Part shown: positions 1 to 64,000 of the stretch, one piece after another
Layout: every line of letters begins with the position of its first letter
Position numbering within the stretch: the stretch's first letter is position 1
Assembly (NCBI GenBank): GCA_039818205.1
Contig: JBCBUK010000006.1
Coordinates: 192,001 to 256,000, forward strand
DNA: 64,000 bases
Origin: Verrucomicrobiota bacterium
GTDB taxonomy: Bacteria > Verrucomicrobiota > Verrucomicrobiia > Opitutales > Cerasicoccaceae
Reading direction: 5' to 3'
Position numbers and translations under genes: made by a program
The notes under the pieces: model-generated
What the model saw: only the letters and a program-made list of their open reading frames with translations
Databases searched by the model: none
What the model was told of the DNA's origin: nothing

Positions 1-1
1 T

Positions 2-1102
2 GGCTTTACTTCGGTAGTTGGCACAGCGCAGCGGTTTCACGAGTTGAATCCCGACATCGATATTCACTGGCAGAAGCGCTCCTTACAGGAGTTTGCGGAC
101 AAGCCGTTAAAGCAGCTTGCGGAAGAGTATGATCTGTTAGTGATCGACCATCCGTGGGCTGGCTTCGCGGCCGCGAACGGCATTCTAGCGAATCTAACTG
201 ATCTGCTTTCTTCAGAGTTCCTGGCTGATCAAACGGCCAACTCGGTTGGGCAGTCTCACCCGAGTTACAACTTTGATGGCAAGCAGTGGGGATTGGCGAT
301 CGACGCAGCCTGCCCGGTTTCAGCCTACCGCCCCGATATCCTTGCGGAAAACGGTGCTGAAGTTCCAAAGACCTTTGACGAATTGATGGCGCTTGCGGAG
401 AAAGGCCTTGTTTGCTGTCCAAGCATTGCGCTGGATTGCTACGGGAATTTTCTGAACCTGTTGATGGCTGCCGGCGAGACGATTTTCCCGAATGAGGAAG
501 AGGTCGCCGACCGCGCTGTAGCGATTACTGCTTTGGAGCGCCTCAAGGCTTTCTCGGACCTAATTGAAGATCGCTTCTTCGAGTTGAACCCGATCCGGAC
601 AATGGAAGTGATGTCGCAGGAAGATAAGTTTGCTTACGCGCCTTACACCTATGGCTACACGAATTACTCCCGCAAGGGTTACGCTCCACGGCTATTGCAC
701 TTCGGTGATGTCATAGGCATCGAGGCTGACAAACCCGGAGCGACTATGTTGGGCGGAGCAGGCCTTGCGATATCAGCGCAGTGCAAACACCTCGATGTTG
801 CCAAGGCGTACGCTGAGTTTACCGGGTCAGCCCCGATTCAAAACGGTATCTACTTTGAAGTGGGCGGCCAACCGGGGCACCGCAGTGCTTGGCTCAATGA
901 GGATTTGAACCGCCAAACCGCGGATTTCTTTACCCGCACCTTACCGACGCTGGACCGAGCGTTCGTGCGCCCACGCTACGCTGGCTACTTGGATTTCCAG
1001 GATACCGCCTGCTTACACATCCATGACTACCTCCGCAAGGGTGGCGACGTTGAGTCCACCTTGGATACCGTAAACAAAATCTACCGCGAAACCCGACAAT
1101 GA
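2..1102 (+). CDS. Solute-binding-protein fold (family 1-like), 5'-truncated by the window edge
   Basis: The frame is open from base 2 ([18 protein letters not shown]...), so the TTG at 44 is not the true start. SBP-like motifs [25 protein letters not shown] and LGGAGLAIS. The stop overlaps the next ATG (ATGA). Confidence 0.75.
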
Positions 1103-2232
1103 GCTTACCCCTAGAAGGAATTACGGTACTGGAATTTAGCCAGTACCTGGCCGGCCCTTATGCCGGACTGCGCCTTGCGGACCTTGGCGCACGCGTGATC
1201 AAGGTTGAACGCCCTGGCGTTGGTGATGCTTGCCGCAAGCTTGCGACAAAAAATCTCTATGTCGACGGCGACAGTTTGGTTTTCCACACGATTAACCGAA
1301 ACAAGGAATCCTTTGCAGCCAACTTGAAGGACCCGGCAGACGTGGAAAAGGTGAAGCAATTGATCGCTACGGCAGACGTAATGACCCATAATTTCCGTCC
1401 CGGCGTGATGGATAAAATCGGCCTCGACTACGATAAGGTCAAGGCGATCAACTCATCGATTGTTTATGGAACAGTCACGGGCTACGGAAAGGTAGGCCCA
1501 TGGAAGGACAAACCGGGGCAGGACTTGTTGGCGCAATCGATGTCGGGGTTGACCTGGCTTTCAGGCAAGGCGGATGGTCTCCCGGTTCCTTTCGGCGTGG
1601 CGACCGCGGACATGCTCTGTGGAACTCACCTCGCTCAAGGCATTATGGCAGCATTGGTTCAGCGGGGACGAACCGGTGAGGGAACCACTGTTGAGGTGAG
1701 TTTGCTTGAGTCGATGATCGATTTTCAGTTCGAAGTCTTAACGACGCACTTGAGCGATGGTGGCCGCTTGCCAATGCGGGCCAAGGTAAGCAATGCACAT
1801 GCGTATCTTGGAGCTCCTTACGGCATTTACAAAACCTCGGATGGCCATATTGCCATTGCCATGGGATCTTTAAAGACCTTGTCCGAACTGATTGGTTGCG
1901 GACCTCTCGAAGGTGATTCCTTTGGCGAGCGCGATGCCATTCAGGCTCAGTTAGCAGACCACTTGGCGACTCAGTCTACCCAACATTGGTTAGATATTCT
2001 GGAGCCTGCCGACTACTGGTGTGCAGACGTGTTCTCTTACGCAAAGCTGATGGCGCACACGGGTTATCAGGTGCTCCAGATGGAACAGGAAGTGACGCGT
2101 CCGAACGGCACGAGCGTGAAAACCTTGCGTTGTCCAATTCGTATTGACGGCGAGCGCATCTTTTCCGATCGCGCCTCGCCAGTACTCGGAGAAGCCAATG
2201 GACGTTTAGAACAGGAGGTATTCAATGGGTAA
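1099..2232 (+). CDS. Family III (CaiB/BaiF) CoA transferase, copy 1
   Basis: [44 protein letters not shown]; catalytic Asp region ATADMLCG. Confidence 0.93.
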
Positions 2233-3379
2233 GCTATCACTACCACTCGAGGGGATTACGGTTCTCGATTTCAGTCAGTTCTTATCGGGGCCTTCTGCCA
2301 GTCTGCGTTTGGCCGACATGGGTGCGAGAGTGATCAAGGTCGAGCGCCCAGAAACCGGTGATATCTGCCGCCAGCTGTACATCTCGAATACCGAGGTCGA
2401 TGGTGAGTCGACGGTGTTTCATGCGATTAATCGCAACAAGGAGAGCTACTGCGCCAATCTCAAAAACGAATTTGATTGCGAGAAAGTACGCCAGCTTATC
2501 GCTAAGGTGGATGTTGTGATGCACAACTTTCGCCCGGATGTGATGACCCGTTTGGGCTTTGATTATGAGTCGGTGAAAGCAATTAATCCTAGCGTTGTTT
2601 ACGGTGTCATCTCCGGCTATGGAGAGGAGGGGCCGTGGAAGGGGAAGCCTGGGCAAGACTTGCTCGTGCAGTCACTCAGTGGCTTGACGTGGTTGAGCGG
2701 CAATGCGGGTGATGGACCCGTTCCGATGGGGTTGGCGATGGTGGATATTTTCGCCGGTGCCCACCTTGCACAAGGTATCCTTGCCGCCCTCGTTCGGCGG
2801 GGAGTTTCCGGCCAGGGTTCGCTGGTCGAGGTCAGTATGCTGGAGTCGATCCTCGATTTCCAGTTCGAGCCGTTCACCGTTTATTTTCAAGATGGGGGTG
2901 AAGAGCCGGAGCGCACCGCAAGCAATAGTGCCCACGCTTTGCTTGGCGCTCCCTACGGTGTTTATCAAACCACGGACGGTTATCTGTCTCTGGCAATGGG
3001 GTCGATTACGCAACTGGGTGAATTGCTTTCGTGCCCGGCACTCCTCGAGTTCCCGGATCCAGCGAGTTGGTTTACGCAACGAGATGAGATCAAGCAGATC
3101 CTGGCAGATCACCTGGTGACGGGGTCCACGCAGCAATGGTTGGATATCCTTGAAGCCGCCGACATCTGGTGCGCCAAGATCTTGGACTGGCATGAGCTCT
3201 TTGAGCATGAGGGCTTCAAGGTGCTTGATATGCTTCAGCACGTGACCCGTGGTAGCGGTGCCTCTTACGGAACCACGCGCATACCGATCAAATTCGGTGG
3301 CATTCGAGAGAAATCTGCGCTTGGCTCGCCCAAGGTTGGTGAGCATACTGACCAAATTGAACAAGAATTTCTGTCGTGA
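2225..3379 (+). CDS. Family III (CaiB/BaiF) CoA transferase, copy 2
   Basis: [44 protein letters not shown]; catalytic Asp region AMVDIFAG. Colinear paralog of copy 1, overlapping it by 8 nt. Confidence 0.93.
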
Positions 3380-4170
3380 CTGAATTGAGATCAGAGGTGT
3401 TGGTTGGCTTTTCCAGTGGTGGAAATGTTGGACATATTGTGTTTAATCGCCCGCCGGCCAACGCGTATGATCTTACCTTTCACGAGCAGTTCAACGAGGC
3501 GATTGATGCTGCTGAGCTGAGTGATGCCCGTGCAATCATCTTGGTGAGCGCTTTGGAGCGTTTCTTCTGCGCCGGGGCGGATATCAAGGCATTTGCCAGT
3601 AACAGCACCGCGGACAACAAGGCGATGGTCGCTTCGGCACAGCAAGCATTATCAAAGATTGAAGGAAGTCCCAAAGCCTACATAGCTTGCATTGCTGGAC
3701 ATTGCCTTGGCGGTGGCCTGGAAATCGCGATGGCCTGCGACATCCGCTTTGGGTCCGAAGGCGCTTACAAGCTGGGCTTGCCCGAAGCGCGTTTGGGATT
3801 GCTGCCGGGCAATGGTGGCTCTCAACGTTTGCCACGTCTGGTGGGTCCCAGCCAGGCCTTTGTGATGCTCGCCAGTGGAGAAAGCATCGGGCCTGAGGAA
3901 GCGCTGCGCATTGGCCTGTTGAACCAAGTTTTTCCGGAAAAAGGCGCGATGTTGCAGCACGCAGAATCGTTGGCGAACTCGATCGCACACTCGGCACCAC
4001 TCGCGGTGGCTGCATCCAAACGCGCGGTGAACGACGGCTTGGCGTTGCCGCTTAAGGAGGCACTGCGCCTAGAAGCCGAGCTACTGGAAAGTCTTTATGA
4101 AACTGATGACGCCAAAGAAGGCTTCAACGCCTTCGTTGAGAAGCGTCAGCCTAGATACCATGGCAAGTAA
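3376..4170 (+). CDS. Enoyl-CoA hydratase/isomerase (crotonase superfamily)
   Basis: FCAGADI oxyanion motif. [11 protein letters not shown] and [14 protein letters not shown] carry both catalytic Glu. The GTG start overlaps the upstream stop (GTGA). Confidence 0.93.
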
Positions 4171-4198
4171 CCGACTATCACCCAACAACCGATCCATT

Positions 4199-5659
4199 AT
4201 GAGTACCTCATCCTCTATCGACATCCAGTCTTACAGTTGTTACATTAACGGCAAGTTTACTGACTCGGCCAACGGAGCAATTATTGAAGTTGAAAATCCT
4301 GCCAACGGACAGGTCTTTGCCACTGTCCCCGCTTGCACCACTGATCAGGCGATGGAGGCATTGGATGCCGCTGAGAAAGCACAACCAGCGTGGCAGGCAA
4401 TGCCGCCCGCCGAGCGTGCTGGCCATCTTTATAAGCTCGCCGATGGCTTGACGGAGCAGCGTGAGCATTTTGCAAAACTCTTGGTGTTGGAACAAGGAAA
4501 GCCCTTCGCCCAGGCTCTCGGTGAGGTGGACGATACGATTCGCTACATCACTTACTCGGCCGAAGCAGGGCGTCGAATTTGCGGTGAGATCCTCCCGTCC
4601 GATTCGCCGAACGAACAGCTTTACATTTATCGAGTTCCCCATGGCGTCACGGTCGGGCTTTGTGCTTTCAACTATCCTTTGGCGTTGATCGGTCGCAAGA
4701 TTGGTCCTGCTTTGATCACGGGGAATACCATGGTGGTGAAGCCGCACGATGTCACTCCAGTGACTGGATGTGAGTTTGCGAAGTTGATTGAGGCTTCCGG
4801 TATGCCGGCCGGTGTTCTTTCGGTGATCACGGGATCGACCGCCGAAGTTGGGGGACCGCTCGTCGAAGACCCACGCACCCGGTTGATCACGATGACTGGT
4901 AGTATCCGCGCGGGGCAGGCCATTTATGCAGCGGCGGCGAAGAACATGACCGTGCTGTCCCTGGAGCTTGGCGGTAAGGCCCCCTATATCGTGCTTGAGG
5001 ATGCCGATGTTGATGCCGCCGTTGAGGCTGCCGTGATTGCCCGTTACGCGAATTGCGGCCAGGTTTGTATATGCAATGAGTCAGTCATGGTGCACGAAAA
5101 GATTGCCCAGGAGTTTACCGATAAGTTGATGCAGCGGGTGGCCGAGCTTCCAGTGGGTGATCCAATGAAAGATATTGGCATGGGACCCAGCACCAGCACG
5201 CCTGGGTTGGAGCGCGTCTTTGACATTGTGGAGAAGACAGTCGCCGAAGGAGCTGAGCTAGCGATCGGTGGTAAGCGGCCGGAAGGCGCTGAATTTGAAC
5301 GTGGGAATTGGATTGAGCCGACGGTTCTGCTCAATGCCAAACCGGATATGACGGCTCTCCGGGAAGAGATCTTTGGTCCGGTATTGCCAGTGGTAACGAT
5401 TTCCAGCTACGAGGAGGCGCTGTCGATCAGCAATGCCCGTAATGATGGCCTCTCTGCTTACCTGTGGACGAAGGACCACTCCCGCGTTATGCACGCGATC
5501 AACAATCTGCAGACTGGGACGATCTTCGTAAACAAGGGCATCTGTGGCTACATTCAAGGTTACCATAACGGACACAAGCTTAGTGGTCTTGGCGGCGAAG
5601 ATGGCACGCATGGACTCGAGGGTTACCTGCAAAAGCGGACGGTCTACATGACCTGGTAA
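4199..5659 (+). CDS. NAD(P)-dependent aldehyde dehydrogenase, paralog of AHG dehydrogenase
   Basis: [36 protein letters not shown]. Start moved to ATG 4199, which gives 486 aa, the same length as the paralog at 11680-13140. Confidence 0.9.
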
Positions 5660-5699
5660 GCCTTGTCTTATCCACAGGATCCATTCTACTGGCGGGACC

Positions 5700-6548
5700 A
5701 TGTCTATTCCAATTATTGATACTCATCAGCACTTAGTTTACGGTGATCGTTGGCCATACTCGTGGACTGCCGATATCCCGGCGCTTGCCAACCGTAACTT
5801 TCATTACAGCGATTACCTTGCCGAGATTGAAGGCACAGGCATTGCCGGCACGGCTTTCATGGAGACCTCGCCCGACGACCCGCATTGGTTGGACGAGACC
5901 AAGTTTGTGGATTCACTGAGCCAGGAACCTGGTTCACTGATTCGTGGACTGCTCGCCAACTGTCGCCCAGAAGACGATGGTTTCGAGGCCTACCTCGATT
6001 CGATCGCAGAGTATGGCGTTCGCGGATTGCGACGTATCTTGCACGTTGCGCCCGAAGGCACCGCTGAGTCCCCGCACTTTATCCCAAATTTGAAGCTCTT
6101 GGCTTCACGTGGTTGGACCTTTGACCTTTGTTTGTTTGAGAAGCAGCTACCCACCGGTGAACGTCTGGCGTCGGCTTGCCCCGAGGTTCAATTTGTCTTG
6201 GATCATTGTGGTGTGCCGGACATTCAGGGCGGCGATTTCAAGGCCTGGTCTGAGCGCATTGAGAGTATCGCCAAGGTGGACAACATCGCCTGTAAGATCT
6301 CGGGCATCATGGCCTATTGCCCAGAAAATGAAGTCACCGCTGATAAGGTGCGTCCCTACGTTGAGCACTGCATCGAATCCTTCGGCTGGGATCGTGTTGT
6401 CTGGGGCAGTGACTGGCCCGTGTTGACCATTACCTCGAACATTCGCAACTGGGTCGCTGCCACCCGCGAAATCATTTCGGGTGAGAGTGAGGACAACCAA
6501 GCCAAGCTCCTCCACCGGAACGCCGAGCGCATTTACCGACTCCAATAA
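5700..6548 (+). CDS. Amidohydrolase_2 family, sugar lactonase-like (L-fuconolactonase type)
   Basis: IIDTHQHL, VRGLRRILH, VLDHCGVP, CKISG, WGSDWPV. Confidence 0.82.
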   Translation: MSIPIIDTHQHLVYGDRWPYSWTADIPALANRNFHYSDYLAEIEGTGIAGTAFMETSPDDPHWLDETKFVDSLSQEPGSLIRGLLANCRPEDDGFEAYLDSIAEYGVRGLRRILHVAPEGTAESPHFIPNLKLLASRGWTFDLCLFEKQLPTGERLASACPEVQFVLDHCGVPDIQGGDFKAWSERIESIAKVDNIACKISGIMAYCPENEVTADKVRPYVEHCIESFGWDRVVWGSDWPVLTITSNIRNWVAATREIISGESEDNQAKLLHRNAERIYRLQ

Positions 6549-6575
6549 GAAGCTAATCGCAACCGAGAAACCCTA

Positions 6576-7643
6576 ATGATCGACTATCATCCCCAGCTCC
6601 CTCAAGAGAAGCGTCCCATCTATATTATTGGTGCGGGCGGCATCGTGAAAGACGCCCATTTACCTGCCTATCGCAAAGCCGGTTTTGAGGTGGCGGGTAT
6701 TACGAACCGAACCCGCGCGCGTGCCGATGGTTTGGCTGAGCAATTCGGAATCCCGAACGTTTTTGATAGCATTGAGGAGCTAATTGCTGCTGCGCCCGAA
6801 AATGCTATTTTCGATTTGACGCTCATGCCAGCACAGTTCGTCCCAACCTTGGAGCTGTTGCCGGATGGAGCCGCCGTATTGATTCAAAAGCCAATGGGTG
6901 ATTCGCTGCCCGAGGCTTTGGAGATTCTGGAGGTGTGCCGCCGCAAGAAGCTCGTGGCCGCCATCAATTGCCAATTGCGGTTTGCGCCATTCGTCATTGC
7001 AGCGCGCAATCTCGTGCAAAGTGGCGCGATCGGTGAGCTCTATGATATGGAGATTCGCGTATCGGTGCAGACGCCGTGGGATCTGTTTCCAAACGTAAAA
7101 TTTCATCCGCGTCTAGAGATTGCTCAGCACTCGGTGCACCACATCGACTTAGTACGCTCCTTCCTCGGTAACCCCCAATCGGTGATGGCCAAGACCGTGG
7201 CCCATCCCGCGAAACCGATGTCTTCCACGCGGACGGGCATGATCCTGGACTACGGAAACAAGTGCCGCGCAGTGCTCAGCGTGAATCACGACCATGATTT
7301 CGGGGCTGATAACCAGGAGAGCTTCATCAAGTGGGAAGGAACCAAGGGGGCGATCAAGGCCCGTATGGGGCTGTTGATGAACTACCCTGACGGAGCACCG
7401 GACAAGTTTGAGTATTGTTTGGTCAAGGAAGGTGAGAAGCCCGCATGGATCGAGCAGAAGCTGGAAGGTTCGTGGTTTCCGGAGGCTTTTATTGGCTCGA
7501 TGTCGAGCTTGATGTGTTTCGTTGAAGGCTTGGTAGATGAGATGCCAACGAGTGTCGAAAACGTGGTCAACACCATGGCGGTGGTTGAAGCCGCCTATGT
7601 CTCAAACGAGGCCGGGGGCATTGTGCCCGATTATCAAAGTTAG
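6576..7643 (+). CDS. Gfo/Idh/MocA family oxidoreductase (probable sugar dehydrogenase)
   Basis: IIGAGGIV Rossmann motif, VLIQKP, QLRFAP, HSVHHID. Confidence 0.85.
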   Translation: MIDYHPQLPQEKRPIYIIGAGGIVKDAHLPAYRKAGFEVAGITNRTRARADGLAEQFGIPNVFDSIEELIAAAPENAIFDLTLMPAQFVPTLELLPDGAAVLIQKPMGDSLPEALEILEVCRRKKLVAAINCQLRFAPFVIAARNLVQSGAIGELYDMEIRVSVQTPWDLFPNVKFHPRLEIAQHSVHHIDLVRSFLGNPQSVMAKTVAHPAKPMSSTRTGMILDYGNKCRAVLSVNHDHDFGADNQESFIKWEGTKGAIKARMGLLMNYPDGAPDKFEYCLVKEGEKPAWIEQKLEGSWFPEAFIGSMSSLMCFVEGLVDEMPTSVENVVNTMAVVEAAYVSNEAGGIVPDYQS

Positions 7644-7660
7644 TTCCAAATCAATTTATA

Positions 7661-8677
7661 ATGAAAGCAGTCTATTACAACGGTAACGCGGATTTCTCCG
7701 TCGGTGAATGCAAGCCAGTTTCACCGGCTGCCGGCGAAATTCGATTAGAAGTTTCTTATTGCGGTGTCTGCGGCACCGATATCCACATTGCGCATGGCGC
7801 CATGGATGCACGGGTGCCATCACCCATGGTCATTGGGCACGAAATGTCTGGCACCATTGCGGAGATAGGCGATGGGGTTGACGGGTTTGCTGTCGGCGAA
7901 AAAGTGGTCGTGCGCCCGCTTGACAATCGTGGCGAGACCGCTGCTGACCGCGGCTATAGTCACATTTGCCAAGACCTAAAGTTTATTGGCATCGATGCGC
8001 CAGGAGCATTTCAAAGCTCGTGGACAGTTCCTGCTTTTACGGTACACAAGGTACCCGCCGCCGTTGACCTAAAGCTGGCTGCGTTGGTGGAGCCATTGGC
8101 GGTTGCATGTCACGATGTTCGATTGGGCAAAGTTCAGAAGGATGAGCTTGCGTTCGTACTTGGTGGTGGACCGATTGGCATGCTTGTCGCCATGGTGGCC
8201 AAGCATGCGGGAGCACGTGTCGTCGTTTCTGAGATTAGTCCTTTCCGTTTGGATTTTGCCCGCTCGCTTGGGATGGAAGCTGTGAATCCGATGGAGACTG
8301 ATTTACCGACTTGGGCCCGAGAGCAAAGTGGTGGTAGCGGTGCGGATATCGTGTTTGAAGTATCGGGCGCCAAAGCTGCGGCTGCCTCGATGACCGATCT
8401 TCTCGCAATTCGTGGTCGGATTGTGGTGGTTGCGATCTACCCGAAGCCTGTTGAGATTAATCTGTTCCAGTTTTTCTGGAAGGAACTACGAATGAGCGGT
8501 GCCCGCGTTTATGAGCCAGAAGATTATGAGAAGGCGATTGAACTGATCGCTAGTGGAGAGTTGCCGCTGGACAAGATGATCTCCCAAGTCGAGCCATTGG
8601 AGAAGCTGCCTCAAGTCTTCAAGGACCTGGATAGCAATCCAGAGGCGATGAAGATTTTGATCGACTGCCAATCTTAA
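7661..8677 (+). CDS. Zn-dependent MDR dehydrogenase, likely 2-keto-3-deoxy-L-galactonate 5-dehydrogenase
   Basis: CGVCGTDIH, GHEMSG, VEPLAVACHDV, GGGPIG. Lies directly upstream of a KduD-type gene and near the AHG genes; the substrate is inferred from context. Confidence 0.8.
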   Translation: MKAVYYNGNADFSVGECKPVSPAAGEIRLEVSYCGVCGTDIHIAHGAMDARVPSPMVIGHEMSGTIAEIGDGVDGFAVGEKVVVRPLDNRGETAADRGYSHICQDLKFIGIDAPGAFQSSWTVPAFTVHKVPAAVDLKLAALVEPLAVACHDVRLGKVQKDELAFVLGGGPIGMLVAMVAKHAGARVVVSEISPFRLDFARSLGMEAVNPMETDLPTWAREQSGGSGADIVFEVSGAKAAAASMTDLLAIRGRIVVVAIYPKPVEINLFQFFWKELRMSGARVYEPEDYEKAIELIASGELPLDKMISQVEPLEKLPQVFKDLDSNPEAMKILIDCQS

Positions 8678-8695
8678 TCTAAAACACGAAATAAC

Positions 8696-9466
8696 ATGAG
8701 TATTCTAAACCAATTTGATCTCTCTGGAAAAGTTGCCCTCGTTACGGGTTGTAAGCGCGGCATTGGTAAAGCGATGGCGATTGCCCTGGCGGAAGCCGGA
8801 GCCGATGTTATCGGCGTAAGCGCTAGCTTGGAAACCAGTGGTAGCGCCGTTGAGCAGGCAGTCACTGCCTTGGGGCGTAAGTTTACGGCTTACCAATGCG
8901 ACTTTAGTGACCGTGAGTCACTGTATAAGTTCATTGAGCAGGCCAAGTCCGACAACCCGGTGATCGATATCCTCGTAAACAATGCTGGCACAATCCTCCG
9001 GAAGCCTGCTGCTGAGCACGGCGACGATCTCTGGGACAAGGTCATTGAGGTGAACCTGAACGCCCAGTTTATTTTGACGCGTGAGATTGGCAAGGAGATG
9101 GTTACGCGTGGATCCGGTAAGGTGATCTTCACCGCATCGCTCTTGACCTTTCAGGGTGGCATCACGGTTCCTGGCTACGCCGCGAGTAAGGGCGCCGTTG
9201 GTCAGTTGACCATGGCATTTGCTAATGAATGGGCTGGCAAGGGGGTGAACGTTAATGCGATCGCTCCAGGCTATATCGATACCGATAACACCGAGGCATT
9301 GCGAAACGATCCCGTCCGCAGCGAACAAATCCTGGCTCGAATCCCAGCTGGTCGTTGGGGTAAGCCCGAGGACTTTATGGGGCCGACCGTGTTTCTGGCG
9401 TCACCCGCAGCCGATTACATGAGCGGGCACGTGATGCTTGTCGATGGTGGCTGGATGGGCCGCTAG
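8696..9466 (+). CDS. kduD: 2-dehydro-3-deoxy-D-gluconate 5-dehydrogenase / 2,5-diketo-3-deoxy-L-galactonate reductase (SDR)
   Basis: TGCKRGIG, NNAG, ASLLTFQGGITVPGYAASKG, ARIPAGRWG, VDGGWMGR are all typical KduD motifs. Confidence 0.88.
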   Translation: MSILNQFDLSGKVALVTGCKRGIGKAMAIALAEAGADVIGVSASLETSGSAVEQAVTALGRKFTAYQCDFSDRESLYKFIEQAKSDNPVIDILVNNAGTILRKPAAEHGDDLWDKVIEVNLNAQFILTREIGKEMVTRGSGKVIFTASLLTFQGGITVPGYAASKGAVGQLTMAFANEWAGKGVNVNAIAPGYIDTDNTEALRNDPVRSEQILARIPAGRWGKPEDFMGPTVFLASPAADYMSGHVMLVDGGWMGR

Positions 9467-9486
9467 AAGATGGAAACAGCTTTGAT

Positions 9487-9516
9487 AAAGGGCGTGTCGG
9501 TTGGCACGCCCTTTTT
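9487..9516. terminator. Intrinsic terminator between convergent genes, probably bidirectional
   Basis: AAAGGGCGTG(tcggttgg)CACGCCCTTT, 10-bp perfect stem followed by a T run. Confidence 0.85.
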
Positions 9517-9525
9517 GTTGATGAT

Positions 9526-10407
9526 TTATTGGCTACCGAGCGAGTTGGAGTCGACGGGCTTGTAGGCGCGTATCCAGTCGATACGCATCGCATTCTTCTC
9601 GGGATCGAGGAGTTCTGCCTCAGTAGGGATGTTGCCCTCATTGACGCGATAGTCTTTGTTCTCAGTGACGATGACGAGGGTCATGATACCGTTCAAACCA
9701 GTGCCATCAGTCAATCCCCTGGGGTCGATCATACTCTCGCCGGATGCGGTTTCGATGAGTTCGCCATTTACATAGTACTCAATGGTCCACGGGTCCCGCC
9801 AGAAAATGCCCACGCGGTTGTAGCTATCGGACCATTTTCCGCCGTCGGGATGAAGGTGCCATGTGTTTGGGCCTTCCGGTTGGAAGAAGCCGCCCGGGCT
9901 ATTTAAACCGTGGGCCAAATGAAGTCGTGTTGCATTCCATGATTCACCGCGGCGATCGCTGCCGATGGCTTCGTAGATTTTTACTTCCTTGTGCTTCCTC
10001 TCATTTAGTAGTTTCACCGATGAGACGTTGGGGAGGCGGTTATTTTTAACCATGATCTCGAAGAAAACCGGGTACTCGAATTGCTCTTTCGAGTAAATTC
10101 CTCCGGCGTAGATTTTGGTGGCGACAGGCCCAGGGCTTGAAAGGAGCTTTAGTTTCCCGCGATGTGTGGAGACATTATCATCGGCTGCTATCGTTCCCCC
10201 CGTTTGTTGCAGAAGGCCGTGCTTCCACCGCCGATGGAATTCGGCGGAATCGGTTTCGTAGTTGAAGTCGTCGGAGATGGGTAGGAGTTGCCACTCCATT
10301 CCAGGTCCGGGATCAGTCGGAACTGGGTAGGAATCCCAGTCGTTGGCCAAGGTGGATTTGGCGAGCAGAAGCGCGGTAGCGAGTACGAGGAGGCCGGAGC
10401 AATTCAT
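9526..10407 (-). CDS. Secreted GH16 beta-agarase-like protein with an altered catalytic motif
   Basis: Signal peptide. Agarase scaffold motifs WDSYPVP, SDDFNY, YPVFFE, GIFWRDPWTIEYYVNG, IDP..TDGTGL, DWIRAYKPV. The catalytic segment reads EVKIYEAIGSDR. Confidence 0.85.
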   Translation of the reverse strand: MNCSGLLVLATALLLAKSTLANDWDSYPVPTDPGPGMEWQLLPISDDFNYETDSAEFHRRWKHGLLQQTGGTIAADDNVSTHRGKLKLLSSPGPVATKIYAGGIYSKEQFEYPVFFEIMVKNNRLPNVSSVKLLNERKHKEVKIYEAIGSDRRGESWNATRLHLAHGLNSPGGFFQPEGPNTWHLHPDGGKWSDSYNRVGIFWRDPWTIEYYVNGELIETASGESMIDPRGLTDGTGLNGIMTLVIVTENKDYRVNEGNIPTEAELLDPEKNAMRIDWIRAYKPVDSNSLGSQ

Positions 10408-10562
10408 AATAGATCGGTGATTATCGAATTTTGCTCTTGGGATGTATCAAACCAGGGGAATTGTTCTATCGACCCATTTCGGTTACGCTTAAGTACAACG
10501 GGAACCCTTGAGCAACGTTCTATCACTTGCTCCACAATTGAAAAGCCTGGCTGTCGCGTCTG

Positions 10563-11654
10563 CTAGGAAACCTCGTATGGCTTGAGCTTGTCCCAATCAA
10601 ACGTTACGCCAGTGCCGGGCTCATCCGAGGCTACCGCACGAGCATCCTTGGCCACGAGTGGCCGTGTGGTGTACTGGTCAATCGGGAAGCTGTGAACCTC
10701 GAGCCAGCCGGCATCAGGTTGGGACGACAGCAAGCTTACGTGAAGCTCCTGCATACCGTGGGTGCAGACCGTTACCCCGTGTTGGTGGGCGAGTTTGGCC
10801 GCTGCAAGCCAACCGGTTACTCCGCCGCAGTTTGACGCGTCGGGTTGAATGTAACTGAGCTTGGATTGTTCCAGTGCGTAGCCAAATTCATGGATGGTGT
10901 GGAGGTTCTCGCCCATGGCCAACGGCACACCCGTCGCATCGACGATTTGGGCGAAGCCCTGGTAGTTGTCCGGGATGATTGGTTCTTCGAACCAGAGTAT
11001 ATCGTACTCGGAAAACCCTTTCGCGGCTTCGATCGCCTGCTCCACGGTCAGGGAATAGTTGGCATCGACCATGAAGGTGATGTCTGGGCCGATGAGTTCG
11101 CGAACGGCCTTTGCGCGGTCGAGGTCTTCCTGTAGGTTCGGACGGCCGACTTTGATCTTCACGCCATTGTATCCAGCATCGAGGTAGCCGCGAATGTTAT
11201 TGAGTAACTTCTCGAGCGGGAATAGCAGATCGATACCGCCGCAATAAGCTTTGCAGGTATTGTCGGCACCGCCGGCCATCTTCCATAGGGGCTGACCTGC
11301 CTTCTTGCAGCGGATATCCCAAAGTGCGATGTCGATGGCCGAGACCGCGAAGGCGGCAATACCGCCTCGTGCGACATAGTGGACGTGCCATTCCATGAAG
11401 TCGTAGATCGCCTCGATGTCGTCGCCATCTTTGCCGATCAGGGCTTCTTGGAAATCGTGGTCCACCATGGCTTTTATGGCGTAGCCACCCTTGCCGCCGG
11501 TGTAGGTGTAGCCAGTGCCTTCGCTACCGTCATCCAGCTGGATGGTTACGGTGATTAACTCGAAGTGAGTATGGTCACCATGTTTTGCGTCGGTGAGAAC
11601 TTCAGCGAGCGGAACCTCGAACAGGCGAGTTTTAACGGAGGTAATTTTACTCAT
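10563..11654 (-). CDS. 3,6-anhydro-L-galactonate cycloisomerase (mandelate racemase subgroup, enolase superfamily)
   Basis: [51 protein letters not shown]. Immediately downstream of the AHG dehydrogenase. Confidence 0.87.
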
Positions 11655-11679
11655 CGTTTTGCGATTGATCAGGCAAGAC

Positions 11680-13140
11680 CTACTTGAAGTTTACGTAGAA
11701 GGTTTTCTTTTCCAAGTATTGTTCGAAGCCATACTTGCCATCTTCGCCGCCCGTGCCACTCAGCTTATAGCCGTTGTGGAAGCCCTGGTGTTGTTCACCG
11801 TGGCCGCGGTTGATGTAGATTTCGCCGCACTCCAGTTCGTCGTTAAGCTTTAGAATCTTTTGCATGCTTTGAGTAAAGACCATGGCAGCGAGCCCGTATT
11901 CACAATCATTGGCGTAGCCAATGGCCTCGTCCATTGTTTTGAATTTGATGATCGGCAAGATCGGGCCGAAGGATTCTTCGTGGACGATGGTCATGTCTTG
12001 GGAGACATCAGTCAAAACGGTGGGCTCAAACCAGTTACCGTTTTCAAAGGCGTCACCTTCGGGGCGCTTGCCACCACTGGCGAGGGTGGCTCCTTCCTCA
12101 AGACTCATCATCACCAGGCGCTCCATATTCTCGAGTTCCCGCGAATTGACTTTGGGGCCCATGTCGCTGTCCTCGGACATTGGATCGCCGACCTTGAGGC
12201 CCTTTACCTTAGGGATGAACTTCTCCATGAACTCATCGTAGATCGATTCATGAAGGTAGAGTCGCTCGTTGCAGGTGCAGACCTGTCCACAGTTGTCGAA
12301 CCGGGAGTGAAGGGCCGAGTCGGTGGCGGCGTCAATATCGGCATCTTCGAACACGATGAACGGAGCTTTGCCACCGAGTTCCAGCTGCACGTGGGCCATG
12401 TTGTCCGCAGTTGCCTTAATGATTGCCTGTCCGGCAGGTGTGCTTCCGGTCATTGTCACCATATTCGTAATTGGATGCCGGCAGAGGGCATCACCCATGG
12501 TGCGGCCGGGTCCGGTGACGATATTCAATACACCGTCGGGGATCCCTGCAGCTTTTGCGAGATCGGCAAGCTCCAATGTCGCCAGAGGCGTCTCCGAAGT
12601 CGGCTTTACCACGATGGTGTTTCCGGCAACAAGTGCGGGGCCAATTTTGCGACCGGCTAATGCCAAAGGAAAGTTCCATGCCGTGATTGCCACGACGACT
12701 CCACGTGGATTCTTGTGAATCCAGATGTGTTCATCGGCGTTGTCGGACTTGACGATGTCACCGTCCATACTGCGAGCCCACTCGCAGGCATATTCGATAA
12801 ATGAGCAGGTGACATCGACTTCCATGCGAGCCACCTTGAGCAGCTTGCCTTGCTCGTGGACAAGCAGTTCGGCTAGTCTTTCGCGGTTTTCGCGAATCTT
12901 GGCAACGAACTCGCGAAGGATCTCGGCACGTTGACGCGGCGGTTTGGCCCGCCAGGCCGGAAAGGCATCTTCGGCAGCCTCGAGAGCCAGCAGCGCATCG
13001 GCCTCATTGCCATCCTCGATTTGAGCGATGACCTCATTGGTCGACGGATTTAATACGTCTTCGGTGTTACCGGAGCTTGAGGGGGTCCACTCTCCATTGA
13101 TGAAGAGTTGGTAGCTAGGGAGATCTGGTTGTGCACTCAT
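11680..13140 (-). CDS. 3,6-anhydro-L-galactose dehydrogenase (ALDH)
   Basis: [73 protein letters not shown]. In an operon with the cycloisomerase and GH2. Confidence 0.87.
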
Positions 13141-13169
13141 TTTCTGAATTGGATTTGCTTGGGGTGAAA

Positions 13170-15536
13170 TTATTCAAAGTCCCAGAGTTGGGGGAAGTAG
13201 CGATAGTAGCTCTTGCCGTAGGAGTTTGCCGAGGCGTTGACCTTCTCATGCATTTCCTTGCAAAACTTCTTGGCCTCTTCTTGGTCGCCAACGAGCAGCG
13301 TATGCCAGTTGTCGCAAAGCAGTTCTCCGTCTTCGGAGACAAGCTGCATCTGCACCGTGAAGTTCTGGTTGGTTTCGCCTTCGACGAGCCAGTTGACGCG
13401 TTTGACCTCGACCGAGCTGTCGGCCGCGATGTCGACTGTCATGCTTTCCTCCAGGCAAACTTCGCCTTGAGGGTTCGTAATGGTCCAGCGAAGCGTTGCA
13501 CCTGGTAGATCTTCATGGCGATCGTTAACGACCCATAGGCCAGCATCAAAGTCCTTGCCCGCGTTCCAGCGGCGCTTGGTGTATTCGAGGCTGACGAGCA
13601 CGGGTTGGTAGGCGCGCTTGACGTAATCGAAGGCGAGTTTCTTTTCGCCATAGTAGTCGATGATACCCCACTTGATGTCCGGCATATGCGTCATGAAGTG
13701 GCAAAGGGATACGCAGCTGACGCGTGGCTTCCGGCGACGGAAATGCTCGAGCGCAAACTGGGCAATGATGCCGTGGGCCGTTTGCGTTGCCTCAACAAAG
13801 TCTTCGAGCGAGTCGCAGCGGAGCTCGCCGAACACCTCAACGTTGAGAACTTTCAGGATGTCGATATCGGCCCAGTGATAGCCCCAGCTCGGTCCCATTG
13901 GCCAGAGTTCGTCTTCTGGAATAAATTTTTTCAGGCTCTCGACCGATGGTGCGGACGCAGCGGTCAATTCCGGGATGACGCAGTAGTCGAGGTTCGGATA
14001 ATAATCCTCCATCAGCAGGAGGCCCGCCGCATAGTAGTGTTCATTGGCGTGGGAGGACTCTTTGGGCTTGTAGCCAAGGAGTTGGCCAAACTCGCCGCTC
14101 ATGGGTGAGGCGACAGCGTAGGGAATATTGGTTACCTGGCGAACGGCGTCACCGATGGTTTCCATGATCAGCTTGTTGTCGCTCTCAACGTGAGCATTGG
14201 AGAAGAACACTTCTTCGCCGCCCATGAACATGATGCATGACGGGTGATTGCGTCGTTGCTCAACAATCTGGACACATTCGTCGACCGCTGGGTGAAGGAC
14301 TTCTGGGTCGGCTTTGTAGGCCTGAGTCGCGAAACAGAAATTGGTCCACACCGTGATGCCTAACCGGTCGCACAGCTCGTAGAAGTAGGGAACCTCTGGC
14401 GGATGCCAGCCGAAGATGCGAAGGTTGTTGACGTTTGCCTCTTTGACTAACTTCAAGCGAAGATCATATTTCTCATCGCGGTTGCGACCATAGAGCATCG
14501 AAGGTGGGCCGCTCCAGCAGTTTGAGCGGAGAAAGTGTCGCTTGCCGTTGATCTCAAAGGTCCAATCGTTTTCGACTTCTTCTTCGGTAAATCCTGGGTT
14601 GCGCGACATGGTGATCTCGCGGATGCCAAACACTTCTTTGTGTTCGTCTTGCTCCTCGCCGTCGGCGGTCAACTGGATTGAAAGCTCGTAAAGGTTCTGA
14701 TCACCCATATCCCACGGCCACCAGAGCTTGGCTTGAGAGACTGGGATCTGGACACTGACCGTGTTTGGCCCCGGTGCAAGGCGGGCAGTTGTCTGGTGAG
14801 TGATGGGCTCTCCTTCGAAATTTTCGCCTTCGAGGGTGAAGCTAAGCTGAACGTCGACCGGGGCGTCCGTTTTACTCGTTGCCTCGACTTGGATCGTAGC
14901 GACCGCGTCGTCGCCCGTGACCTTGGACTCAATTCGAGTTTTCTGGATGCGTTGTTTACCGGTAGCTCGGACCTTGATGGGCTGCCAGATGCCGAGCGGA
15001 ACCACGTCGGGCATGTAGTCGCCTCCGAAGCAGAACTTACGACCCATGACAGGGCGGTGGTTGCGGGGTGGGGGATCGAGCTTGATCATCAGGATGTTGC
15101 AGCCCTCGCTCCACTTTTCAAAGCGAACGAAGCGAGTGACATCGAACTCAAAATGGGAGAACATGCCTTCGTGGCGTCCAAGGTAGTGGCCGTTGACCCA
15201 AGCCTCGCAGCTGTAGTCGACGCCTTCGAAACAAACACTGATCTCCTTCCCTTGTAATTCTTCAGGGGTGTCAAACTTGGTGATGTACCACCACTCGTAT
15301 TCTTGGACCCATTTGGCTCGACCGAAGTTGCGGCCGAAGTAGGGGTCATCAATTTCGCCAGCGCGCTGCAGGTCGGTGTAAACGTCGCCAGGAACACATC
15401 CTTGGTTCCAGTTGAAAAAGGTCCCTTGGTATTCGGAGGCAAGCTCGTGAAAGCCTTCTTTCACTCCTTGGCCAGGGCGGATGCGTTGCATTTTCCAGTG
15501 GTTGCCACTCAGGTCGATTTCGATGCGGGAACTCAT
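13170..15536 (-). CDS. GH2 glycosidase (beta-mannosidase-like clade), likely cytoplasmic agarolytic beta-galactosidase
   Basis: [67 protein letters not shown]. No signal peptide. Specificity inferred from context. Confidence 0.8.
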
Positions 15537-16086
15537 TTGCGTGGGGATATTCTAGTGTTTGGTTCGATCGATCGGAAAAGATCTAGATCAGTCGATTCAT
15601 TACCATAATCGATTTTATCGGATTTGGGAATGGATGGATTGGATTTATCTTTGTAGAAAATGGTATTTGATTGTCTCTTGGGTGGGGGCATGTTTTGGAT
15701 GGTCACGTCGTTTCTCGTTACCGGCTATACCTCGCCTAAAAACCCACGAAGATTGCGTTAAAGCCATGATTTGGGTTGAGGTGCTCGTCGTTATCGAGGC
15801 GATTTTACACGAGAGTAAATGGTTCGAAATAATCAGAATATTTGTGGTATTTGGGATATTGGACAAGGATTCGCTATCTTAAGATATTCCATTTTGCTTG
15901 CTTCAGACGGGTCGTTTTTTGACCTGAAAGGGATAGCGTTTATTCGATCTATTCAGAGATTCCGACGGTTAATTCCTATCAGATTCTCTGGATCAATTTC
16001 TTGAGATTCTTTTCTGCCTATTACGAATGCCGTGCTCCCGTGTGAAGCGTCTGACCCTAACAGTTATCTTTTTACACGATTAAGTT
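15537..16086. promoter_or_regulatory. Divergent control region between the AHG operon and the GH86-sulfatase operon
   Basis: 550-nt AT-rich gap between divergent starts. Palindromes CGATCGATCG (15565-15574), GATCTAGATC (15580-15589), AATCGATT (15607-15614) and TATCTTAAGATA (15875-15886). Confidence 0.6.
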
Positions 16087-17940
16087 ATGAAAAACAGTAT
16101 ATGGATTTTGGCATCGCTTGTTCCGGTGATCTTGGTTGCTGAGAAGACCGATCAGGTTGACGTTCGGTTGGAACCGACGGTAATTCGAAACATTGGCGGT
16201 GTGACCGAGTTTGATCGCGATCAGTTTGTCACCGTGCACGAGTCATTTGGCTCGACCGATTTGGCGGAAGAAGATCTCGATTTCATGGAGAACGTGCTTG
16301 AGGCTCGATATGGCCGCGACGGTGGTTTGCTTTCTTGGCAAGCTCCCAACGTAAAAGCGGATCCAAACAATCCGGATATGCCGGATGTTGAGGAGGTGAA
16401 GCGCGTCGCAAAAGAATATCGTGCGGAATATGACGGCCGTCGGATGACTCCTAGGCACATGCGCGAAGTAGTATTGTGCACGCATCCGGAGTTAATGCAT
16501 GCGATGGCTGCGAATTCGCATGCTGAATGGGGCCCGCGGACTAATGAAGGGATCGCGGAGTACACTGCTCAGTTCATGAAACATGCGTTCGACGACAATG
16601 ACCGCCCAAAGTATCTCGAGGTGTTTAACGAGCCATTTGTTAAAGCTAAGAAGATTGGAACGACGGTTGAGGCACTGTCGGAGCAGCACAACGTAGTGGC
16701 AAAGCGCGTTAAGGAACTCAATCCCGACGTCATGGTCGGTGGTTATGCGGCGGCCTGGATCGAAGTCGAAGACCGCAATTTTGATCATTGGGACGGCTGG
16801 CAAAAGACTTTCATGGATATTGCCGGTGAGAATATGGATTTCTTTTCCTACCATATCTATGACGGGGTAAACGTGCAGGGGTCACCCCGTGTGCGAACTG
16901 GGAGCAATTCCGAGGCAATTATGGATTTGATCGACTCCTATAGCCATATGAAGTTTGGCGTGGCGAAGCCGATCCTGATTACTGAATACGGCAAGATCCC
17001 GGAAGGTAACATGGGTATGATGGCTTATGATCCTGCACGTTCCGCGGGCATGCTTTACTCAATCAATGGTCAACACATGACCTACATGGACCACCCGGAT
17101 CGCATCTTGAAAGCGATTCCGTTTGTCTTGGGCAAGGCGGAATGGACTTATGTGCTGAAGGGCGAAGGGAAGCCCGGTGAGGCCAACGTATTTTTGCTCT
17201 GGCGTCGCGATGAGGACGGCGAGTATGTGACCACGGACCTGACCTTGTTCTACGAATTCTGGAAAGGTATTGAAGGTGAATGGCGGATGAGTGAGAGCTC
17301 TAACCCAGATGTCCGAGTTCACTTGTTGGCCGATGATAATCAACTGGTGGTCGCCTTGGCCAACCTTGATCACGCGCCGAAGACGGTCAACCTTTCGGGC
17401 CTCGAGAATGTGAAGGCCAAGTCGGTTGAGTTGCGTCAGCTTACCACGCACACAGACCTTCCACTGGTCGCGAGCCGCTCGTTGGATCGTATTCCAAGCA
17501 GCGTTGAATTGGCCGATGGTATGGGCGCTATTTTGGTGATCGATCTAGAAGAGCCGATCAATGCGAAGAGCATGGTTAAAGAGCATCGGATTTACGCAAC
17601 CGACTACCTGCAGGACATTGTCGCGGATCAGCCCATTGAATTTCGTTTCGTCGATACGCCAACGGGTGCGGGTTCTGCAATTCTCCGAATGTCGCCTGGT
17701 CGCGAGTTGGGTAAGGCCGTGTTGCCAACCTCGGTCACGTTGAATGGGCAAGCGCTGGAGCTGCCGAGCAACTGGGCTGGCGATGACCAAGCGGGCCGGA
17801 AAAATTTCTTTGGGATGATCGAGATTCCGGTTTCCATGGATCTTTTGAACGCTGAGAACGTCGTTGAGATTATCTACCCGGACACCGGAGGCAAGGTCGC
17901 CAGTGTTGTTCTTCAGGTCAACCGTGTCGAGTCGACCTAA
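16087..17940 (+). CDS. GH86 beta-porphyranase/agarase, secreted
   Basis: Signal peptide. [18 protein letters not shown], acid/base [18 protein letters not shown], nucleophile [16 protein letters not shown]. Confidence 0.83.
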
Positions 17941-17984
17941 GGGTCGGTTCGAGTCCACCAAGCATTCCCATTGATTCCCCAATC

Positions 17985-19364
17985 ATGAAACCATTTGCCC
18001 TCTTCCTTATCGCTCTGTCTTTGAGCGTCAGTGCGTTTGCGAAGCAGCCCAACGTTATTGTGATCATGGCCGATGATCTCGGCTACGGTGATCTTGGCTT
18101 TACCGGGTCGAAAGAGATATTGACGCCCAACTTGGATCGCTTGGCGAAAGAGGGGGTTGAATGCACTTACGGTTACGTAACGCATCCTTACTGTGGGCCG
18201 TCACGGGCAGCGTTCTTGACTGGTCGCTATCAGCAGCGATTCGGGTTTGAGGCCAACCCACCGTATGCGCGTTTGAACAAGTATTCGGGCATGCCTGAAT
18301 CCGAGATCCTGATATCGCAGCGCTTGAAGAAGGAAGGATACAAAACGGGCATCGTGGGTAAGTGGCATATTGGGGCCCATGCAATCCATCATCCGAACAA
18401 TCGCGGGTTCGACTACTTTTTCGGTTTTCTTGGGGGTGGACACGATTTCTACCGGGTTGATAGTCGGAACCCGGTTGGCGAAGGCTACCTCGAACCGATG
18501 ATGGAGAACGGTAAGCCGGTGGATGTCGAAGGCTATCTGACGGACCAGCTGACTAACATCGCGATCAGTTTTATGGAACGCAACCAGAGCGAGCCTTTCT
18601 TTTTGTTCGTTTCCTATAATGCTCCGCACACGCCCTTACAGGCGCCTAAGGAAACGGTCGAAAAGTATGCTGGCCTGCCAAGCTGGGAGCGTCAGACTTA
18701 TGCGGCGATGGTCGACAATATGGATGAGAATATCGGCCGCATCGTTCAATCCACCGAGGATCTCGGCATCGCTAAGGATACACTGATTTTCTTCCTTAGT
18801 GACAATGGCGGACCGCGCCACTGGGATAAGTCTGAGCCGGCCTTCACCTCCAATGCGCCTTTTCGGGGGCATAAGGGAGCAACTTATGATGGCGGTGTCC
18901 ATGTGCCCTTCATTGCCTATTGGCCTGGTACGCTGCCTGCCGGTACGCAGTTTGACAAGCCAGTTGTTTCGATTGATATATCCCGCACGGCAATTGACTT
19001 AGCGGGTGCTGATGCCGAAGGAATGGAAGGGGTCAATTTGGTTCCGTTTTTGAGTGGGGAGACAACGGAGTCTCCGCATGAAGCCATTTACTTCCGTCGG
19101 CGCAATAACGCGGCTTGGGGAGTGGTGACCGATGATCACTACAAGTGGTTGAAGAACGACTGGGATCAGCCCAACGAACTGTATAACCTGAAAGCTGATC
19201 CGGCCGAACAAAATGACCTCATTGCATTGGAGCCCGAACGTGCGGCCACACTTGAAAAGAAGTGGAAAGCGTGGAACAAGGATAACATTCCATTCACGTT
19301 CTCGAGTTTCGAGCGCTACCACAAGCAGATGGATGATTTCTACAGAACCATGAAACCCGAATAA
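17985..19364 (+). CDS. Formylglycine-dependent (S1, Cys-type) sulfatase, secreted
   Basis: Signal peptide. [28 protein letters not shown] (CxPxR), [22 protein letters not shown]. Confidence 0.95.
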
Positions 19365-19386
19365 GGAACTGTTCAACAGCAGCAAG

Positions 19387-21336
19387 ATGAAGTATCGATG
19401 GACAACCCTCACCGCGGCAACGCTCGTCAGCTTAAGCTGTCACGGCGAAGTCGAAGATAAGAAAACGACAACCCGTGCAGTCGATCTGAGTAAGCCTCAC
19501 ATCGTCATTGAGCCGGAAGTTACCCGAGCCGTCGGCGGAGTTTCCGAGGTTGATCGGGAGCGCTACTTCTCGGTGTGTGATCCGGGTACTGGGTTTGATA
19601 AGCGTATGTCTGGCGAAGGAGTTTACGACGAACTCGTCAATGAGCTTGGTGTTACCTTCGGCAGGCAGCTTGGTCCGGTTAAGTGGACGGCTTCTCAGTT
19701 GCCCGAGGATCCGGAGCGCCCCGGGTATGCTGATGTTTCAAGCTTGAAGGACAGGAAGCTGCCGAAACCTGGTGAGGCATTCTACGAAGCCTACAAGCCG
19801 AACCTCGATGTAGCGGCACACGGTAACCATAATGCTTATCCAGAGTATATGGGAAAGTATGAGCTGGAAGGGGCGAATTATCACGGTGACCCTGAGTGGA
19901 TTCCGGAGAACATTGATGCCGCGGCAGAACTGGCAGCGGCCGTGTTTCAGTATAACTACACGGACTTCGATCGCCCAAAGTATTTCGAGCCGCTCAATGA
20001 GCCACATTGGATGTATTTCTCTGACGAGCACATGGCAGCATGGCATCTGGCGGTAAAAGAAAAGATTCAGCAGACCATGCCTGAAGTTGAAGTCGGCGGT
20101 ATGTGTCAATCGGTGTCGTATTTCTTCCGCGACAACTACCAGAACTTCAATGGTATGAAGAATTTCTACGACAACACGGAAGGGAAAATGGATTTCTACT
20201 CCTTCCACTCCTACGACTACTTCAAGTGGGAGGATGACGACTTCCGGGGGCGTGTGCAGTCTGGTTCACCCTTGGAGGGCTCCTTGGATCTCCTGCAGAA
20301 CTACATCGTGCTGGAAGGTGGCGATGAGGTCGATGTTGTGATTAGTGAGCACGGTGGTTACGTTAATGTTCAGCCCAAGGGAATGTACGATGGTGAGGCC
20401 TTGGCTGCTGAGATCGCTGCAAAGCATTTTCCAGAAGAAACTTGGGAGAATGAGCTGAAGAAACGCTCGATTATCGGCTTTGCTCACGTCAGTTCGATTA
20501 TCGCGAATACACTTACGTTCATCGACCACCCACACACGGTTGTGAAGTCTGTTCCGTTTCTGTTGCCGAACACTTGGAACTGGGATGAAAAATACTATGC
20601 CGGTCTTTACGTTCCGGAAAACTACACGGACAAAACGAAGTGGGTCCCAACCACCATGCTCGACTTCTATAAGTTGTTTCGTGATGTGGATGGCCGCCGG
20701 GTAAAGGTGACTTCAAATGAACCAGACCTCCAAACAAGGGCCTTTGTTGATGGCTCGAAGTTGTTCTTGGTCGTGAACAACCAAAGCTGGCGCCCTGAAT
20801 CAGTTGACCTCTATGGTATCGAAGCGGATACGGTAAAAGTCCGCCGTTTTGGTCGCAACAAGGACTACACAGCCTACTATACTGAGGATGAAATTTCTAC
20901 GCCGGAAACGCTCAAGGTTGCTGGTCGCGAATCGATGGTAGTTATCGCTGAGTATGACGAGCCAATCTTAGAGACCGCTGCCGTTAACGAGGTTGTTTGC
21001 TATGCCGATAAGACTCGTCAGCCGCTGAAAGATGCAACGTTTAACATTACGGTGCCCGTTGATGAAGAGATTGATTACGCGGTGTTGCGAGTTGCCATGA
21101 CTCGTCCAAGTGGAATGAGCCACGAGCCGACGATTATCTTTAACGGCAAGGTGCTCGAGGTGCCCCTAGAGGATGCCGCTGATCGTTTTGACAAGGGTGA
21201 GTATGGCACTACGAAGTTTATTCAGTTGGATCCAGCTGATTTGCTCGCAGAAAACACCGTAACCGTTGGCTTTTCCGATAGCGGAGAAGGGGCGGTTGGA
21301 GCTGCAGTCATTCGTGCTGGTGTGAAGACTAAATAG
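19387..21336 (+). CDS. Second GH86 beta-porphyranase/agarase, possibly a lipoprotein
   Basis: [46 protein letters not shown]-terminus ends in LVSLSC, a possible lipobox. Confidence 0.8.
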
Positions 21337-21369
21337 CATTACGAGACCGATCAATAGTCATTGAATTTC

Positions 21370-21406
21370 AAGAGCATGCTGTCTCATTTTGAGCGGCATG
21401 CTTTTT
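21370..21406 (+). terminator. Intrinsic terminator of the GH86 operon
   Basis: AAGAGCATGCTG...CGGCATGCTTTT stem with G-U pairs, followed by a T run. Confidence 0.75.
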
Positions 21407-21442
21407 CGTTGTGTGTCTGTAGTTCTCACATAGGATGATTGA

Positions 21443-22201
21443 GTGTCACCCGATTCGCATGCCATCATTTTGGTAACTCCCGTTTGGAACGATACGGATC
21501 GTTTACGGAGCTTTGCGCCGCACTTGGCTAAGGCGTTAAAAGCAGCAGAGCTCGACATCCATTGGATTGTGGCTGATGACGGCTCCGATGCTTCTGAGCG
21601 TGCACGATTGGTGGAGTTAGTGGAGGAGATCGAAACCTGGTATTCGCCCGTGGAATTGGTTACTGTTCGTGAGCGCAGTTTTAAGGGCGGGGCAATCTAT
21701 CATGCTTGGGATCAGTTTCCTGAAGCTGAATGGGTTGGCTTCGTTGATGCCGACGGAGCAATCGACGGGGAAACCACTGTTCAACTGATTCGCGAGGCAA
21801 TCACGATGGAGTCTAATGGGATTGTTATTGGCATTCGTGAGCATTCTTCCGAAACACCCGTAAATCGCAAAGGCGTGCGACAGTTGTCGTTTCACTTCTT
21901 TCGGATCCTGGTTCGTCTGCTCACGGGTCTCCAATGCAAGGATACCCAGTGCGGAATTAAGATTGTTGCGGGTCCGCTCTACCGCAAAGTGGCTTCCACG
22001 CTGCAAGAGCGTGGCTTTGTTTTCGATGTTGAGCTGCTTGCTTTATTGAAGGCGCATGGTGGCGAACTTCGAGAGTGTCCGATTCCCTGGCAGGAAGTCT
22101 CTGGAGGCCGAATTGTTCCTTGGAAGCACGCTTGGTCGATGATTGGCGGCCTTATCCGTATTCGCCGCCGGTTGAGAAATTCTCGTCTTGTGAGTGACTA
22201 A
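21443..22201 (+). CDS. GT2 glycosyltransferase (dolichyl-phosphate glucosyltransferase-like)
   Basis: VTPVWND, VADDGS, FVDADG (DxD), DTQCGIK, GFVFDVELL. Confidence 0.85.
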   Translation: MSPDSHAIILVTPVWNDTDRLRSFAPHLAKALKAAELDIHWIVADDGSDASERARLVELVEEIETWYSPVELVTVRERSFKGGAIYHAWDQFPEAEWVGFVDADGAIDGETTVQLIREAITMESNGIVIGIREHSSETPVNRKGVRQLSFHFFRILVRLLTGLQCKDTQCGIKIVAGPLYRKVASTLQERGFVFDVELLALLKAHGGELRECPIPWQEVSGGRIVPWKHAWSMIGGLIRIRRRLRNSRLVSD

Positions 22202-22216
22202 AAGAAGCCGGATGGA

Positions 22217-24403
22217 CTATTGTCCAATAATACTGAGGTTGGCACTCATCATCCAACATTCCCGTGAGTCGTCGAGTTTAACGAGACTCCAATCTCCACG
22301 GGATTCAATGATTTCGACCTCGAGTCCCTCGTAGACTGGTTCGGCAAAGGCGTTTTGATAAGCATAGCTTGGCCCCTTCTTGGCAAAAAAGTCACCGTCG
22401 GTGACGACGCCTGATGGCAGTGCAGTTGCCTGACGAAAAACAAACAGAAGGAGCGAGGCGGCCAGCAATAAAGAGGTGGTGATTAGGGTGCTCCGGCATC
22501 GCCAATCGGGATAGCGAACCTTGAGTAGGAGCACGGCCCAGAAAGCGAAGTTGAAAACAATGAGCAACAACTGAACCCAGTTCAGCGGAATCCGTTCCCA
22601 CCAAGGCTTCGTTTGTGGAACTGTGTTTGCGACCAGCATGCGAGCAACTTGTAGGTTCTCATTGAGTCCATTGTCGAATGGTAGATATCGCTCAGCTTCA
22701 CGATAGGCTGTGATCGAACGCCCTAGGGACCCTGCTTCGAACCAGGCATTGCCAGCATTGTACCAGGCTTCACCTACATGGTCTCCTGCTTTGGCGGCAG
22801 CCTCAAACTTCAGAGCCGCTTCTATAAACAGGAACTCAGCTTTGCTTATATCGCCCGATGCCGCCAAGGCCTGCTGATGGAGCTCTTGGGCTGTGTCCCA
22901 TTCCTCCGCTGGTAACTCCGTTTGCCCTAAGAGGAATAGACTGAGGACAAACAGGCTTGAGCGGCCGACCAGGCGATTTATTCGCAAGGCAATACCGCTG
23001 AGTTTAGAGTAGTCGGTTGGACCCTCAAGCGGGCCGAATTGCTCGCCGTCGGCACGAGTGTGCATCTCCTCGATTGATGCAATGTCTTCCCGGTCTGCCC
23101 CAATAGCGCGGAGCGCCTTCTTGGAATCGCGAATCGTCCATGCACGCTTTCCCGCGCGGAAGGTCGCAGCCATATAGGCAAGAAAAGCCTCCCACTGCTC
23201 GGGTGAATCGCACGTGCTTTTCTTAAAGGCGTCATAGGCCGCTACTTGGTCCCGGTAGTGAGCGTCCATGGCGCGTCGCCGGCGTTCTTTAGCGATGGGA
23301 AGCAAGGCGACAAAAAGAACTGGACCTAGGAGCAAGATCGGCCAGAAACCGATCTGGATCCAACGAAAAAGGAGATTCATGAGGTCGTTCATTTTATTTC
23401 GATCGAGGTTGTGCCAGATGCCTTGTGATTGTGAGATCAATGGTGTGCCAAAGTCTTGAAACACTGTGAGTTGATCCGCAGTGTCGGATTCCTGGATGGT
23501 CATTGGAACACTCTGGGTTGTAACGATTTTAAAAGTCCCGCTAGCCGGATCGAATACCTGAAACTCAATTGGCGGAAACTGCTTTGATGTTGCAGCAAGC
23601 GGACGAAAGCTGGTTTGGAAAGTCGCACCGCTCTCGTTCCAAAGGCGATTGTATCCGCCGTTGATGAGGAAGCGACGACGCAGGGCTCGTTGGTTAGCGA
23701 TCTTGGGTAACGAGAGCATGGCTGCGGGAACGGGAGTCGACACTTGAATATCGAGTTTCACGAGGCTGCCCACGGTAGTGTCCGTACTTCCTAGATCGAC
23801 TTCGAAACTAACGGGATCAAACAAGCCACTAAAGCGTGCATCAGCTCCGGGTGGCAAGGGAAGAACCTCGATCGATAAGCTATCAGAACTGATCGAAACT
23901 AGGTCGTGTTTCTGACTACGGTCGATGGCTTCGAAAAAACCGTTGTTAAAATAAGATGCGTAGCGTCCGAAGACACCCGCAGCCCGATGCAGACGGGCAA
24001 ACTTTAATGCAACATCACCAATCTCATAATTGCCTGGCCTCTCAAATTTCACGTAGATCGGTAGCGTGATCGTGCCAAGCGCCTCGTGATTATCGAGATC
24101 AAGTGTTCGGGTAGCAATGGCGCGACGACCACCGATTGGCAACCCGACTTGATCATTCTCTGGGGCGGTGTTTCGTGGAATGACCACTTGGACCTGGTCG
24201 TCGTAGAATATCGCTGGCTCAAGGCTAAGTGCGCGGATTGCGGTTGCTTTGATGTCGCTGCGCCAAACCAAATTGAGTCGAATGGGTTCGCCAACGTAAG
24301 CCGTCGTCTTCTCTGAAGAGACCGTAAACGACGTTCCCGCGTCGCTTGCGAGGCTTGAGCGGGCGATTGCCAATAATAAAAGTAGTAAAGTGAGGGCGCG
24401 CAT
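22217..24403 (-). CDS. BatD-like domains fused to a BatE-like TPR/SH3 C-terminus
   Basis: Signal peptide, AYVGEPI BatD-type start, internal TM segments, TPR WYNAGNAWFEAGSLGRSI and SH3-like KGPSYAY..EGLEVEI..RGDW. Last gene of the MoxR operon. Confidence 0.7.
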   Translation of the reverse strand: MRALTLLLLLLAIARSSLASDAGTSFTVSSEKTTAYVGEPIRLNLVWRSDIKATAIRALSLEPAIFYDDQVQVVIPRNTAPENDQVGLPIGGRRAIATRTLDLDNHEALGTITLPIYVKFERPGNYEIGDVALKFARLHRAAGVFGRYASYFNNGFFEAIDRSQKHDLVSISSDSLSIEVLPLPPGADARFSGLFDPVSFEVDLGSTDTTVGSLVKLDIQVSTPVPAAMLSLPKIANQRALRRRFLINGGYNRLWNESGATFQTSFRPLAATSKQFPPIEFQVFDPASGTFKIVTTQSVPMTIQESDTADQLTVFQDFGTPLISQSQGIWHNLDRNKMNDLMNLLFRWIQIGFWPILLLGPVLFVALLPIAKERRRRAMDAHYRDQVAAYDAFKKSTCDSPEQWEAFLAYMAATFRAGKRAWTIRDSKKALRAIGADREDIASIEEMHTRADGEQFGPLEGPTDYSKLSGIALRINRLVGRSSLFVLSLFLLGQTELPAEEWDTAQELHQQALAASGDISKAEFLFIEAALKFEAAAKAGDHVGEAWYNAGNAWFEAGSLGRSITAYREAERYLPFDNGLNENLQVARMLVANTVPQTKPWWERIPLNWVQLLLIVFNFAFWAVLLLKVRYPDWRCRSTLITTSLLLAASLLLFVFRQATALPSGVVTDGDFFAKKGPSYAYQNAFAEPVYEGLEVEIIESRGDWSLVKLDDSRECWMMSANLSIIGQ

Positions 24404-26454
24404 CAGTAGTCTTTTTCCACGTTGGCAGCGCTGGCTCCGGCCCGTTTTTGTTGGCGAAACTGCTGGCTTCCTTGCTCCTCCAAGAGGATGTCTTCGGCTG
24501 AGTAGTTTGGGATTGGTAGTGTCTGCATCTCACTTTGCGCGGCAAAGTCTCCTGCGGACATGTCACTGGAGGTGGCACTCTGTTCAGCATCATCCATGTA
24601 GTCGTACTCATCGCTCATGGGATCACCTTCACCGTCGGAAGGCGCGTTGGAATCGCTCATGAACAGTTCGATGATCTCCGTGATGCGGGTGATTGCCTCG
24701 CTTTGCGCAGTCAACGCAAGGCTCCATTCGGAAGTTTGCGGAAGTGATTTTTCAGAGTCGTTTTGCATCGAAACGACGAGCCCAATTAGGCTTACGGCTT
24801 GCCGAATGTTGATTAGGTATTCGGGAGGGACTCCCTCCTTAGAAAATAGTGTTTGATCAAGCGTTTCAAGCCGGCTACCGATTGCTTGGGCGCGGGCTTT
24901 GAGCGCTGACTGTTGCTGAGCCAATTCGTTTCCGAGTGCTTGCGTCGCATCTTGCTGCGTCTTCTCCGTTACCGTTTTCAATGCTTCTTGGTCGTCGCGA
25001 AGTGATTCCAGTTCATTCAGGATCTCCTCAAGCTCCTCTTGAATGAGTGCTTCGGCAGCTTCGCGGTCACGAATAGCTTTCTGTATATGCTCAACGAGTT
25101 GAGCTATCGTATCGAGCCGTCGCCCTGCACGTTCGAAGCTTGGAGAATATCGTTTTGCACTGAGATAAGCCGATTGGGATTGTCGGGCTATTCGTAGTGC
25201 CTCCCAGGGGTTAGCAGACATTGCTTCCTCTGCTAATGCATTCAGACAGAGGCCCCGGTTGAACTGGACCACTGCTAGGTCTTCGGCATTGGCGTTTACC
25301 TGATTGGCGTCGGCTTCTAGGGTTGCAAACGACTCGGCCGCATCCCCGTAGTTCTTGGCTTCGTAGAGCTCTACGGCTAATTGAAATTCATTGGTGAATA
25401 TATCGCTCGCAGCTTCTGTCCGTGGGCTGAAAAAGACAGCGATCGCAATCGCAACCATTGGAGTCGTTGGCACTTTACTTAGTTTCCATCGATGAGCAAC
25501 TAGCAGAAATAGTAGGGCCGGGACCAAGAAGAACGCATTGGCTTCCTGGTAGGTCAGCGTTCCTTGGTCTTGTTCAAATAGCTTGCGTGGCTTGTCTTTG
25601 GTCTGGTCCAAATAGATGTTGCCGAGGTGAAACGGAGCTGTAGTTACTGGATAGTAAGTGACGCGGTTACTCTTCGATGCAAAGCTTGAAAGCGACGAAT
25701 CCTCCAGTCGTGTGTAGATGAGGCCTTCCTCGTTTTTCATCAGGCGCTTCAGGCCTTTGTCATCAATGATCGGAATCGTGGCTCCCTGGTTTGGATTTCC
25801 GATACCGACGATGAGCGAATCGACTCCATGCTCATCGAGGAGCTCTGTGATGCGGTCCATTTGTGAGCTATGATCTCCGCCATCAGTGATCACGACGAGA
25901 TCCTGCAGGCCTTCGCGGTTATCCATGAACACCTGATCGACCGCCTTCTCAACAGCGGACTGAAGTGCCGTCCCTCCAAAGTCCACGGCCCGTGGATGGA
26001 TTTGGTCGAGCATATAGTTAACGAAGTCGTAGTCTTCAGTCAGTGGACAAAATATCGTCGCACTCCCGGCAAAAGCAATAAGACCAACTCGTTCGCCATT
26101 GAGTGAGGTTAGCGCATCGCGAATACCCTGTTTGGCGACCTCGAGGCGATTCGGTTGGGCGTCCTCAGCAAGCATGCTTTGCGACACATCAAGCGCGAAG
26201 ACAACATCACGCTCGGATCGGCTGAAGGACTCCCGTATCGGATCGTAGCCGGGCCGAGCGATAGCCAGAACCAACAGTATCCAGCTAGTCAGAAACAACC
26301 CATTGCGAATCCGTCGGTTAGGGGAAAGACTACCACCCATGGCTTGGACTGTCTTCTCACGATTGCTCTGCGCATAGCGGAGCACCCAGACCAAAAGGCC
26401 TGAGGCAGGGAGCAGCAAAAGCATTGCTGGCCACTGAAACGTGAAATCGGTCAT
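24403..26454 (-). CDS. BatB-like VWA-domain membrane protein with TPR/coiled-coil tail
   Basis: MIDAS DVSQSM, PNRLEVAK, FAGSA..CPLTED, ITDGGD, C-terminal VEKDY. Confidence 0.85.
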   Translation of the reverse strand: MTDFTFQWPAMLLLLPASGLLVWVLRYAQSNREKTVQAMGGSLSPNRRIRNGLFLTSWILLVLAIARPGYDPIRESFSRSERDVVFALDVSQSMLAEDAQPNRLEVAKQGIRDALTSLNGERVGLIAFAGSATIFCPLTEDYDFVNYMLDQIHPRAVDFGGTALQSAVEKAVDQVFMDNREGLQDLVVITDGGDHSSQMDRITELLDEHGVDSLIVGIGNPNQGATIPIIDDKGLKRLMKNEEGLIYTRLEDSSLSSFASKSNRVTYYPVTTAPFHLGNIYLDQTKDKPRKLFEQDQGTLTYQEANAFFLVPALLFLLVAHRWKLSKVPTTPMVAIAIAVFFSPRTEAASDIFTNEFQLAVELYEAKNYGDAAESFATLEADANQVNANAEDLAVVQFNRGLCLNALAEEAMSANPWEALRIARQSQSAYLSAKRYSPSFERAGRRLDTIAQLVEHIQKAIRDREAAEALIQEELEEILNELESLRDDQEALKTVTEKTQQDATQALGNELAQQQSALKARAQAIGSRLETLDQTLFSKEGVPPEYLINIRQAVSLIGLVVSMQNDSEKSLPQTSEWSLALTAQSEAITRITEIIELFMSDSNAPSDGEGDPMSDEYDYMDDAEQSATSSDMSAGDFAAQSEMQTLPIPNYSAEDILLEEQGSQQFRQQKRAGASAANVEKDY

Positions 26455-27476
26455 GGGATCGTGCGAAGCCAGGTTGATTCAAGTATCAACGCGAGGGTGA
26501 GAGCGAATAGTGCAATGGTCGTTGGGATCCAGGCCAACTGAACAACTCGTTGAGAGCTTCGGGTTGCGATATCCGTTTGTTCCAGCTCGTTGATCTCGCG
26601 ATAGACGGAACGCAAAGACTCGACGTCGTGCGCTTGGCGGAAGATACCACCGGTTTCGTTGCTGATGTGCTCTAAGACCTGTTCAGCAGAATTGAGCTGA
26701 TTGTCGGATTCCTTTGCAATATCGATCGGAGGATCTCCCAGGCTGATCGCATAGACTCGGCAATCCCAGGCTTTGGCGAGGCCAGCAGCTTCGGTCGGTA
26801 GATGATTACCGGAATTGTTTTCACCGTCGGTGAGTAAGATGATAACCCGGCTCTTGATGTTCTTTAGGTCTTCTTGCCGAGCGTTTTGCTGGAGCTCTTC
26901 GAGGTTCTTTAGGCGGGCAGCAGCCAAGGCGAGTGCATCACCGTAGGCGGTGCCATCTTCGTTTGGGCGTTCCTGGATGTCGACGCCTCGGATGATCTGG
27001 AGCAAGGCGTCGTGGCCGAAGGTGAGTGGGCTCCGGGTGTCGGCGTAGCGCGCAAAGGTGATCAAGCCGATCAGGTCGTCGGGGCGCCCCATGAGCGTGT
27101 CGTCATCGCCCGCGACAAACTGCTCAACGATGGTTTTGGCAACGTCCATCCGAGTGCGCTTCTTGCCGCTAGAATCACCAGTAATAGTCATCCCCATACT
27201 GCTGGAGACATCGACCAATAGCTGGATTGCAATCCCTCGTTTGATGTCTTGCGAGTAATAGGACATTCCTTGGGGCTTCGCGATCGCGACGACTACACCG
27301 CATATCGCTAAGCCCTTTAACGCAAATGGCAACCAGCTGAACTTGATTCGCAATGAACTGCCGCCATTCCAAAGGCGTTTGGAGGGTACGTTGATAGAAG
27401 CATACTTTCGCTTCCAAAAGGCAATGAGCAGTGAGGGCGGTATTAGCAACAACAGCCAAGGATAGGCGAAGCTCAT
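26451..27476 (-). CDS. BatA-like VWA-domain protein
   Basis: FAYPWLL, MIDAS DVSSSM, SPLTFGH, GTAYGDAL, LLTDGENNSG, INELE. Confidence 0.88.
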   Translation of the reverse strand: MSFAYPWLLLLIPPSLLIAFWKRKYASINVPSKRLWNGGSSLRIKFSWLPFALKGLAICGVVVAIAKPQGMSYYSQDIKRGIAIQLLVDVSSSMGMTITGDSSGKKRTRMDVAKTIVEQFVAGDDDTLMGRPDDLIGLITFARYADTRSPLTFGHDALLQIIRGVDIQERPNEDGTAYGDALALAAARLKNLEELQQNARQEDLKNIKSRVIILLTDGENNSGNHLPTEAAGLAKAWDCRVYAISLGDPPIDIAKESDNQLNSAEQVLEHISNETGGIFRQAHDVESLRSVYREINELEQTDIATRSSQRVVQLAWIPTTIALFALTLALILESTWLRTIP

Positions 27477-28210
27477 GAGCCCACCTCCTTCTCCAGTAGA
27501 TTAGCCAATAGCTCGTGATTGCAGTCTGAGCCATAGACAAACTGCTCCATAGTAGCCTGCAATTCAGGTGAAAGCGAAGCTGTGTGCGTTGCCAGATAAT
27601 TTTCAACTAAAGGGGTTGGGTCTTGGTCATTCTTCAGTGCGCGGCATAGATCTTCGAGGGCGTCCGATGTATCATTATCTTCGCCGGGATTTGCTGCACA
27701 CCGTTTCTTTTGAATGACTATGCCGCCGATCACGACGACGATGGCAAGGGCAACGATGACCGCCTTCTGAGCACTGTTCGAGGAGCTGGATGGGGCGGGT
27801 AGGCTGGCTGCAGTCGCATCGGTATCCGCTGCACGATAGGGAGCGATCGGAATCGTAAGCTCTGGCAAAAAAGCTTCCTGGCTGCGATCGATGAACTGCA
27901 GTCTAACCGGGATTGGCGCAATGATTGCACTGCCTGATGACACCGCTTGCAGCACAAACCGGATGCGATGGAAGTATCGTCCCGAGTCGTAGTCAGTGCT
28001 GTGCGCACTTTGATCGATGAGCTGTAGTTTGTGGTGTCTAGGCCAGGTGATTTCTGCGTTACTGAGCGAATCACTTTCGATGGTGGCGATCAACTCGATC
28101 AGGTCGCCCGGCTTGGTTTTATCGGGTGATACCTGCCAGCTCAGGTTTGTCTCACCAAAAAGTAGCGAGCAGAGGAGAGGGAAAAGAAGCCATGGAAAAA
28201 ACGTCTTCAT
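27473..28210 (-). CDS. Bat-operon membrane-anchored hypothetical protein
   Basis: Signal peptide, beta-rich domain and one TM segment. Translationally coupled to both neighbours. Confidence 0.65.
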   Translation of the reverse strand: MKTFFPWLLFPLLCSLLFGETNLSWQVSPDKTKPGDLIELIATIESDSLSNAEITWPRHHKLQLIDQSAHSTDYDSGRYFHRIRFVLQAVSSGSAIIAPIPVRLQFIDRSQEAFLPELTIPIAPYRAADTDATAASLPAPSSSSNSAQKAVIVALAIVVVIGGIVIQKKRCAANPGEDNDTSDALEDLCRALKNDQDPTPLVENYLATHTASLSPELQATMEQFVYGSDCNHELLANLLEKEVGS

Positions 28211-29079
28211 TACCCGCCCGTCTCGTCAACTGCCTTGCGCTGTTGCGCATGAAAAAACTGTGCAAGGGCTTCGACGACATCGCTACCGGCTTCTACCTCA
28301 AGATGATCGACTCCTGCTGACATCATTAGGTCGCGGATCTGTTTGCGATGCTGCTGATCTGAGCCTTTGCCGCGCCTGAGTTCGATCACCTCTCGTTCAC
28401 CCGTCTCCGAATCGGCAATATGGATCAGGCCATTGGGAACATCAGCGGGCAAAGGTTTCTCGCTAACGTGAATAGCGAACACCTGATGTTGATTGGACAG
28501 CATCTGAAGCTCTTGTAAGTCGACGTCGAATAAGAAATCCGAAAGAATAAAGATGATCGAATGTTTGCGAATCATCCGCCCCAAGCCGTGTAGTACCGCG
28601 TTGAGGTCCGATGCTTGGTGTGCCGGTTCGTGTTCGACAAGCTCCGTCAGCAGACGCATGGCATGAGAGCGTCCCTTGCCCGGCGCGGTGATGTGCTCAA
28701 TAATGTCCGTAAAGAGCATCAAGCCAATACGATCATGATTCTTTATCGCGGCAAAGGTAAGCATCGCGCTCAGATCGCGGACTGTTTTGAACGTTCGTCC
28801 TTTGGGATCATGGCGCATCGATGCTGAGGCATCCACCAATAGGTAGAAATGCTGCTCTCGCTCCTCGATGAAGCGTTTGATGTGCGGCTCCCCGGTTCGC
28901 GCAGTTACGCGCCAGTCCATGGCACGAACGTCATCTCCAGGTTGGTAGCTTCGAACATCTTCAAACTCAATTCCGCTACCCCGGAACACCGAGCGAATCT
29001 TGCCGGCCAATAGGTGCTCAACGGGCCGACGACACTTGAACTCCAGGAGGCTGATTTGGCTCTCAATATTGTCCAGCAT
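28210..29079 (-). CDS. DUF58 family protein
   Basis: SVFRGSGIEFEDVRSYQPGDDVRAMDWRVTAR, EERE, VDASASM. Start set to the first ATG. Confidence 0.92.
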   Translation of the reverse strand: MLDNIESQISLLEFKCRRPVEHLLAGKIRSVFRGSGIEFEDVRSYQPGDDVRAMDWRVTARTGEPHIKRFIEEREQHFYLLVDASASMRHDPKGRTFKTVRDLSAMLTFAAIKNHDRIGLMLFTDIIEHITAPGKGRSHAMRLLTELVEHEPAHQASDLNAVLHGLGRMIRKHSIIFILSDFLFDVDLQELQMLSNQHQVFAIHVSEKPLPADVPNGLIHIADSETGEREVIELRRGKGSDQQHRKQIRDLMMSAGVDHLEVEAGSDVVEALAQFFHAQQRKAVDETGG

Positions 29080-29131
29080 CGTGCGTGAAATCGGGGTTAA
29101 CACCAAAGGCCGAAAAGGCTGGCGGAGTGAA

Positions 29132-30145
29132 CTAGCTCGTCACCTCGTCTTCGGTGACTGGAATTTGCTTTAAGATGGTCTCGAGGAGATCGTCTGAGTT
29201 GATTGATTCGGCCTCAGCGCGATAGGATATCGCAATCCGATGTCGTAATATGTCGTGCGCGACATCTTTGACGTCCTGTGGTGTGGTATATTCGCGGCCT
29301 TCCATCAAGGCATTGCCTCGAGCAGCCAACGAAAGAAAAATCGATGCGCGAGGCGAGGCGCCGAAGCGGATGTACTGGGATAGGTTCAGATTAAACTGTT
29401 TGGGATCGCGTGTCGCGTTGACGATTCGGAGAATATACTTCTCGACCTTCTCGTCGATGAATACGGCGTCAATTGCCTGGCGGAGGTTGAGGATAGCGTC
29501 GATGTCGATCACCGGTTTGACTTCCAGCATCGGTTGGCTGCGGGCCATGCGCTGCATGATAACCAATTCCTCATCCGGGCTTGGGTAGCCAACCTTCAAC
29601 TTGAACATGAACCGGTCCACCTGCGCTTCGGGTAGGAGGTAGGTGCCTTCTTGTTCAATCGGGTTCTGGGTCGCTAGGACTAAGAATGGTTTGGGCAGAG
29701 GGAAACTCTCCTTGCCGATCGTGACCTGCTTTTCCTGCATCGATTCGAGCAACGCACTTTGCACCTTGGCAGGTGCGCGATTGATTTCGTCGGCTAGAAG
29801 CAAGTTGGCAAAAATTGGTCCTTTCTCCGGCGTGAACGAGTAGGTTCGCGGGTCGTAAACTTGAGTGCCGGTAAGGTCACCAGGGAGCAGGTCGGGCGTA
29901 AACTGTATCCGACTAAACTGCGCATCTATCGCTTGGGCCAGTGAGTTTACCGTTAGTGTTTTGGCCACGCCGGGCACACCTTCAATCAGGACGTGACCGT
30001 TGGTGAGTAGCGCCAGTAACAAGCGATTAACTAATGTTTCTTGCCCAACGATGACCTCACTGAGGCATTGCCGAATTGAGGCCAACGTTTCTGCAACCGC
30101 CGCCATGCTTGCACGGCTTTCCTCTGATGCTTGAAGACTGCTCAT
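29132..30145 (-). CDS. moxR: MoxR family AAA+ ATPase
   Basis: EGVPGVAKT, RIQFTPDLLPGD, LADEINRAPAKVQSALLE, ATQNPIEQEGTY, GASPRA. Confidence 0.95.
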   Translation of the reverse strand: MSSLQASEESRASMAAVAETLASIRQCLSEVIVGQETLVNRLLLALLTNGHVLIEGVPGVAKTLTVNSLAQAIDAQFSRIQFTPDLLPGDLTGTQVYDPRTYSFTPEKGPIFANLLLADEINRAPAKVQSALLESMQEKQVTIGKESFPLPKPFLVLATQNPIEQEGTYLLPEAQVDRFMFKLKVGYPSPDEELVIMQRMARSQPMLEVKPVIDIDAILNLRQAIDAVFIDEKVEKYILRIVNATRDPKQFNLNLSQYIRFGASPRASIFLSLAARGNALMEGREYTTPQDVKDVAHDILRHRIAISYRAEAESINSDDLLETILKQIPVTEDEVTS

Positions 30146-30492
30146 GACAGTAAATTCGTGATAGGTGCCGATGGAGTGGAGGCGATGATCTCGGATGCGG
30201 GCTTCATGTTCAAGTTGCTGACCTTCAATAAGATATTGGGCTGAATGATTCGGTCTTAAACCTTAGGGCGCTTGTAGTTTTTTTGCAATTCTTGTTGTCG
30301 AATATAAGGAACAAATATGCGTGTATGTTTTGGGCATAGTCAATGTAATCTCCGGATATCTTTCGGCTAGATTCGAAACTGACCAACACGTCTCTGTGCC
30401 GTTTCTATTCTGGCAGCGCAGTCCGCAAAATTGGAAAATTTTCGGTGGCGCATCCTGAGTTTGTCTCCATGCTTGGGAGTTTTTCTGTTTCC

Positions 30493-33400
30493 ATGCCTCG
30501 ACGTCTCCTCAAATGGTCCGCTTGCGCACTGGCGGTGCTTCTCTGCTTAGCCATCGTTGGTGTGCTTACGTTTCAGTTTTGGTTTCCGCTTCTGCTCCGG
30601 AAAGGAGGGGAAGCCCAAGGTGCCCGATTTGAGATCATTGAGTTCCGCGGAGGTAGTGTCATTGTTGGTCAGGTTGAGTGGGTCGATCCGAGTATGAGAG
30701 TCACGGTTGAACGTGTCGAGATACCGGGTCCATGGCACCTGATATCCCGCCGGTGGCTGGGGAATGAAGACGACGCGGTGGTGAATGTTGAAGGCGTCGA
30801 AGTCTATCCTCAAGTGTCGACCGAGAGCCCCGAACTGCCCGAGCCAAGTGTTTCTGCGAAACCGATCGAGCTATCGGCGAGTCTGCAGCAGGGCATGGAG
30901 GCATGGTCATTGGTGTTTGAATGGGTTGATCGCATCAACGTCGACTCTGCCCGCTATTGGCAGGGCAATGAGCCTTTGGTTGAGTTGCAGCAGCTTGAGG
31001 TGACTGTCGAGCAGGTCGAGATTACCGACCTCAATGTCTTGGAGGGCTGGAACGGCAATGTGCGAGTTCTCCGGGACGACGGGCCAAATTTTTCTTATCG
31101 AGTCAGCGTGCCGCAGCGTCAGTTGCAGGTTGAGGGGCAACTGAATAGCGGTGATCAATTGGCGACCGACGGCCAGATTCAGTTCTTTGGTAGTGTCGCT
31201 ACTTACCAAGTGAGTTGGCCCGATGCAGGCGTCGTTCCTAGCCAGGCTAGGCTCCTTGCGGACCAATTCACGATCCCTGAATCGCTGATTGAGTTTCCCG
31301 ATTATCAAAGTCCGGTATTGACCATCGATGCGGCGTGGAACGGCAATTCGGGAACGGTTCAGCTGCAAGCCGGTGCTGAACCTCAGGTTGGCCGAACACT
31401 ACCGGCCTTGGCGGCCGAGCTCAACGGAACGACGGATGGTCGCAAGATTTCGGTGGATCAGTTTTTCGCTGAGGCCTGGTCCAGCGAGATCCGACTGGAC
31501 GAGCCGTTGCGGATTGATCTCCAGGACTTGGGGGCAACTCCAGATGCCTTGCTCACGGCCAAGTTAAACTTAGATGAGCAACCGTTACTCCCTGTCACGG
31601 GTTTGTTGGATGGTGAGATTCGAGTTGAACAGAGCCCCGGCGATTATCCGACCGTTTATCTTTCACTGGATGCGCAGGCAGTCGCCTATGAGGACTTTGA
31701 GGTGCGTCGCTTTGATTTATCGGCGATTTTGGATTGGCCGCGTTTGCGTTTGGAGCGACTCGATATGAGCACGTTGACGATTCCGAGTCTGACGGCTGAA
31801 GCCGAGGTCGATCTTGGCGCGGAGTATATCGAGTCTGCCTCGATCAGTTTCGATCTAAACAACGAGTTCGTTCCGAAGTTGGAGCAGATCGTTGGTGATA
31901 TCGAGGCAGGTTTCACCCGTGCTTCCATTGATTTAGAACTGGAAGGCCCGCTGGCGCAGCCCGTTCATCGCGGATCGCTTTCGGCGAAGGGCGTGCACGG
32001 CCCCCGCAGTATTCCGGCGGATATCGACATCCGTTGGGATGCCGATTGGCTTGCCTTCAAATCGTTCGATCTGGCGCTGCAAAATGATAATGCCCGCCTC
32101 GCAGCGGCGGGAGCCGCCCAGCTTGAGGGACCCTTGCGTGAGGTCACGATTCGTGAAGCTTCTATCGATATCGAGAAGCATCCCGATCTGGTTTTGCAAA
32201 AGCCATTTACCGTCGAAGTCGATGAAGCCTTGCGATTGACGTGGACGCCAATGAGTTTTCGCTCGGATGCAGAAGGGCAGCTCGAAATTGAAGCCGATAT
32301 TGACTACCCCAGACGGGGCCAAGTGCGCGTAATCGCCAACGACATTTCTCCGCAATGGCTCGACTTGGTCTTGAACGATCCCTTGCCGATGGATCTGAAA
32401 CTAGACACTTTTGAGTTGGAGGCCCAGTGGGATGACGGTCCCCTGCAGGCAGAGATCGATATCGACATCGCCGCCTTCCCGCCAGATCAGCCACCAGTGG
32501 ATATCCTTGGTCAGATGAAGACGCAATCGGGTCGCTTGACGATTGATGGACTCAGCGTTACCCAAGCCGGAGTGACTTTGCTGAAGGCCGAAGGCTTTGT
32601 GCCGGTCGAGGTCGTTCCCAACGCGGAGTCGATATTGAAGTTCTATCGGAACGAGCCGGTAAGTTTTGATCTGCTCGCGAAGCCGGCTGAGTCGGAAGCA
32701 TGGGATGACCTCGAAGAGATCCTGGGACTCGACGTTGTGGTCCCGGCGATTGATTTTGCGATCACGGGTCGCTTGGAGGACCCCGATGGAAAGCTGGATC
32801 TCCAATTCGATCAATTGATCCCAATCGGGCAGGATACCGACGAAGCCTTGCCTGACATTTCCGACGGACACCTCGTGGTTGAGTTCGACATCGATGACGT
32901 GGAACTTTCTCTTGGAGAGGTTTCGCTAGCTGGAAACGTCATACAGTTTAGCGGGCGATTGCCCATGGGAGAAGATGCTTGGATGGCACTCATTGAGAAT
33001 CAAACAATCCCCGACTGGGAAGGCGGTGAAGGCAAGATCGATGTCAACAGTGTTAGTTTGAAGGATCTCGCCTATTGGCTGCCCGAGATCTTGCGCGACG
33101 ATGGCCGCTTGTCTCTCAACGCGACGCTTGCACCCGGTAAACAGATCGCGGGTACCTTGGACATCGAAGACGTGCAGACGCGTCCGATCGCGCAGTTGGG
33201 TTCCGTGAGTAGCGTCAATGCACGCTTGCGACTGGACAACCACATGCTGTTAGTTGAGCAAGCAGGAGCCGAGGTCGGTGGCTCGCCGCTCGCGATTTCT
33301 GGTACGGTTGAACTCACCGAGGATTGGCAACCGCGGTACAACCTCAAGTTGAAAGGCGATACGGTGCCGCTGGTTCGCTCGCCTGGGCTTATACTGCGTG

Positions 33401-34218
33401 CCTCACCGGACATTCAGCTGACCACCGATAGCGAAGGCATCACCACGGTCGGGGGAACGGTCCAACTGAATGAGAGCTTTTTCACAATGGACATCACCAG
33501 CATTGGCGTGGGCGGTGGTTCCGGTGGGGCCGCTGCATCGCCAGCTGCGCCACCGTTCTTTTCCATCTCGGAGGAACCTTTGGCGGATTGGCGTTTGCGT
33601 CTGAATATCGTGGGGGATCGTTTTTTGCGAATCGGTGTTCCGGCTTTCGAGGGCATCGCATCAGCTCGGTTTGACCTGCGCGGGTCCCTCAAAAATCCAC
33701 TGATCTTTGGCCAATCAGAGTTGGAGCAAGGTGTCGTGCTATTCCCGTTTGCTACCTTCCGACTTGAGCAAGGGCAGATTACCATTAGTCAGAATGAGCC
33801 TGAGACGGTGAACCTTGATATCCTCGCAGGTGGCAGGGCCTATGGCTATGATATTCAAATGCGAGTCGGGGGAACACATGTGAACCCAACGGTGACCTTC
33901 GACTCCACCCCGAGCCTCGAGCAGTCGGATATCCTGTTGATGATTACCTCCGGCGAAATACCGGGCCACGCGCGATCCACGGGCAGTCGCTTGTCGGGAA
34001 TCGGTATCTATGTGGCCAATAGCTTTATGGCCGATCTTGGGATCGTTGACCCCTTGGATGAAACGCTCACGGTCAACGTGGGTGAGGATGTCACGACCTC
34101 GGGTAAGGACACCATCAACGTCCGCTTTCAAGTCACCGATCGCCTGGCGCTTGTTGGCGCCTATGATAAATACGATGCGTACTATTTGGATTTAGAATGG
34201 CGAATCTTCAGCGATTAA
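30493..34218 (+). CDS. tamB: Translocation/assembly module TamB-like protein
   Basis: N-terminal TM anchor, a long beta-rich body and a DUF490-like C-terminus (FDSTPSLEQSDILLMITSG). Overlaps the Omp85 gene. Start uncertain (30445, 30469 or 30493). Confidence 0.8.
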   Translation: MPRRLLKWSACALAVLLCLAIVGVLTFQFWFPLLLRKGGEAQGARFEIIEFRGGSVIVGQVEWVDPSMRVTVERVEIPGPWHLISRRWLGNEDDAVVNVEGVEVYPQVSTESPELPEPSVSAKPIELSASLQQGMEAWSLVFEWVDRINVDSARYWQGNEPLVELQQLEVTVEQVEITDLNVLEGWNGNVRVLRDDGPNFSYRVSVPQRQLQVEGQLNSGDQLATDGQIQFFGSVATYQVSWPDAGVVPSQARLLADQFTIPESLIEFPDYQSPVLTIDAAWNGNSGTVQLQAGAEPQVGRTLPALAAELNGTTDGRKISVDQFFAEAWSSEIRLDEPLRIDLQDLGATPDALLTAKLNLDEQPLLPVTGLLDGEIRVEQSPGDYPTVYLSLDAQAVAYEDFEVRRFDLSAILDWPRLRLERLDMSTLTIPSLTAEAEVDLGAEYIESASISFDLNNEFVPKLEQIVGDIEAGFTRASIDLELEGPLAQPVHRGSLSAKGVHGPRSIPADIDIRWDADWLAFKSFDLALQNDNARLAAAGAAQLEGPLREVTIREASIDIEKHPDLVLQKPFTVEVDEALRLTWTPMSFRSDAEGQLEIEADIDYPRRGQVRVIANDISPQWLDLVLNDPLPMDLKLDTFELEAQWDDGPLQAEIDIDIAAFPPDQPPVDILGQMKTQSGRLTIDGLSVTQAGVTLLKAEGFVPVEVVPNAESILKFYRNEPVSFDLLAKPAESEAWDDLEEILGLDVVVPAIDFAITGRLEDPDGKLDLQFDQLIPIGQDTDEALPDISDGHLVVEFDIDDVELSLGEVSLAGNVIQFSGRLPMGEDAWMALIENQTIPDWEGGEGKIDVNSVSLKDLAYWLPEILRDDGRLSLNATLAPGKQIAGTLDIEDVQTRPIAQLGSVSSVNARLRLDNHMLLVEQAGAEVGGSPLAISGTVELTEDWQPRYNLKLKGDTVPLVRSPGLILRASPDIQLTTDSEGITTVGGTVQLNESFFTMDITSIGVGGGSGGAAASPAAPPFFSISEEPLADWRLRLNIVGDRFLRIGVPAFEGIASARFDLRGSLKNPLIFGQSELEQGVVLFPFATFRLEQGQITISQNEPETVNLDILAGGRAYGYDIQMRVGGTHVNPTVTFDSTPSLEQSDILLMITSGEIPGHARSTGSRLSGIGIYVANSFMADLGIVDPLDETLTVNVGEDVTTSGKDTINVRFQVTDRLALVGAYDKYDAYYLDLEWRIFSD

Positions 34219-36407
34219 CTCGAGCGGCTTTGTTGCTAGCTGTTTGTTTCGCGCCGAGTTGGGCGTGGGCGGGTGCGCTGTTTGGGCTCATCGGAAATCC
34301 GAACGTGCAGGTATCGGGCTTCGGTTGGTTTTCTGATCTATATTTGGAGCGTGAGCTGGAGATCTTAGAGCCCGATGGTGAGCCGCGGACGAGCTTTGAT
34401 GGCGTCTATTTGGAAGATGCGGTATGGATTCTGGCCGGAAAAATTAAACAACAGGGTTACCTTGATCCGGAGATCACTGTCACGCTGTTAGTCGGACAGG
34501 ATGCTGTCTTTGAATCCGTTTGGAAAAATGGCGACCTGGAATCAAATCCTCAGAGATCAGTTGAAGGCGACCGAGTGCAGTTTCGAATCAATGCAGGTCG
34601 CCTCTATTTCTTCCATTCGATCGAGGTTGAAGGTTTGCCGGAAGAGATTCGGCAGCAGCCGCAAAGTTATTTCTATGCGACCAATCAACTAATCATTACT
34701 GAGGGGGATCGCTTCTTTACCGAAGGGCGCTTTGCGGGCGGCATCAACCGAATGCTTCAGCAACTGCGAGACCTTGGTTACCGCGAGGCTGAGGTAGCGG
34801 ACAAAGGGTTCGACATCGATGATGATTCGGGCGCCGTCGATGCTTGGGTGACGATTGATCCCGGGCCAATCTACTATACGAATTCTCTCATCATTAGAAT
34901 CCATGAAGCGGAAAGCGACGGAGACCACACGATTGATCCACTCGCCCAAACCTCATCGGGATACATCGACCGCTACGATCCTGAATTGGCCAAAGAGAAG
35001 TCCTCGGTTGTTAATGAATCCGTTAATGATTTTCCCGAGAAACGCGTTCAACCAGGGTGGGTTGGCCAGGCAACTCAGCTGCTTCGTCGCGAGTACTTCG
35101 CCAAGGGTTACCCGGAAGTTTTTATTGATGCCGATTTTCGCGTCGATGAAGAATCTGATACCCGCATTGCTGGGCCGTTGATATTGAATGTCTATCCGGG
35201 AGCCAGTGCAACCTTGCGCGGTGTGCGCTTTGAGGGGGACGACGGAGTCGCACAGTGGTTACTCAACCAGCAAGCAAATCTAGAGACGGGAGAGCCGCTG
35301 AACCGAACTGATGTTGAAGAAGGACGAAGCCGATTGAGCCGCCTCGGCGTTTTTCGTCGTATTCAGATTCAATACGAAGAGGTGGCGCCTGGAGAGTGGG
35401 ATGTAATTTACGAGCTAACCCCCAAGGGGACGACCGAGATCGATTTGATCTTCGGCGTTGGCAGCTTTGACATTGTGCGTGGAGGTGCTGAGCTAAAGAG
35501 AAATAACCTCTGGGGTGTTGCTCATCGGGCTCGACTTCGCGGTGTGCAATCGTTGCGTGCAACCTACGTTGACTTTGAATACTTTGTGCCGCAAATCTTT
35601 GGTGAAAACATTGACGCCTTTGCCCGCCTTAATTTTTTGCGTCGTGAAGAGATTTCGTTCCTGCGCCAAGAGTGGGGCGGAAGCGCCGGATTTGCTCATT
35701 TCTTTAAAGACATCAACGTGGGTGCATCGGTTGCCTACACGCTGGATAGTGTACGGGCGAGGGACCGTGAGTTTGTGGTACCACCTGGTCCGCTCGAGGC
35801 GCGCATTGGTAGCCTTGGTTTCAAGCTGCTTCAAAACGAACTTGATAACCCCGTTTTCCCAACCGATGGATATCACTGGTTCCTAACGGGCGAGTTCGCC
35901 CGTCCGGTCTTTGGTGGCGACGTTGACTACAACAGTTTTGACCTTGGTGGAGCATGGCATCATCCCGTAGGCGATCTCGGGCTGACCTTTCACCTGGGCT
36001 TTCGCCATGGCGTTATTTTTACCAGTGGTGAAGCCTCTGAAGAGATCCCCGTGAATCGACGTTTCTTCTTGGGTGGCGAAAATACGGTGCGCGGCTATCG
36101 GCGAGATCAGGCAGCTCCGCTGAACGAGTTTGGACAGCAGATTGGGGCCGTAAGTTTTATGTTGCTGCAAGGTGAGCTTGAGCAACGGCTCAACGATACA
36201 TTTTCTGTGGTCGCGTTCGTCGATTCTGTGGGCAATGCCGCCGAGATCCAGGACTATCCCTTCAACGAAGTGCTTGTTAGCGTTGGCGCTGGTATCCGGA
36301 TACGGACGATCGTTGGTCCACTTCGCCTGGAGTATGGATACAACGTTAAGAAGCGTGAATCGGATCCCGATGGGAACTTTCAAGTGGGGCTCGGGTTTCC
36401 GTTCTAG
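34197..36407 (+). CDS. Omp85 (TamA/BamA) family outer-membrane protein
   Basis: POTRA-like N-terminal region, RFFLGGENTVRGY, GIRIRTIVGPLRLEYG, C-terminal GFPF. Confidence 0.92.
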   Translation: MANLQRLTRAALLLAVCFAPSWAWAGALFGLIGNPNVQVSGFGWFSDLYLERELEILEPDGEPRTSFDGVYLEDAVWILAGKIKQQGYLDPEITVTLLVGQDAVFESVWKNGDLESNPQRSVEGDRVQFRINAGRLYFFHSIEVEGLPEEIRQQPQSYFYATNQLIITEGDRFFTEGRFAGGINRMLQQLRDLGYREAEVADKGFDIDDDSGAVDAWVTIDPGPIYYTNSLIIRIHEAESDGDHTIDPLAQTSSGYIDRYDPELAKEKSSVVNESVNDFPEKRVQPGWVGQATQLLRREYFAKGYPEVFIDADFRVDEESDTRIAGPLILNVYPGASATLRGVRFEGDDGVAQWLLNQQANLETGEPLNRTDVEEGRSRLSRLGVFRRIQIQYEEVAPGEWDVIYELTPKGTTEIDLIFGVGSFDIVRGGAELKRNNLWGVAHRARLRGVQSLRATYVDFEYFVPQIFGENIDAFARLNFLRREEISFLRQEWGGSAGFAHFFKDINVGASVAYTLDSVRARDREFVVPPGPLEARIGSLGFKLLQNELDNPVFPTDGYHWFLTGEFARPVFGGDVDYNSFDLGGAWHHPVGDLGLTFHLGFRHGVIFTSGEASEEIPVNRRFFLGGENTVRGYRRDQAAPLNEFGQQIGAVSFMLLQGELEQRLNDTFSVVAFVDSVGNAAEIQDYPFNEVLVSVGAGIRIRTIVGPLRLEYGYNVKKRESDPDGNFQVGLGFPF

Positions 36408-36416
36408 AATGCAACC

Positions 36417-37103
36417 ATGATGGAGAAAATTGTTCTATTTAGCGGTGCGGGAATCAGTGCGGAAAGCGGTCTGAAGACCTTTCGGGATCCCGATGGGTTG
36501 TGGAAGCGATACTCTCTTGAGGACCTTGCGACTCCCGGTGCGTGGAGCAGGAACCCTTCGTTGGTCTTGGAGTTTTATAATGCCCGACGTCGTCAGCTCG
36601 GTGAGGTCGAGCCTAATGCCGCTCATCGGGCAGTTGCGGAATTGGAAGAACAGTTTGCGGTGACGGTGGTGACTCAAAACGTAGACGATCTCCACGAGCG
36701 TGCCGGATCAACGAACGTCGTTCACCTACATGGTCAGTTGAACCAGGCCCGAAGCACAATGGATTCCGATCTGATCCTCGATCTTGGTTTCCGGGATATC
36801 GTGCTGGGTGATCTTTGTCCGAAGGGTTCGCAGCTACGCCCCAATATCGTTTGGTTCGGCGAGAACGTGAATAACTTGGAAGTCGCGGCCGCGGCCATTG
36901 AGGCTGCCGATAAAGTGTTGGTCGTAGGTACCTCGCTCAGCGTTTATCCGGCAGCAGGCTTGATTCACCACGCAAGTGCGCAGGCGGAGAAGGTCATGGT
37001 ATCAATGGATCTCGACAGCGAGCCGCAGCGATTCACCTGGCTTCAAGGTAAAGCCGCCGAGCTTGTGCCCGCCGTTGTTGAAACCTGGCTAAGTGGTGGT
37101 TGA
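36417..37103 (+). CDS. cobB: Sir2 family NAD-dependent deacylase
   Basis: GAGISAESGLKTFR, FYNARR, TQNVDDLHERAG, HLHG, RPNIVWFGE, VGTSLSVYPAA. Confidence 0.93.
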   Translation: MMEKIVLFSGAGISAESGLKTFRDPDGLWKRYSLEDLATPGAWSRNPSLVLEFYNARRRQLGEVEPNAAHRAVAELEEQFAVTVVTQNVDDLHERAGSTNVVHLHGQLNQARSTMDSDLILDLGFRDIVLGDLCPKGSQLRPNIVWFGENVNNLEVAAAAIEAADKVLVVGTSLSVYPAAGLIHHASAQAEKVMVSMDLDSEPQRFTWLQGKAAELVPAVVETWLSGG

Positions 37104-37117
37104 GTATCCACGGAAGA

Positions 37118-38614
37118 CTAGTGAGGCGTATCGGGACCCCAGTCGCCTGGGAGTCGGCCCGACGGTTCGCTACCGCCTGGGAGGTCGTCAGGCAGATTCG
37201 GTCCACTGCCTTTGGATCCACCTCCGTGCCCGCGGCCTTCGTTGTCGTCCCAACGGTCCTGGTAGTCGACTTGGGCCATCTGGCTTGCGACATTGCCTTC
37301 GAGGTAAAGCGTGCGGGTAGGAAAGGCGACCGTTAAACCGCGCTCTCGAATCGCCCGCATGATTTTGCAATTGATCCGCTGCCGCACATCCATGTGTTCG
37401 AGCCACTTGGTCGAACGAGTAAAATAGTAGACCAGAATGTCCAACGAACTCCCACCAAAGTCGGTAAAGTTAACCAGGATAAATTCCTGATTCACGCCTT
37501 CATCATTTTGCAACAGGTTGCGAAAGTCTTCCACGAGTGCTTCCATGTCCTCGGGCGTGGCTTCGTAAGTAATACCGATGACCTGTTTGACTCGACGCTT
37601 CGGCATCCGGGTCCAGTTGTTGATGTACTCGTTGGCCAAAACGCCATTGGGAATCGAGATCACGGTTTTCGGCCAGGTGCGGACCTTGGTCGAACGCAAT
37701 CCAATAGCCTCGACATCGCCGTCTACCTTGTCGCCAACCATAATCCAGTCACCGACCTTAAACGGGCGATCCAACATGATCATGAAGGTGCCGAACAAGT
37801 TCTTGATCGTATCTTGCGAGGCAAATGCAATGGCAGCTCCACCCAAGCCCAGCGTCGCGAGAATACCGCTAACGTTGTATCCCAGGTTATCAACCACCAA
37901 GAGAAGACCGACGATCACAATGAATATTTTTAGCGACTTGTTGATCGTCGGAATGAATCCGTGAAGTGACGATGTTTGCCGCTCCAGGCGATCGCCAATA
38001 ATGCAGGTCAGGACATCAGTTGCCCGAATCATCGCCCAGACGATGATCAACATTGAGCCGCCACGAAACAGATCCTGAATGATCTCGTTAGCCAGTGGTC
38101 TCAGAGGTAGAACCAACAGCGAAAGGTATATCCCGAGGACTAAAAGGAACAATGACGCTGGCTTTTGCAGAGCTTCGAAAAATTGATCATCATGCTCGAA
38201 GGCAGTCTTCTTCGTCAGACTTTGAATCCGGCTGAATAAGACGCGTGTGACGATATTTCGCAGCGTCATCGCAAATAGCAGGATCAGAAAGCTCAGTACT
38301 AATTCGCCAATTCGAAAATTACCGATTCGCGTATTGAGATACCGCATGATCTCGGTTCGGTGGCCAGTGGCATCAACTGCCTCACTGGCGATCTGCTTGA
38401 TCGAGTCGCCGAGGTTCTTTTGAACGACGTCCGTTTCCTCATCGATCAATATTGTTGCTTCTTCGATCGTGGTCGATTTCTGAAACGTCTCGTCATTGTT
38501 CTCCGGGGCGTTTGGGGCGGGGCTTGGAGCAGGGCTCTCCTGCGCGGGGGCAACGACAGAGAACCAGGCGATCGCGGTGGCAACCAAAAGCACGAAACTA
38601 AATAGCTTACGCAT
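37118..38614 (-). CDS. MscS family mechanosensitive channel
   Basis: LATLGLGGAAIAFASQD, DRPFKVGDWI, IGLRSTKVRT, IPNG, AFPTRTL. Confidence 0.93.
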   Translation of the reverse strand: MRKLFSFVLLVATAIAWFSVVAPAQESPAPSPAPNAPENNDETFQKSTTIEEATILIDEETDVVQKNLGDSIKQIASEAVDATGHRTEIMRYLNTRIGNFRIGELVLSFLILLFAMTLRNIVTRVLFSRIQSLTKKTAFEHDDQFFEALQKPASLFLLVLGIYLSLLVLPLRPLANEIIQDLFRGGSMLIIVWAMIRATDVLTCIIGDRLERQTSSLHGFIPTINKSLKIFIVIVGLLLVVDNLGYNVSGILATLGLGGAAIAFASQDTIKNLFGTFMIMLDRPFKVGDWIMVGDKVDGDVEAIGLRSTKVRTWPKTVISIPNGVLANEYINNWTRMPKRRVKQVIGITYEATPEDMEALVEDFRNLLQNDEGVNQEFILVNFTDFGGSSLDILVYYFTRSTKWLEHMDVRQRINCKIMRAIRERGLTVAFPTRTLYLEGNVASQMAQVDYQDRWDDNEGRGHGGGSKGSGPNLPDDLPGGSEPSGRLPGDWGPDTPH

Positions 38615-38721
38615 AGATGCTTGCTAACAGAACCTGGGCCGGTGGATCAAGCCCGGCTTGCGAGATTTTTGAACCAACCGCGCGCGTATGACCGAGATGC
38701 GGTGCTGCAATGGGGCAAGAA

Positions 38722-38748
38722 GAAACCCCGGTGTGCCACCGGGGTTTC
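38722..38748 (-). terminator. Intrinsic terminator downstream of the EF-hand gene
   Basis: GAAACCCCGGTG(tgc)CACCGGGGTTTC, 12-bp perfect stem. On the minus strand the stem ends in TTTC and runs into TTCTT. Confidence 0.8.
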
Positions 38749-38794
38749 CCTATTTATCTGTGTACTTGCTTTTTATTGACCCTGCTTATCAAAA

Positions 38795-39277
38795 CTAGTT
38801 GCCGGGAGCGGGCGGAGCGATGTCGTCGGAGTTCGAGGAATATTCGCTACTACGAGGAGGCCCTTGACGACCTTCACCACCGCCCTTGCCAGCGCCATTC
38901 TTGTTCATGTGGCGTTGCATGACACGGCGAGCCTTGCGACGTTCTTCCTGGTCGAGCTCACCGTTTCCATCGGCGTCAAAGCGCTCAAGCATCTTTTCCT
39001 TCCGCTCGGCTTGAAAGGCCTCGGCTTCGGCACGTTCCGTATCCGAGAGAACGCCGTCTCCATCGGAATCGAAGCGGTTGATTGCCATGCGCTCGAAGCG
39101 AGCTTCTTGGGCGGCTTGGCGTTCGGATTCATCCAGCTCTCCGTTTCCGTCGAGGTCAAATTCTTCCAGCAAGCGCTCTTGGCGCTCCTGGCCGCCTTGG
39201 CGTTCTTTTCCAGGACCGGCAAATGAGGCGCTGCTAGCAACGAGTAGGCTGAGGCATATTACAGTGAATGTTTTCAT
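38795..39277 (-). CDS. Secreted EF-hand calcium-binding protein
   Basis: Signal peptide and three loops: DLDGNGELDESE, DSDGDGVLSDTE, DADGNGELDQEE. Confidence 0.85.
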   Translation of the reverse strand: MKTFTVICLSLLVASSASFAGPGKERQGGQERQERLLEEFDLDGNGELDESERQAAQEARFERMAINRFDSDGDGVLSDTERAEAEAFQAERKEKMLERFDADGNGELDQEERRKARRVMQRHMNKNGAGKGGGEGRQGPPRSSEYSSNSDDIAPPAPGN

Positions 39278-39416
39278 AAAGATCGTGAGTTGATTTTAGC
39301 TTTTCTGTTGTGCGTGGTTGATTGAGGTAACCGCACGGATTTCGAAAAGTTGCTAAAAAAAATGGTTTCAGACAGGGATTGAAGTGCTGGCCTGGTCAGT
39401 ATTGTATGGGGTCCTA

Positions 39417-39821
39417 ATGTTTGAGGTCACATTCAGCGATCAAAGCATGGCGATGCTCAATCGTCTCGATATCACGGTCCAAATGCCGATTATCGAGCGG
39501 TTTAGCAGCCTAACCCGCCAGGACTTGAAATCTGGCGGGGATGAGCTTGGGCATTTTGACCGGGGCCGTAAAACCTACTACCGCCTGCGCGCGGGCGACT
39601 TTCGGATTTATTTTGAAATTGTTGATGAAAATCGTCTGCTGAGTCACTACATCCTGCATAAGCACACAATGGCTGACTTTATCTTCCGATTTAAGTTACC
39701 CTATCGGGAAGAAACCTTGGTCGAGCAGCACCAGTCCTTCTGGCAATATGTTGAAAGTCTGGCTCGTCATTCCGGCAACGAGCGTTTTGATGATCCAGAG
39801 AATAAGCATGGAAACCCCTGA
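39417..39821 (+). CDS. RelE/ParE-fold protein without an adjacent antitoxin
   Basis: MFEVTFSDQS start and the RelE-like core YYRLRAGDFRIYF. Overlaps the pssA start by 14 nt. Confidence 0.65.
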   Translation: MFEVTFSDQSMAMLNRLDITVQMPIIERFSSLTRQDLKSGGDELGHFDRGRKTYYRLRAGDFRIYFEIVDENRLLSHYILHKHTMADFIFRFKLPYREETLVEQHQSFWQYVESLARHSGNERFDDPENKHGNP

Positions 39822-40746
39822 TAGATCGACGGAAGCTTCTGATTCGGCAATTGATAAACAATCCGCCGAATCAAGCCCTGAACAAAATGGTAACGGTGAT
39901 GCAGCCAACGGTACCACGCAGTCCGCCGTGCACCCATTGCCCTATCGTGATGTTGCCGAAGCTAGCCGCATTTATATACTTCCGAATCTATTTACTGCCG
40001 GAAACTTATTCTTCGGTTTTCTTGCGATTATCTGGTGTATCCGTGGGCGCTATGTGGCAGGCACCGAGCAAGAAGCAGCTGTCTTTTTTACGGAAGCTGT
40101 CTTCTTCATCCTCGGCGCCGGTGTTTGCGATCTGCTAGACGGCAGGGTCGCCCGATTGGGTGGTCGCGAGTCACTCTTTGGTAAGGAGTTCGATTCCATT
40201 GCCGATGTGGTGAGCTTTGGTCTCGCGCCAGCCCTGATGATGTTTTTCCTCATTTTGGCGCCGACCGATGAATGGCCATTTTTTCGCCAGATTGGCTGGT
40301 TGATTGGGTTTGTCTTTTTGCTCTGTGCGGGTGTGCGGCTTGCGCGTTTCAATGTTATTACGAATCCATTCATTCCAGGTATTGAAACCGGGAAGGACGC
40401 CCACGATTTTCAGGGGTTACCGGCACCAGCGGCAGCTGGTATGGTCGCTTCAATCGTGCTCGTATTAATCAATTTTGAGTTTCGCCGGGAATTCTATTTG
40501 GTCCTGCCGCCGTTGATGCTCACGATTGCCTGGATGATGGTGAGCTCGGTTCGCTACCCCAGCTTCAAGCACATCGATTGGCAAAGCCACCTGAGCATCC
40601 AGCACTTCACCGGGTTGATTGTTTTTGTGGCGGCACTGCTCATGTTCTGGCGGTTCTCCTTTGCCCTCCTTTTTATGGGCTATCTGTTCTATGGTTTGTT
40701 CCGGCATGTGAAGCGTAAAAAGCAATCCCCGGAAAATGCCCCCTGA
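39808..40746 (+). CDS. pssA: CDP-diacylglycerol--serine O-phosphatidyltransferase
   Basis: LPNLFTAGNL, DLLDGRVAR..G.EFDSIADVVSFG, RLARFN, FQGLPAP, YPSFK. Confidence 0.88.
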   Translation: METPDRSTEASDSAIDKQSAESSPEQNGNGDAANGTTQSAVHPLPYRDVAEASRIYILPNLFTAGNLFFGFLAIIWCIRGRYVAGTEQEAAVFFTEAVFFILGAGVCDLLDGRVARLGGRESLFGKEFDSIADVVSFGLAPALMMFFLILAPTDEWPFFRQIGWLIGFVFLLCAGVRLARFNVITNPFIPGIETGKDAHDFQGLPAPAAAGMVASIVLVLINFEFRREFYLVLPPLMLTIAWMMVSSVRYPSFKHIDWQSHLSIQHFTGLIVFVAALLMFWRFSFALLFMGYLFYGLFRHVKRKKQSPENAP

Positions 40747-43700
40747 GTCCGTATCGTCCACTGCGCTCGTCGATCGGTTAGCCCGAGATCGTTTCGCGAA
40801 TGAACTAGATCGGAGTTTCTCCGTCATCGCGGCAGCCGGGGTGGGGAAGACAACGGCGATTGTTCAGCGAGTGGTGAATCTGGCCCGGGCAGATCAAGGG
40901 CGCGACAATCCGGTTTTGCCTCGATTGGCCGTCGTGACCTACGGCCATGAGGCAGCCAATGAGATGCGTCGGCGAGCCGCGGATGCGTTGCACCAGGCGC
41001 AGGTTGGCCCGGAAGTTCTCGGACGCTTTCAACAAGCTTTTTTCGGAACTATCCATAGCTTCTGTCTGGAGCTGATGCGTAGCTATGGGCCCTTGGCCGG
41101 CCTTTCGCCTCGCTTCGAGCCCGTTCGCAACGAGGAGGATCTTTGGCGGGCATTCTTGCGGGGAAGCGACACGGTTTTACATGCGCTCCCCGAGAGCTCT
41201 CGATCTGGCTTTGAGCGCTTGGCCTCATTTCCAAAGGCCTTGAGCTTAGCGCGTGAGTTCGGTGCGCGGATTCCCGAGGTCCCCGATCCCGGACCCGTCC
41301 CAGCGGTTGATTTCTCGCCAATCCGAAACTTCGAACCCGCCAAGAGAAAGCCATCGGCGGCCACTCAAAAGTCGATCGATGAAGGGCAACGCCTTGCGCA
41401 GCAGTGGATCGAGGCCTTTAACGACCCGAGTCTGCCCCCTTGTCCGCCACCGGACTATGCGAAGGGAGGGAAAGAATTTCAGGAAGTTTGGCAAGCCGCC
41501 TGGCATCCACTCAAAGTCTGGCTTGGTGACGCCACCTTATTCCTCGCCGCTAATCTTGCCCGAGAGTTTCGAGCCTTCCGCATCGAGCGAAATCAGATTG
41601 CTTTTGACGACATGATCGCGCTCGCGGCTGAGTTGTTGGATCACCCCTCGGCTGGTCCCGCAATCCGGGCTCAGGAACGGCTGGTCATTCTCGACGAAGC
41701 CCAAGACACCGACCATCTCCAGTTCCAGGTGCTTCTTAACGTGGCGGGTGCGGAATGGGGGAAAGGCTCATCAATGGCCCAAGTATCTGGCCCGCCGCCC
41801 GGACGCTTTTGTATGGTAGGCGATCCGCAACAGGCGATTTACAGTAGCCGGGCAGACCTCGCCACTTATCGCATGGTCCATCGGCAGCTCATCCAAAGCC
41901 GGTCGATCGACGAGCTTTCGTTCACGGTCACCATGCGCTGTGATCACCAGATCGTGAACTGTGTGAATCAGTTTTTCCCCAACATCCTAAGGTTGGCGGA
42001 TGAGACCGATGGCCAAGCGCGCTTCGCCCCCTTAAATGCCCGACCCTGGGCTGGTCCAGGAAATGTTGAGCGGGTAATCCTGCCGCCTGATTCCCGGCTG
42101 CCCGAAAAACCGAAGGTGGAAGAGAGTCAGCTCGCGGAGGTTCGGGCCTTGGCTCAATGGTTCCAATCGATTAGCCCGAACGATTTGGGAGTGGGCGATT
42201 GGCACGAGGTGTGTTTGTTGGCGAGTCGCAACGCGTGGTTGGGCTCGCTCGCGGAGGAACTGGAACGCGTGGGCTTGCCGGTTCAAGCTCATTCGCGGTC
42301 AAAAAAGCGCGGTGAGGATCCCGTTTGGGCTTGGACGACCGCGATAATACGCATCCTGGCGGAGCCTGAAGACGCTTTTGAGGTCGCAGGTTTCCTGCGC
42401 GAAGTATTTGTCATCTCCGACGATGCCATCGCCCGCTACATCAAACGCTATCGGAAAGCAGGAGCTGCGGAATCGCCTTTATCGTTGATTGCGGCCGTAA
42501 CCGAGCAATCAGAGATTGCCGATGCTCTGCGCTGTTTGAAGCGGCTTTATCAAGACACACGTGATCTACCGCTAGGCGATGCATTGGATCGGGTTTTTGA
42601 AGTGCTGGATATGCACCGTCGATGGCAGTCGATTCCCGAGATGGACGAATTGCGCCTGGTGCACACAATCGATCGGCTCCGCACCCAAGCCTTGATTGTG
42701 GAGGAGCAAGGTCTCACCATGGCCGACTGGTCGCGCCAACTCCTGTTCATGCTGGAGGAACCCGACGGAACCGATGAGCCCAAGCCGGGCTACATCCAGT
42801 TAATGACCTGTCACAAGGCCAAGGGCTTGCAGTGGCCCGTGGTCGTTGCACCGTTCCTCTATCGCGAGCTCGCGTTTCGGCAAGTGCGCTATCCGGTTTT
42901 TTATCCGGAGCAAGAAGATCGACCCGCACGGGTCGCATACGACAAGTTTTGCTTTCAAGACTTGGCCGCGCGCAAGAAGCAGAAAGACGACTACGAGCGG
43001 GAACGCCTGGCTTATGTGACGTGGACCCGGGCGCGGCAGCGCCTCATCTTGGTCGATGGTTCCGCCTACTATGCGCGAGTCGCTGAATCCAGTTGGGTCC
43101 ATACCTATCGAGCGGCTGATAACGGAGCCAACGCTCAAGCCTGGGTAAATATTCCTCTGTTTGAAGAGACAACCGAGATTTCTGAAATCGAGGCGACGGA
43201 TCTTGAAAGCTTGCCGGCGTCGTCCCCGTTTTTCCTATCGCCGGACGAAATCGTCGCACGAACCGAACCCGTCGCGGCCACCTTCACTCGACGCATCATC
43301 CCCAGCAGTTTAGCCGACCATTCTCGGCGGACTTCGAGCGATGAAACAGGCCATGAGCGCGATGAGCGCGAATGGGACGCCGAGCCGGGCTATCCTGAGG
43401 TGCGTCACAGCATGCCCACGAATTCTGGCGCCGAGTATGGCAACTGGTGGCATGAAACCATGCAGCATGCTCCCTGGGGGCAGGACGCGGATACGTGGGA
43501 AACATTTCTTCGGCAATCACTCGAGCATTCTCCGGATTCCGAGCGCGGTGACACAGAGCTTACCCGTTTGCGCCAAAGCAAGGGCTTTGGCCGGTTGAAT
43601 GAGCCATCAACCATTGTCCGAACCGAAGTACCGATTCTGTGGCCGGAGGGCGCCGTTGCCCCGAGCCAGGCTGAGTTGGATATCGACTCATATTCGGATT

Positions 43701-43957
43701 CCATTTCGCCGTTTGCCTATGATGGCTACATCGATTTGCTGGCCTTCAACGAAGAGCACCGGCGTTGGTTGGTGGTCGATTGGAAAACCGACCGCGTTGG
43801 AGCGGATCCGACGGCTGAGATGCTCGGTGCCTATGGTCAACAACTAGCAGCCTATGTAACCGCATTGAGTACGGCGTTTGGAGTGCGCTTTACCGGCTAC
43901 CTCTACAGCACACGTGCGGCTGAGTGGATACGGCTACCGGCCAAGAACGACGGCTGA
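40736..43957 (+). CDS. addA: AddA/RecB-like SF1A helicase-nuclease
   Basis: AAAGVGKTT, GTIHSF, LDEAQDT, VGDPQQAIY, MTCHKAKGLQWP, YVTWTRA. C-terminal PD-(D/E)xK nuclease GYIDLL..VVDWKTD..QQLAAY. Confidence 0.85.
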   Translation: MPPESVSSTALVDRLARDRFANELDRSFSVIAAAGVGKTTAIVQRVVNLARADQGRDNPVLPRLAVVTYGHEAANEMRRRAADALHQAQVGPEVLGRFQQAFFGTIHSFCLELMRSYGPLAGLSPRFEPVRNEEDLWRAFLRGSDTVLHALPESSRSGFERLASFPKALSLAREFGARIPEVPDPGPVPAVDFSPIRNFEPAKRKPSAATQKSIDEGQRLAQQWIEAFNDPSLPPCPPPDYAKGGKEFQEVWQAAWHPLKVWLGDATLFLAANLAREFRAFRIERNQIAFDDMIALAAELLDHPSAGPAIRAQERLVILDEAQDTDHLQFQVLLNVAGAEWGKGSSMAQVSGPPPGRFCMVGDPQQAIYSSRADLATYRMVHRQLIQSRSIDELSFTVTMRCDHQIVNCVNQFFPNILRLADETDGQARFAPLNARPWAGPGNVERVILPPDSRLPEKPKVEESQLAEVRALAQWFQSISPNDLGVGDWHEVCLLASRNAWLGSLAEELERVGLPVQAHSRSKKRGEDPVWAWTTAIIRILAEPEDAFEVAGFLREVFVISDDAIARYIKRYRKAGAAESPLSLIAAVTEQSEIADALRCLKRLYQDTRDLPLGDALDRVFEVLDMHRRWQSIPEMDELRLVHTIDRLRTQALIVEEQGLTMADWSRQLLFMLEEPDGTDEPKPGYIQLMTCHKAKGLQWPVVVAPFLYRELAFRQVRYPVFYPEQEDRPARVAYDKFCFQDLAARKKQKDDYERERLAYVTWTRARQRLILVDGSAYYARVAESSWVHTYRAADNGANAQAWVNIPLFEETTEISEIEATDLESLPASSPFFLSPDEIVARTEPVAATFTRRIIPSSLADHSRRTSSDETGHERDEREWDAEPGYPEVRHSMPTNSGAEYGNWWHETMQHAPWGQDADTWETFLRQSLEHSPDSERGDTELTRLRQSKGFGRLNEPSTIVRTEVPILWPEGAVAPSQAELDIDSYSDSISPFAYDGYIDLLAFNEEHRRWLVVDWKTDRVGADPTAEMLGAYGQQLAAYVTALSTAFGVRFTGYLYSTRAAEWIRLPAKNDG

Positions 43958-44014
43958 TCGATAAAAATCGGCGCTTGGCAGGCCTCGGGTTATTCCATTT
44001 GATCAGATATCGCT

Positions 44015-45586
44015 ATGAGGAGTATTTTTCTGTGCTGTGCCTTGGTTGTTTTGGCGTCCCTGTTAGGCTGTAAAGGTAAGGAGCAAGCGAAGGCGGTTCC
44101 GGATACCTTTGTCTTTGCCCGCGGAAGCGATGCCCAGAAATTGGACCCGGCGGATGTTGACGATGGTGAGTCGGTCAACACATTGGCGCAAATCTGTGAA
44201 GGCCTCGTGCGATTTAAACCGGGAACGCTCGAGGTCGAACCCTGGCTGGCTGAGACCTTTTTCATGTCGGCCGACGGATTGACGTATACGTTCAAGATTC
44301 GCAAGGGCATTACCTTTCATGATGGCACGCCACTTGATGCCGAAGCCGCCGCATTCTCGTTTGAACGGCAGATTGACGAAGCTCATCCGGCACACTTGCC
44401 GACGGCCAGTTTCCAATATTGGAACTTCCTGTATTCCGAGGTTAAGTCCGTCGAGGTCGTTGATGAGATGACGCTGAAGCTCCACTTGAGTCAGCCAAAC
44501 GCGACTTTGCTTTATTCCTTGGCCATCTTCCCCGCGTGGCTCATCAGCCCCAATACGCCTCCGGCCGAGATTCCGATGCGTCCGGTTGGGACTGGCCCTT
44601 ACCAGTTCGTCGAGTGGGCACCGGACCAGGCGGTCGTCCTCGAGCGCAACGAAAACTATTGGGCCTACCGACCATTTTATCCTCGAATCATCATCAGCAC
44701 CGTTCCCGACAATACCGTCCGCGTACTCATGCTGAAATCGGGCTCTGTGGATGCAATCGATGGCGTGCAGCCAGCCGAAGCAATCGCATACGCCGAGAAC
44801 CCCGCATTTACTTTGCACCGGGCACCAAGTATGAATGTTGGCTATCTCGCGATCCAATCTGGGGTCGAGCGCCTGCGTGATCCGGAGATTCGCCGCGCGT
44901 TAGCCATGGCCATTAACCGTCAGGCAATCGCCGATCTCGCCTTGGATGGTGCGGCTCTTCCGGCGAGTTATCCAATCCCACCGGGTTTCCTTGGCGAGCC
45001 CAAGTCACAGGCCGAGCCAGTGCCCTTCGATCCAGAGGCCGCGAAGAAATTACTCGAAGCGCATCTGGACCTTTTTGATGTGCCGATCGTGATTAGCACT
45101 TTTGATGCCCCGCGCGTTTATTTCCCAGATCCCCAACGGGTCGCTTCTTTGATTCGCAATGATTGGGAAGAGATTGGGCTAACGGTCGAGATCGAAACCC
45201 GAGACTTCAAGAGCCACCTGCAAACGCTGCGCAATGGGGACTTTGAGGTGGGGCTTATCGGCTGGTATGGCGACAATGGAGACACCGACAATTTCCTTTC
45301 GACGTTCTTCCATAGCCGCGCGGCTGTTCCCGGAAGTGCGACCAACTTCTCATTCTACAAGGATCCTGCCATGGATGCCGCGCTCGACGCGGCTCGGCGG
45401 GTGGAAGATCCCGAGACGCGGGAGAAGTTCTACAATCAGGCGCTTAAACTCTGGGAGCGCGACTTGCCGATCATCCCACTCGTCCACGCCGAGCAGTTGG
45501 TGCTCACCAAATCGCAGATCAAGGGATTCCAGTTGTCACCGACTGGGACGCTCTTTTGGGGGCCGGTGTCCTGGCAAAATGAATAA
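44015..45586 (+). CDS. DppA/OppA-like (family 5) ABC solute-binding lipoprotein
   Basis: Lipobox LLGC, LDPA, EGLVRF, FHDGTPL, PVGTGPY, RRALAMAINR. No permease genes adjacent. Confidence 0.9.
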   Translation: MRSIFLCCALVVLASLLGCKGKEQAKAVPDTFVFARGSDAQKLDPADVDDGESVNTLAQICEGLVRFKPGTLEVEPWLAETFFMSADGLTYTFKIRKGITFHDGTPLDAEAAAFSFERQIDEAHPAHLPTASFQYWNFLYSEVKSVEVVDEMTLKLHLSQPNATLLYSLAIFPAWLISPNTPPAEIPMRPVGTGPYQFVEWAPDQAVVLERNENYWAYRPFYPRIIISTVPDNTVRVLMLKSGSVDAIDGVQPAEAIAYAENPAFTLHRAPSMNVGYLAIQSGVERLRDPEIRRALAMAINRQAIADLALDGAALPASYPIPPGFLGEPKSQAEPVPFDPEAAKKLLEAHLDLFDVPIVISTFDAPRVYFPDPQRVASLIRNDWEEIGLTVEIETRDFKSHLQTLRNGDFEVGLIGWYGDNGDTDNFLSTFFHSRAAVPGSATNFSFYKDPAMDAALDAARRVEDPETREKFYNQALKLWERDLPIIPLVHAEQLVLTKSQIKGFQLSPTGTLFWGPVSWQNE

Positions 45587-45693
45587 GGGTCGCTTATCAA
45601 TAGGCGGACCATTCGCTCTACTTTATCACGATTTGGCGTCGCATGGATAAGCAAGCTTGATCCCGGGCGGGGGAATCGCAAAGCTCTGCGCCC

Positions 45694-47076
45694 ATGCGCA
45701 TAGAAAAAGATTCCATGGGAACGATGGAGGTCGCCGACGAGGCCCTCTACGGTGCATCAACTCAACGCGCGGTGCTGAATTTTCCGATCAGCGGGCGAGT
45801 CATGCCGGAGGGTTTCATCCGCGGTTTGGGCATCGTCAAGGCGGCATGTGCCACCGCAAACGAAGAGCTTGGCCGCCTTTCCAAGGAAAAAGCGGACTAC
45901 ATTCGCCAAGCCTGTGCGGAAGTTGAGGCGGGTAAGCTCTCGGAGCACTTCCCGGTTGATGTGTTCCAGACCGGTAGCGGTACTTCCTCCAACATGAATT
46001 TGAATGAAGTCGTGGCTAATCGCGCGGCTCAGATGGCCGGTAAGCCAATTGGCGGAAAGGAACCGATTCACCCGAATGACGACGTCAATCTGGGCCAATC
46101 ATCCAACGATATCGTGCCGACCGTTTTGCACGTTTCGTTGGCCGTCGCGCTCAAAGAGAATTTGGTTCCCTCGCTAAAGCACTTGCACGATGCGCTTGAT
46201 GCCAAAGCCAAGGAATTTGATAGCGTGATCAAGATTGGACGCACCCACCTAATGGATGCCACCCCATTGTCCTTGGGACAAGAATTCTCCGGCTACGCCC
46301 ACCAGCTGGCGAAGTCGGTTGTTCGCGCCGAAGAAGCCGTCGATCGATTGGAGGAGCTCGCCATTGGTGGAACGGCCGTGGGAACGGGTATCAATTGTCA
46401 CCCAGAGTTCTCCGGCAAAGTGTGCCGCATCCTCGCTGACAAGACGGGCATCCCGTTTCGCGAAGCAGAGAATCATTTTGAAGCCCAGGCAGGTCGCGAT
46501 GACTGCGTTGAAGTCGCTGGCTTGTTGACCACTATTGCAGCCAGCTTAACGAAGGTCGCCAACGACATCCGCCTGCTCGGCAGTGGCCCGCGCTCGGGAT
46601 TGGGTGAAATTAGCCTGCCGTCGACGCAGCCCGGTTCCTCCATCATGCCCGGCAAAGTAAACCCAGTGATGAGTGAAATGTTGGTGCAGGTGGCACTTTA
46701 CGTTATGGGCCTCTCAAATACCGTTTCAATGGCAGGGCGAGACGGGCACTTTGAGCTCAACGTGACGATCCCGCTGATGGCGCATTGCCTCCACGAGAGC
46801 GTGACCTGCCTCAGCAACGGTGCCCGCACCTTCGCGGATCGCTGCGTCGCTGGAATCACGGCCAACGAAAAAGCCTGCGCTGACCTCGTTAACCGCAGCT
46901 TGATGCTCGTTACCGCGCTCAACCCGTATATCGGATACGATAACGCTGCCCGCGTGGCGAAGCGTGCCTTCCAAGAAAACAAAACCCTCAAGGAAGTTCT
47001 CCTCGACGAGGCCTTGATGGATGAAGCCAAGATCGACGAAGCCCTCGATCCGTCCAAAATGATCCACCCCGGCTAG
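45694..47076 (+). CDS. fumC: Class II fumarate hydratase
   Basis: RIEKDSMG, QTGSGTSSNMN, HPNDDVN, KIGRTHLMDATP, GSSIMPGKVNP. Confidence 0.95.
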   Translation: MRIEKDSMGTMEVADEALYGASTQRAVLNFPISGRVMPEGFIRGLGIVKAACATANEELGRLSKEKADYIRQACAEVEAGKLSEHFPVDVFQTGSGTSSNMNLNEVVANRAAQMAGKPIGGKEPIHPNDDVNLGQSSNDIVPTVLHVSLAVALKENLVPSLKHLHDALDAKAKEFDSVIKIGRTHLMDATPLSLGQEFSGYAHQLAKSVVRAEEAVDRLEELAIGGTAVGTGINCHPEFSGKVCRILADKTGIPFREAENHFEAQAGRDDCVEVAGLLTTIAASLTKVANDIRLLGSGPRSGLGEISLPSTQPGSSIMPGKVNPVMSEMLVQVALYVMGLSNTVSMAGRDGHFELNVTIPLMAHCLHESVTCLSNGARTFADRCVAGITANEKACADLVNRSLMLVTALNPYIGYDNAARVAKRAFQENKTLKEVLLDEALMDEAKIDEALDPSKMIHPG

Positions 47077-47099
47077 GCAACGTGCCGTTGCATCCATTG

Positions 47100-47139
47100 C
47101 CAACCTCCGGTTGGATCGGAGGATGCGCCAATGGCGCAT
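47100..47139 (+). repeat. Left copy of a 40-bp double-hairpin (REP-like) inverted repeat
   Basis: CCAACCTCCGGTTGGATCGGAGGATGCGCCAATGGCGCAT matches the reverse complement of 47621-47660 at 32 of 40 positions. Confidence 0.85.
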
Positions 47140-47169
47140 AACATCGGAGTGAGTATTTCTACGAACTGC

Positions 47170-47201
47170 AAAATGACCGACTTGTTGAGTCGGTCATTTT
47201 T
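47170..47201. terminator. Bidirectional intrinsic terminator between fumC and the small peptidase gene
   Basis: AAAATGACCGACT(tgttg)AGTCGGTCATTTT, 13-bp perfect stem with A/T runs at both ends. Confidence 0.85.
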
Positions 47202-47272
47202 ATTGTCGAGCGGGTGTTCTGTGATGTGTTTTGTATCACGGTTGCCGATGTGCATCACGATGATTCAGGTGG

Positions 47273-47575
47273 CTATTTTTCGACTCTCACGCATTTCCCA
47301 TAGATCGAATTCGCAGTAATCCAGCCGTTGATGCGACCTCGGTTGTTGCCGATTTGAAAGCGTTTGCCTTGGATTGCTTTGATCAGGTGTATGTACTGAA
47401 AGCCATTAACTTTGCACAAAACGATATCACCAACTTCCAAGTCATCATCTCTTATCGGAATGACTGTGCATAGTTGCCCGGACTCGATCTTGCCGACCAT
47501 CGAATTCCCTCGCGGTCGGAACTGAACGGTCTTTCCTTCCTTCAGTTTTGCGATGTATGGAGTGGCCCAGCCCAT
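47273..47575 (-). CDS. Small stand-alone S24/S26 family peptidase-like protein
   Basis: RGNSM (nucleophile Ser motif), VGDIVLCKV, and YIHLIK at the general-base position. 100 aa, no HTH or TM segment. Confidence 0.65.
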   Translation of the reverse strand: MGWATPYIAKLKEGKTVQFRPRGNSMVGKIESGQLCTVIPIRDDDLEVGDIVLCKVNGFQYIHLIKAIQGKRFQIGNNRGRINGWITANSIYGKCVRVEK

Positions 47576-47620
47576 GGTTAGAATCTCTTGTCTAAGTTTG
47601 CTGGCTCCAATCAGTCCTCC

Positions 47621-47660
47621 TTACGCCATTGGCGTATCACTGGACCCAACCGGAGGTTGG
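47621..47660 (-). repeat. Right copy of the 40-bp double-hairpin (REP-like) inverted repeat
   Basis: Reverse complement reads CCAACCTCCGGTTGGGTCCAGTGATACGCCAATGGCGTAA. Confidence 0.85.
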
Positions 47661-47680
47661 TCTGGGTTAAGTGGCGCGCT

Positions 47681-48025
47681 TCAGCCGGGGGGCCATTGGA
47701 GGGAGCGTCCGGCGAGCACGTGTATGTGCAGGTGTGGCACGGCTTCGCCACCGTCGGGTCCATTGTTGATCACGAGGCGAAAACCATTCTCCTTGCCAAA
47801 CTGGTTTCCCATTTTGCGGGCAACAATCATGAGGTGGCCGAGTAGCGCAGAATCCTCATCGCCCGCCTCACCAATGCGCAGGATCAACTTCTTGGGGACC
47901 ACGAGCAGGTGGGTTGGCGCTTGCGGGGAAATATCGCGAAATGCGATACATTGCTCATCCTCGTGTTCAACGGTCGCTGGGATCTCGCTATCGATTATTT
48001 TTTGAAAGATGGTTTTCTCAGACAT
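47681..48025 (-). CDS. Histidine triad nucleotide-binding protein (HINT)
   Basis: TIFQKII, AFRDISPQAPTH, HLHIH. Start set to ATG 48025. Confidence 0.93.
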   Translation of the reverse strand: MSEKTIFQKIIDSEIPATVEHEDEQCIAFRDISPQAPTHLLVVPKKLILRIGEAGDEDSALLGHLMIVARKMGNQFGKENGFRLVINNGPDGGEAVPHLHIHVLAGRSLQWPPG

Positions 48026-48094
48026 AGCAAACAATTGGCGTTCTAATAAGAGTATCAATCACCGGCTGTTCGCCAAGCATGAAGCCGATCGCGG

Positions 48095-48574
48095 CTACAC
48101 GTAGACCAAGCGCAGTCTCGTTTTGCGCGAGGAGTATTTGGCGGCTAATTGCTCGATGAAATCTTGGGTGTGATTGTAGGTGAGCTGACGCTTGCTGGTA
48201 AAGTAGCGGCCGGGTGGGCACACACTGCGACGCAGGCCCGTAATCAAGATGATGGCCTCGGCGCAGCCAGCGACTGTTCGGAGTGCCGTCATCACCGCTG
48301 GTCGCAGAAACAAAGGATCATCATCGGCACCGCTCAGGTCGCAGTGAGCAAAGCCGGTGCTTCGTTTGCCTTGGAGGTGCAGCTTCAGCAGTTGCTCCAC
48401 GGCACTGTTGAGCTCGTTGAAATCGGGATTACCGGTCCGCTGCGCAAAGGTGACTGCTGACTCAATGTGCAACGCCAAATCCGGATCGCTCTCGGTCGCC
48501 AGATGCAACAGGCGATTGAGGGCGGATAGATCGATGGTGGGTTTTGCGAGGCGAGTAGAGCTGGTTTGAGTCAT
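48095..48574 (-). CDS. Hypothetical protein
   Basis: 159-aa ATG-started ORF filling the gap between nrdR and HIT on the same strand. No family recognised. Confidence 0.7.
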   Translation of the reverse strand: MTQTSSTRLAKPTIDLSALNRLLHLATESDPDLALHIESAVTFAQRTGNPDFNELNSAVEQLLKLHLQGKRSTGFAHCDLSGADDDPLFLRPAVMTALRTVAGCAEAIILITGLRRSVCPPGRYFTSKRQLTYNHTQDFIEQLAAKYSSRKTRLRLVYV

Positions 48575-48625
48575 GGTTGGCGGGAGCAGGATTTCATTTC
48601 CTGCGCGGCGCGAAAAGATCGATGG

Positions 48626-49084
48626 CTAGTGGGCTGGGACTTTCAGCTCACTGATTTCTTTCGCGAGTTCTTCTATGTCGCGGAAGTCCTTATAGACGCT
48701 GGCAAACCGCACGTAGGCAATTTGGTCAATTTCTTTGAGTCGATTCATGATCTGAGCGCCGATTTCTTGGCTGGGAATTTCACTGTCAAACGCTCGTTCG
48801 AGTTCATCAACAATCTCGACGAGCATCATTTCAATTTGCTCCGCTTGGATCGGGCGCTTCTCTGCAGCACGGCGAATGCCAGCGAGCATTTTTTCTCGAT
48901 CAAACTCTTCACGGGCTCCATTGCGTTTGATGACCACCAGGCCTTCGCGCAAAATTTCTTCAATCGTCGTGAACCGATATCCGCAGCCCAGGCATTGGCG
49001 ACGACGGCGGATAGACAGGTTGTTTTTTCCCAGTCGGGTATCCAACACCTTCGTGTCGGAGTGACTGCATTTTGGGCACTGCAT
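48626..49084 (-). CDS. nrdR: Transcriptional repressor NrdR
   Basis: [28 protein letters not shown] zinc ribbon, ATP cone, AYVRFASVY. Confidence 0.97.
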
Positions 49085-49114
49085 ATTTTAGGACTCAGGT
49101 TGGCTGCTGCGCGA

Positions 49115-49708
49115 TTAGTTCGCCGACAGCTTCAAAAAGTTCTCCAGGAGCTTCATCCCATTGTCCGTCGCGTAGGACTCTGGATGAAACTGCACGCCGT
49201 AGATTGGTAATTCTTTGTGGCGCATTCCCATAATTTCGTCTGCGGCTCCCGGATAATCGGGATCGTCGACCCAAGCGGTGATTTCCAGGCAGTCGGGCAG
49301 CGAGGATCGCTCCACGAGCAGTGAGTGGTAGCGTGTCGCCGCGAAGTCCTGCGGCAGGCCAGCAAAGACGTCGCAGCCGCGATGCTTTACCGGTGAGGTC
49401 TTGCCGTGCATCAATCGATCAGCGCGAATCACATTGCCACCGAAGTAGTGGCCAATGCATTGGTGGCCGAGGCAAACGCCCAGTAGCGGGACCTTCCCGG
49501 CAAAGGCTTCGATCATCGCGGTGGATACGCCAGCTTCATTGGGCGAGCAGGGCCCTGGGGAGATCAATACACGCTCGGGATTCAGTGCGATAGCCTCCTC
49601 CGGTGTGATCTCATCGTTCCGAAATACGCGCTGCTCCACGCCAAGCTGACCAAAATATTGGACCAGATTGTAGGTAAAGGAGTCGAAGTTGTCGATGACT
49701 AGGAGCAT
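49115..49708 (-). CDS. trpG: Anthranilate/aminodeoxychorismate synthase component II
   Basis: [37 protein letters not shown]. TrpG and PabA cannot be distinguished from sequence alone. Confidence 0.93.
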
Positions 49709-49734
49709 TTTTTGAATCGGCTAGTATGTTTTCG

Positions 49735-49780
49735 GCACCACAAATAGTCAATCTCTGACTTGCCCTACTAAATGTGGGGT
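49735..49780. promoter_or_regulatory. Tandem NrdR-box-like sites
   Basis: gcaCcAcAaaTaGtca (49735-49750) and ctaCtAaATgTgGggt (49765-49780) resemble consensus acaCwAtATaTwGtgt and lie 30 bp apart. Confidence 0.55.
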
Positions 49781-49892
49781 TTTTCTGCCAATAGTTTGGT
49801 ATCTGTGTGTTGATTTTGGGCAGGCCGACTCGGACTGCAGATCGCGAAATTCAGTCTTCTCACGGAAGAGATCCGTGTCTTTTCTCTGTGGG

Positions 49893-51023
49893 ATGACAGA
49901 ATCCTTCCAATTGCTCCAGGGTGAGGCTAATGGACCGCGGCGTGGGCGGTTGTTGACACGCCATGGTACCGTCGAGACCCCAATATTCATGCCGGTTGGC
50001 ACGCAAGCGACGGTGAAGGCGTTGACACCGGCCCATCTGGAGGATGTGGGATCGCAGATCATACTGGGGAATACTTATCACCTCAATCTCCGGCCTGGAT
50101 CGGAATTAGTCCGGGATCTTGGCGGTTTGCACAAGTTTATGAGCTGGGATCGCCCAATTCTAACTGATAGCGGAGGGTTTCAGGTCTTCAGCCTCGCGAA
50201 ACTTCGCAAGATCACGGACACCGGCATCGCCTTTCAGTCACACATCGATGGTCGAAAAATCTTTCTAGGCCCACGCGAGTGTTTCGATATCCAGCGCAAC
50301 TTGGGCTCGGACATCGCGATGGTGCTTGATGAGTGTCCGCCCTGGCCCTGCAGCGAGGAAGATTGTCGCGGTGCGGTTGACCGCACGATTCGCTGGGCAC
50401 GGGAGTTTAAAGACATTGCTGCGGGGGAAGGGTGGCTCGATGCGGGCCACCATGCCTTCGGCATCGTGCAGGGATCAATTTATGAGGATCAGCGCAAGGA
50501 ATGTGCTCAGGCACTAGTCGAGATCGGATTTCCCGGTTATGCGATCGGCGGGGTGAGCGTTGGTGAGCCCGAGCCGGAGATGCTTCGGCAAGTCGGTGCG
50601 AGTATTCCGGAGCTGCCCGCCGATAAGCCTCGCTACGTCATGGGTGTGGGCACGCCGCCGCAGCTCTTGAAGATGATCGCCCTCGGTGCCGACATGTTCG
50701 ACTGCGTCATGCCGACCCGCCTGGCGCGCCACGCGAACGTCTTTACCCCGCACGGAACGATTAATTTGCGCAATGAGCGGTTCAAGTATGATGAGTCGCC
50801 GATCGTCGAAGGCATGGACAACTACACCTGCCAGACCTTCTCCCGAGCGTATCTGCGACACCTCATCATGTCCAATGAGCTACTCGCTCACACCTTGCTC
50901 AGCTTGCACAATGTGCACTTTTTCCTGGATTTGATGGCGCAAGCTCGGAGCCATATAGAGAAAGGAACCTACCTGGAGTGGAGTAAGGCCTGGGTAGAAT
51001 CCTTCAATTCCGGGGGTGAATGA
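49893..51023 (+). CDS. tgt: Queuine tRNA-guanine transglycosylase
   Basis: TPIFMPVGT, NTYHL, TDSGGFQVFSL, GIVQG, MGVGTP, DMFDCVMPTR. Confidence 0.97.
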   Translation: MTESFQLLQGEANGPRRGRLLTRHGTVETPIFMPVGTQATVKALTPAHLEDVGSQIILGNTYHLNLRPGSELVRDLGGLHKFMSWDRPILTDSGGFQVFSLAKLRKITDTGIAFQSHIDGRKIFLGPRECFDIQRNLGSDIAMVLDECPPWPCSEEDCRGAVDRTIRWAREFKDIAAGEGWLDAGHHAFGIVQGSIYEDQRKECAQALVEIGFPGYAIGGVSVGEPEPEMLRQVGASIPELPADKPRYVMGVGTPPQLLKMIALGADMFDCVMPTRLARHANVFTPHGTINLRNERFKYDESPIVEGMDNYTCQTFSRAYLRHLIMSNELLAHTLLSLHNVHFFLDLMAQARSHIEKGTYLEWSKAWVESFNSGGE

Positions 51024-51071
51024 AGATTAGTATGGCCCTGGACCTTCAATTGGTCCATATGTTTCACTGAT

Positions 51072-51728
51072 ATGACAGACTCTACCCCGATTCGTGTCCT
51101 TATCGTTGATAAATACGAACTTACGCGCATTGGAATACGCCACCTTTTGTCGCAGCATAGTGACTTTCAGGTCGTAGGTGATACGGGTGATTCCGATGAA
51201 GCGTTGTCGATTTATGAGCGCACGCATCCCGACCTCGTGATGTTGGATTTGGCTGTCTCTGGAGGCAGCGGAGCCGGAATGTTACGCCGTTTTCGTGAGT
51301 CACAGGGAAAGGCTCGCTTTTATGTTCTGTCCTCCTGTGAGGATGACTCTGCAATGATCGACGCCTTTTCCGCGGGCGTTGATGGCTTCGTTAATAAGGC
51401 CTCAACTGCGGATGAGGTGTTGAAGTCTCTGCGAGAAGTTGCGGAAGGTCAAACGGTGCTCGATCCTCGTTTGACGGATCAGGTCGTTAATTTCATGCGC
51501 TCTGGCCCCGGCGACAAGACGGCGCATCTCGTGGAGAGCTTGAGCGTTCAGGAGCGCCGTGTGCTTGAACACGTCGCCCGAGGCCTCTCCAACAAGGAAG
51601 TGGCGAAGGCTTTGAGCCTGAGCGAAAAGACGATCAAGAACTACTTTAGCAACGTGCTCAGTAAGCTCTCTGCTTCGCGGCGCACAGAAGCCGCCGTCAT
51701 CTACTGGAAATACGAGAGCAGCCGCTAG
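51072..51728 (+). CDS. NarL/LuxR family response regulator (orphan)
   Basis: Receiver domain (PDLVMLD, FVNK) plus LuxR HTH GLSNKEVA..LSEKTIKNY. Confidence 0.9.
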   Translation: MTDSTPIRVLIVDKYELTRIGIRHLLSQHSDFQVVGDTGDSDEALSIYERTHPDLVMLDLAVSGGSGAGMLRRFRESQGKARFYVLSSCEDDSAMIDAFSAGVDGFVNKASTADEVLKSLREVAEGQTVLDPRLTDQVVNFMRSGPGDKTAHLVESLSVQERRVLEHVARGLSNKEVAKALSLSEKTIKNYFSNVLSKLSASRRTEAAVIYWKYESSR

Positions 51729-51739
51729 TTCTAGCGTGC

Positions 51740-53257
51740 TTAGACCGGCGCCTTAAAGGGCGTTTGGGTGAGGCCGGTGGTGATGCCCAGGCCGCGTAGA
51801 CGAGCCTCGACGGCCCAATGGAATAGCTCTTCGTACCTTTCGGCTGAACGGCTCCAGCTGAGGTCCTGGCTCATCGCGTTGTGGCGCAGTTGAGTGATTT
51901 CTTCTGGATGGTCCCACCAAGTTTCATTGGCCCAGCCAATGGTGTAATAGAGCGCGTGGGGGCTCATTTCGTGAAAGCGGAAGCCGGTTCCCTCGCCGCG
52001 CCCGGGGACGTATTGTTCGACACTGTCGACTAGGCCTCCGGTTTCACGGACGATGGGAAGGGTCCCATACTGCATGGAGTACATCTGGTTCAAGCCACAG
52101 GGTTCAAAGCGGCTCGGCATGACGAAGAAATCACTGCCGGCTTCGATCAAGTGGGAGTGCCCATTGTTGTATCCAATGTAGACGCCCACGCGCCCAGGAA
52201 AGCGGGCTGCTAGCTCATTGAACCAACCTTCGAGGCCGGGATCGCCTGATCCCAGGACGACGACTTGGAGGTCCATGTCATTCATGAGCCCCGGAATGAT
52301 TTCGGCAAAAATATCGAGGCCCTTTTGGTCGTATAGGCGTGCGATCGCGGAGAAGATGGGCACGTCAGGCCGCTGCTCCAAGCCAAAGGTTTCTTGTAGC
52401 TTTGCCTTGCATACAGCCTTGCCGGAGATGTCGTCAGCCGTGAAATGGGTTGGAATCATTGGGTCCGTTCCGGGATTCCAGGCATCAGTATCGATTCCAT
52501 TGAGAACGCCGACCAGATCCGCCGAACGGTAGCGAAGGATTCCATCGAGTCCGCAGCCATAGTCCGGGCCTTGAATCTCCCGAGCATAGTGAGGGCTGAC
52601 TGTGGTCAGCTTCGTGGAGTGGTAGAGAGCCCCTTTCATCATATTGAGGGCGCCAGCATGCTCCAGATTGTCTTCGCTGAAGAGCCAGCTAGGGAGCCCG
52701 GCGAAGTCGAGCAGGCCGGGCCCGCTGCGCCCTTGATGTTGCAGGTTGTGAATCGTGAATACACTGGCCGCGCGATGCAATGGAGTCTGGCGCTCGGTCG
52801 TGTTCAGGAACACCGGCAGTAGGCCGACGCCCCAGTCGTGGCAATGAATCACATCTGGCCACCATTGGAGCGAGTGGCAAAAGTCAATCGCAGCCCGGCA
52901 AAGGAAGGTAAACCGCTCGGGATTTCCGCTGCCGCCATCGTAAATGCCGCCACCGTAGAAGAGATTGAATTCGAGAAAGTAAACCTCGGCATCTGAGCCT
53001 GGATACGTCGTTTGCCACAGCTGGGCAAATTCTTCGCGCCCGCCACCAAGATGAACCGACAATGGTTGCTTACGCTGCGCCCAACCCTCTTTCTCGGGAT
53101 CGAGGATACCATACTTTGGGCAGAGTGTTTTAACATCGTGCCCGGCCCGCGCCATTTCTTTGGTGATGGCTCCAGCCACATCTGCCAATCCGCCAACTTT
53201 GGCGTAAGGGGCCAGCTCAGGCGTCACTTGGAGAATCTTCAGGCGTTTGTTGTCCAT
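51740..53257 (-). CDS. glgA: Glycogen synthase
   Basis: KVGGLADV, IHCHDW, TIHNLQHQG, LNGID, QKGLD, MPSRFEPCGLNQ. Confidence 0.96.
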   Translation of the reverse strand: MDNKRLKILQVTPELAPYAKVGGLADVAGAITKEMARAGHDVKTLCPKYGILDPEKEGWAQRKQPLSVHLGGGREEFAQLWQTTYPGSDAEVYFLEFNLFYGGGIYDGGSGNPERFTFLCRAAIDFCHSLQWWPDVIHCHDWGVGLLPVFLNTTERQTPLHRAASVFTIHNLQHQGRSGPGLLDFAGLPSWLFSEDNLEHAGALNMMKGALYHSTKLTTVSPHYAREIQGPDYGCGLDGILRYRSADLVGVLNGIDTDAWNPGTDPMIPTHFTADDISGKAVCKAKLQETFGLEQRPDVPIFSAIARLYDQKGLDIFAEIIPGLMNDMDLQVVVLGSGDPGLEGWFNELAARFPGRVGVYIGYNNGHSHLIEAGSDFFVMPSRFEPCGLNQMYSMQYGTLPIVRETGGLVDSVEQYVPGRGEGTGFRFHEMSPHALYYTIGWANETWWDHPEEITQLRHNAMSQDLSWSRSAERYEELFHWAVEARLRGLGITTGLTQTPFKAPV

Positions 53258-53461
53258 CTGGCAGTCGGTAGGAGGAAATTCTAGGTTTTAGGTGGTTGAT
53301 GGCGAATGATTGCGCAACAGCTTCACTATCGGAACAAAGTTGACCGAGCTAAACATCCGTGGCCAGCCCAGAACGCATGTCCCTTAACATCAATAGCCTG
53401 GGTGCATCGTCCGAATTGATTAGTCGCTGGCAACAGTTTGAATTGGTTCACCGTGCTCGTT

Positions 53462-54277
53462 TTAAGAAGCCTCACGATCTGGAGTTGCGTAAAATGTATA
53501 GAAAGAACCAGCGGCGAAGAACGTGCCATTTTCGTGGGATGATTGCATATAGTCGACCCAGCACTTTGCTTCCGCGTCCGATAGGGCTTTGATGGTTGGC
53601 ATTAGCCGGGCAAACCCGTTCACGCTTGATAGCCAGTAATCACCTTTGCCAGCCTCAGAAATCACGTCAGCGTTGTGACCGGTCAGCGTAAAGCCAGCAT
53701 CTTTCAGGTATCGAGGCAGCTGGCGGCAGATATCGGGGTGGGTGGCAATCGCTGAGGTCAGCAGATGATCGATTCTACGGGTGGTTTCGTACGCGGGCTG
53801 ACTGTAGGTGGTGCCAGCGTGGTCTGCATCAAACACGATCAACCGCCCGTCATTTTTTAGAACTCTGCGCGCCTCGGAAAGAATACTGACCGGCTCCGGC
53901 ACATGACTCAGCAAGGTGTGCATGGTAATCGCATCAAAGCTTGCATCCGCGTAAGGTAGCCGACCGGGAGATAGGTGATCCCATTTGATTCGATCCGAGG
54001 GGCTCAGGCGCGCCGCTTCTTTGAGCAATTCCACGCTAATATCAGCACCGTGCAAACGAGATGATGGGTCTAGCAGTTGCTCCAATTGCCGGATGACCAC
54101 GCCGGTCCCGCATCCCAGGTCGAGGACCGCAAGCGGCCTATGCTTCTCCAACTTGTCGGCATAGTCTTGAATCATCCGCACGAACTGGCCGTTTCTTCCG
54201 CGCTCCTCGAGTCGGGTGGCCATTGCCTCAATGGCGGATTCAGGCTGTCGGTCAGGATCAGTATAAGGATCAGGCAT
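53462..54277 (-). CDS. Class I SAM-dependent methyltransferase
   Basis: VLDLGCGTG, GADIS, LPYADASFD, RVLKNDGRL. Start set to ATG 54277 to avoid overlapping the exosortase. Confidence 0.85.
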   Translation of the reverse strand: MPDPYTDPDRQPESAIEAMATRLEERGRNGQFVRMIQDYADKLEKHRPLAVLDLGCGTGVVIRQLEQLLDPSSRLHGADISVELLKEAARLSPSDRIKWDHLSPGRLPYADASFDAITMHTLLSHVPEPVSILSEARRVLKNDGRLIVFDADHAGTTYSQPAYETTRRIDHLLTSAIATHPDICRQLPRYLKDAGFTLTGHNADVISEAGKGDYWLSSVNGFARLMPTIKALSDAEAKCWVDYMQSSHENGTFFAAGSFYTFYATPDREAS

Positions 54278-54305
54278 CAGAGAGGATTCCCGGCCGAAAG
54301 TCTTC

Positions 54306-55364
54306 CTAGGACGAGGAACCTTCTGTGACGGTCGACGGCGGCCGATCGTCTCCGTTGTAATCTTCATCGAAGAACTCCTCATCGTCGTCTTCGTCGTCAA
54401 AAGTCAGGGTCATTGTGAAAATCGGCAGCAGAGCCAACAAAACGATAACCGTGAGAATGAGGACTGAGTAGCCAGCGATATCATGCACCGACATATTGAT
54501 CATGGCGACCTTCTCATCGATTGCGTGAGGTCCATATTTGTAGGCCCAAGCGGTCAAAAACACACTCCGCAAGATATTCATGAAGAAGGCCAGAAAGCTG
54601 GCTACAATCAGGAGCAAGCACTTCTTCCAGAAACGATCGAGAAAGACAGCGGCCAGGAAAGACCCAGCAAAGATACACGCCGTGAGCGAGCGAATGCCCG
54701 AGCACGCATCGGCGACCCCAACGCTTCCGTGCGGCATGACGAGGATATTACCTTCGCGGACGAGCGTGAAGCCGAGGAAATTAAAGGTATGATAGACGAT
54801 GATCGTTACCCACTCGAGTAGGACGATCTTCACGTCCGAATACATATACATCACCATCGGGGCGGAGATTAGCCAAACCAGCGCTGGGAACAGGAAGGCC
54901 ATGGTGAACTTCAAGCGCTGTGCGAGACCATAAGCGCGACCAGTCACGTCGAACTCGCTGTTCAGGTAGGCGAAACCCATGACGATGCCACCGAACCCCG
55001 CAGCAATCGCGATACTGCCTTGGTTGGATGGTCCTTGGCCGGCCCGAATCAGGGCCCCGGCGGCGAACACGACCAACGAGGCCAACAAACCGAGACCAAA
55101 GCAGATTCCGAAAAATTTCTCCGCGACGGAGGAAGACTTGCCCTGAGGCACCTCCTCTTGGGTGCCCGCTAGGTAGGCGCCGAGTTTCGGCCAGCGGTCG
55201 TAGACCACGTAAGCGGCAAACAGCGGGACTAGGAATCCAAAGCTATAGTCTTCGAGGGTCGACCAATAGAAGTATTGGTCATACGTTACCAACCCGGCGA
55301 ACAAGACAATGAGCCATGCCGTATAGCGGGTTAGGGGGTCCAGCTGTTTAAACTCGGTGGTCAC
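54306..55364 (-). CDS. Exosortase/archaeosortase family protein
   Basis: Multi-TM. REGNIL, VADACSGIRSL (Cys), NILRS (Arg), HDIAG (His). Acidic C-terminal tail. Confidence 0.9.
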   Translation of the reverse strand: MTTEFKQLDPLTRYTAWLIVLFAGLVTYDQYFYWSTLEDYSFGFLVPLFAAYVVYDRWPKLGAYLAGTQEEVPQGKSSSVAEKFFGICFGLGLLASLVVFAAGALIRAGQGPSNQGSIAIAAGFGGIVMGFAYLNSEFDVTGRAYGLAQRLKFTMAFLFPALVWLISAPMVMYMYSDVKIVLLEWVTIIVYHTFNFLGFTLVREGNILVMPHGSVGVADACSGIRSLTACIFAGSFLAAVFLDRFWKKCLLLIVASFLAFFMNILRSVFLTAWAYKYGPHAIDEKVAMINMSVHDIAGYSVLILTVIVLLALLPIFTMTLTFDDEDDDEEFFDEDYNGDDRPPSTVTEGSSS

Positions 55365-55442
55365 GTCGGTGCAAAATGAAGAGCCTGAAAAAAAGGCTCA
55401 GGTCGGCCAAGGGCAATAGCAAACCAGCGATTCTCGGGGGAA

Positions 55443-55928
55443 TCACTCGTTTGCGGCGTCGATTTTTCCTTCCTGGCGCCAGCGATTCCAGTGCTGCTCA
55501 GCCGAGGCGATGAACTTCTCTGGTGACTCCCGGAAGCGCTTGCGCAGCCCCTCATTCTGAAAGACGTAGATCTTGCCCTGGTAAACGAAAAAGCTAGTCG
55601 GGTCGCCGATTCCTGGCTGGGCCGTAGTCGCTCGGTCGGTGAGCCCGGCTATGCACGCGGCACAGTAGCCACCGAATTGGGGGCTGTAGTCTTCGGGGCT
55701 TTCGAGAAAGTCCTGCATGTTTTGCTGGGTCACAAAGCGCCACTCAGCCCCTTGCCAGCTCACGTAGATGTAGGCCGCCCCTTTGGCAAGCTTGCCCTCT
55801 TTCTTGAGCATCACCGGATCATAACCGCCCAGAGCCAGAGACTCAGCTCCAGAGACCGCGATCGGACGAAATCCCGTCGAAAAAGCGACGATCGCGAGTA
55901 AAATTACGGTTGATAGCACGGTTTTCAT
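55443..55928 (-). CDS. Secreted YHS-domain family protein
   Basis: Signal peptide, GGYDPV, GAEWRF, PQFGGYCA, GKIYVF. Confidence 0.8.
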   Translation of the reverse strand: MKTVLSTVILLAIVAFSTGFRPIAVSGAESLALGGYDPVMLKKEGKLAKGAAYIYVSWQGAEWRFVTQQNMQDFLESPEDYSPQFGGYCAACIAGLTDRATTAQPGIGDPTSFFVYQGKIYVFQNEGLRKRFRESPEKFIASAEQHWNRWRQEGKIDAANE

Positions 55929-56033
55929 AAGAATTCTGTCGCTTCAAAAATATGAACCTTTCACTAAGTAGGTGTCCACATGCAAAAATAGGATTTACAA
56001 AAGCGTCACTGAATCCCTTTATCAAACCGGTTT

Positions 56034-56933
56034 ATGAGTTCTGTACCGAACAATCCGCTTACTCCTGAACAGGAAGAATCCCTACGTGACTCGCTCAAGC
56101 GATGCTCGCCTGAGACCATTACCGCAGCGATTGCGTTTCGAAATCAAGGCGACAACAGCCAGGCACCAATGGTGATCATTGGTATCATTGAGCGGTTTTG
56201 TGAGCCCGATGTCCGACCAAAGCTCAAGGAGCCAGGAGCCGACGAGCTGCGTGTGGCTGAGGATCTCGGCGTAGACTCCCTGACGATGGTTGAGGTGGTT
56301 ATGCTTGTTGAAGAGGCCTTGGAGATTACGATCGACAACTCCGAGCTCGGTGACTTGCGCACGATCGGCGACGTGAAGACTTTCGTTGGCTACAAACTTT
56401 CTGGAGAAGCCATGCCGGAGCCGGCTAAGAACATCGAATCCCTTGAGATTCCGGATATCATGCCGCATGGCGATCCGTTTTTGTTCGTTCAGCAGGCAGC
56501 AATTCGTGGCGACGAAATCACCGGCAGCTACAAGATTTCCGGCGAAGAAGACTTCCTGCGCGGCCATTTCAAGGACAACCCAGTTTTCCCCGCGTCGATC
56601 ATGCTTGAGGCATTGGGCCAATTAGCTGTTCTCTATTTGCTTCGGGCCGATGACGAAGCATTGGCTGGCAAGGTTGACCCATCCAAGATTCTTTTCACTT
56701 CTTGCGATGGCGTGCGGTGCTCCCGCGTGTGCAAGCCAGGCGATACGCTTAGCATGTCGGTCAAAGCAAAGAAGATCCGCCACCCGGGAGCCCTGTTTAC
56801 GGGAACCATCTTAGTCGATTCTGAGAAAGCTGTGTTTGCCGAAGAAATTTCGCTGAAGTTTGACTATGCTGAAGGCACGGTGGTTGCTCAAGAAGCTGAG
56901 GGCGAGAGTGCGGATAAACCTGCGGCAGAGTAA
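56034..56933 (+). CDS. Acyl carrier protein fused to a FabZ-type 3-hydroxyacyl dehydratase
   Basis: Phosphopantetheine motif DLGVDSLTMVE, then hot-dog motifs PHGDPFLFV and GHFKDNPVFPASIMLEALGQ in one uninterrupted frame. Confidence 0.87.
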   Translation: MSSVPNNPLTPEQEESLRDSLKRCSPETITAAIAFRNQGDNSQAPMVIIGIIERFCEPDVRPKLKEPGADELRVAEDLGVDSLTMVEVVMLVEEALEITIDNSELGDLRTIGDVKTFVGYKLSGEAMPEPAKNIESLEIPDIMPHGDPFLFVQQAAIRGDEITGSYKISGEEDFLRGHFKDNPVFPASIMLEALGQLAVLYLLRADDEALAGKVDPSKILFTSCDGVRCSRVCKPGDTLSMSVKAKKIRHPGALFTGTILVDSEKAVFAEEISLKFDYAEGTVVAQEAEGESADKPAAE

Positions 56934-56998
56934 GAAGCGTCATTTTGCTCAAAATGAGCCATTGTCAGGACGGAATCCACTGTCCATAGTCTCGGAGC

Positions 56999-58258
56999 AT
57001 GCCAAGAGTAGCGATTACTGGATTAGGTTTCATCACCAGCATCGGAAATGACCAAGCAACTGTTTGCGATAGTCTTCGTGAGCTGAAGCATGGAATAGCC
57101 ATTTCCCCCGAATTTTCGGAACGCGATCCGATCGCGACCCTTGGCACGATCAAAGGATTCGATACCGCATCGAACGATGTCGAAGACTGGACGTATCCGG
57201 AAGAATACACGGTTCGCCGCGAGCACATTCGCAGCATGTCTCCTCACGTTCTGTTTGCCCATTGTGCCCTCGTTCAGGCAATCAAAGATGCGGGCCTTAG
57301 CGATGAGGAAGTCTCGAATCGAGATACCGGCTTGTTTACGGCTTCTGCGGGTTCAGCCCGCGGTATTCACTACAACGTTGAGCGGATGAACTCGATTGGT
57401 ATCGGGCGGGTTTCACCGATGGCGGTGGTGTCTTCCGTGGTCGGGACTCTTTCTTTTAATCTGGTTGCCAGTTTTAAGATCAAGGGTGCCTCCGGTGGAT
57501 TTGCTTCCGCGTGTGCATCGTCTGGTCATGCATTGGGTTACGCATTTGATGAGATCAAGCTCGGCCGCCAAAAGCGGGTGTTCGTTGTGGGCGCCGAAGA
57601 TGGCAACCGCGAAGCCATTTTGCCTTTTGCCGGAATGCGGGCGCTCTCCCCGGCGAAAGATCCCGACATCGCGTCTCGCCCATTTGATGCTGCGCGGAAT
57701 GGTTTCGTCGGAACCGGTGGTGGCGCAGTTATTCTTTTGGAAGAGTTGGAAACGGCAAAGGCTCGCGGAGCAAAAATTTACGGTGAGTTGGCCGGTTGGG
57801 GGCAGGCCTCCGACGGCTACAATGTTGCAATCTCCCATCCTGAGGGTCTCGGGCTGGCCGAGGCAATGCGTCGCGCCATGGCGTCGGCGGAAATCACGCC
57901 TGAGCAAGTGGACTATGTAAATGCCCATGCGACCTCCACGCAAATTGGCGATCTCTCGGAGGTCAAGGGATTGAACAAAGCCTTCGAGGGATATTCTCCG
58001 CTCGTTAGCAGCACCAAGGCGTTGACCGGCCATGGTTTGTCCTTGGCGAGCGCTATGGAAACCGGTTTTACCGCGCTGGCGATGAGTGAGAATTTTACGC
58101 CGGGTTCGGCCCACATTGAGACGATCGATCCTAAGATCGAGGGCATCGATGTGCTCTGTGAGAGTCGCGAAGGCGCCCCTAAATATGCGCTGAAGAACAG
58201 CAGTGGGTTTGGCGGTGCGAACGTAACGCTCGTGCTCAAACAGTTCACCGGCTCCTAG
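56999..58258 (+). CDS. Beta-ketoacyl-ACP synthase (FabB/FabF family)
   Basis: SACASSGHA (Cys), SRPFD, YVNAHATST (His), STKALTGH (His), GFGGAN. Confidence 0.93.
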   Translation: MPRVAITGLGFITSIGNDQATVCDSLRELKHGIAISPEFSERDPIATLGTIKGFDTASNDVEDWTYPEEYTVRREHIRSMSPHVLFAHCALVQAIKDAGLSDEEVSNRDTGLFTASAGSARGIHYNVERMNSIGIGRVSPMAVVSSVVGTLSFNLVASFKIKGASGGFASACASSGHALGYAFDEIKLGRQKRVFVVGAEDGNREAILPFAGMRALSPAKDPDIASRPFDAARNGFVGTGGGAVILLEELETAKARGAKIYGELAGWGQASDGYNVAISHPEGLGLAEAMRRAMASAEITPEQVDYVNAHATSTQIGDLSEVKGLNKAFEGYSPLVSSTKALTGHGLSLASAMETGFTALAMSENFTPGSAHIETIDPKIEGIDVLCESREGAPKYALKNSSGFGGANVTLVLKQFTGS

Positions 58259-58875
58259 TCGAGCAGTCCCGCTGGTCCGGCGAATGGATCCATGTTTGGA
58301 TCATTGTTCCAAGTGTACTCGGCGTAGATAGCGGCTTCCTGCGCTCGCTCGCTGCCATGGATCTCAGCGATCAGGGCCAGGGTCATATCCATTCCGGCAG
58401 ATACGCCCGCTGATGTCCACGTATTGCCATCTTGCACCCAGCGGGCGTGCGGAATCCACTTGGTGCTTGGTCCTTGGCTGGTCGCCCAAGTATAGGCCAG
58501 CTTGTTGGTGGTTGCCCGTTTGTTGTTTAGGAGACCCGCCCGAGCCAAGATCCCAGCGCCAGTGCAGATCGAGCAAACGTAGCGGGCGACTGTCGCAAGT
58601 CGGTGGATCTCTTTAAGTGCTTCCGAATTGTTGACAAACTTCCGGGATCCAATGCCACCGGGAACCATCAATATCCCAACCTCGGGTGTTTCGCTGAGTG
58701 CAGATTCTGCGACAATTGATGGGCCTTGGATGCTTGGAACAGCTCCCGTCGATTCGCCGAGGATGATCAATTGGAAGTCCGCGGGATAGTTACCGAGGAA
58801 CTCGAGCGGCCCGAATACATCGAGGAGTTCGAACTCCGGGAAAACGACCATGCCAACGGTAATTGCTTCCTGCAT
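58255..58875 (-). CDS. DJ-1/PfpI family protein
   Basis: FELLDVFGPLE, VPGGIG, SICTGA, TSAGVSAGMD. Confidence 0.9.
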   Translation of the reverse strand: MQEAITVGMVVFPEFELLDVFGPLEFLGNYPADFQLIILGESTGAVPSIQGPSIVAESALSETPEVGILMVPGGIGSRKFVNNSEALKEIHRLATVARYVCSICTGAGILARAGLLNNKRATTNKLAYTWATSQGPSTKWIPHARWVQDGNTWTSAGVSAGMDMTLALIAEIHGSERAQEAAIYAEYTWNNDPNMDPFAGPAGLLD

Positions 58876-58900
58876 GGGCGGAGTTGTCGCAGGAATTAGA

Positions 58901-59542
58901 CTACTTGTCAAAGGCCGCTCGCAAGCTCCGGGTTGCTTGAGCAGTGTCCGAGTCCAGGAGCAGGTCCGAGACCGCTACGAGCGCTTGCGCACCGTCAGAG
59001 ATCACTTGTTGGGCGTTACTGCGTTTGATCCCGCCAATACAGAACCAGGGTAGGGGTGGATGCAGCCCGGCAACGTGTCGAACCAGTTCCAAGCCGACCG
59101 GAACGTAGGTTGGCTTGGTTGGCGTGGCGAAAACGGGGCCGACGGCAAAGTAGTTGAGTCGATGGGCTTGAGCGATGGCTTTGGCAGCTTGGTCCGGGGA
59201 ATGCGTCGACAGACCGAGGATGCGTTCGTCGCCAAGCGCATTGCGGACCTCGGAAACAGGCGCGTCGTCTTGGCCAACGTGGACTCCAACCCCGGGATAC
59301 TCCGCGGCTAACTGCCAGTCGTCATTTAAGACCAATGGGGTCGCGGTGGACTGAAACAGGGGCAAGATCTCTTCAAGGAGGATGCGTCGTTCGTCCCGTG
59401 AAGTGCCCTTGGCTCTAAGCTGGATAATATCGGCTCCTCCGTCGATGAGTTGCTGGCATTTCTTCTGCCACTGGTCGCGCTTAACGTAACCGGTGTCCAG
59501 AATGCCGTAAACACGAGGCGGTTCGGGCCAGGAAAAACGCAT
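58901..59542 (-). CDS. thiE: Thiamine-phosphate synthase
   Basis: QLRAK, LNDD, GVHVGQDD, GLSTH, GPVFATPTK, IGGI. Confidence 0.93.
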   Translation of the reverse strand: MRFSWPEPPRVYGILDTGYVKRDQWQKKCQQLIDGGADIIQLRAKGTSRDERRILLEEILPLFQSTATPLVLNDDWQLAAEYPGVGVHVGQDDAPVSEVRNALGDERILGLSTHSPDQAAKAIAQAHRLNYFAVGPVFATPTKPTYVPVGLELVRHVAGLHPPLPWFCIGGIKRSNAQQVISDGAQALVAVSDLLLDSDTAQATRSLRAAFDK

Positions 59543-59555
59543 ACGGTCGATGAGC

Positions 59556-60728
59556 CTACTTGTCGGGTAGGTTCTCTTTTTCCTCTAAGCCGTCGTCGAA
59601 GTCGTCGGGAAGCATTGGGAAATCGTCAAAAGGGTCCTCGGCAAGCTCTTCCTCGACCGATTTTTTCTTCTTTTCCTCTTCGGTTGCTTCTGCGTTGGCA
59701 GCCGGTTCGCTGGGCTTCACTGGATCGGCAGCAGGTGCAGCTTCAGCGGGTTTTTCTGGTTCAGAGGATTGCCCAGGGCCGGAAGGCTCGACGGGCACGG
59801 GTGGCGTCGGGGTGGCGTCGGATTCTTTGGACTTCTTTTTTCCAAAACCAAATAGACCCTTCTTTTTCTTTTTCGGAGCTTCGGCATCCTCCGCCTTTTC
59901 GCTCTCATCGACCGGAATCCAACCGACGGGTTCAGCGGGTGCGTCATCTTTCGGCTTGGGTGCCTTCTCCGGTTCAGCAGCGGGCTTTGTTTCCACGGGA
60001 GCCGGTTTCTCAACCGGGGCTGGCTCAGCTGCGGGGGCGGGTTTTGGTTCCTCAGCCGGTTTAGTCTTCTTGCTCGAAAATAGGCCGCTTTTCTTGGGCT
60101 CTGGATCCGCTGGTTCTGCCTCTTCCGCTTTCTCGGGAGCCGATTCAATCGCCTTCGCTTGGCTCTGCGCTAGTGCGGATTGCTCTTTGGCGAGCACGAG
60201 GGCGTTATTGGCTTCTTCGGCTTCAAGAACCGCTTCTTGCTCAGCGGCTTCGCTGGCCTTTTTGGCTTTGGTGTCCTTGGGTGGGTCGATGGGGATCTCT
60301 TTCTTGAAACCCGTCGCGGTGAAGCTGATGTCGCCAACCAGGATGCCATGTGTCTCCTGCAAGATGTGGGTGATGCGGCGGCGCAGGTGATCGCGCACGT
60401 TGCCGATGCGCTGCCCTTCGAAGAGCTTGGCTCGGATGTAAATATTGATCCGACCGTGCCTTTTGATGAACTTGATCCGTGGCTTTGAGGCGGTGTCAAG
60501 GTGCTCGCAGGCCAACTTAACCAGGTCTTTCAATGCGGCATTGGTCGTTTCGGCGATTCCGCTTTCGTCCCGGAAGACCAGGAAGTTGCGTTTGGCCCGG
60601 GTTTTCCTCCAATAGACAACCAGGAGGATGATTACGACAACTGTTCCGCCCCACCAATAGTACATCTCCGGAGCCTCGGCGCCGTAGCTCTTATTGATTA
60701 ATTCGTTCAGCTGGGCCTGAAAATTCAT
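59556..60728 (-). CDS. AmaP-like membrane anchor with a long Pro/Ala/Glu/Lys-rich tail
   Basis: One N-terminal TM segment, then an Asp23/AmaP-like domain (ESGIAETTNAALKDLV), then a low-complexity tail. Directly follows the asp23-family gene. Confidence 0.6.
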   Translation of the reverse strand: MNFQAQLNELINKSYGAEAPEMYYWWGGTVVVIILLVVYWRKTRAKRNFLVFRDESGIAETTNAALKDLVKLACEHLDTASKPRIKFIKRHGRINIYIRAKLFEGQRIGNVRDHLRRRITHILQETHGILVGDISFTATGFKKEIPIDPPKDTKAKKASEAAEQEAVLEAEEANNALVLAKEQSALAQSQAKAIESAPEKAEEAEPADPEPKKSGLFSSKKTKPAEEPKPAPAAEPAPVEKPAPVETKPAAEPEKAPKPKDDAPAEPVGWIPVDESEKAEDAEAPKKKKKGLFGFGKKKSKESDATPTPPVPVEPSGPGQSSEPEKPAEAAPAADPVKPSEPAANAEATEEEKKKKSVEEELAEDPFDDFPMLPDDFDDGLEEKENLPDK

Positions 60729-60772
60729 TCGACTGAGTTAGGAATTAGGTGGAGCGAGTACGCGGGTAGAAT

Positions 60773-61234
60773 CTAGTCGGTGTGGGGTTCGTTCCAGGTT
60801 TCGCGGGCTTCCTCCTTGACGTTGGATTCCATGACCACGCCATCAATAAAGACATCGACCTTGCTGACGCTCTTATCGGTCATGCGTTGAACTTCGGCCC
60901 GCACGTGTTCTTGAATAATTTTCGCGATCTTCGCCAGTTCCACGCCGAATTTCATTTCCACGTGAATTTTGACGACGTAGTTGCCGGCTTCGTCTTCGGT
61001 GACGTCGACGCCTTTCTCGCCTTTGCGCCCACCGAAAGTTTCCCAGATGCCTTCGGAACCATCCTTGACGGCGTGCACGCCTTCGATTGAAAGGGTGGCC
61101 ATCTTCACAATGTTCGCGACGACCTGAAAAGTAATGTGATACTCGTCGCCTTCAATTTCTTCTGTCGGCACAGGAATCGTGTGCTGGTCTGGCTCTTCGA
61201 CCGGTGGGTTGTCGCTAGTTTTCTTTGCTGGCAT
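60773..61234 (-). CDS. Asp23/Gls24 family protein (YqhY-like)
   Basis: VVANIV..ATLSIEGV, KGVDV, FGVELAKIAKIIQEHV..EVQRMT..VSKVDVFIDGV. Confidence 0.9.
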   Translation of the reverse strand: MPAKKTSDNPPVEEPDQHTIPVPTEEIEGDEYHITFQVVANIVKMATLSIEGVHAVKDGSEGIWETFGGRKGEKGVDVTEDEAGNYVVKIHVEMKFGVELAKIAKIIQEHVRAEVQRMTDKSVSKVDVFIDGVVMESNVKEEARETWNEPHTD

Positions 61235-61336
61235 GGTTTCGTTTACCTGGTTCGATATTTCAATGCGTTGAAACGCAGCTGTTTGATCAGTAGTCCTAAA
61301 CTATATTTAGACTCACGAAAACCTCAAAATATTTCA

Positions 61337-62716
61337 CTACATTGAGTCATCAATGTGGAATAGGTCGCGCGGCGTTCGGCTGAGGAACTCTTCGATGTAT
61401 TTCGTGGTGACATCGCCCGAACGGAAAACGGGATCTTTCATCACCGCAGCGCAGAAAGGAATCGTGGTCTTGATCCCGCGAATCAAATACTCGTTGAGAG
61501 CACGATACATGCGGTCCATCGCGACTTCGCGGGTGCGACCGTAGACCATCAGCTTCGCCACCATGCTATCATAGTGTGGTGGAACGATATAGCCCTGGTA
61601 AACGTGGGAGTCGACGCGAACACCATGCCCACCGGGCGAGTAGTAGAAAGTGACCTCACCCGGGCACGGTGCGAAATTGCGCGCTGGATCTTCAGCATTG
61701 ATCCGGCATTCGATGCAGTGCCGCTGGATCTTGATATCCTTCTGGTCGAGTTCCAACTTTTCACCGTTGGCAATCCTGATCTGGCGTTTCACGAGGTCCA
61801 GCCCGGTGACCTCCTCGGTCACGCCGTGCTCAACCTGAATCCGCGCATTCATTTCGATGAAGTAAAAGTCGCCGTTTTTGTCGACGAGGAACTCAACGGT
61901 TCCCGCGTTCTGATAGCCAGACTCGTTGGCGATACGCACGGCGGCCTGACCCATCTTGTTGCGGAGCTTGTCGGTGAGGTAAGGCGATGGAGCCTCTTCG
62001 ATTAGCTTCTGGTAGCGGCGCTGCACAGAGCAGTCGCGCTCGCCGAGGTGCAATATCTTGCCGTGTTCATCGGCCAAAATCTGAAATTCGATATGGCGCG
62101 GTTCCTCGATGTATTTCTCGATATAAACGTCGCCGTTTCCGAATGCCTTTTCGGCTTCGATGCGGGCCGTTTGGAACTCCTTGGCAAACGCCATGGCGTT
62201 GTGCGCCAAGCGCATGCCCTTGCCACCGCCACCAGCGACCGCCTTGATAATTACCGGAAAGCCGATTTCTTTGGCGATTTTGATGGCTTCTGTCTCATCG
62301 GTTACGGGGCCATCGCTGCCGGGGATCGTGGGAGCCTTGGCACGCTTGGCGACTTCCTTGGCCATGGCCTTATCGCCCATCAGGCGAATGGTCTCCGAAC
62401 GCGGCCCGATAAACTTGATGTTACAGCTTTCACACTGTTCGGCGAATTCAGCATTTTCCGAAAGGAAGCCGAAACCGGGGTGAATTGCATCAACATCGGC
62501 GATTTCTGCCGCGCTGATGATCCGATCGGCCTTCAAATAGCTTTCCGAGGAAGGGGCTGGCCCAATGCAAATCGCTTCATCGGCCAACTGGACGTGCAGG
62601 CTTTGTTCGTCTGCTTCCGAGTAGACGGCGAGTGTGCGTATACCGAGCTCACGACAGGCGCGAACAATGCGCAGCGCAATCTCACCTCGGTTGGCAATAA
62701 GTATCTTTTGAATCAT
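61337..62716 (-). CDS. accC: Acetyl-CoA carboxylase biotin carboxylase subunit
   Basis: [58 protein letters not shown]. Confidence 0.97.
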
Positions 62717-62771
62717 GGGTGTGGTGCGTGCGCAAAGGTGACCTTAGCGCACGTATAAACGGAGAATGTTA

Positions 62772-63245
62772 CTAGGCCTTGACCTTGAACAACGGCTGGC
62801 CGTACTCCACTGCCTGGCCGTTTTCGACTAGGATCTCCGTGATGGTTCCGGAGATCTCAGAGTTGATTTCGTTCATGACCTTCATTGCCTCAATGATGCA
62901 AACGACCGATTCCGCTTTCACCTTAGAGCCAACGTCTACAAACGGTTTGCTGTCAGGATTAGAAGCGCGGTAGAAACTGCCAACCATCGGTGACTTGATC
63001 ACGGATACGCCGGGCTCGTCGGCCGCAGGCTTTGCGGCGTCGGCACCGGCGGGTGCCGCAGGAGCTGGAGCAGGTGCGGCTGTTGCTGGAGCCGCAGGCG
63101 CGGCTTGAACCGCAATTGGCTGGGCCGTGACAGTGCCCGTATTGCGACAAATTCGTAACTTGAGTTCTTTTTCTTCGAGTTCGAATTCCGTCAAGTCCGA
63201 CCGCTTCATGAGGTCGACGATCTGTTTGATCTCCTTAATATCCAT
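62772..63245 (-). CDS. accB: Biotin carboxyl carrier protein
   Basis: MDIKEIK, Ala/Pro linker, [26 protein letters not shown]. Confidence 0.97.
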
Positions 63246-63617
63246 ACGCAAAGTTGAAAAAATAAATTGGTTTCCGGGTCGGGGCCGGGTGGCAAATCCA
63301 GAGACATTAGGGAACTCATTGGACTTTGCGCAATGCCTATTTTTAGGTAAAATTCGCAGTTTTTTGGCCTGTTTTGGGCTGTTTTGGCCCGAAAACGAAC
63401 AAATATGGCGAACTCGATCGATTTGGTGGGTTTGCGATAGTTTCTGGAAGTTGGCGTGTCAAACTGTCGCGATTATCGGGTTGCAAGCGGTGACGATTTT
63501 AGCCGTTTTCGAGTGGGTCGAGGGAAAGAGTTGCCAGAACACGCATCCTAAAATGGAATTCAAGGACACGGTGATTTACAGTGGCACATTTTTGGCTCAA
63601 CGAACTGCTCAACGACG

Positions 63618-64000
63618 ATGAAGTTTTATTATGTGAATGCGCTCAACAATGAGATTGGGCCCTTTATGATTCATGAAGCTGCTGGCCTCATTCGACGAAA
63701 TGAGTTGGCGGAAGATACTCGAGTGAGGTTCGAAGGAGACTCCGACTTCTACGATTTAAGAGACACCGCGCTCCATGAATATTGGCTGAAATTCGGTCAG
63801 AAACATGACCTTGGTTCCGAGACGCGCTATTTCTATCGTAAGAATGGAGATTCCTACGGGCCGCATACCGTCGAACGAATTGCTGAAGCCTACCGGTCTA
63901 ATATCATTAATAAAGACACTCCAGTGTCTGAGGAAGGCGACCAAAACTGGCGCAGCCTGGGCGAATTCGATTTTATGAAAAAGGTCGAAGCATCGATTGC
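63618..64000 (+). CDS. Tandem GYF_2 (DUF4339) domain protein, 3'-truncated by the window edge
   Basis: Not in the ORF track. Hand translation is open to the window end: MKFYYVNALNNEIGPF..NELAEDTRVRFEGDSDF and YFYRKNGDSYGPHT..IINKDTPVSEEGDQNWRSLGE. Confidence 0.75.
   Translation, partial: MKFYYVNALNNEIGPFMIHEAAGLIRRNELAEDTRVRFEGDSDFYDLRDTALHEYWLKFGQKHDLGSETRYFYRKNGDSYGPHTVERIAEAYRSNIINKDTPVSEEGDQNWRSLGEFDFMKKVEASI

What the first reader, a model, noticed from the sequence alone, without database searches (positions are those of the whole stretch)
2..9466. Candidate undescribed CoA-dependent branch of red-algal sugar catabolism
Seen: four genes with overlapping start/stop codons (SBP fold, two family III CoA transferases, a crotonase with both catalytic Glu) run with gaps of 40 nt or less into an ALDH, a lactonase, a Gfo oxidoreductase and the MDR/KduD pair. 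One terminator ends the run. Established: the characterised AHG route (dehydrogenase, cycloisomerase, 5-dehydrogenase, 5-reductase, giving KDG) uses no CoA chemistry, and agar-type galactans carry methylated units such as 2-O-methyl-AHG. Inference: the module handles a sugar acid the cycloisomerase cannot use. In 2-O-methyl-3,6-anhydrogalactonate, a CoA thioester would acidify C2-H and let the crotonase eliminate the C3 ether. The resulting enol ether would hydrolyse to 2-keto-3-deoxy-L-galactonate plus methanol, the substrate of the last two genes. An alternative is CoA-dependent dehydration of L-galactonate.
Basis: partly seen in the sequence, partly recalled or inferred. Interest (0 to 1): 0.85.

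Follow-up and report, generated by a model that had tools for sequence, protein, structure and literature searches.

The report
CoA route for 2-O-methylated sugars
A marine agar-eating bacterium carries a conserved, undescribed gene set that most likely strips the methyl cap from 2-O-methylated sugars of red seaweed using coenzyme A chemistry, and soil bacteria seem to use the same core for a methylated fucose from plant pectin.

Summary
Observation confirmed; the unit extends upstream of the window (start of the first gene, divergent IclR, MaoC, tandem operator). Comparative genomics splits it into a core (signal-less SBP-fold protein, two family III CoA-transferases) and two branches. The crotonase+ALDH branch tracks agar use: 27 of 28 chosen genomes with this ALDH also have the L-AHG cycloisomerase; in a family sample of 301, all 9 carriers also have an AHG-dehydrogenase-type gene and the core. 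The ALDH is a paralogue of AHG dehydrogenase with Gly replacing a Glu (27/27 vs 18/18). The Gfo+lactonase+MaoC branch also occurs in soil bacteria, inside annotated L-fucose clusters that already have fuconate dehydratase, and next to GH139 2-O-methyl-fucosidases. Best reading (0.55): CoA-dependent elimination and methanol release from 2-O-methyl L-galacto-configured sugar acids, giving 2-keto-3-deoxy acids. No biochemistry or expression data; substrate and the SBP-fold protein's role are inferred. The core is not specific to red algae. The scan noted the MaoC branch earlier on other DNA (three notes). No describing paper turned up in the searches run.

The parts
1..1102 (+). SBP1: cytoplasmic MalE-fold protein, 382 aa, no signal peptide; core component, role inferred. 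The gene starts before the window (G000:C6:191954). Also part of the unit but outside the window: tandem operator C6:191900-191932, divergent IclR C6:191081-191848 (-), MaoC dehydratase C6:190626-191078 (-)
   Evidence: AlphaFold model pLDDT 92.7, best solved matches 18% identity, TM 0.84; fused to a CoA-transferase in 3 protein clusters. IclR in 46 and MaoC (both types) in 53 of 80 loci; MaoC D38/H43 in 60 of 60 orthologues; operator spacing in 19 of 20 spacers, top pair in the genome 37.6 vs 24.2 (117)
1099..2232 (+). Family III CoA-transferase 1 (catalytic Asp171)
   Evidence: PF02515 326 bits; Asp in 148 of 148 (102); no named NCBIfam cut-off reached
2225..3379 (+). Family III CoA-transferase 2 (Asp174), 58% identical to 1
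   Evidence: the two are one ORF in L144 and L145 (118)
3376..4170 (+). Crotonase, Glu116 and Glu137; anhydro-sugar branch
   Evidence: PF00378 (15); both Glu kept in all orthologues at 40% identity or more; with the ALDH in 21 of 22 loci
4199..5659 (+). ALDH2: paralogue of AHG dehydrogenase (47% to the window's AHGD), catalytic Cys290/Glu256 kept, Gly450 in place of Glu
   Evidence: Best PDB match 6J75, 440 bits vs 763 for the window's AHGD
5700..6548 (+). Amidohydrolase-family lactonase candidate; pyranose branch
   Evidence: PF04909 (15); 44-47% to the amidohydrolase of rhizobial L-fucose clusters; NF052480 84 bits, cut-off 400 (7)
6576..7643 (+). Gfo/Idh/MocA sugar dehydrogenase; pyranose branch
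   Evidence: PF01408 (15); with MaoC in 45 of 50 loci; 47-52% to the Gfo of rhizobial fucose clusters
7661..8677 (+). Zn-MDR, likely 2-keto-3-deoxy-L-galactonate 5-dehydrogenase
   Evidence: 49-56% orthologues within 1.5 kb of AHGD in 7 of 17 loci; next paralogue in genome 32% (57); assignment by context, no characterised sequence compared
8696..9466 (+). KduD-like SDR, likely 2,5-diketo-3-deoxy-L-galactonate 5-reductase
   Evidence: TIGR01832 327 bits, cut-off 339 (7); 76-79% orthologues beside AHGD in 6 of 17 loci
9487..9514 (+). Intrinsic terminator hairpin
10563..11654 (-). Context: 3,6-anhydro-L-galactonate cycloisomerase
   Evidence: 637 bits to 5XD7, 133 to the D-specific DauB 5OLC
11680..13140 (-). 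Context: AHG dehydrogenase proper
   Evidence: 763 bits to 6J75 (46; 6J75 as an AHG dehydrogenase is recalled, the record says 'aldehyde dehydrogenase A'); adjacent to the cycloisomerase

Best explanation
An IclR-controlled operon for sugars of L-galacto configuration that carry a methyl ether on O2. Step 1 makes the acid. For 2-O-methyl-3,6-anhydro-L-galactose (agarose unit LA2M, a free aldehyde) ALDH2 does this. For ring-forming sugars (2-O-methyl-L-galactose from agarans; 2-O-methyl-L-fucose from pectin RG-II in soil relatives) mutarotase, Gfo dehydrogenase and lactonase do it. Step 2: the CoA-transferases make the thioester, acidifying C2-H where Mg-dependent enolase-type dehydratases cannot use the blocked 2-OH. 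Step 3: the crotonase eliminates the C3 ring ether, or MaoC eliminates C3-OH, giving 2-methoxy-enoyl-CoA; CoA is passed on to the next substrate. Step 4: the enol ether is hydrolysed to 2-keto-3-deoxy acid plus methanol, most plausibly by SBP1. Step 5: MDR/KduD lead the L-galacto product into KDG. Shown: gene content, catalytic residues, leaderless SBP1, two-branch structure, linkage counts. Inferred: substrates, all chemistry, SBP1's role.
For: Two branches: ECH~ALDH2 21/1/1/57, MaoC~Gfo 45/4/5/26 over 80 loci; all 50 chosen genomes have MaoC or ALDH2, 13 have ALDH2 without MaoC; G696 has a separate core copy for each branch. Agar link: 27 of 28 ALDH2 genomes vs 6 of 22 others have the cycloisomerase; family sample, 9 of 9 ALDH2 carriers among 301 have an AHGD-type gene (25 of 301 overall) and SBP1. 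AHGD is retained beside ALDH2, so ALDH2 is an addition. Gly450 in 27 of 27 ALDH2 vs Glu in 18 of 18 AHGD, 6J75, 3K2W and E. coli AldA E443; that this Glu binds the substrate 2-OH is recalled. GH139 lies directly before SBP1 in L004, L027, L030, L039 with all 12 residues checked from BT0984, an enzyme that needs the 2-O-methyl group (PMC12282258); order sample: 7 of 17 SBP1 genomes have GH139 (24 of 351 overall), 6 within 15 kb. Rhizobial copies sit in or beside clusters that already encode an annotated L-fuconate dehydratase. LA2M and L2M6S exist in agarans (PMC7511586). A CYP236A-like 6-O-methylgalactose demethylase lies 10 kb upstream, and in L116 it is co-directional with ECH-ALDH2.
Against: No expression or enzyme data. 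17 of 24 GH139 genomes lack SBP1 and 10 of 17 SBP1 genomes lack GH139; the four adjacent cases are close kin, and G028 and G753 in the sample repeat L030 and L004's coordinates. In L144/L145 GH106, GH127 and an esterase lie between module and GH139, so other RG-II sugars are candidates. GH139-like genes in L073/L087 lack W162, E472, N729. G000 itself has no GH139 match. One ALDH2 genome (G025) lacked the cycloisomerase; L008 (plasmid) has ALDH2 with no agar gene annotated in 31 kb. By recalled stereochemical rules the (2S,3R) substrate fits a crotonase face but not the usual MaoC (2R,3R) syn elimination. Genomes are related, so the P values overstate. Distant SBP1 relatives (27-39%) occur with other partners or no CoA-transferase nearby.
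Confidence: 0.55

Rival explanations
1. Same CoA chemistry, different blocked sugar: 3-O-methyl sugars (methanol leaves directly from C3), another O2 substituent (sulfate, acetyl), or an RG-II sugar such as aceric acid; the two branches may serve unrelated substrates.
For: GH127/GH106/esterase genes flank the module in L144/L145; 3-O-methylgalactose occurs in red-algal galactans (PMC7511586); RhaT/RhaM labels and the MaoC stereochemistry (recalled) would also suit L-rhamno sugars; distant subfamilies have other dehydrogenases.
Against: GH139 is the glycosidase directly ahead of SBP1 in the Rufibacter/Pontibacter-type operon; the ALDH change points to O2 if the recalled role of E443 holds; one operator is shared by both branch types; 2-O-methyl is the substituent common to agarose and RG-II fucose.
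Confidence: 0.25
2. A redundant CoA-dependent route for unmodified L-galactonate, L-fuconate or 3,6-anhydro-L-galactonate.
For: Gfo, lactonase and mutarotase lie inside annotated L-fucose clusters and may well act on plain fucose; GH29 genes are in 13 of 80 loci; MDR/KduD are in the operon.
Against: The direct enzymes are kept alongside: cycloisomerase in 27 of 28 ALDH2 genomes, annotated L-fuconate dehydratase in L123 and L124; SBP1 was not found in 6 of 10 cycloisomerase genomes of the window's order, as expected of a side substrate; a second, altered AHG dehydrogenase would be unnecessary.
Confidence: 0.12
3. The anhydro branch handles the D-enantiomer (carrageenan 3,6-anhydro-D-galactose or a derivative).
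For: ALDH2 is only 47% identical to L-AHGD, and agar users often use carrageenan too (general knowledge).
Against: DauA is 35% identical to the Vibrio L-enzyme (PMC5698469), so further away than ALDH2; neighbours are agar-type GH50, GH86, GH117-like genes. DauA itself was not compared directly.
Confidence: 0.04
4. An ordinary organic-acid or aromatic CoA pathway that happens to lie in an agar locus.
For: CaiB, crotonase and ALDH families are common in such pathways; best NCBIfam scores are to dicarboxylate CoA-transferases.
Against: Those scores are far below cut-off (214 vs 750); neighbours across 80 loci are sugar transporters, mutarotases and glycosidases; no thiolase or acyl-CoA dehydrogenase among the recurring clusters that were labelled.
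Confidence: 0.04

Closest known systems
3,6-anhydro-L-galactose (AHG) pathway: dehydrogenase, cycloisomerase, 5-dehydrogenase, 5-reductase (four names as in a figure legend of PMC5069468)
   Same: Same locus, an AHGD-related ALDH, shared MDR/KduD tail, C3-ether elimination as the key step.
   Different: No CoA step in the known route; this branch has its own ALDH (Gly450), a crotonase instead of an enolase-fold cycloisomerase, and its own IclR operator.
CaiB/CaiD carnitine system; FldA/FldBC and HadA/HadBC
   Same: Family III CoA-transferase plus dehydratase giving net dehydration of a free hydroxy acid.
   Different: Sugar-acid context, interchangeable crotonase or MaoC, a constant cytoplasmic SBP-fold partner, score 70-77 bits vs cut-off 413 for the CaiB model.
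CYP236A 6-O-methyl-D-galactose demethylase (PMC6292453)
   Same: Removes a sugar methyl ether in agar loci; a homologue (366 bits to 6G5O) lies 10 kb upstream.
   Different: Oxidative, O2-dependent, gives formaldehyde, reported active only on G6Me; the proposed route is eliminative/hydrolytic, gives methanol, acts at position 2.
Oxidative L-fucose pathway (dehydrogenase, lactonase, L-fuconate dehydratase, SDR, FAH hydrolase; as annotated)
   Same: Gfo, lactonase and mutarotase orthologues (44-58%) are shared in rhizobia.
   Different: That route needs no CoA-transferase, MaoC or SBP1, which are nonetheless conserved beside it.

Membership tests
Family III CoA-transferase (PF02515) | Profile match over cut-off and the catalytic Asp | tested here: met
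   326 and 319 bits; Asp171/174 in 148 of 148 (the Asp's role is recalled)
Named family III enzymes (Frc, CaiB, TfsCaiB, Mct) | NCBIfam equivalog cut-off | tested here: not met
   Best 214 vs 750; CaiB 70/77 vs 413 (7)
2-methylacyl-CoA racemase (AMACR-type) | His of the G-H-D motif (recalled) | tested here: not met
   Gln in 147 of 148 (102)
Crotonase-type hydratase | Two catalytic Glu | tested here: met
   E116, E137; kept in all orthologues at 40% or more
ABC transporter solute-binding protein | MalE-type fold | tested here: met
   TM 0.77-0.85 to SmoF and MalE3 (72)
ABC transporter solute-binding protein | Signal or lipoprotein peptide for export | tested here: not met
   Fold starts within about 5 residues of Met in the window and, by eye, near the start in the homologous loci printed; no signal-peptide predictor was available
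ABC transporter solute-binding protein | Cognate permease/ATPase in the operon | tested here: not met
   None in this operon; SBP1 is instead fused to CoA-transferase or enolase domains
AHG dehydrogenase | Orthology to AHGD and its pocket residues | tested here: not met
   ALDH2 47%; separate group, SH-aLRT 87, quick tree, one long outgroup; fixed differences include G450/E, I291/T, Y159/F
AHG dehydrogenase | Activity on AHG | not testable with these tools
   Needs an assay
L-fucono-1,5-lactonase (NF052480) | Equivalog cut-off | tested here: not met
   84 vs 400 bits
CaiB/CaiD-like net dehydration system | CoA-transferase always paired with an acyl-CoA dehydratase | tested here: met
   MaoC or the crotonase/ALDH2 branch in 50 of 50 chosen genomes; ALDH2 served as proxy for the crotonase at genome level
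CaiB/CaiD-like net dehydration system | CoA recycling between product and substrate | not testable with these tools
   Needs reconstitution
GH139 2-O-methyl-fucosidase (linked gene in relatives) | Catalytic and Trp-triad residues of BT0984 | tested here: met
   12 of 12 in L004, L027, L030, L039; not met in L073, L087

The most novel reading that the evidence does not exclude
A widespread oxygen-independent O-demethylation pathway for 2-O-methyl sugars of both red algae and land-plant pectin, in which transporter-type binding-protein folds have become cytoplasmic enzymes: SBP1 as the methanol-releasing enol-ether hydrolase, and a second signal-less SBP-fold protein (SBP2, no match in this genome) as a lactonase substitute. 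47 of 50 Gfo loci have exactly one of lactonase or SBP2, and SBP2 is fused to Gfo in L150.
Probability: 0.3. Interest if true: 0.9.

Novelty: new variant of a known kind. Interest (0 to 1): 0.75.

Why it matters
Methylated sugars are described as resistant to degradation and as accumulating in surface ocean water, and the characterised P450 sugar demethylase was shown active only on 6-O-methyl-D-galactose (PMC6292453). The fate of 2-O-methyl-AHG, a major unit in some agaroses (PMC7511586), and of RG-II 2-O-methyl-fucose after release by GH139 was not found described in the searches run. This operon gives a five-gene minimal test set (ALDH2, two CoA-transferases, crotonase, SBP1), predicts a bacterial methanol source from algal and plant walls, could raise yields from methylated agar, and offers candidate enzymes built on a binding-protein fold.

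Tried and rejected
Complex prediction of CoA-transferase 1 with SBP1: no answer, score 0.00, not evidence either way. RNA runs: none was listed. Literature: no paper describing the module in the listings of searches; S. meliloti locus-tag search (tags recalled) found nothing; the 1021 record has no gene table; GapMind-carbon text and 4 supplements gave nothing on it; the Zobellia microarray supplements showed no family III CoA-transferase or MaoC label, so no induction data. The role of AldA E443 could not be confirmed in print. The library lacks most subscription papers. ESM Atlas returned only SBP-labelled clusters. PDB sequence search of SBP1 gave only weak SBP hits. Rejected: AMACR-type epimerase role for one CoA-transferase; ALDH2 as AHGD itself; window cycloisomerase as the D-type DauB; SBP1 as periplasmic transporter subunit. 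The operator matrix found no second tandem site of comparable score in the genome, so no wider regulon was seen. The careful tree did not finish; the quick tree is reported. Collection scans of metagenome and viral contigs and the 1.84-billion-protein search were not used. 30 of the 80 loci's genomes were not searched at genome level.
Full report
OBSERVATION. The nine + strand genes, the three start/stop overlaps and the short gaps are as described, with the ALDH most likely starting at 4199. Pfam and NCBIfam confirm the families. The terminator at 9487-9514 folds better than all 200 shuffles. The window cuts the unit: in the genome the SBP-fold gene starts at G000:C6:191954 with no signal peptide, and a divergent IclR and a MaoC dehydratase precede it. 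The 105-bp spacer holds two imperfect palindromes 19 bp apart; the same spacing appears in 19 of 20 homologous divergent spacers, and a matrix built without this genome ranks this pair first in 4.85 Mb (motif chosen after viewing). The surroundings are an agar locus: L-specific cycloisomerase (637 bits to 5XD7), AHG dehydrogenase, GH2, two GH86, a GH16, and 10 kb upstream a CYP236A-like P450 cluster. The closest named homologues (76-82%) are mostly Verrucomicrobiota.

DISTRIBUTION. SBP1 has at least 3895 relatives at E 1e-20 among 8000 scored. The best 80 of 583 genome loci span Verrucomicrobiota, Bacteroidota, Gammaproteobacteria, Acidobacteriota, Chloroflexota, Planctomycetota and Bacillota. 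72 of 80 have a CoA-transferase homologue within 10 kb; 6 of the 8 without are truncated. Two branches separate: crotonase with ALDH2 (21 both, 1, 1, 57 neither) and MaoC with Gfo (45, 4, 5, 26). I searched 50 of these 80 genomes, chosen by me to hold both types: ALDH2 orthologues (55% or more) in 28, MaoC orthologues (63% or more) in 37, at least one in all 50. G696 carries two core copies, one with each branch, so crotonase, ALDH2, SBP1 and two CoA-transferases are a self-contained unit. The window's locus holds both branches.

THE ANHYDRO BRANCH FOLLOWS AGAR. The cycloisomerase (60% or more; two weaker matches at 48% and 36% not counted) is in 27 of 28 ALDH2 genomes and 6 of 22 others. In an even sample of 301 genomes of one Bacteroidota family (centre G016), 9 have ALDH2; all 9 also have a 46-49% AHGD-type match (25 of 301 do) and SBP1 (25 of 301 do) (only 5 candidates scored per genome; G016 and G019 were already known). 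In the window's own order, 10 of 151 have the cycloisomerase, 4 have a close SBP1 (all cycloisomerase-positive, G000 included) and 10 have distant SBP1 without it. So the branch is accessory among AHG users. Related genomes inflate all such contrasts. ALDH2's nearest solved relative is 6J75; it forms its own group beside AHGD (quick tree, SH-aLRT 87), keeps Cys290, Glu256, Arg166 and His456, but has Gly450 in 27 of 27 where 18 of 18 AHGDs, 6J75, 3K2W and E. coli AldA (E443) have Glu (88, 94). I recall that AldA E443 hydrogen-bonds the 2-OH of lactate; I could not confirm this in the library. If right, the change suits a capped O2. LA2M and L2M6S units are reported in agarans, LA2M as major unit in some Curdiea species (PMC7511586, passages).

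THE PYRANOSE BRANCH POINTS TO 2-O-METHYL-FUCOSE. In Rufibacter, two Pontibacter and Botryobacter loci a DUF5703 gene stands directly before SBP1. The two tested score about 900 bits to 9HYQ, a GH139 structure; BT0984 is inactive on 4NP-fucoside but active on the 2-O-methyl compound (PMC12282258, passages and parts 2 and 4 of 8). All 12 residues checked from that paper are kept in these four proteins; the distant copies in L073 and L087 lack several. In 351 genomes of that order GH139 is in 24, SBP1 in 17, both in 7, six of them within 15 kb (two of the seven repeat known loci; at most 2 candidates scored per genome for GH139). In two of the others (L144, L145) GH106, GH127 and an esterase intervene, which leaves other RG-II sugars open. 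In Sinorhizobium meliloti pSymB and Martelella, the lactonase, mutarotase, Gfo, MaoC and IclR orthologues (33-65%) lie in a cluster annotated with L-fuconate dehydratase, SDR and FAH hydrolase, with CoA-transferase and SBP1 adjacent or 10 kb away. Plain fuconate has its dehydratase there, so the CoA step implies a blocked analogue. L-fucose, L-galactose and AHG share the L-galacto configuration (established knowledge), which unites both branches.

SBP-FOLD PROTEINS. SBP1 models as a MalE-type fold, lacks a leader in the loci printed, is fused to a CoA-transferase in 3 and to an enolase-family domain in 1 of the 4 longer hits, and keeps residues W12, H14, R16, R42, D65, H66, D117, R339 and R341 in at least 97% of 103 sequences. 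A second leaderless SBP-fold protein alternates with the lactonase (47 of 50 Gfo loci have exactly one; some lactonase matches are only 24-28%) and is fused to Gfo once. This suggests catalytic roles but does not show them; SBP1 could be a carrier or sensor.

MECHANISM. Acid formation (ALDH2, or Gfo plus lactonase), CoA transfer (Asp171/174), elimination at C3 (crotonase Glu116/137, or MaoC Asp38/His43), CoA recycling, enol-ether hydrolysis with methanol release, then MDR/KduD to KDG. Residues and linkage are shown; substrates and chemistry are inferred. MDR and KduD orthologues flank AHGD in 7 and 6 of 17 loci and are single close copies here, so they serve ordinary AHG as well; they also accompany the module in L074, whose genome had no cycloisomerase match. 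A caveat from recalled stereochemistry: (2S,3R) fits a crotonase face, not the usual MaoC one.

KNOWN AND NEW. It works like CaiB/CaiD-type net dehydration (recalled; comparison taken over from note e1-2312934) but is not a member of any named CoA-transferase family (7), nor an ABC transporter, nor AHGD. The characterised AHG and D-AnG routes use no CoA step in the passages seen (PMC5698469; PMC5613140, 54; PMC5069468, 56); the CYP236A enzyme is reported active only on G6Me (PMC6292453, passages); the passages seen of PMC10033563 do not mention the module. The listings of searches showed no description; subscription journals are mostly missing. Three earlier notes of this scan saw the MaoC branch in other genomes, one suggesting a 2-O-methyl sugar; they are not independent support, and my GH139 reading was noted before I saw them. 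Added here are the crotonase/ALDH2 branch tied to agar, the Gly450 signature, the GH139 counts and the operator.

VERDICT. Real, conserved, undescribed in what could be searched; 2-O-methyl L-galacto substrates at about 0.55; a new variant of a known kind; interest 0.75.

Noticed in passing
L003 9900-9932 (G000:C6:191900-191932), just before the window: Tandem imperfect 14-bp palindromes 19 bp apart in the IclR/SBP1 spacer, same spacing in 19 of 20 homologous spacers from several phyla; candidate IclR operator.
   Followed up: yes
window 9526-10407 (-): GH16 beta-agarase-like gene (232 bits to 3WZ1) whose catalytic motif reads E-x-K-x-x-E instead of the usual E-x-D-x-x-E (usual motif recalled); may be weak or altered in activity. 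A 44% paralogue lies on C5 (57).
   Followed up: partly
L001 6606-10124 (-), about 10 kb upstream of the window: CYP236A-like P450, ferredoxin, Zn-ADH and esterase cluster for 6-O-methylgalactose; no ferredoxin reductase ORF was seen in the cluster.
   Followed up: partly
L001 15067-15774 (-) and 17484-18584 (-): A two-domain RhaM-type mutarotase and a 7-bladed lactonase close to the module; the lactonase follows MaoC on the same strand (8, 15).
   Followed up: partly
L052 13947-15176; L150 11855-14131: SBP2, a second signal-less SBP-fold protein, alternates with the amidohydrolase lactonase (47 of 50 Gfo loci have exactly one) and is fused to Gfo in L150.
   Followed up: partly
e.g. L052 near 12300; G000:C5:105470-105889: A second MaoC type (about 35-41%) often lies between the CoA-transferases and lacks the catalytic His (Val in 21 of 21); possibly a non-catalytic subunit. 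G000 has a 37% MaoC-like match on another contig (57).
   Followed up: partly
L144 14864-17242; L145 14656-17109: The two CoA-transferases are fused into one ORF.
   Followed up: yes
L109-L113, L007, L124: Distant SBP1 subfamilies (27-39%) with different CoA-transferase, crotonase, SDR and lactonase partners, one near an enolase-family gene, and an SBP1-enolase fusion (P0122): probably parallel modules for other sugars.
   Followed up: no
L016 1761-2906, L018 8720-9901, L019 8727-9965: A cobalamin-independent methionine-synthase-like gene (PF01717) lies beside SBP1 or MaoC in three loci; a link to methyl-group handling is unexplored.
   Followed up: no
window 13170-15536 (-); L038 3152-5635: A GH2 clade (46% between the two) recurs in 11 loci, mostly near the crotonase/ALDH2 pair; candidate glycosidase for methylated agaro-oligosaccharides.
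   Followed up: no
L150 2589-8401, L151 12079-17825: DUF1537-type acid-sugar kinase, PdxA-like and DHDPS-like aldolase genes directly precede the module in two genomes.
   Followed up: no
window 16087-21336 (+): Two GH86 porphyranase/agarase-like genes around a sulfatase; Pfam matched only their C-terminal sandwich domains.
   Followed up: no
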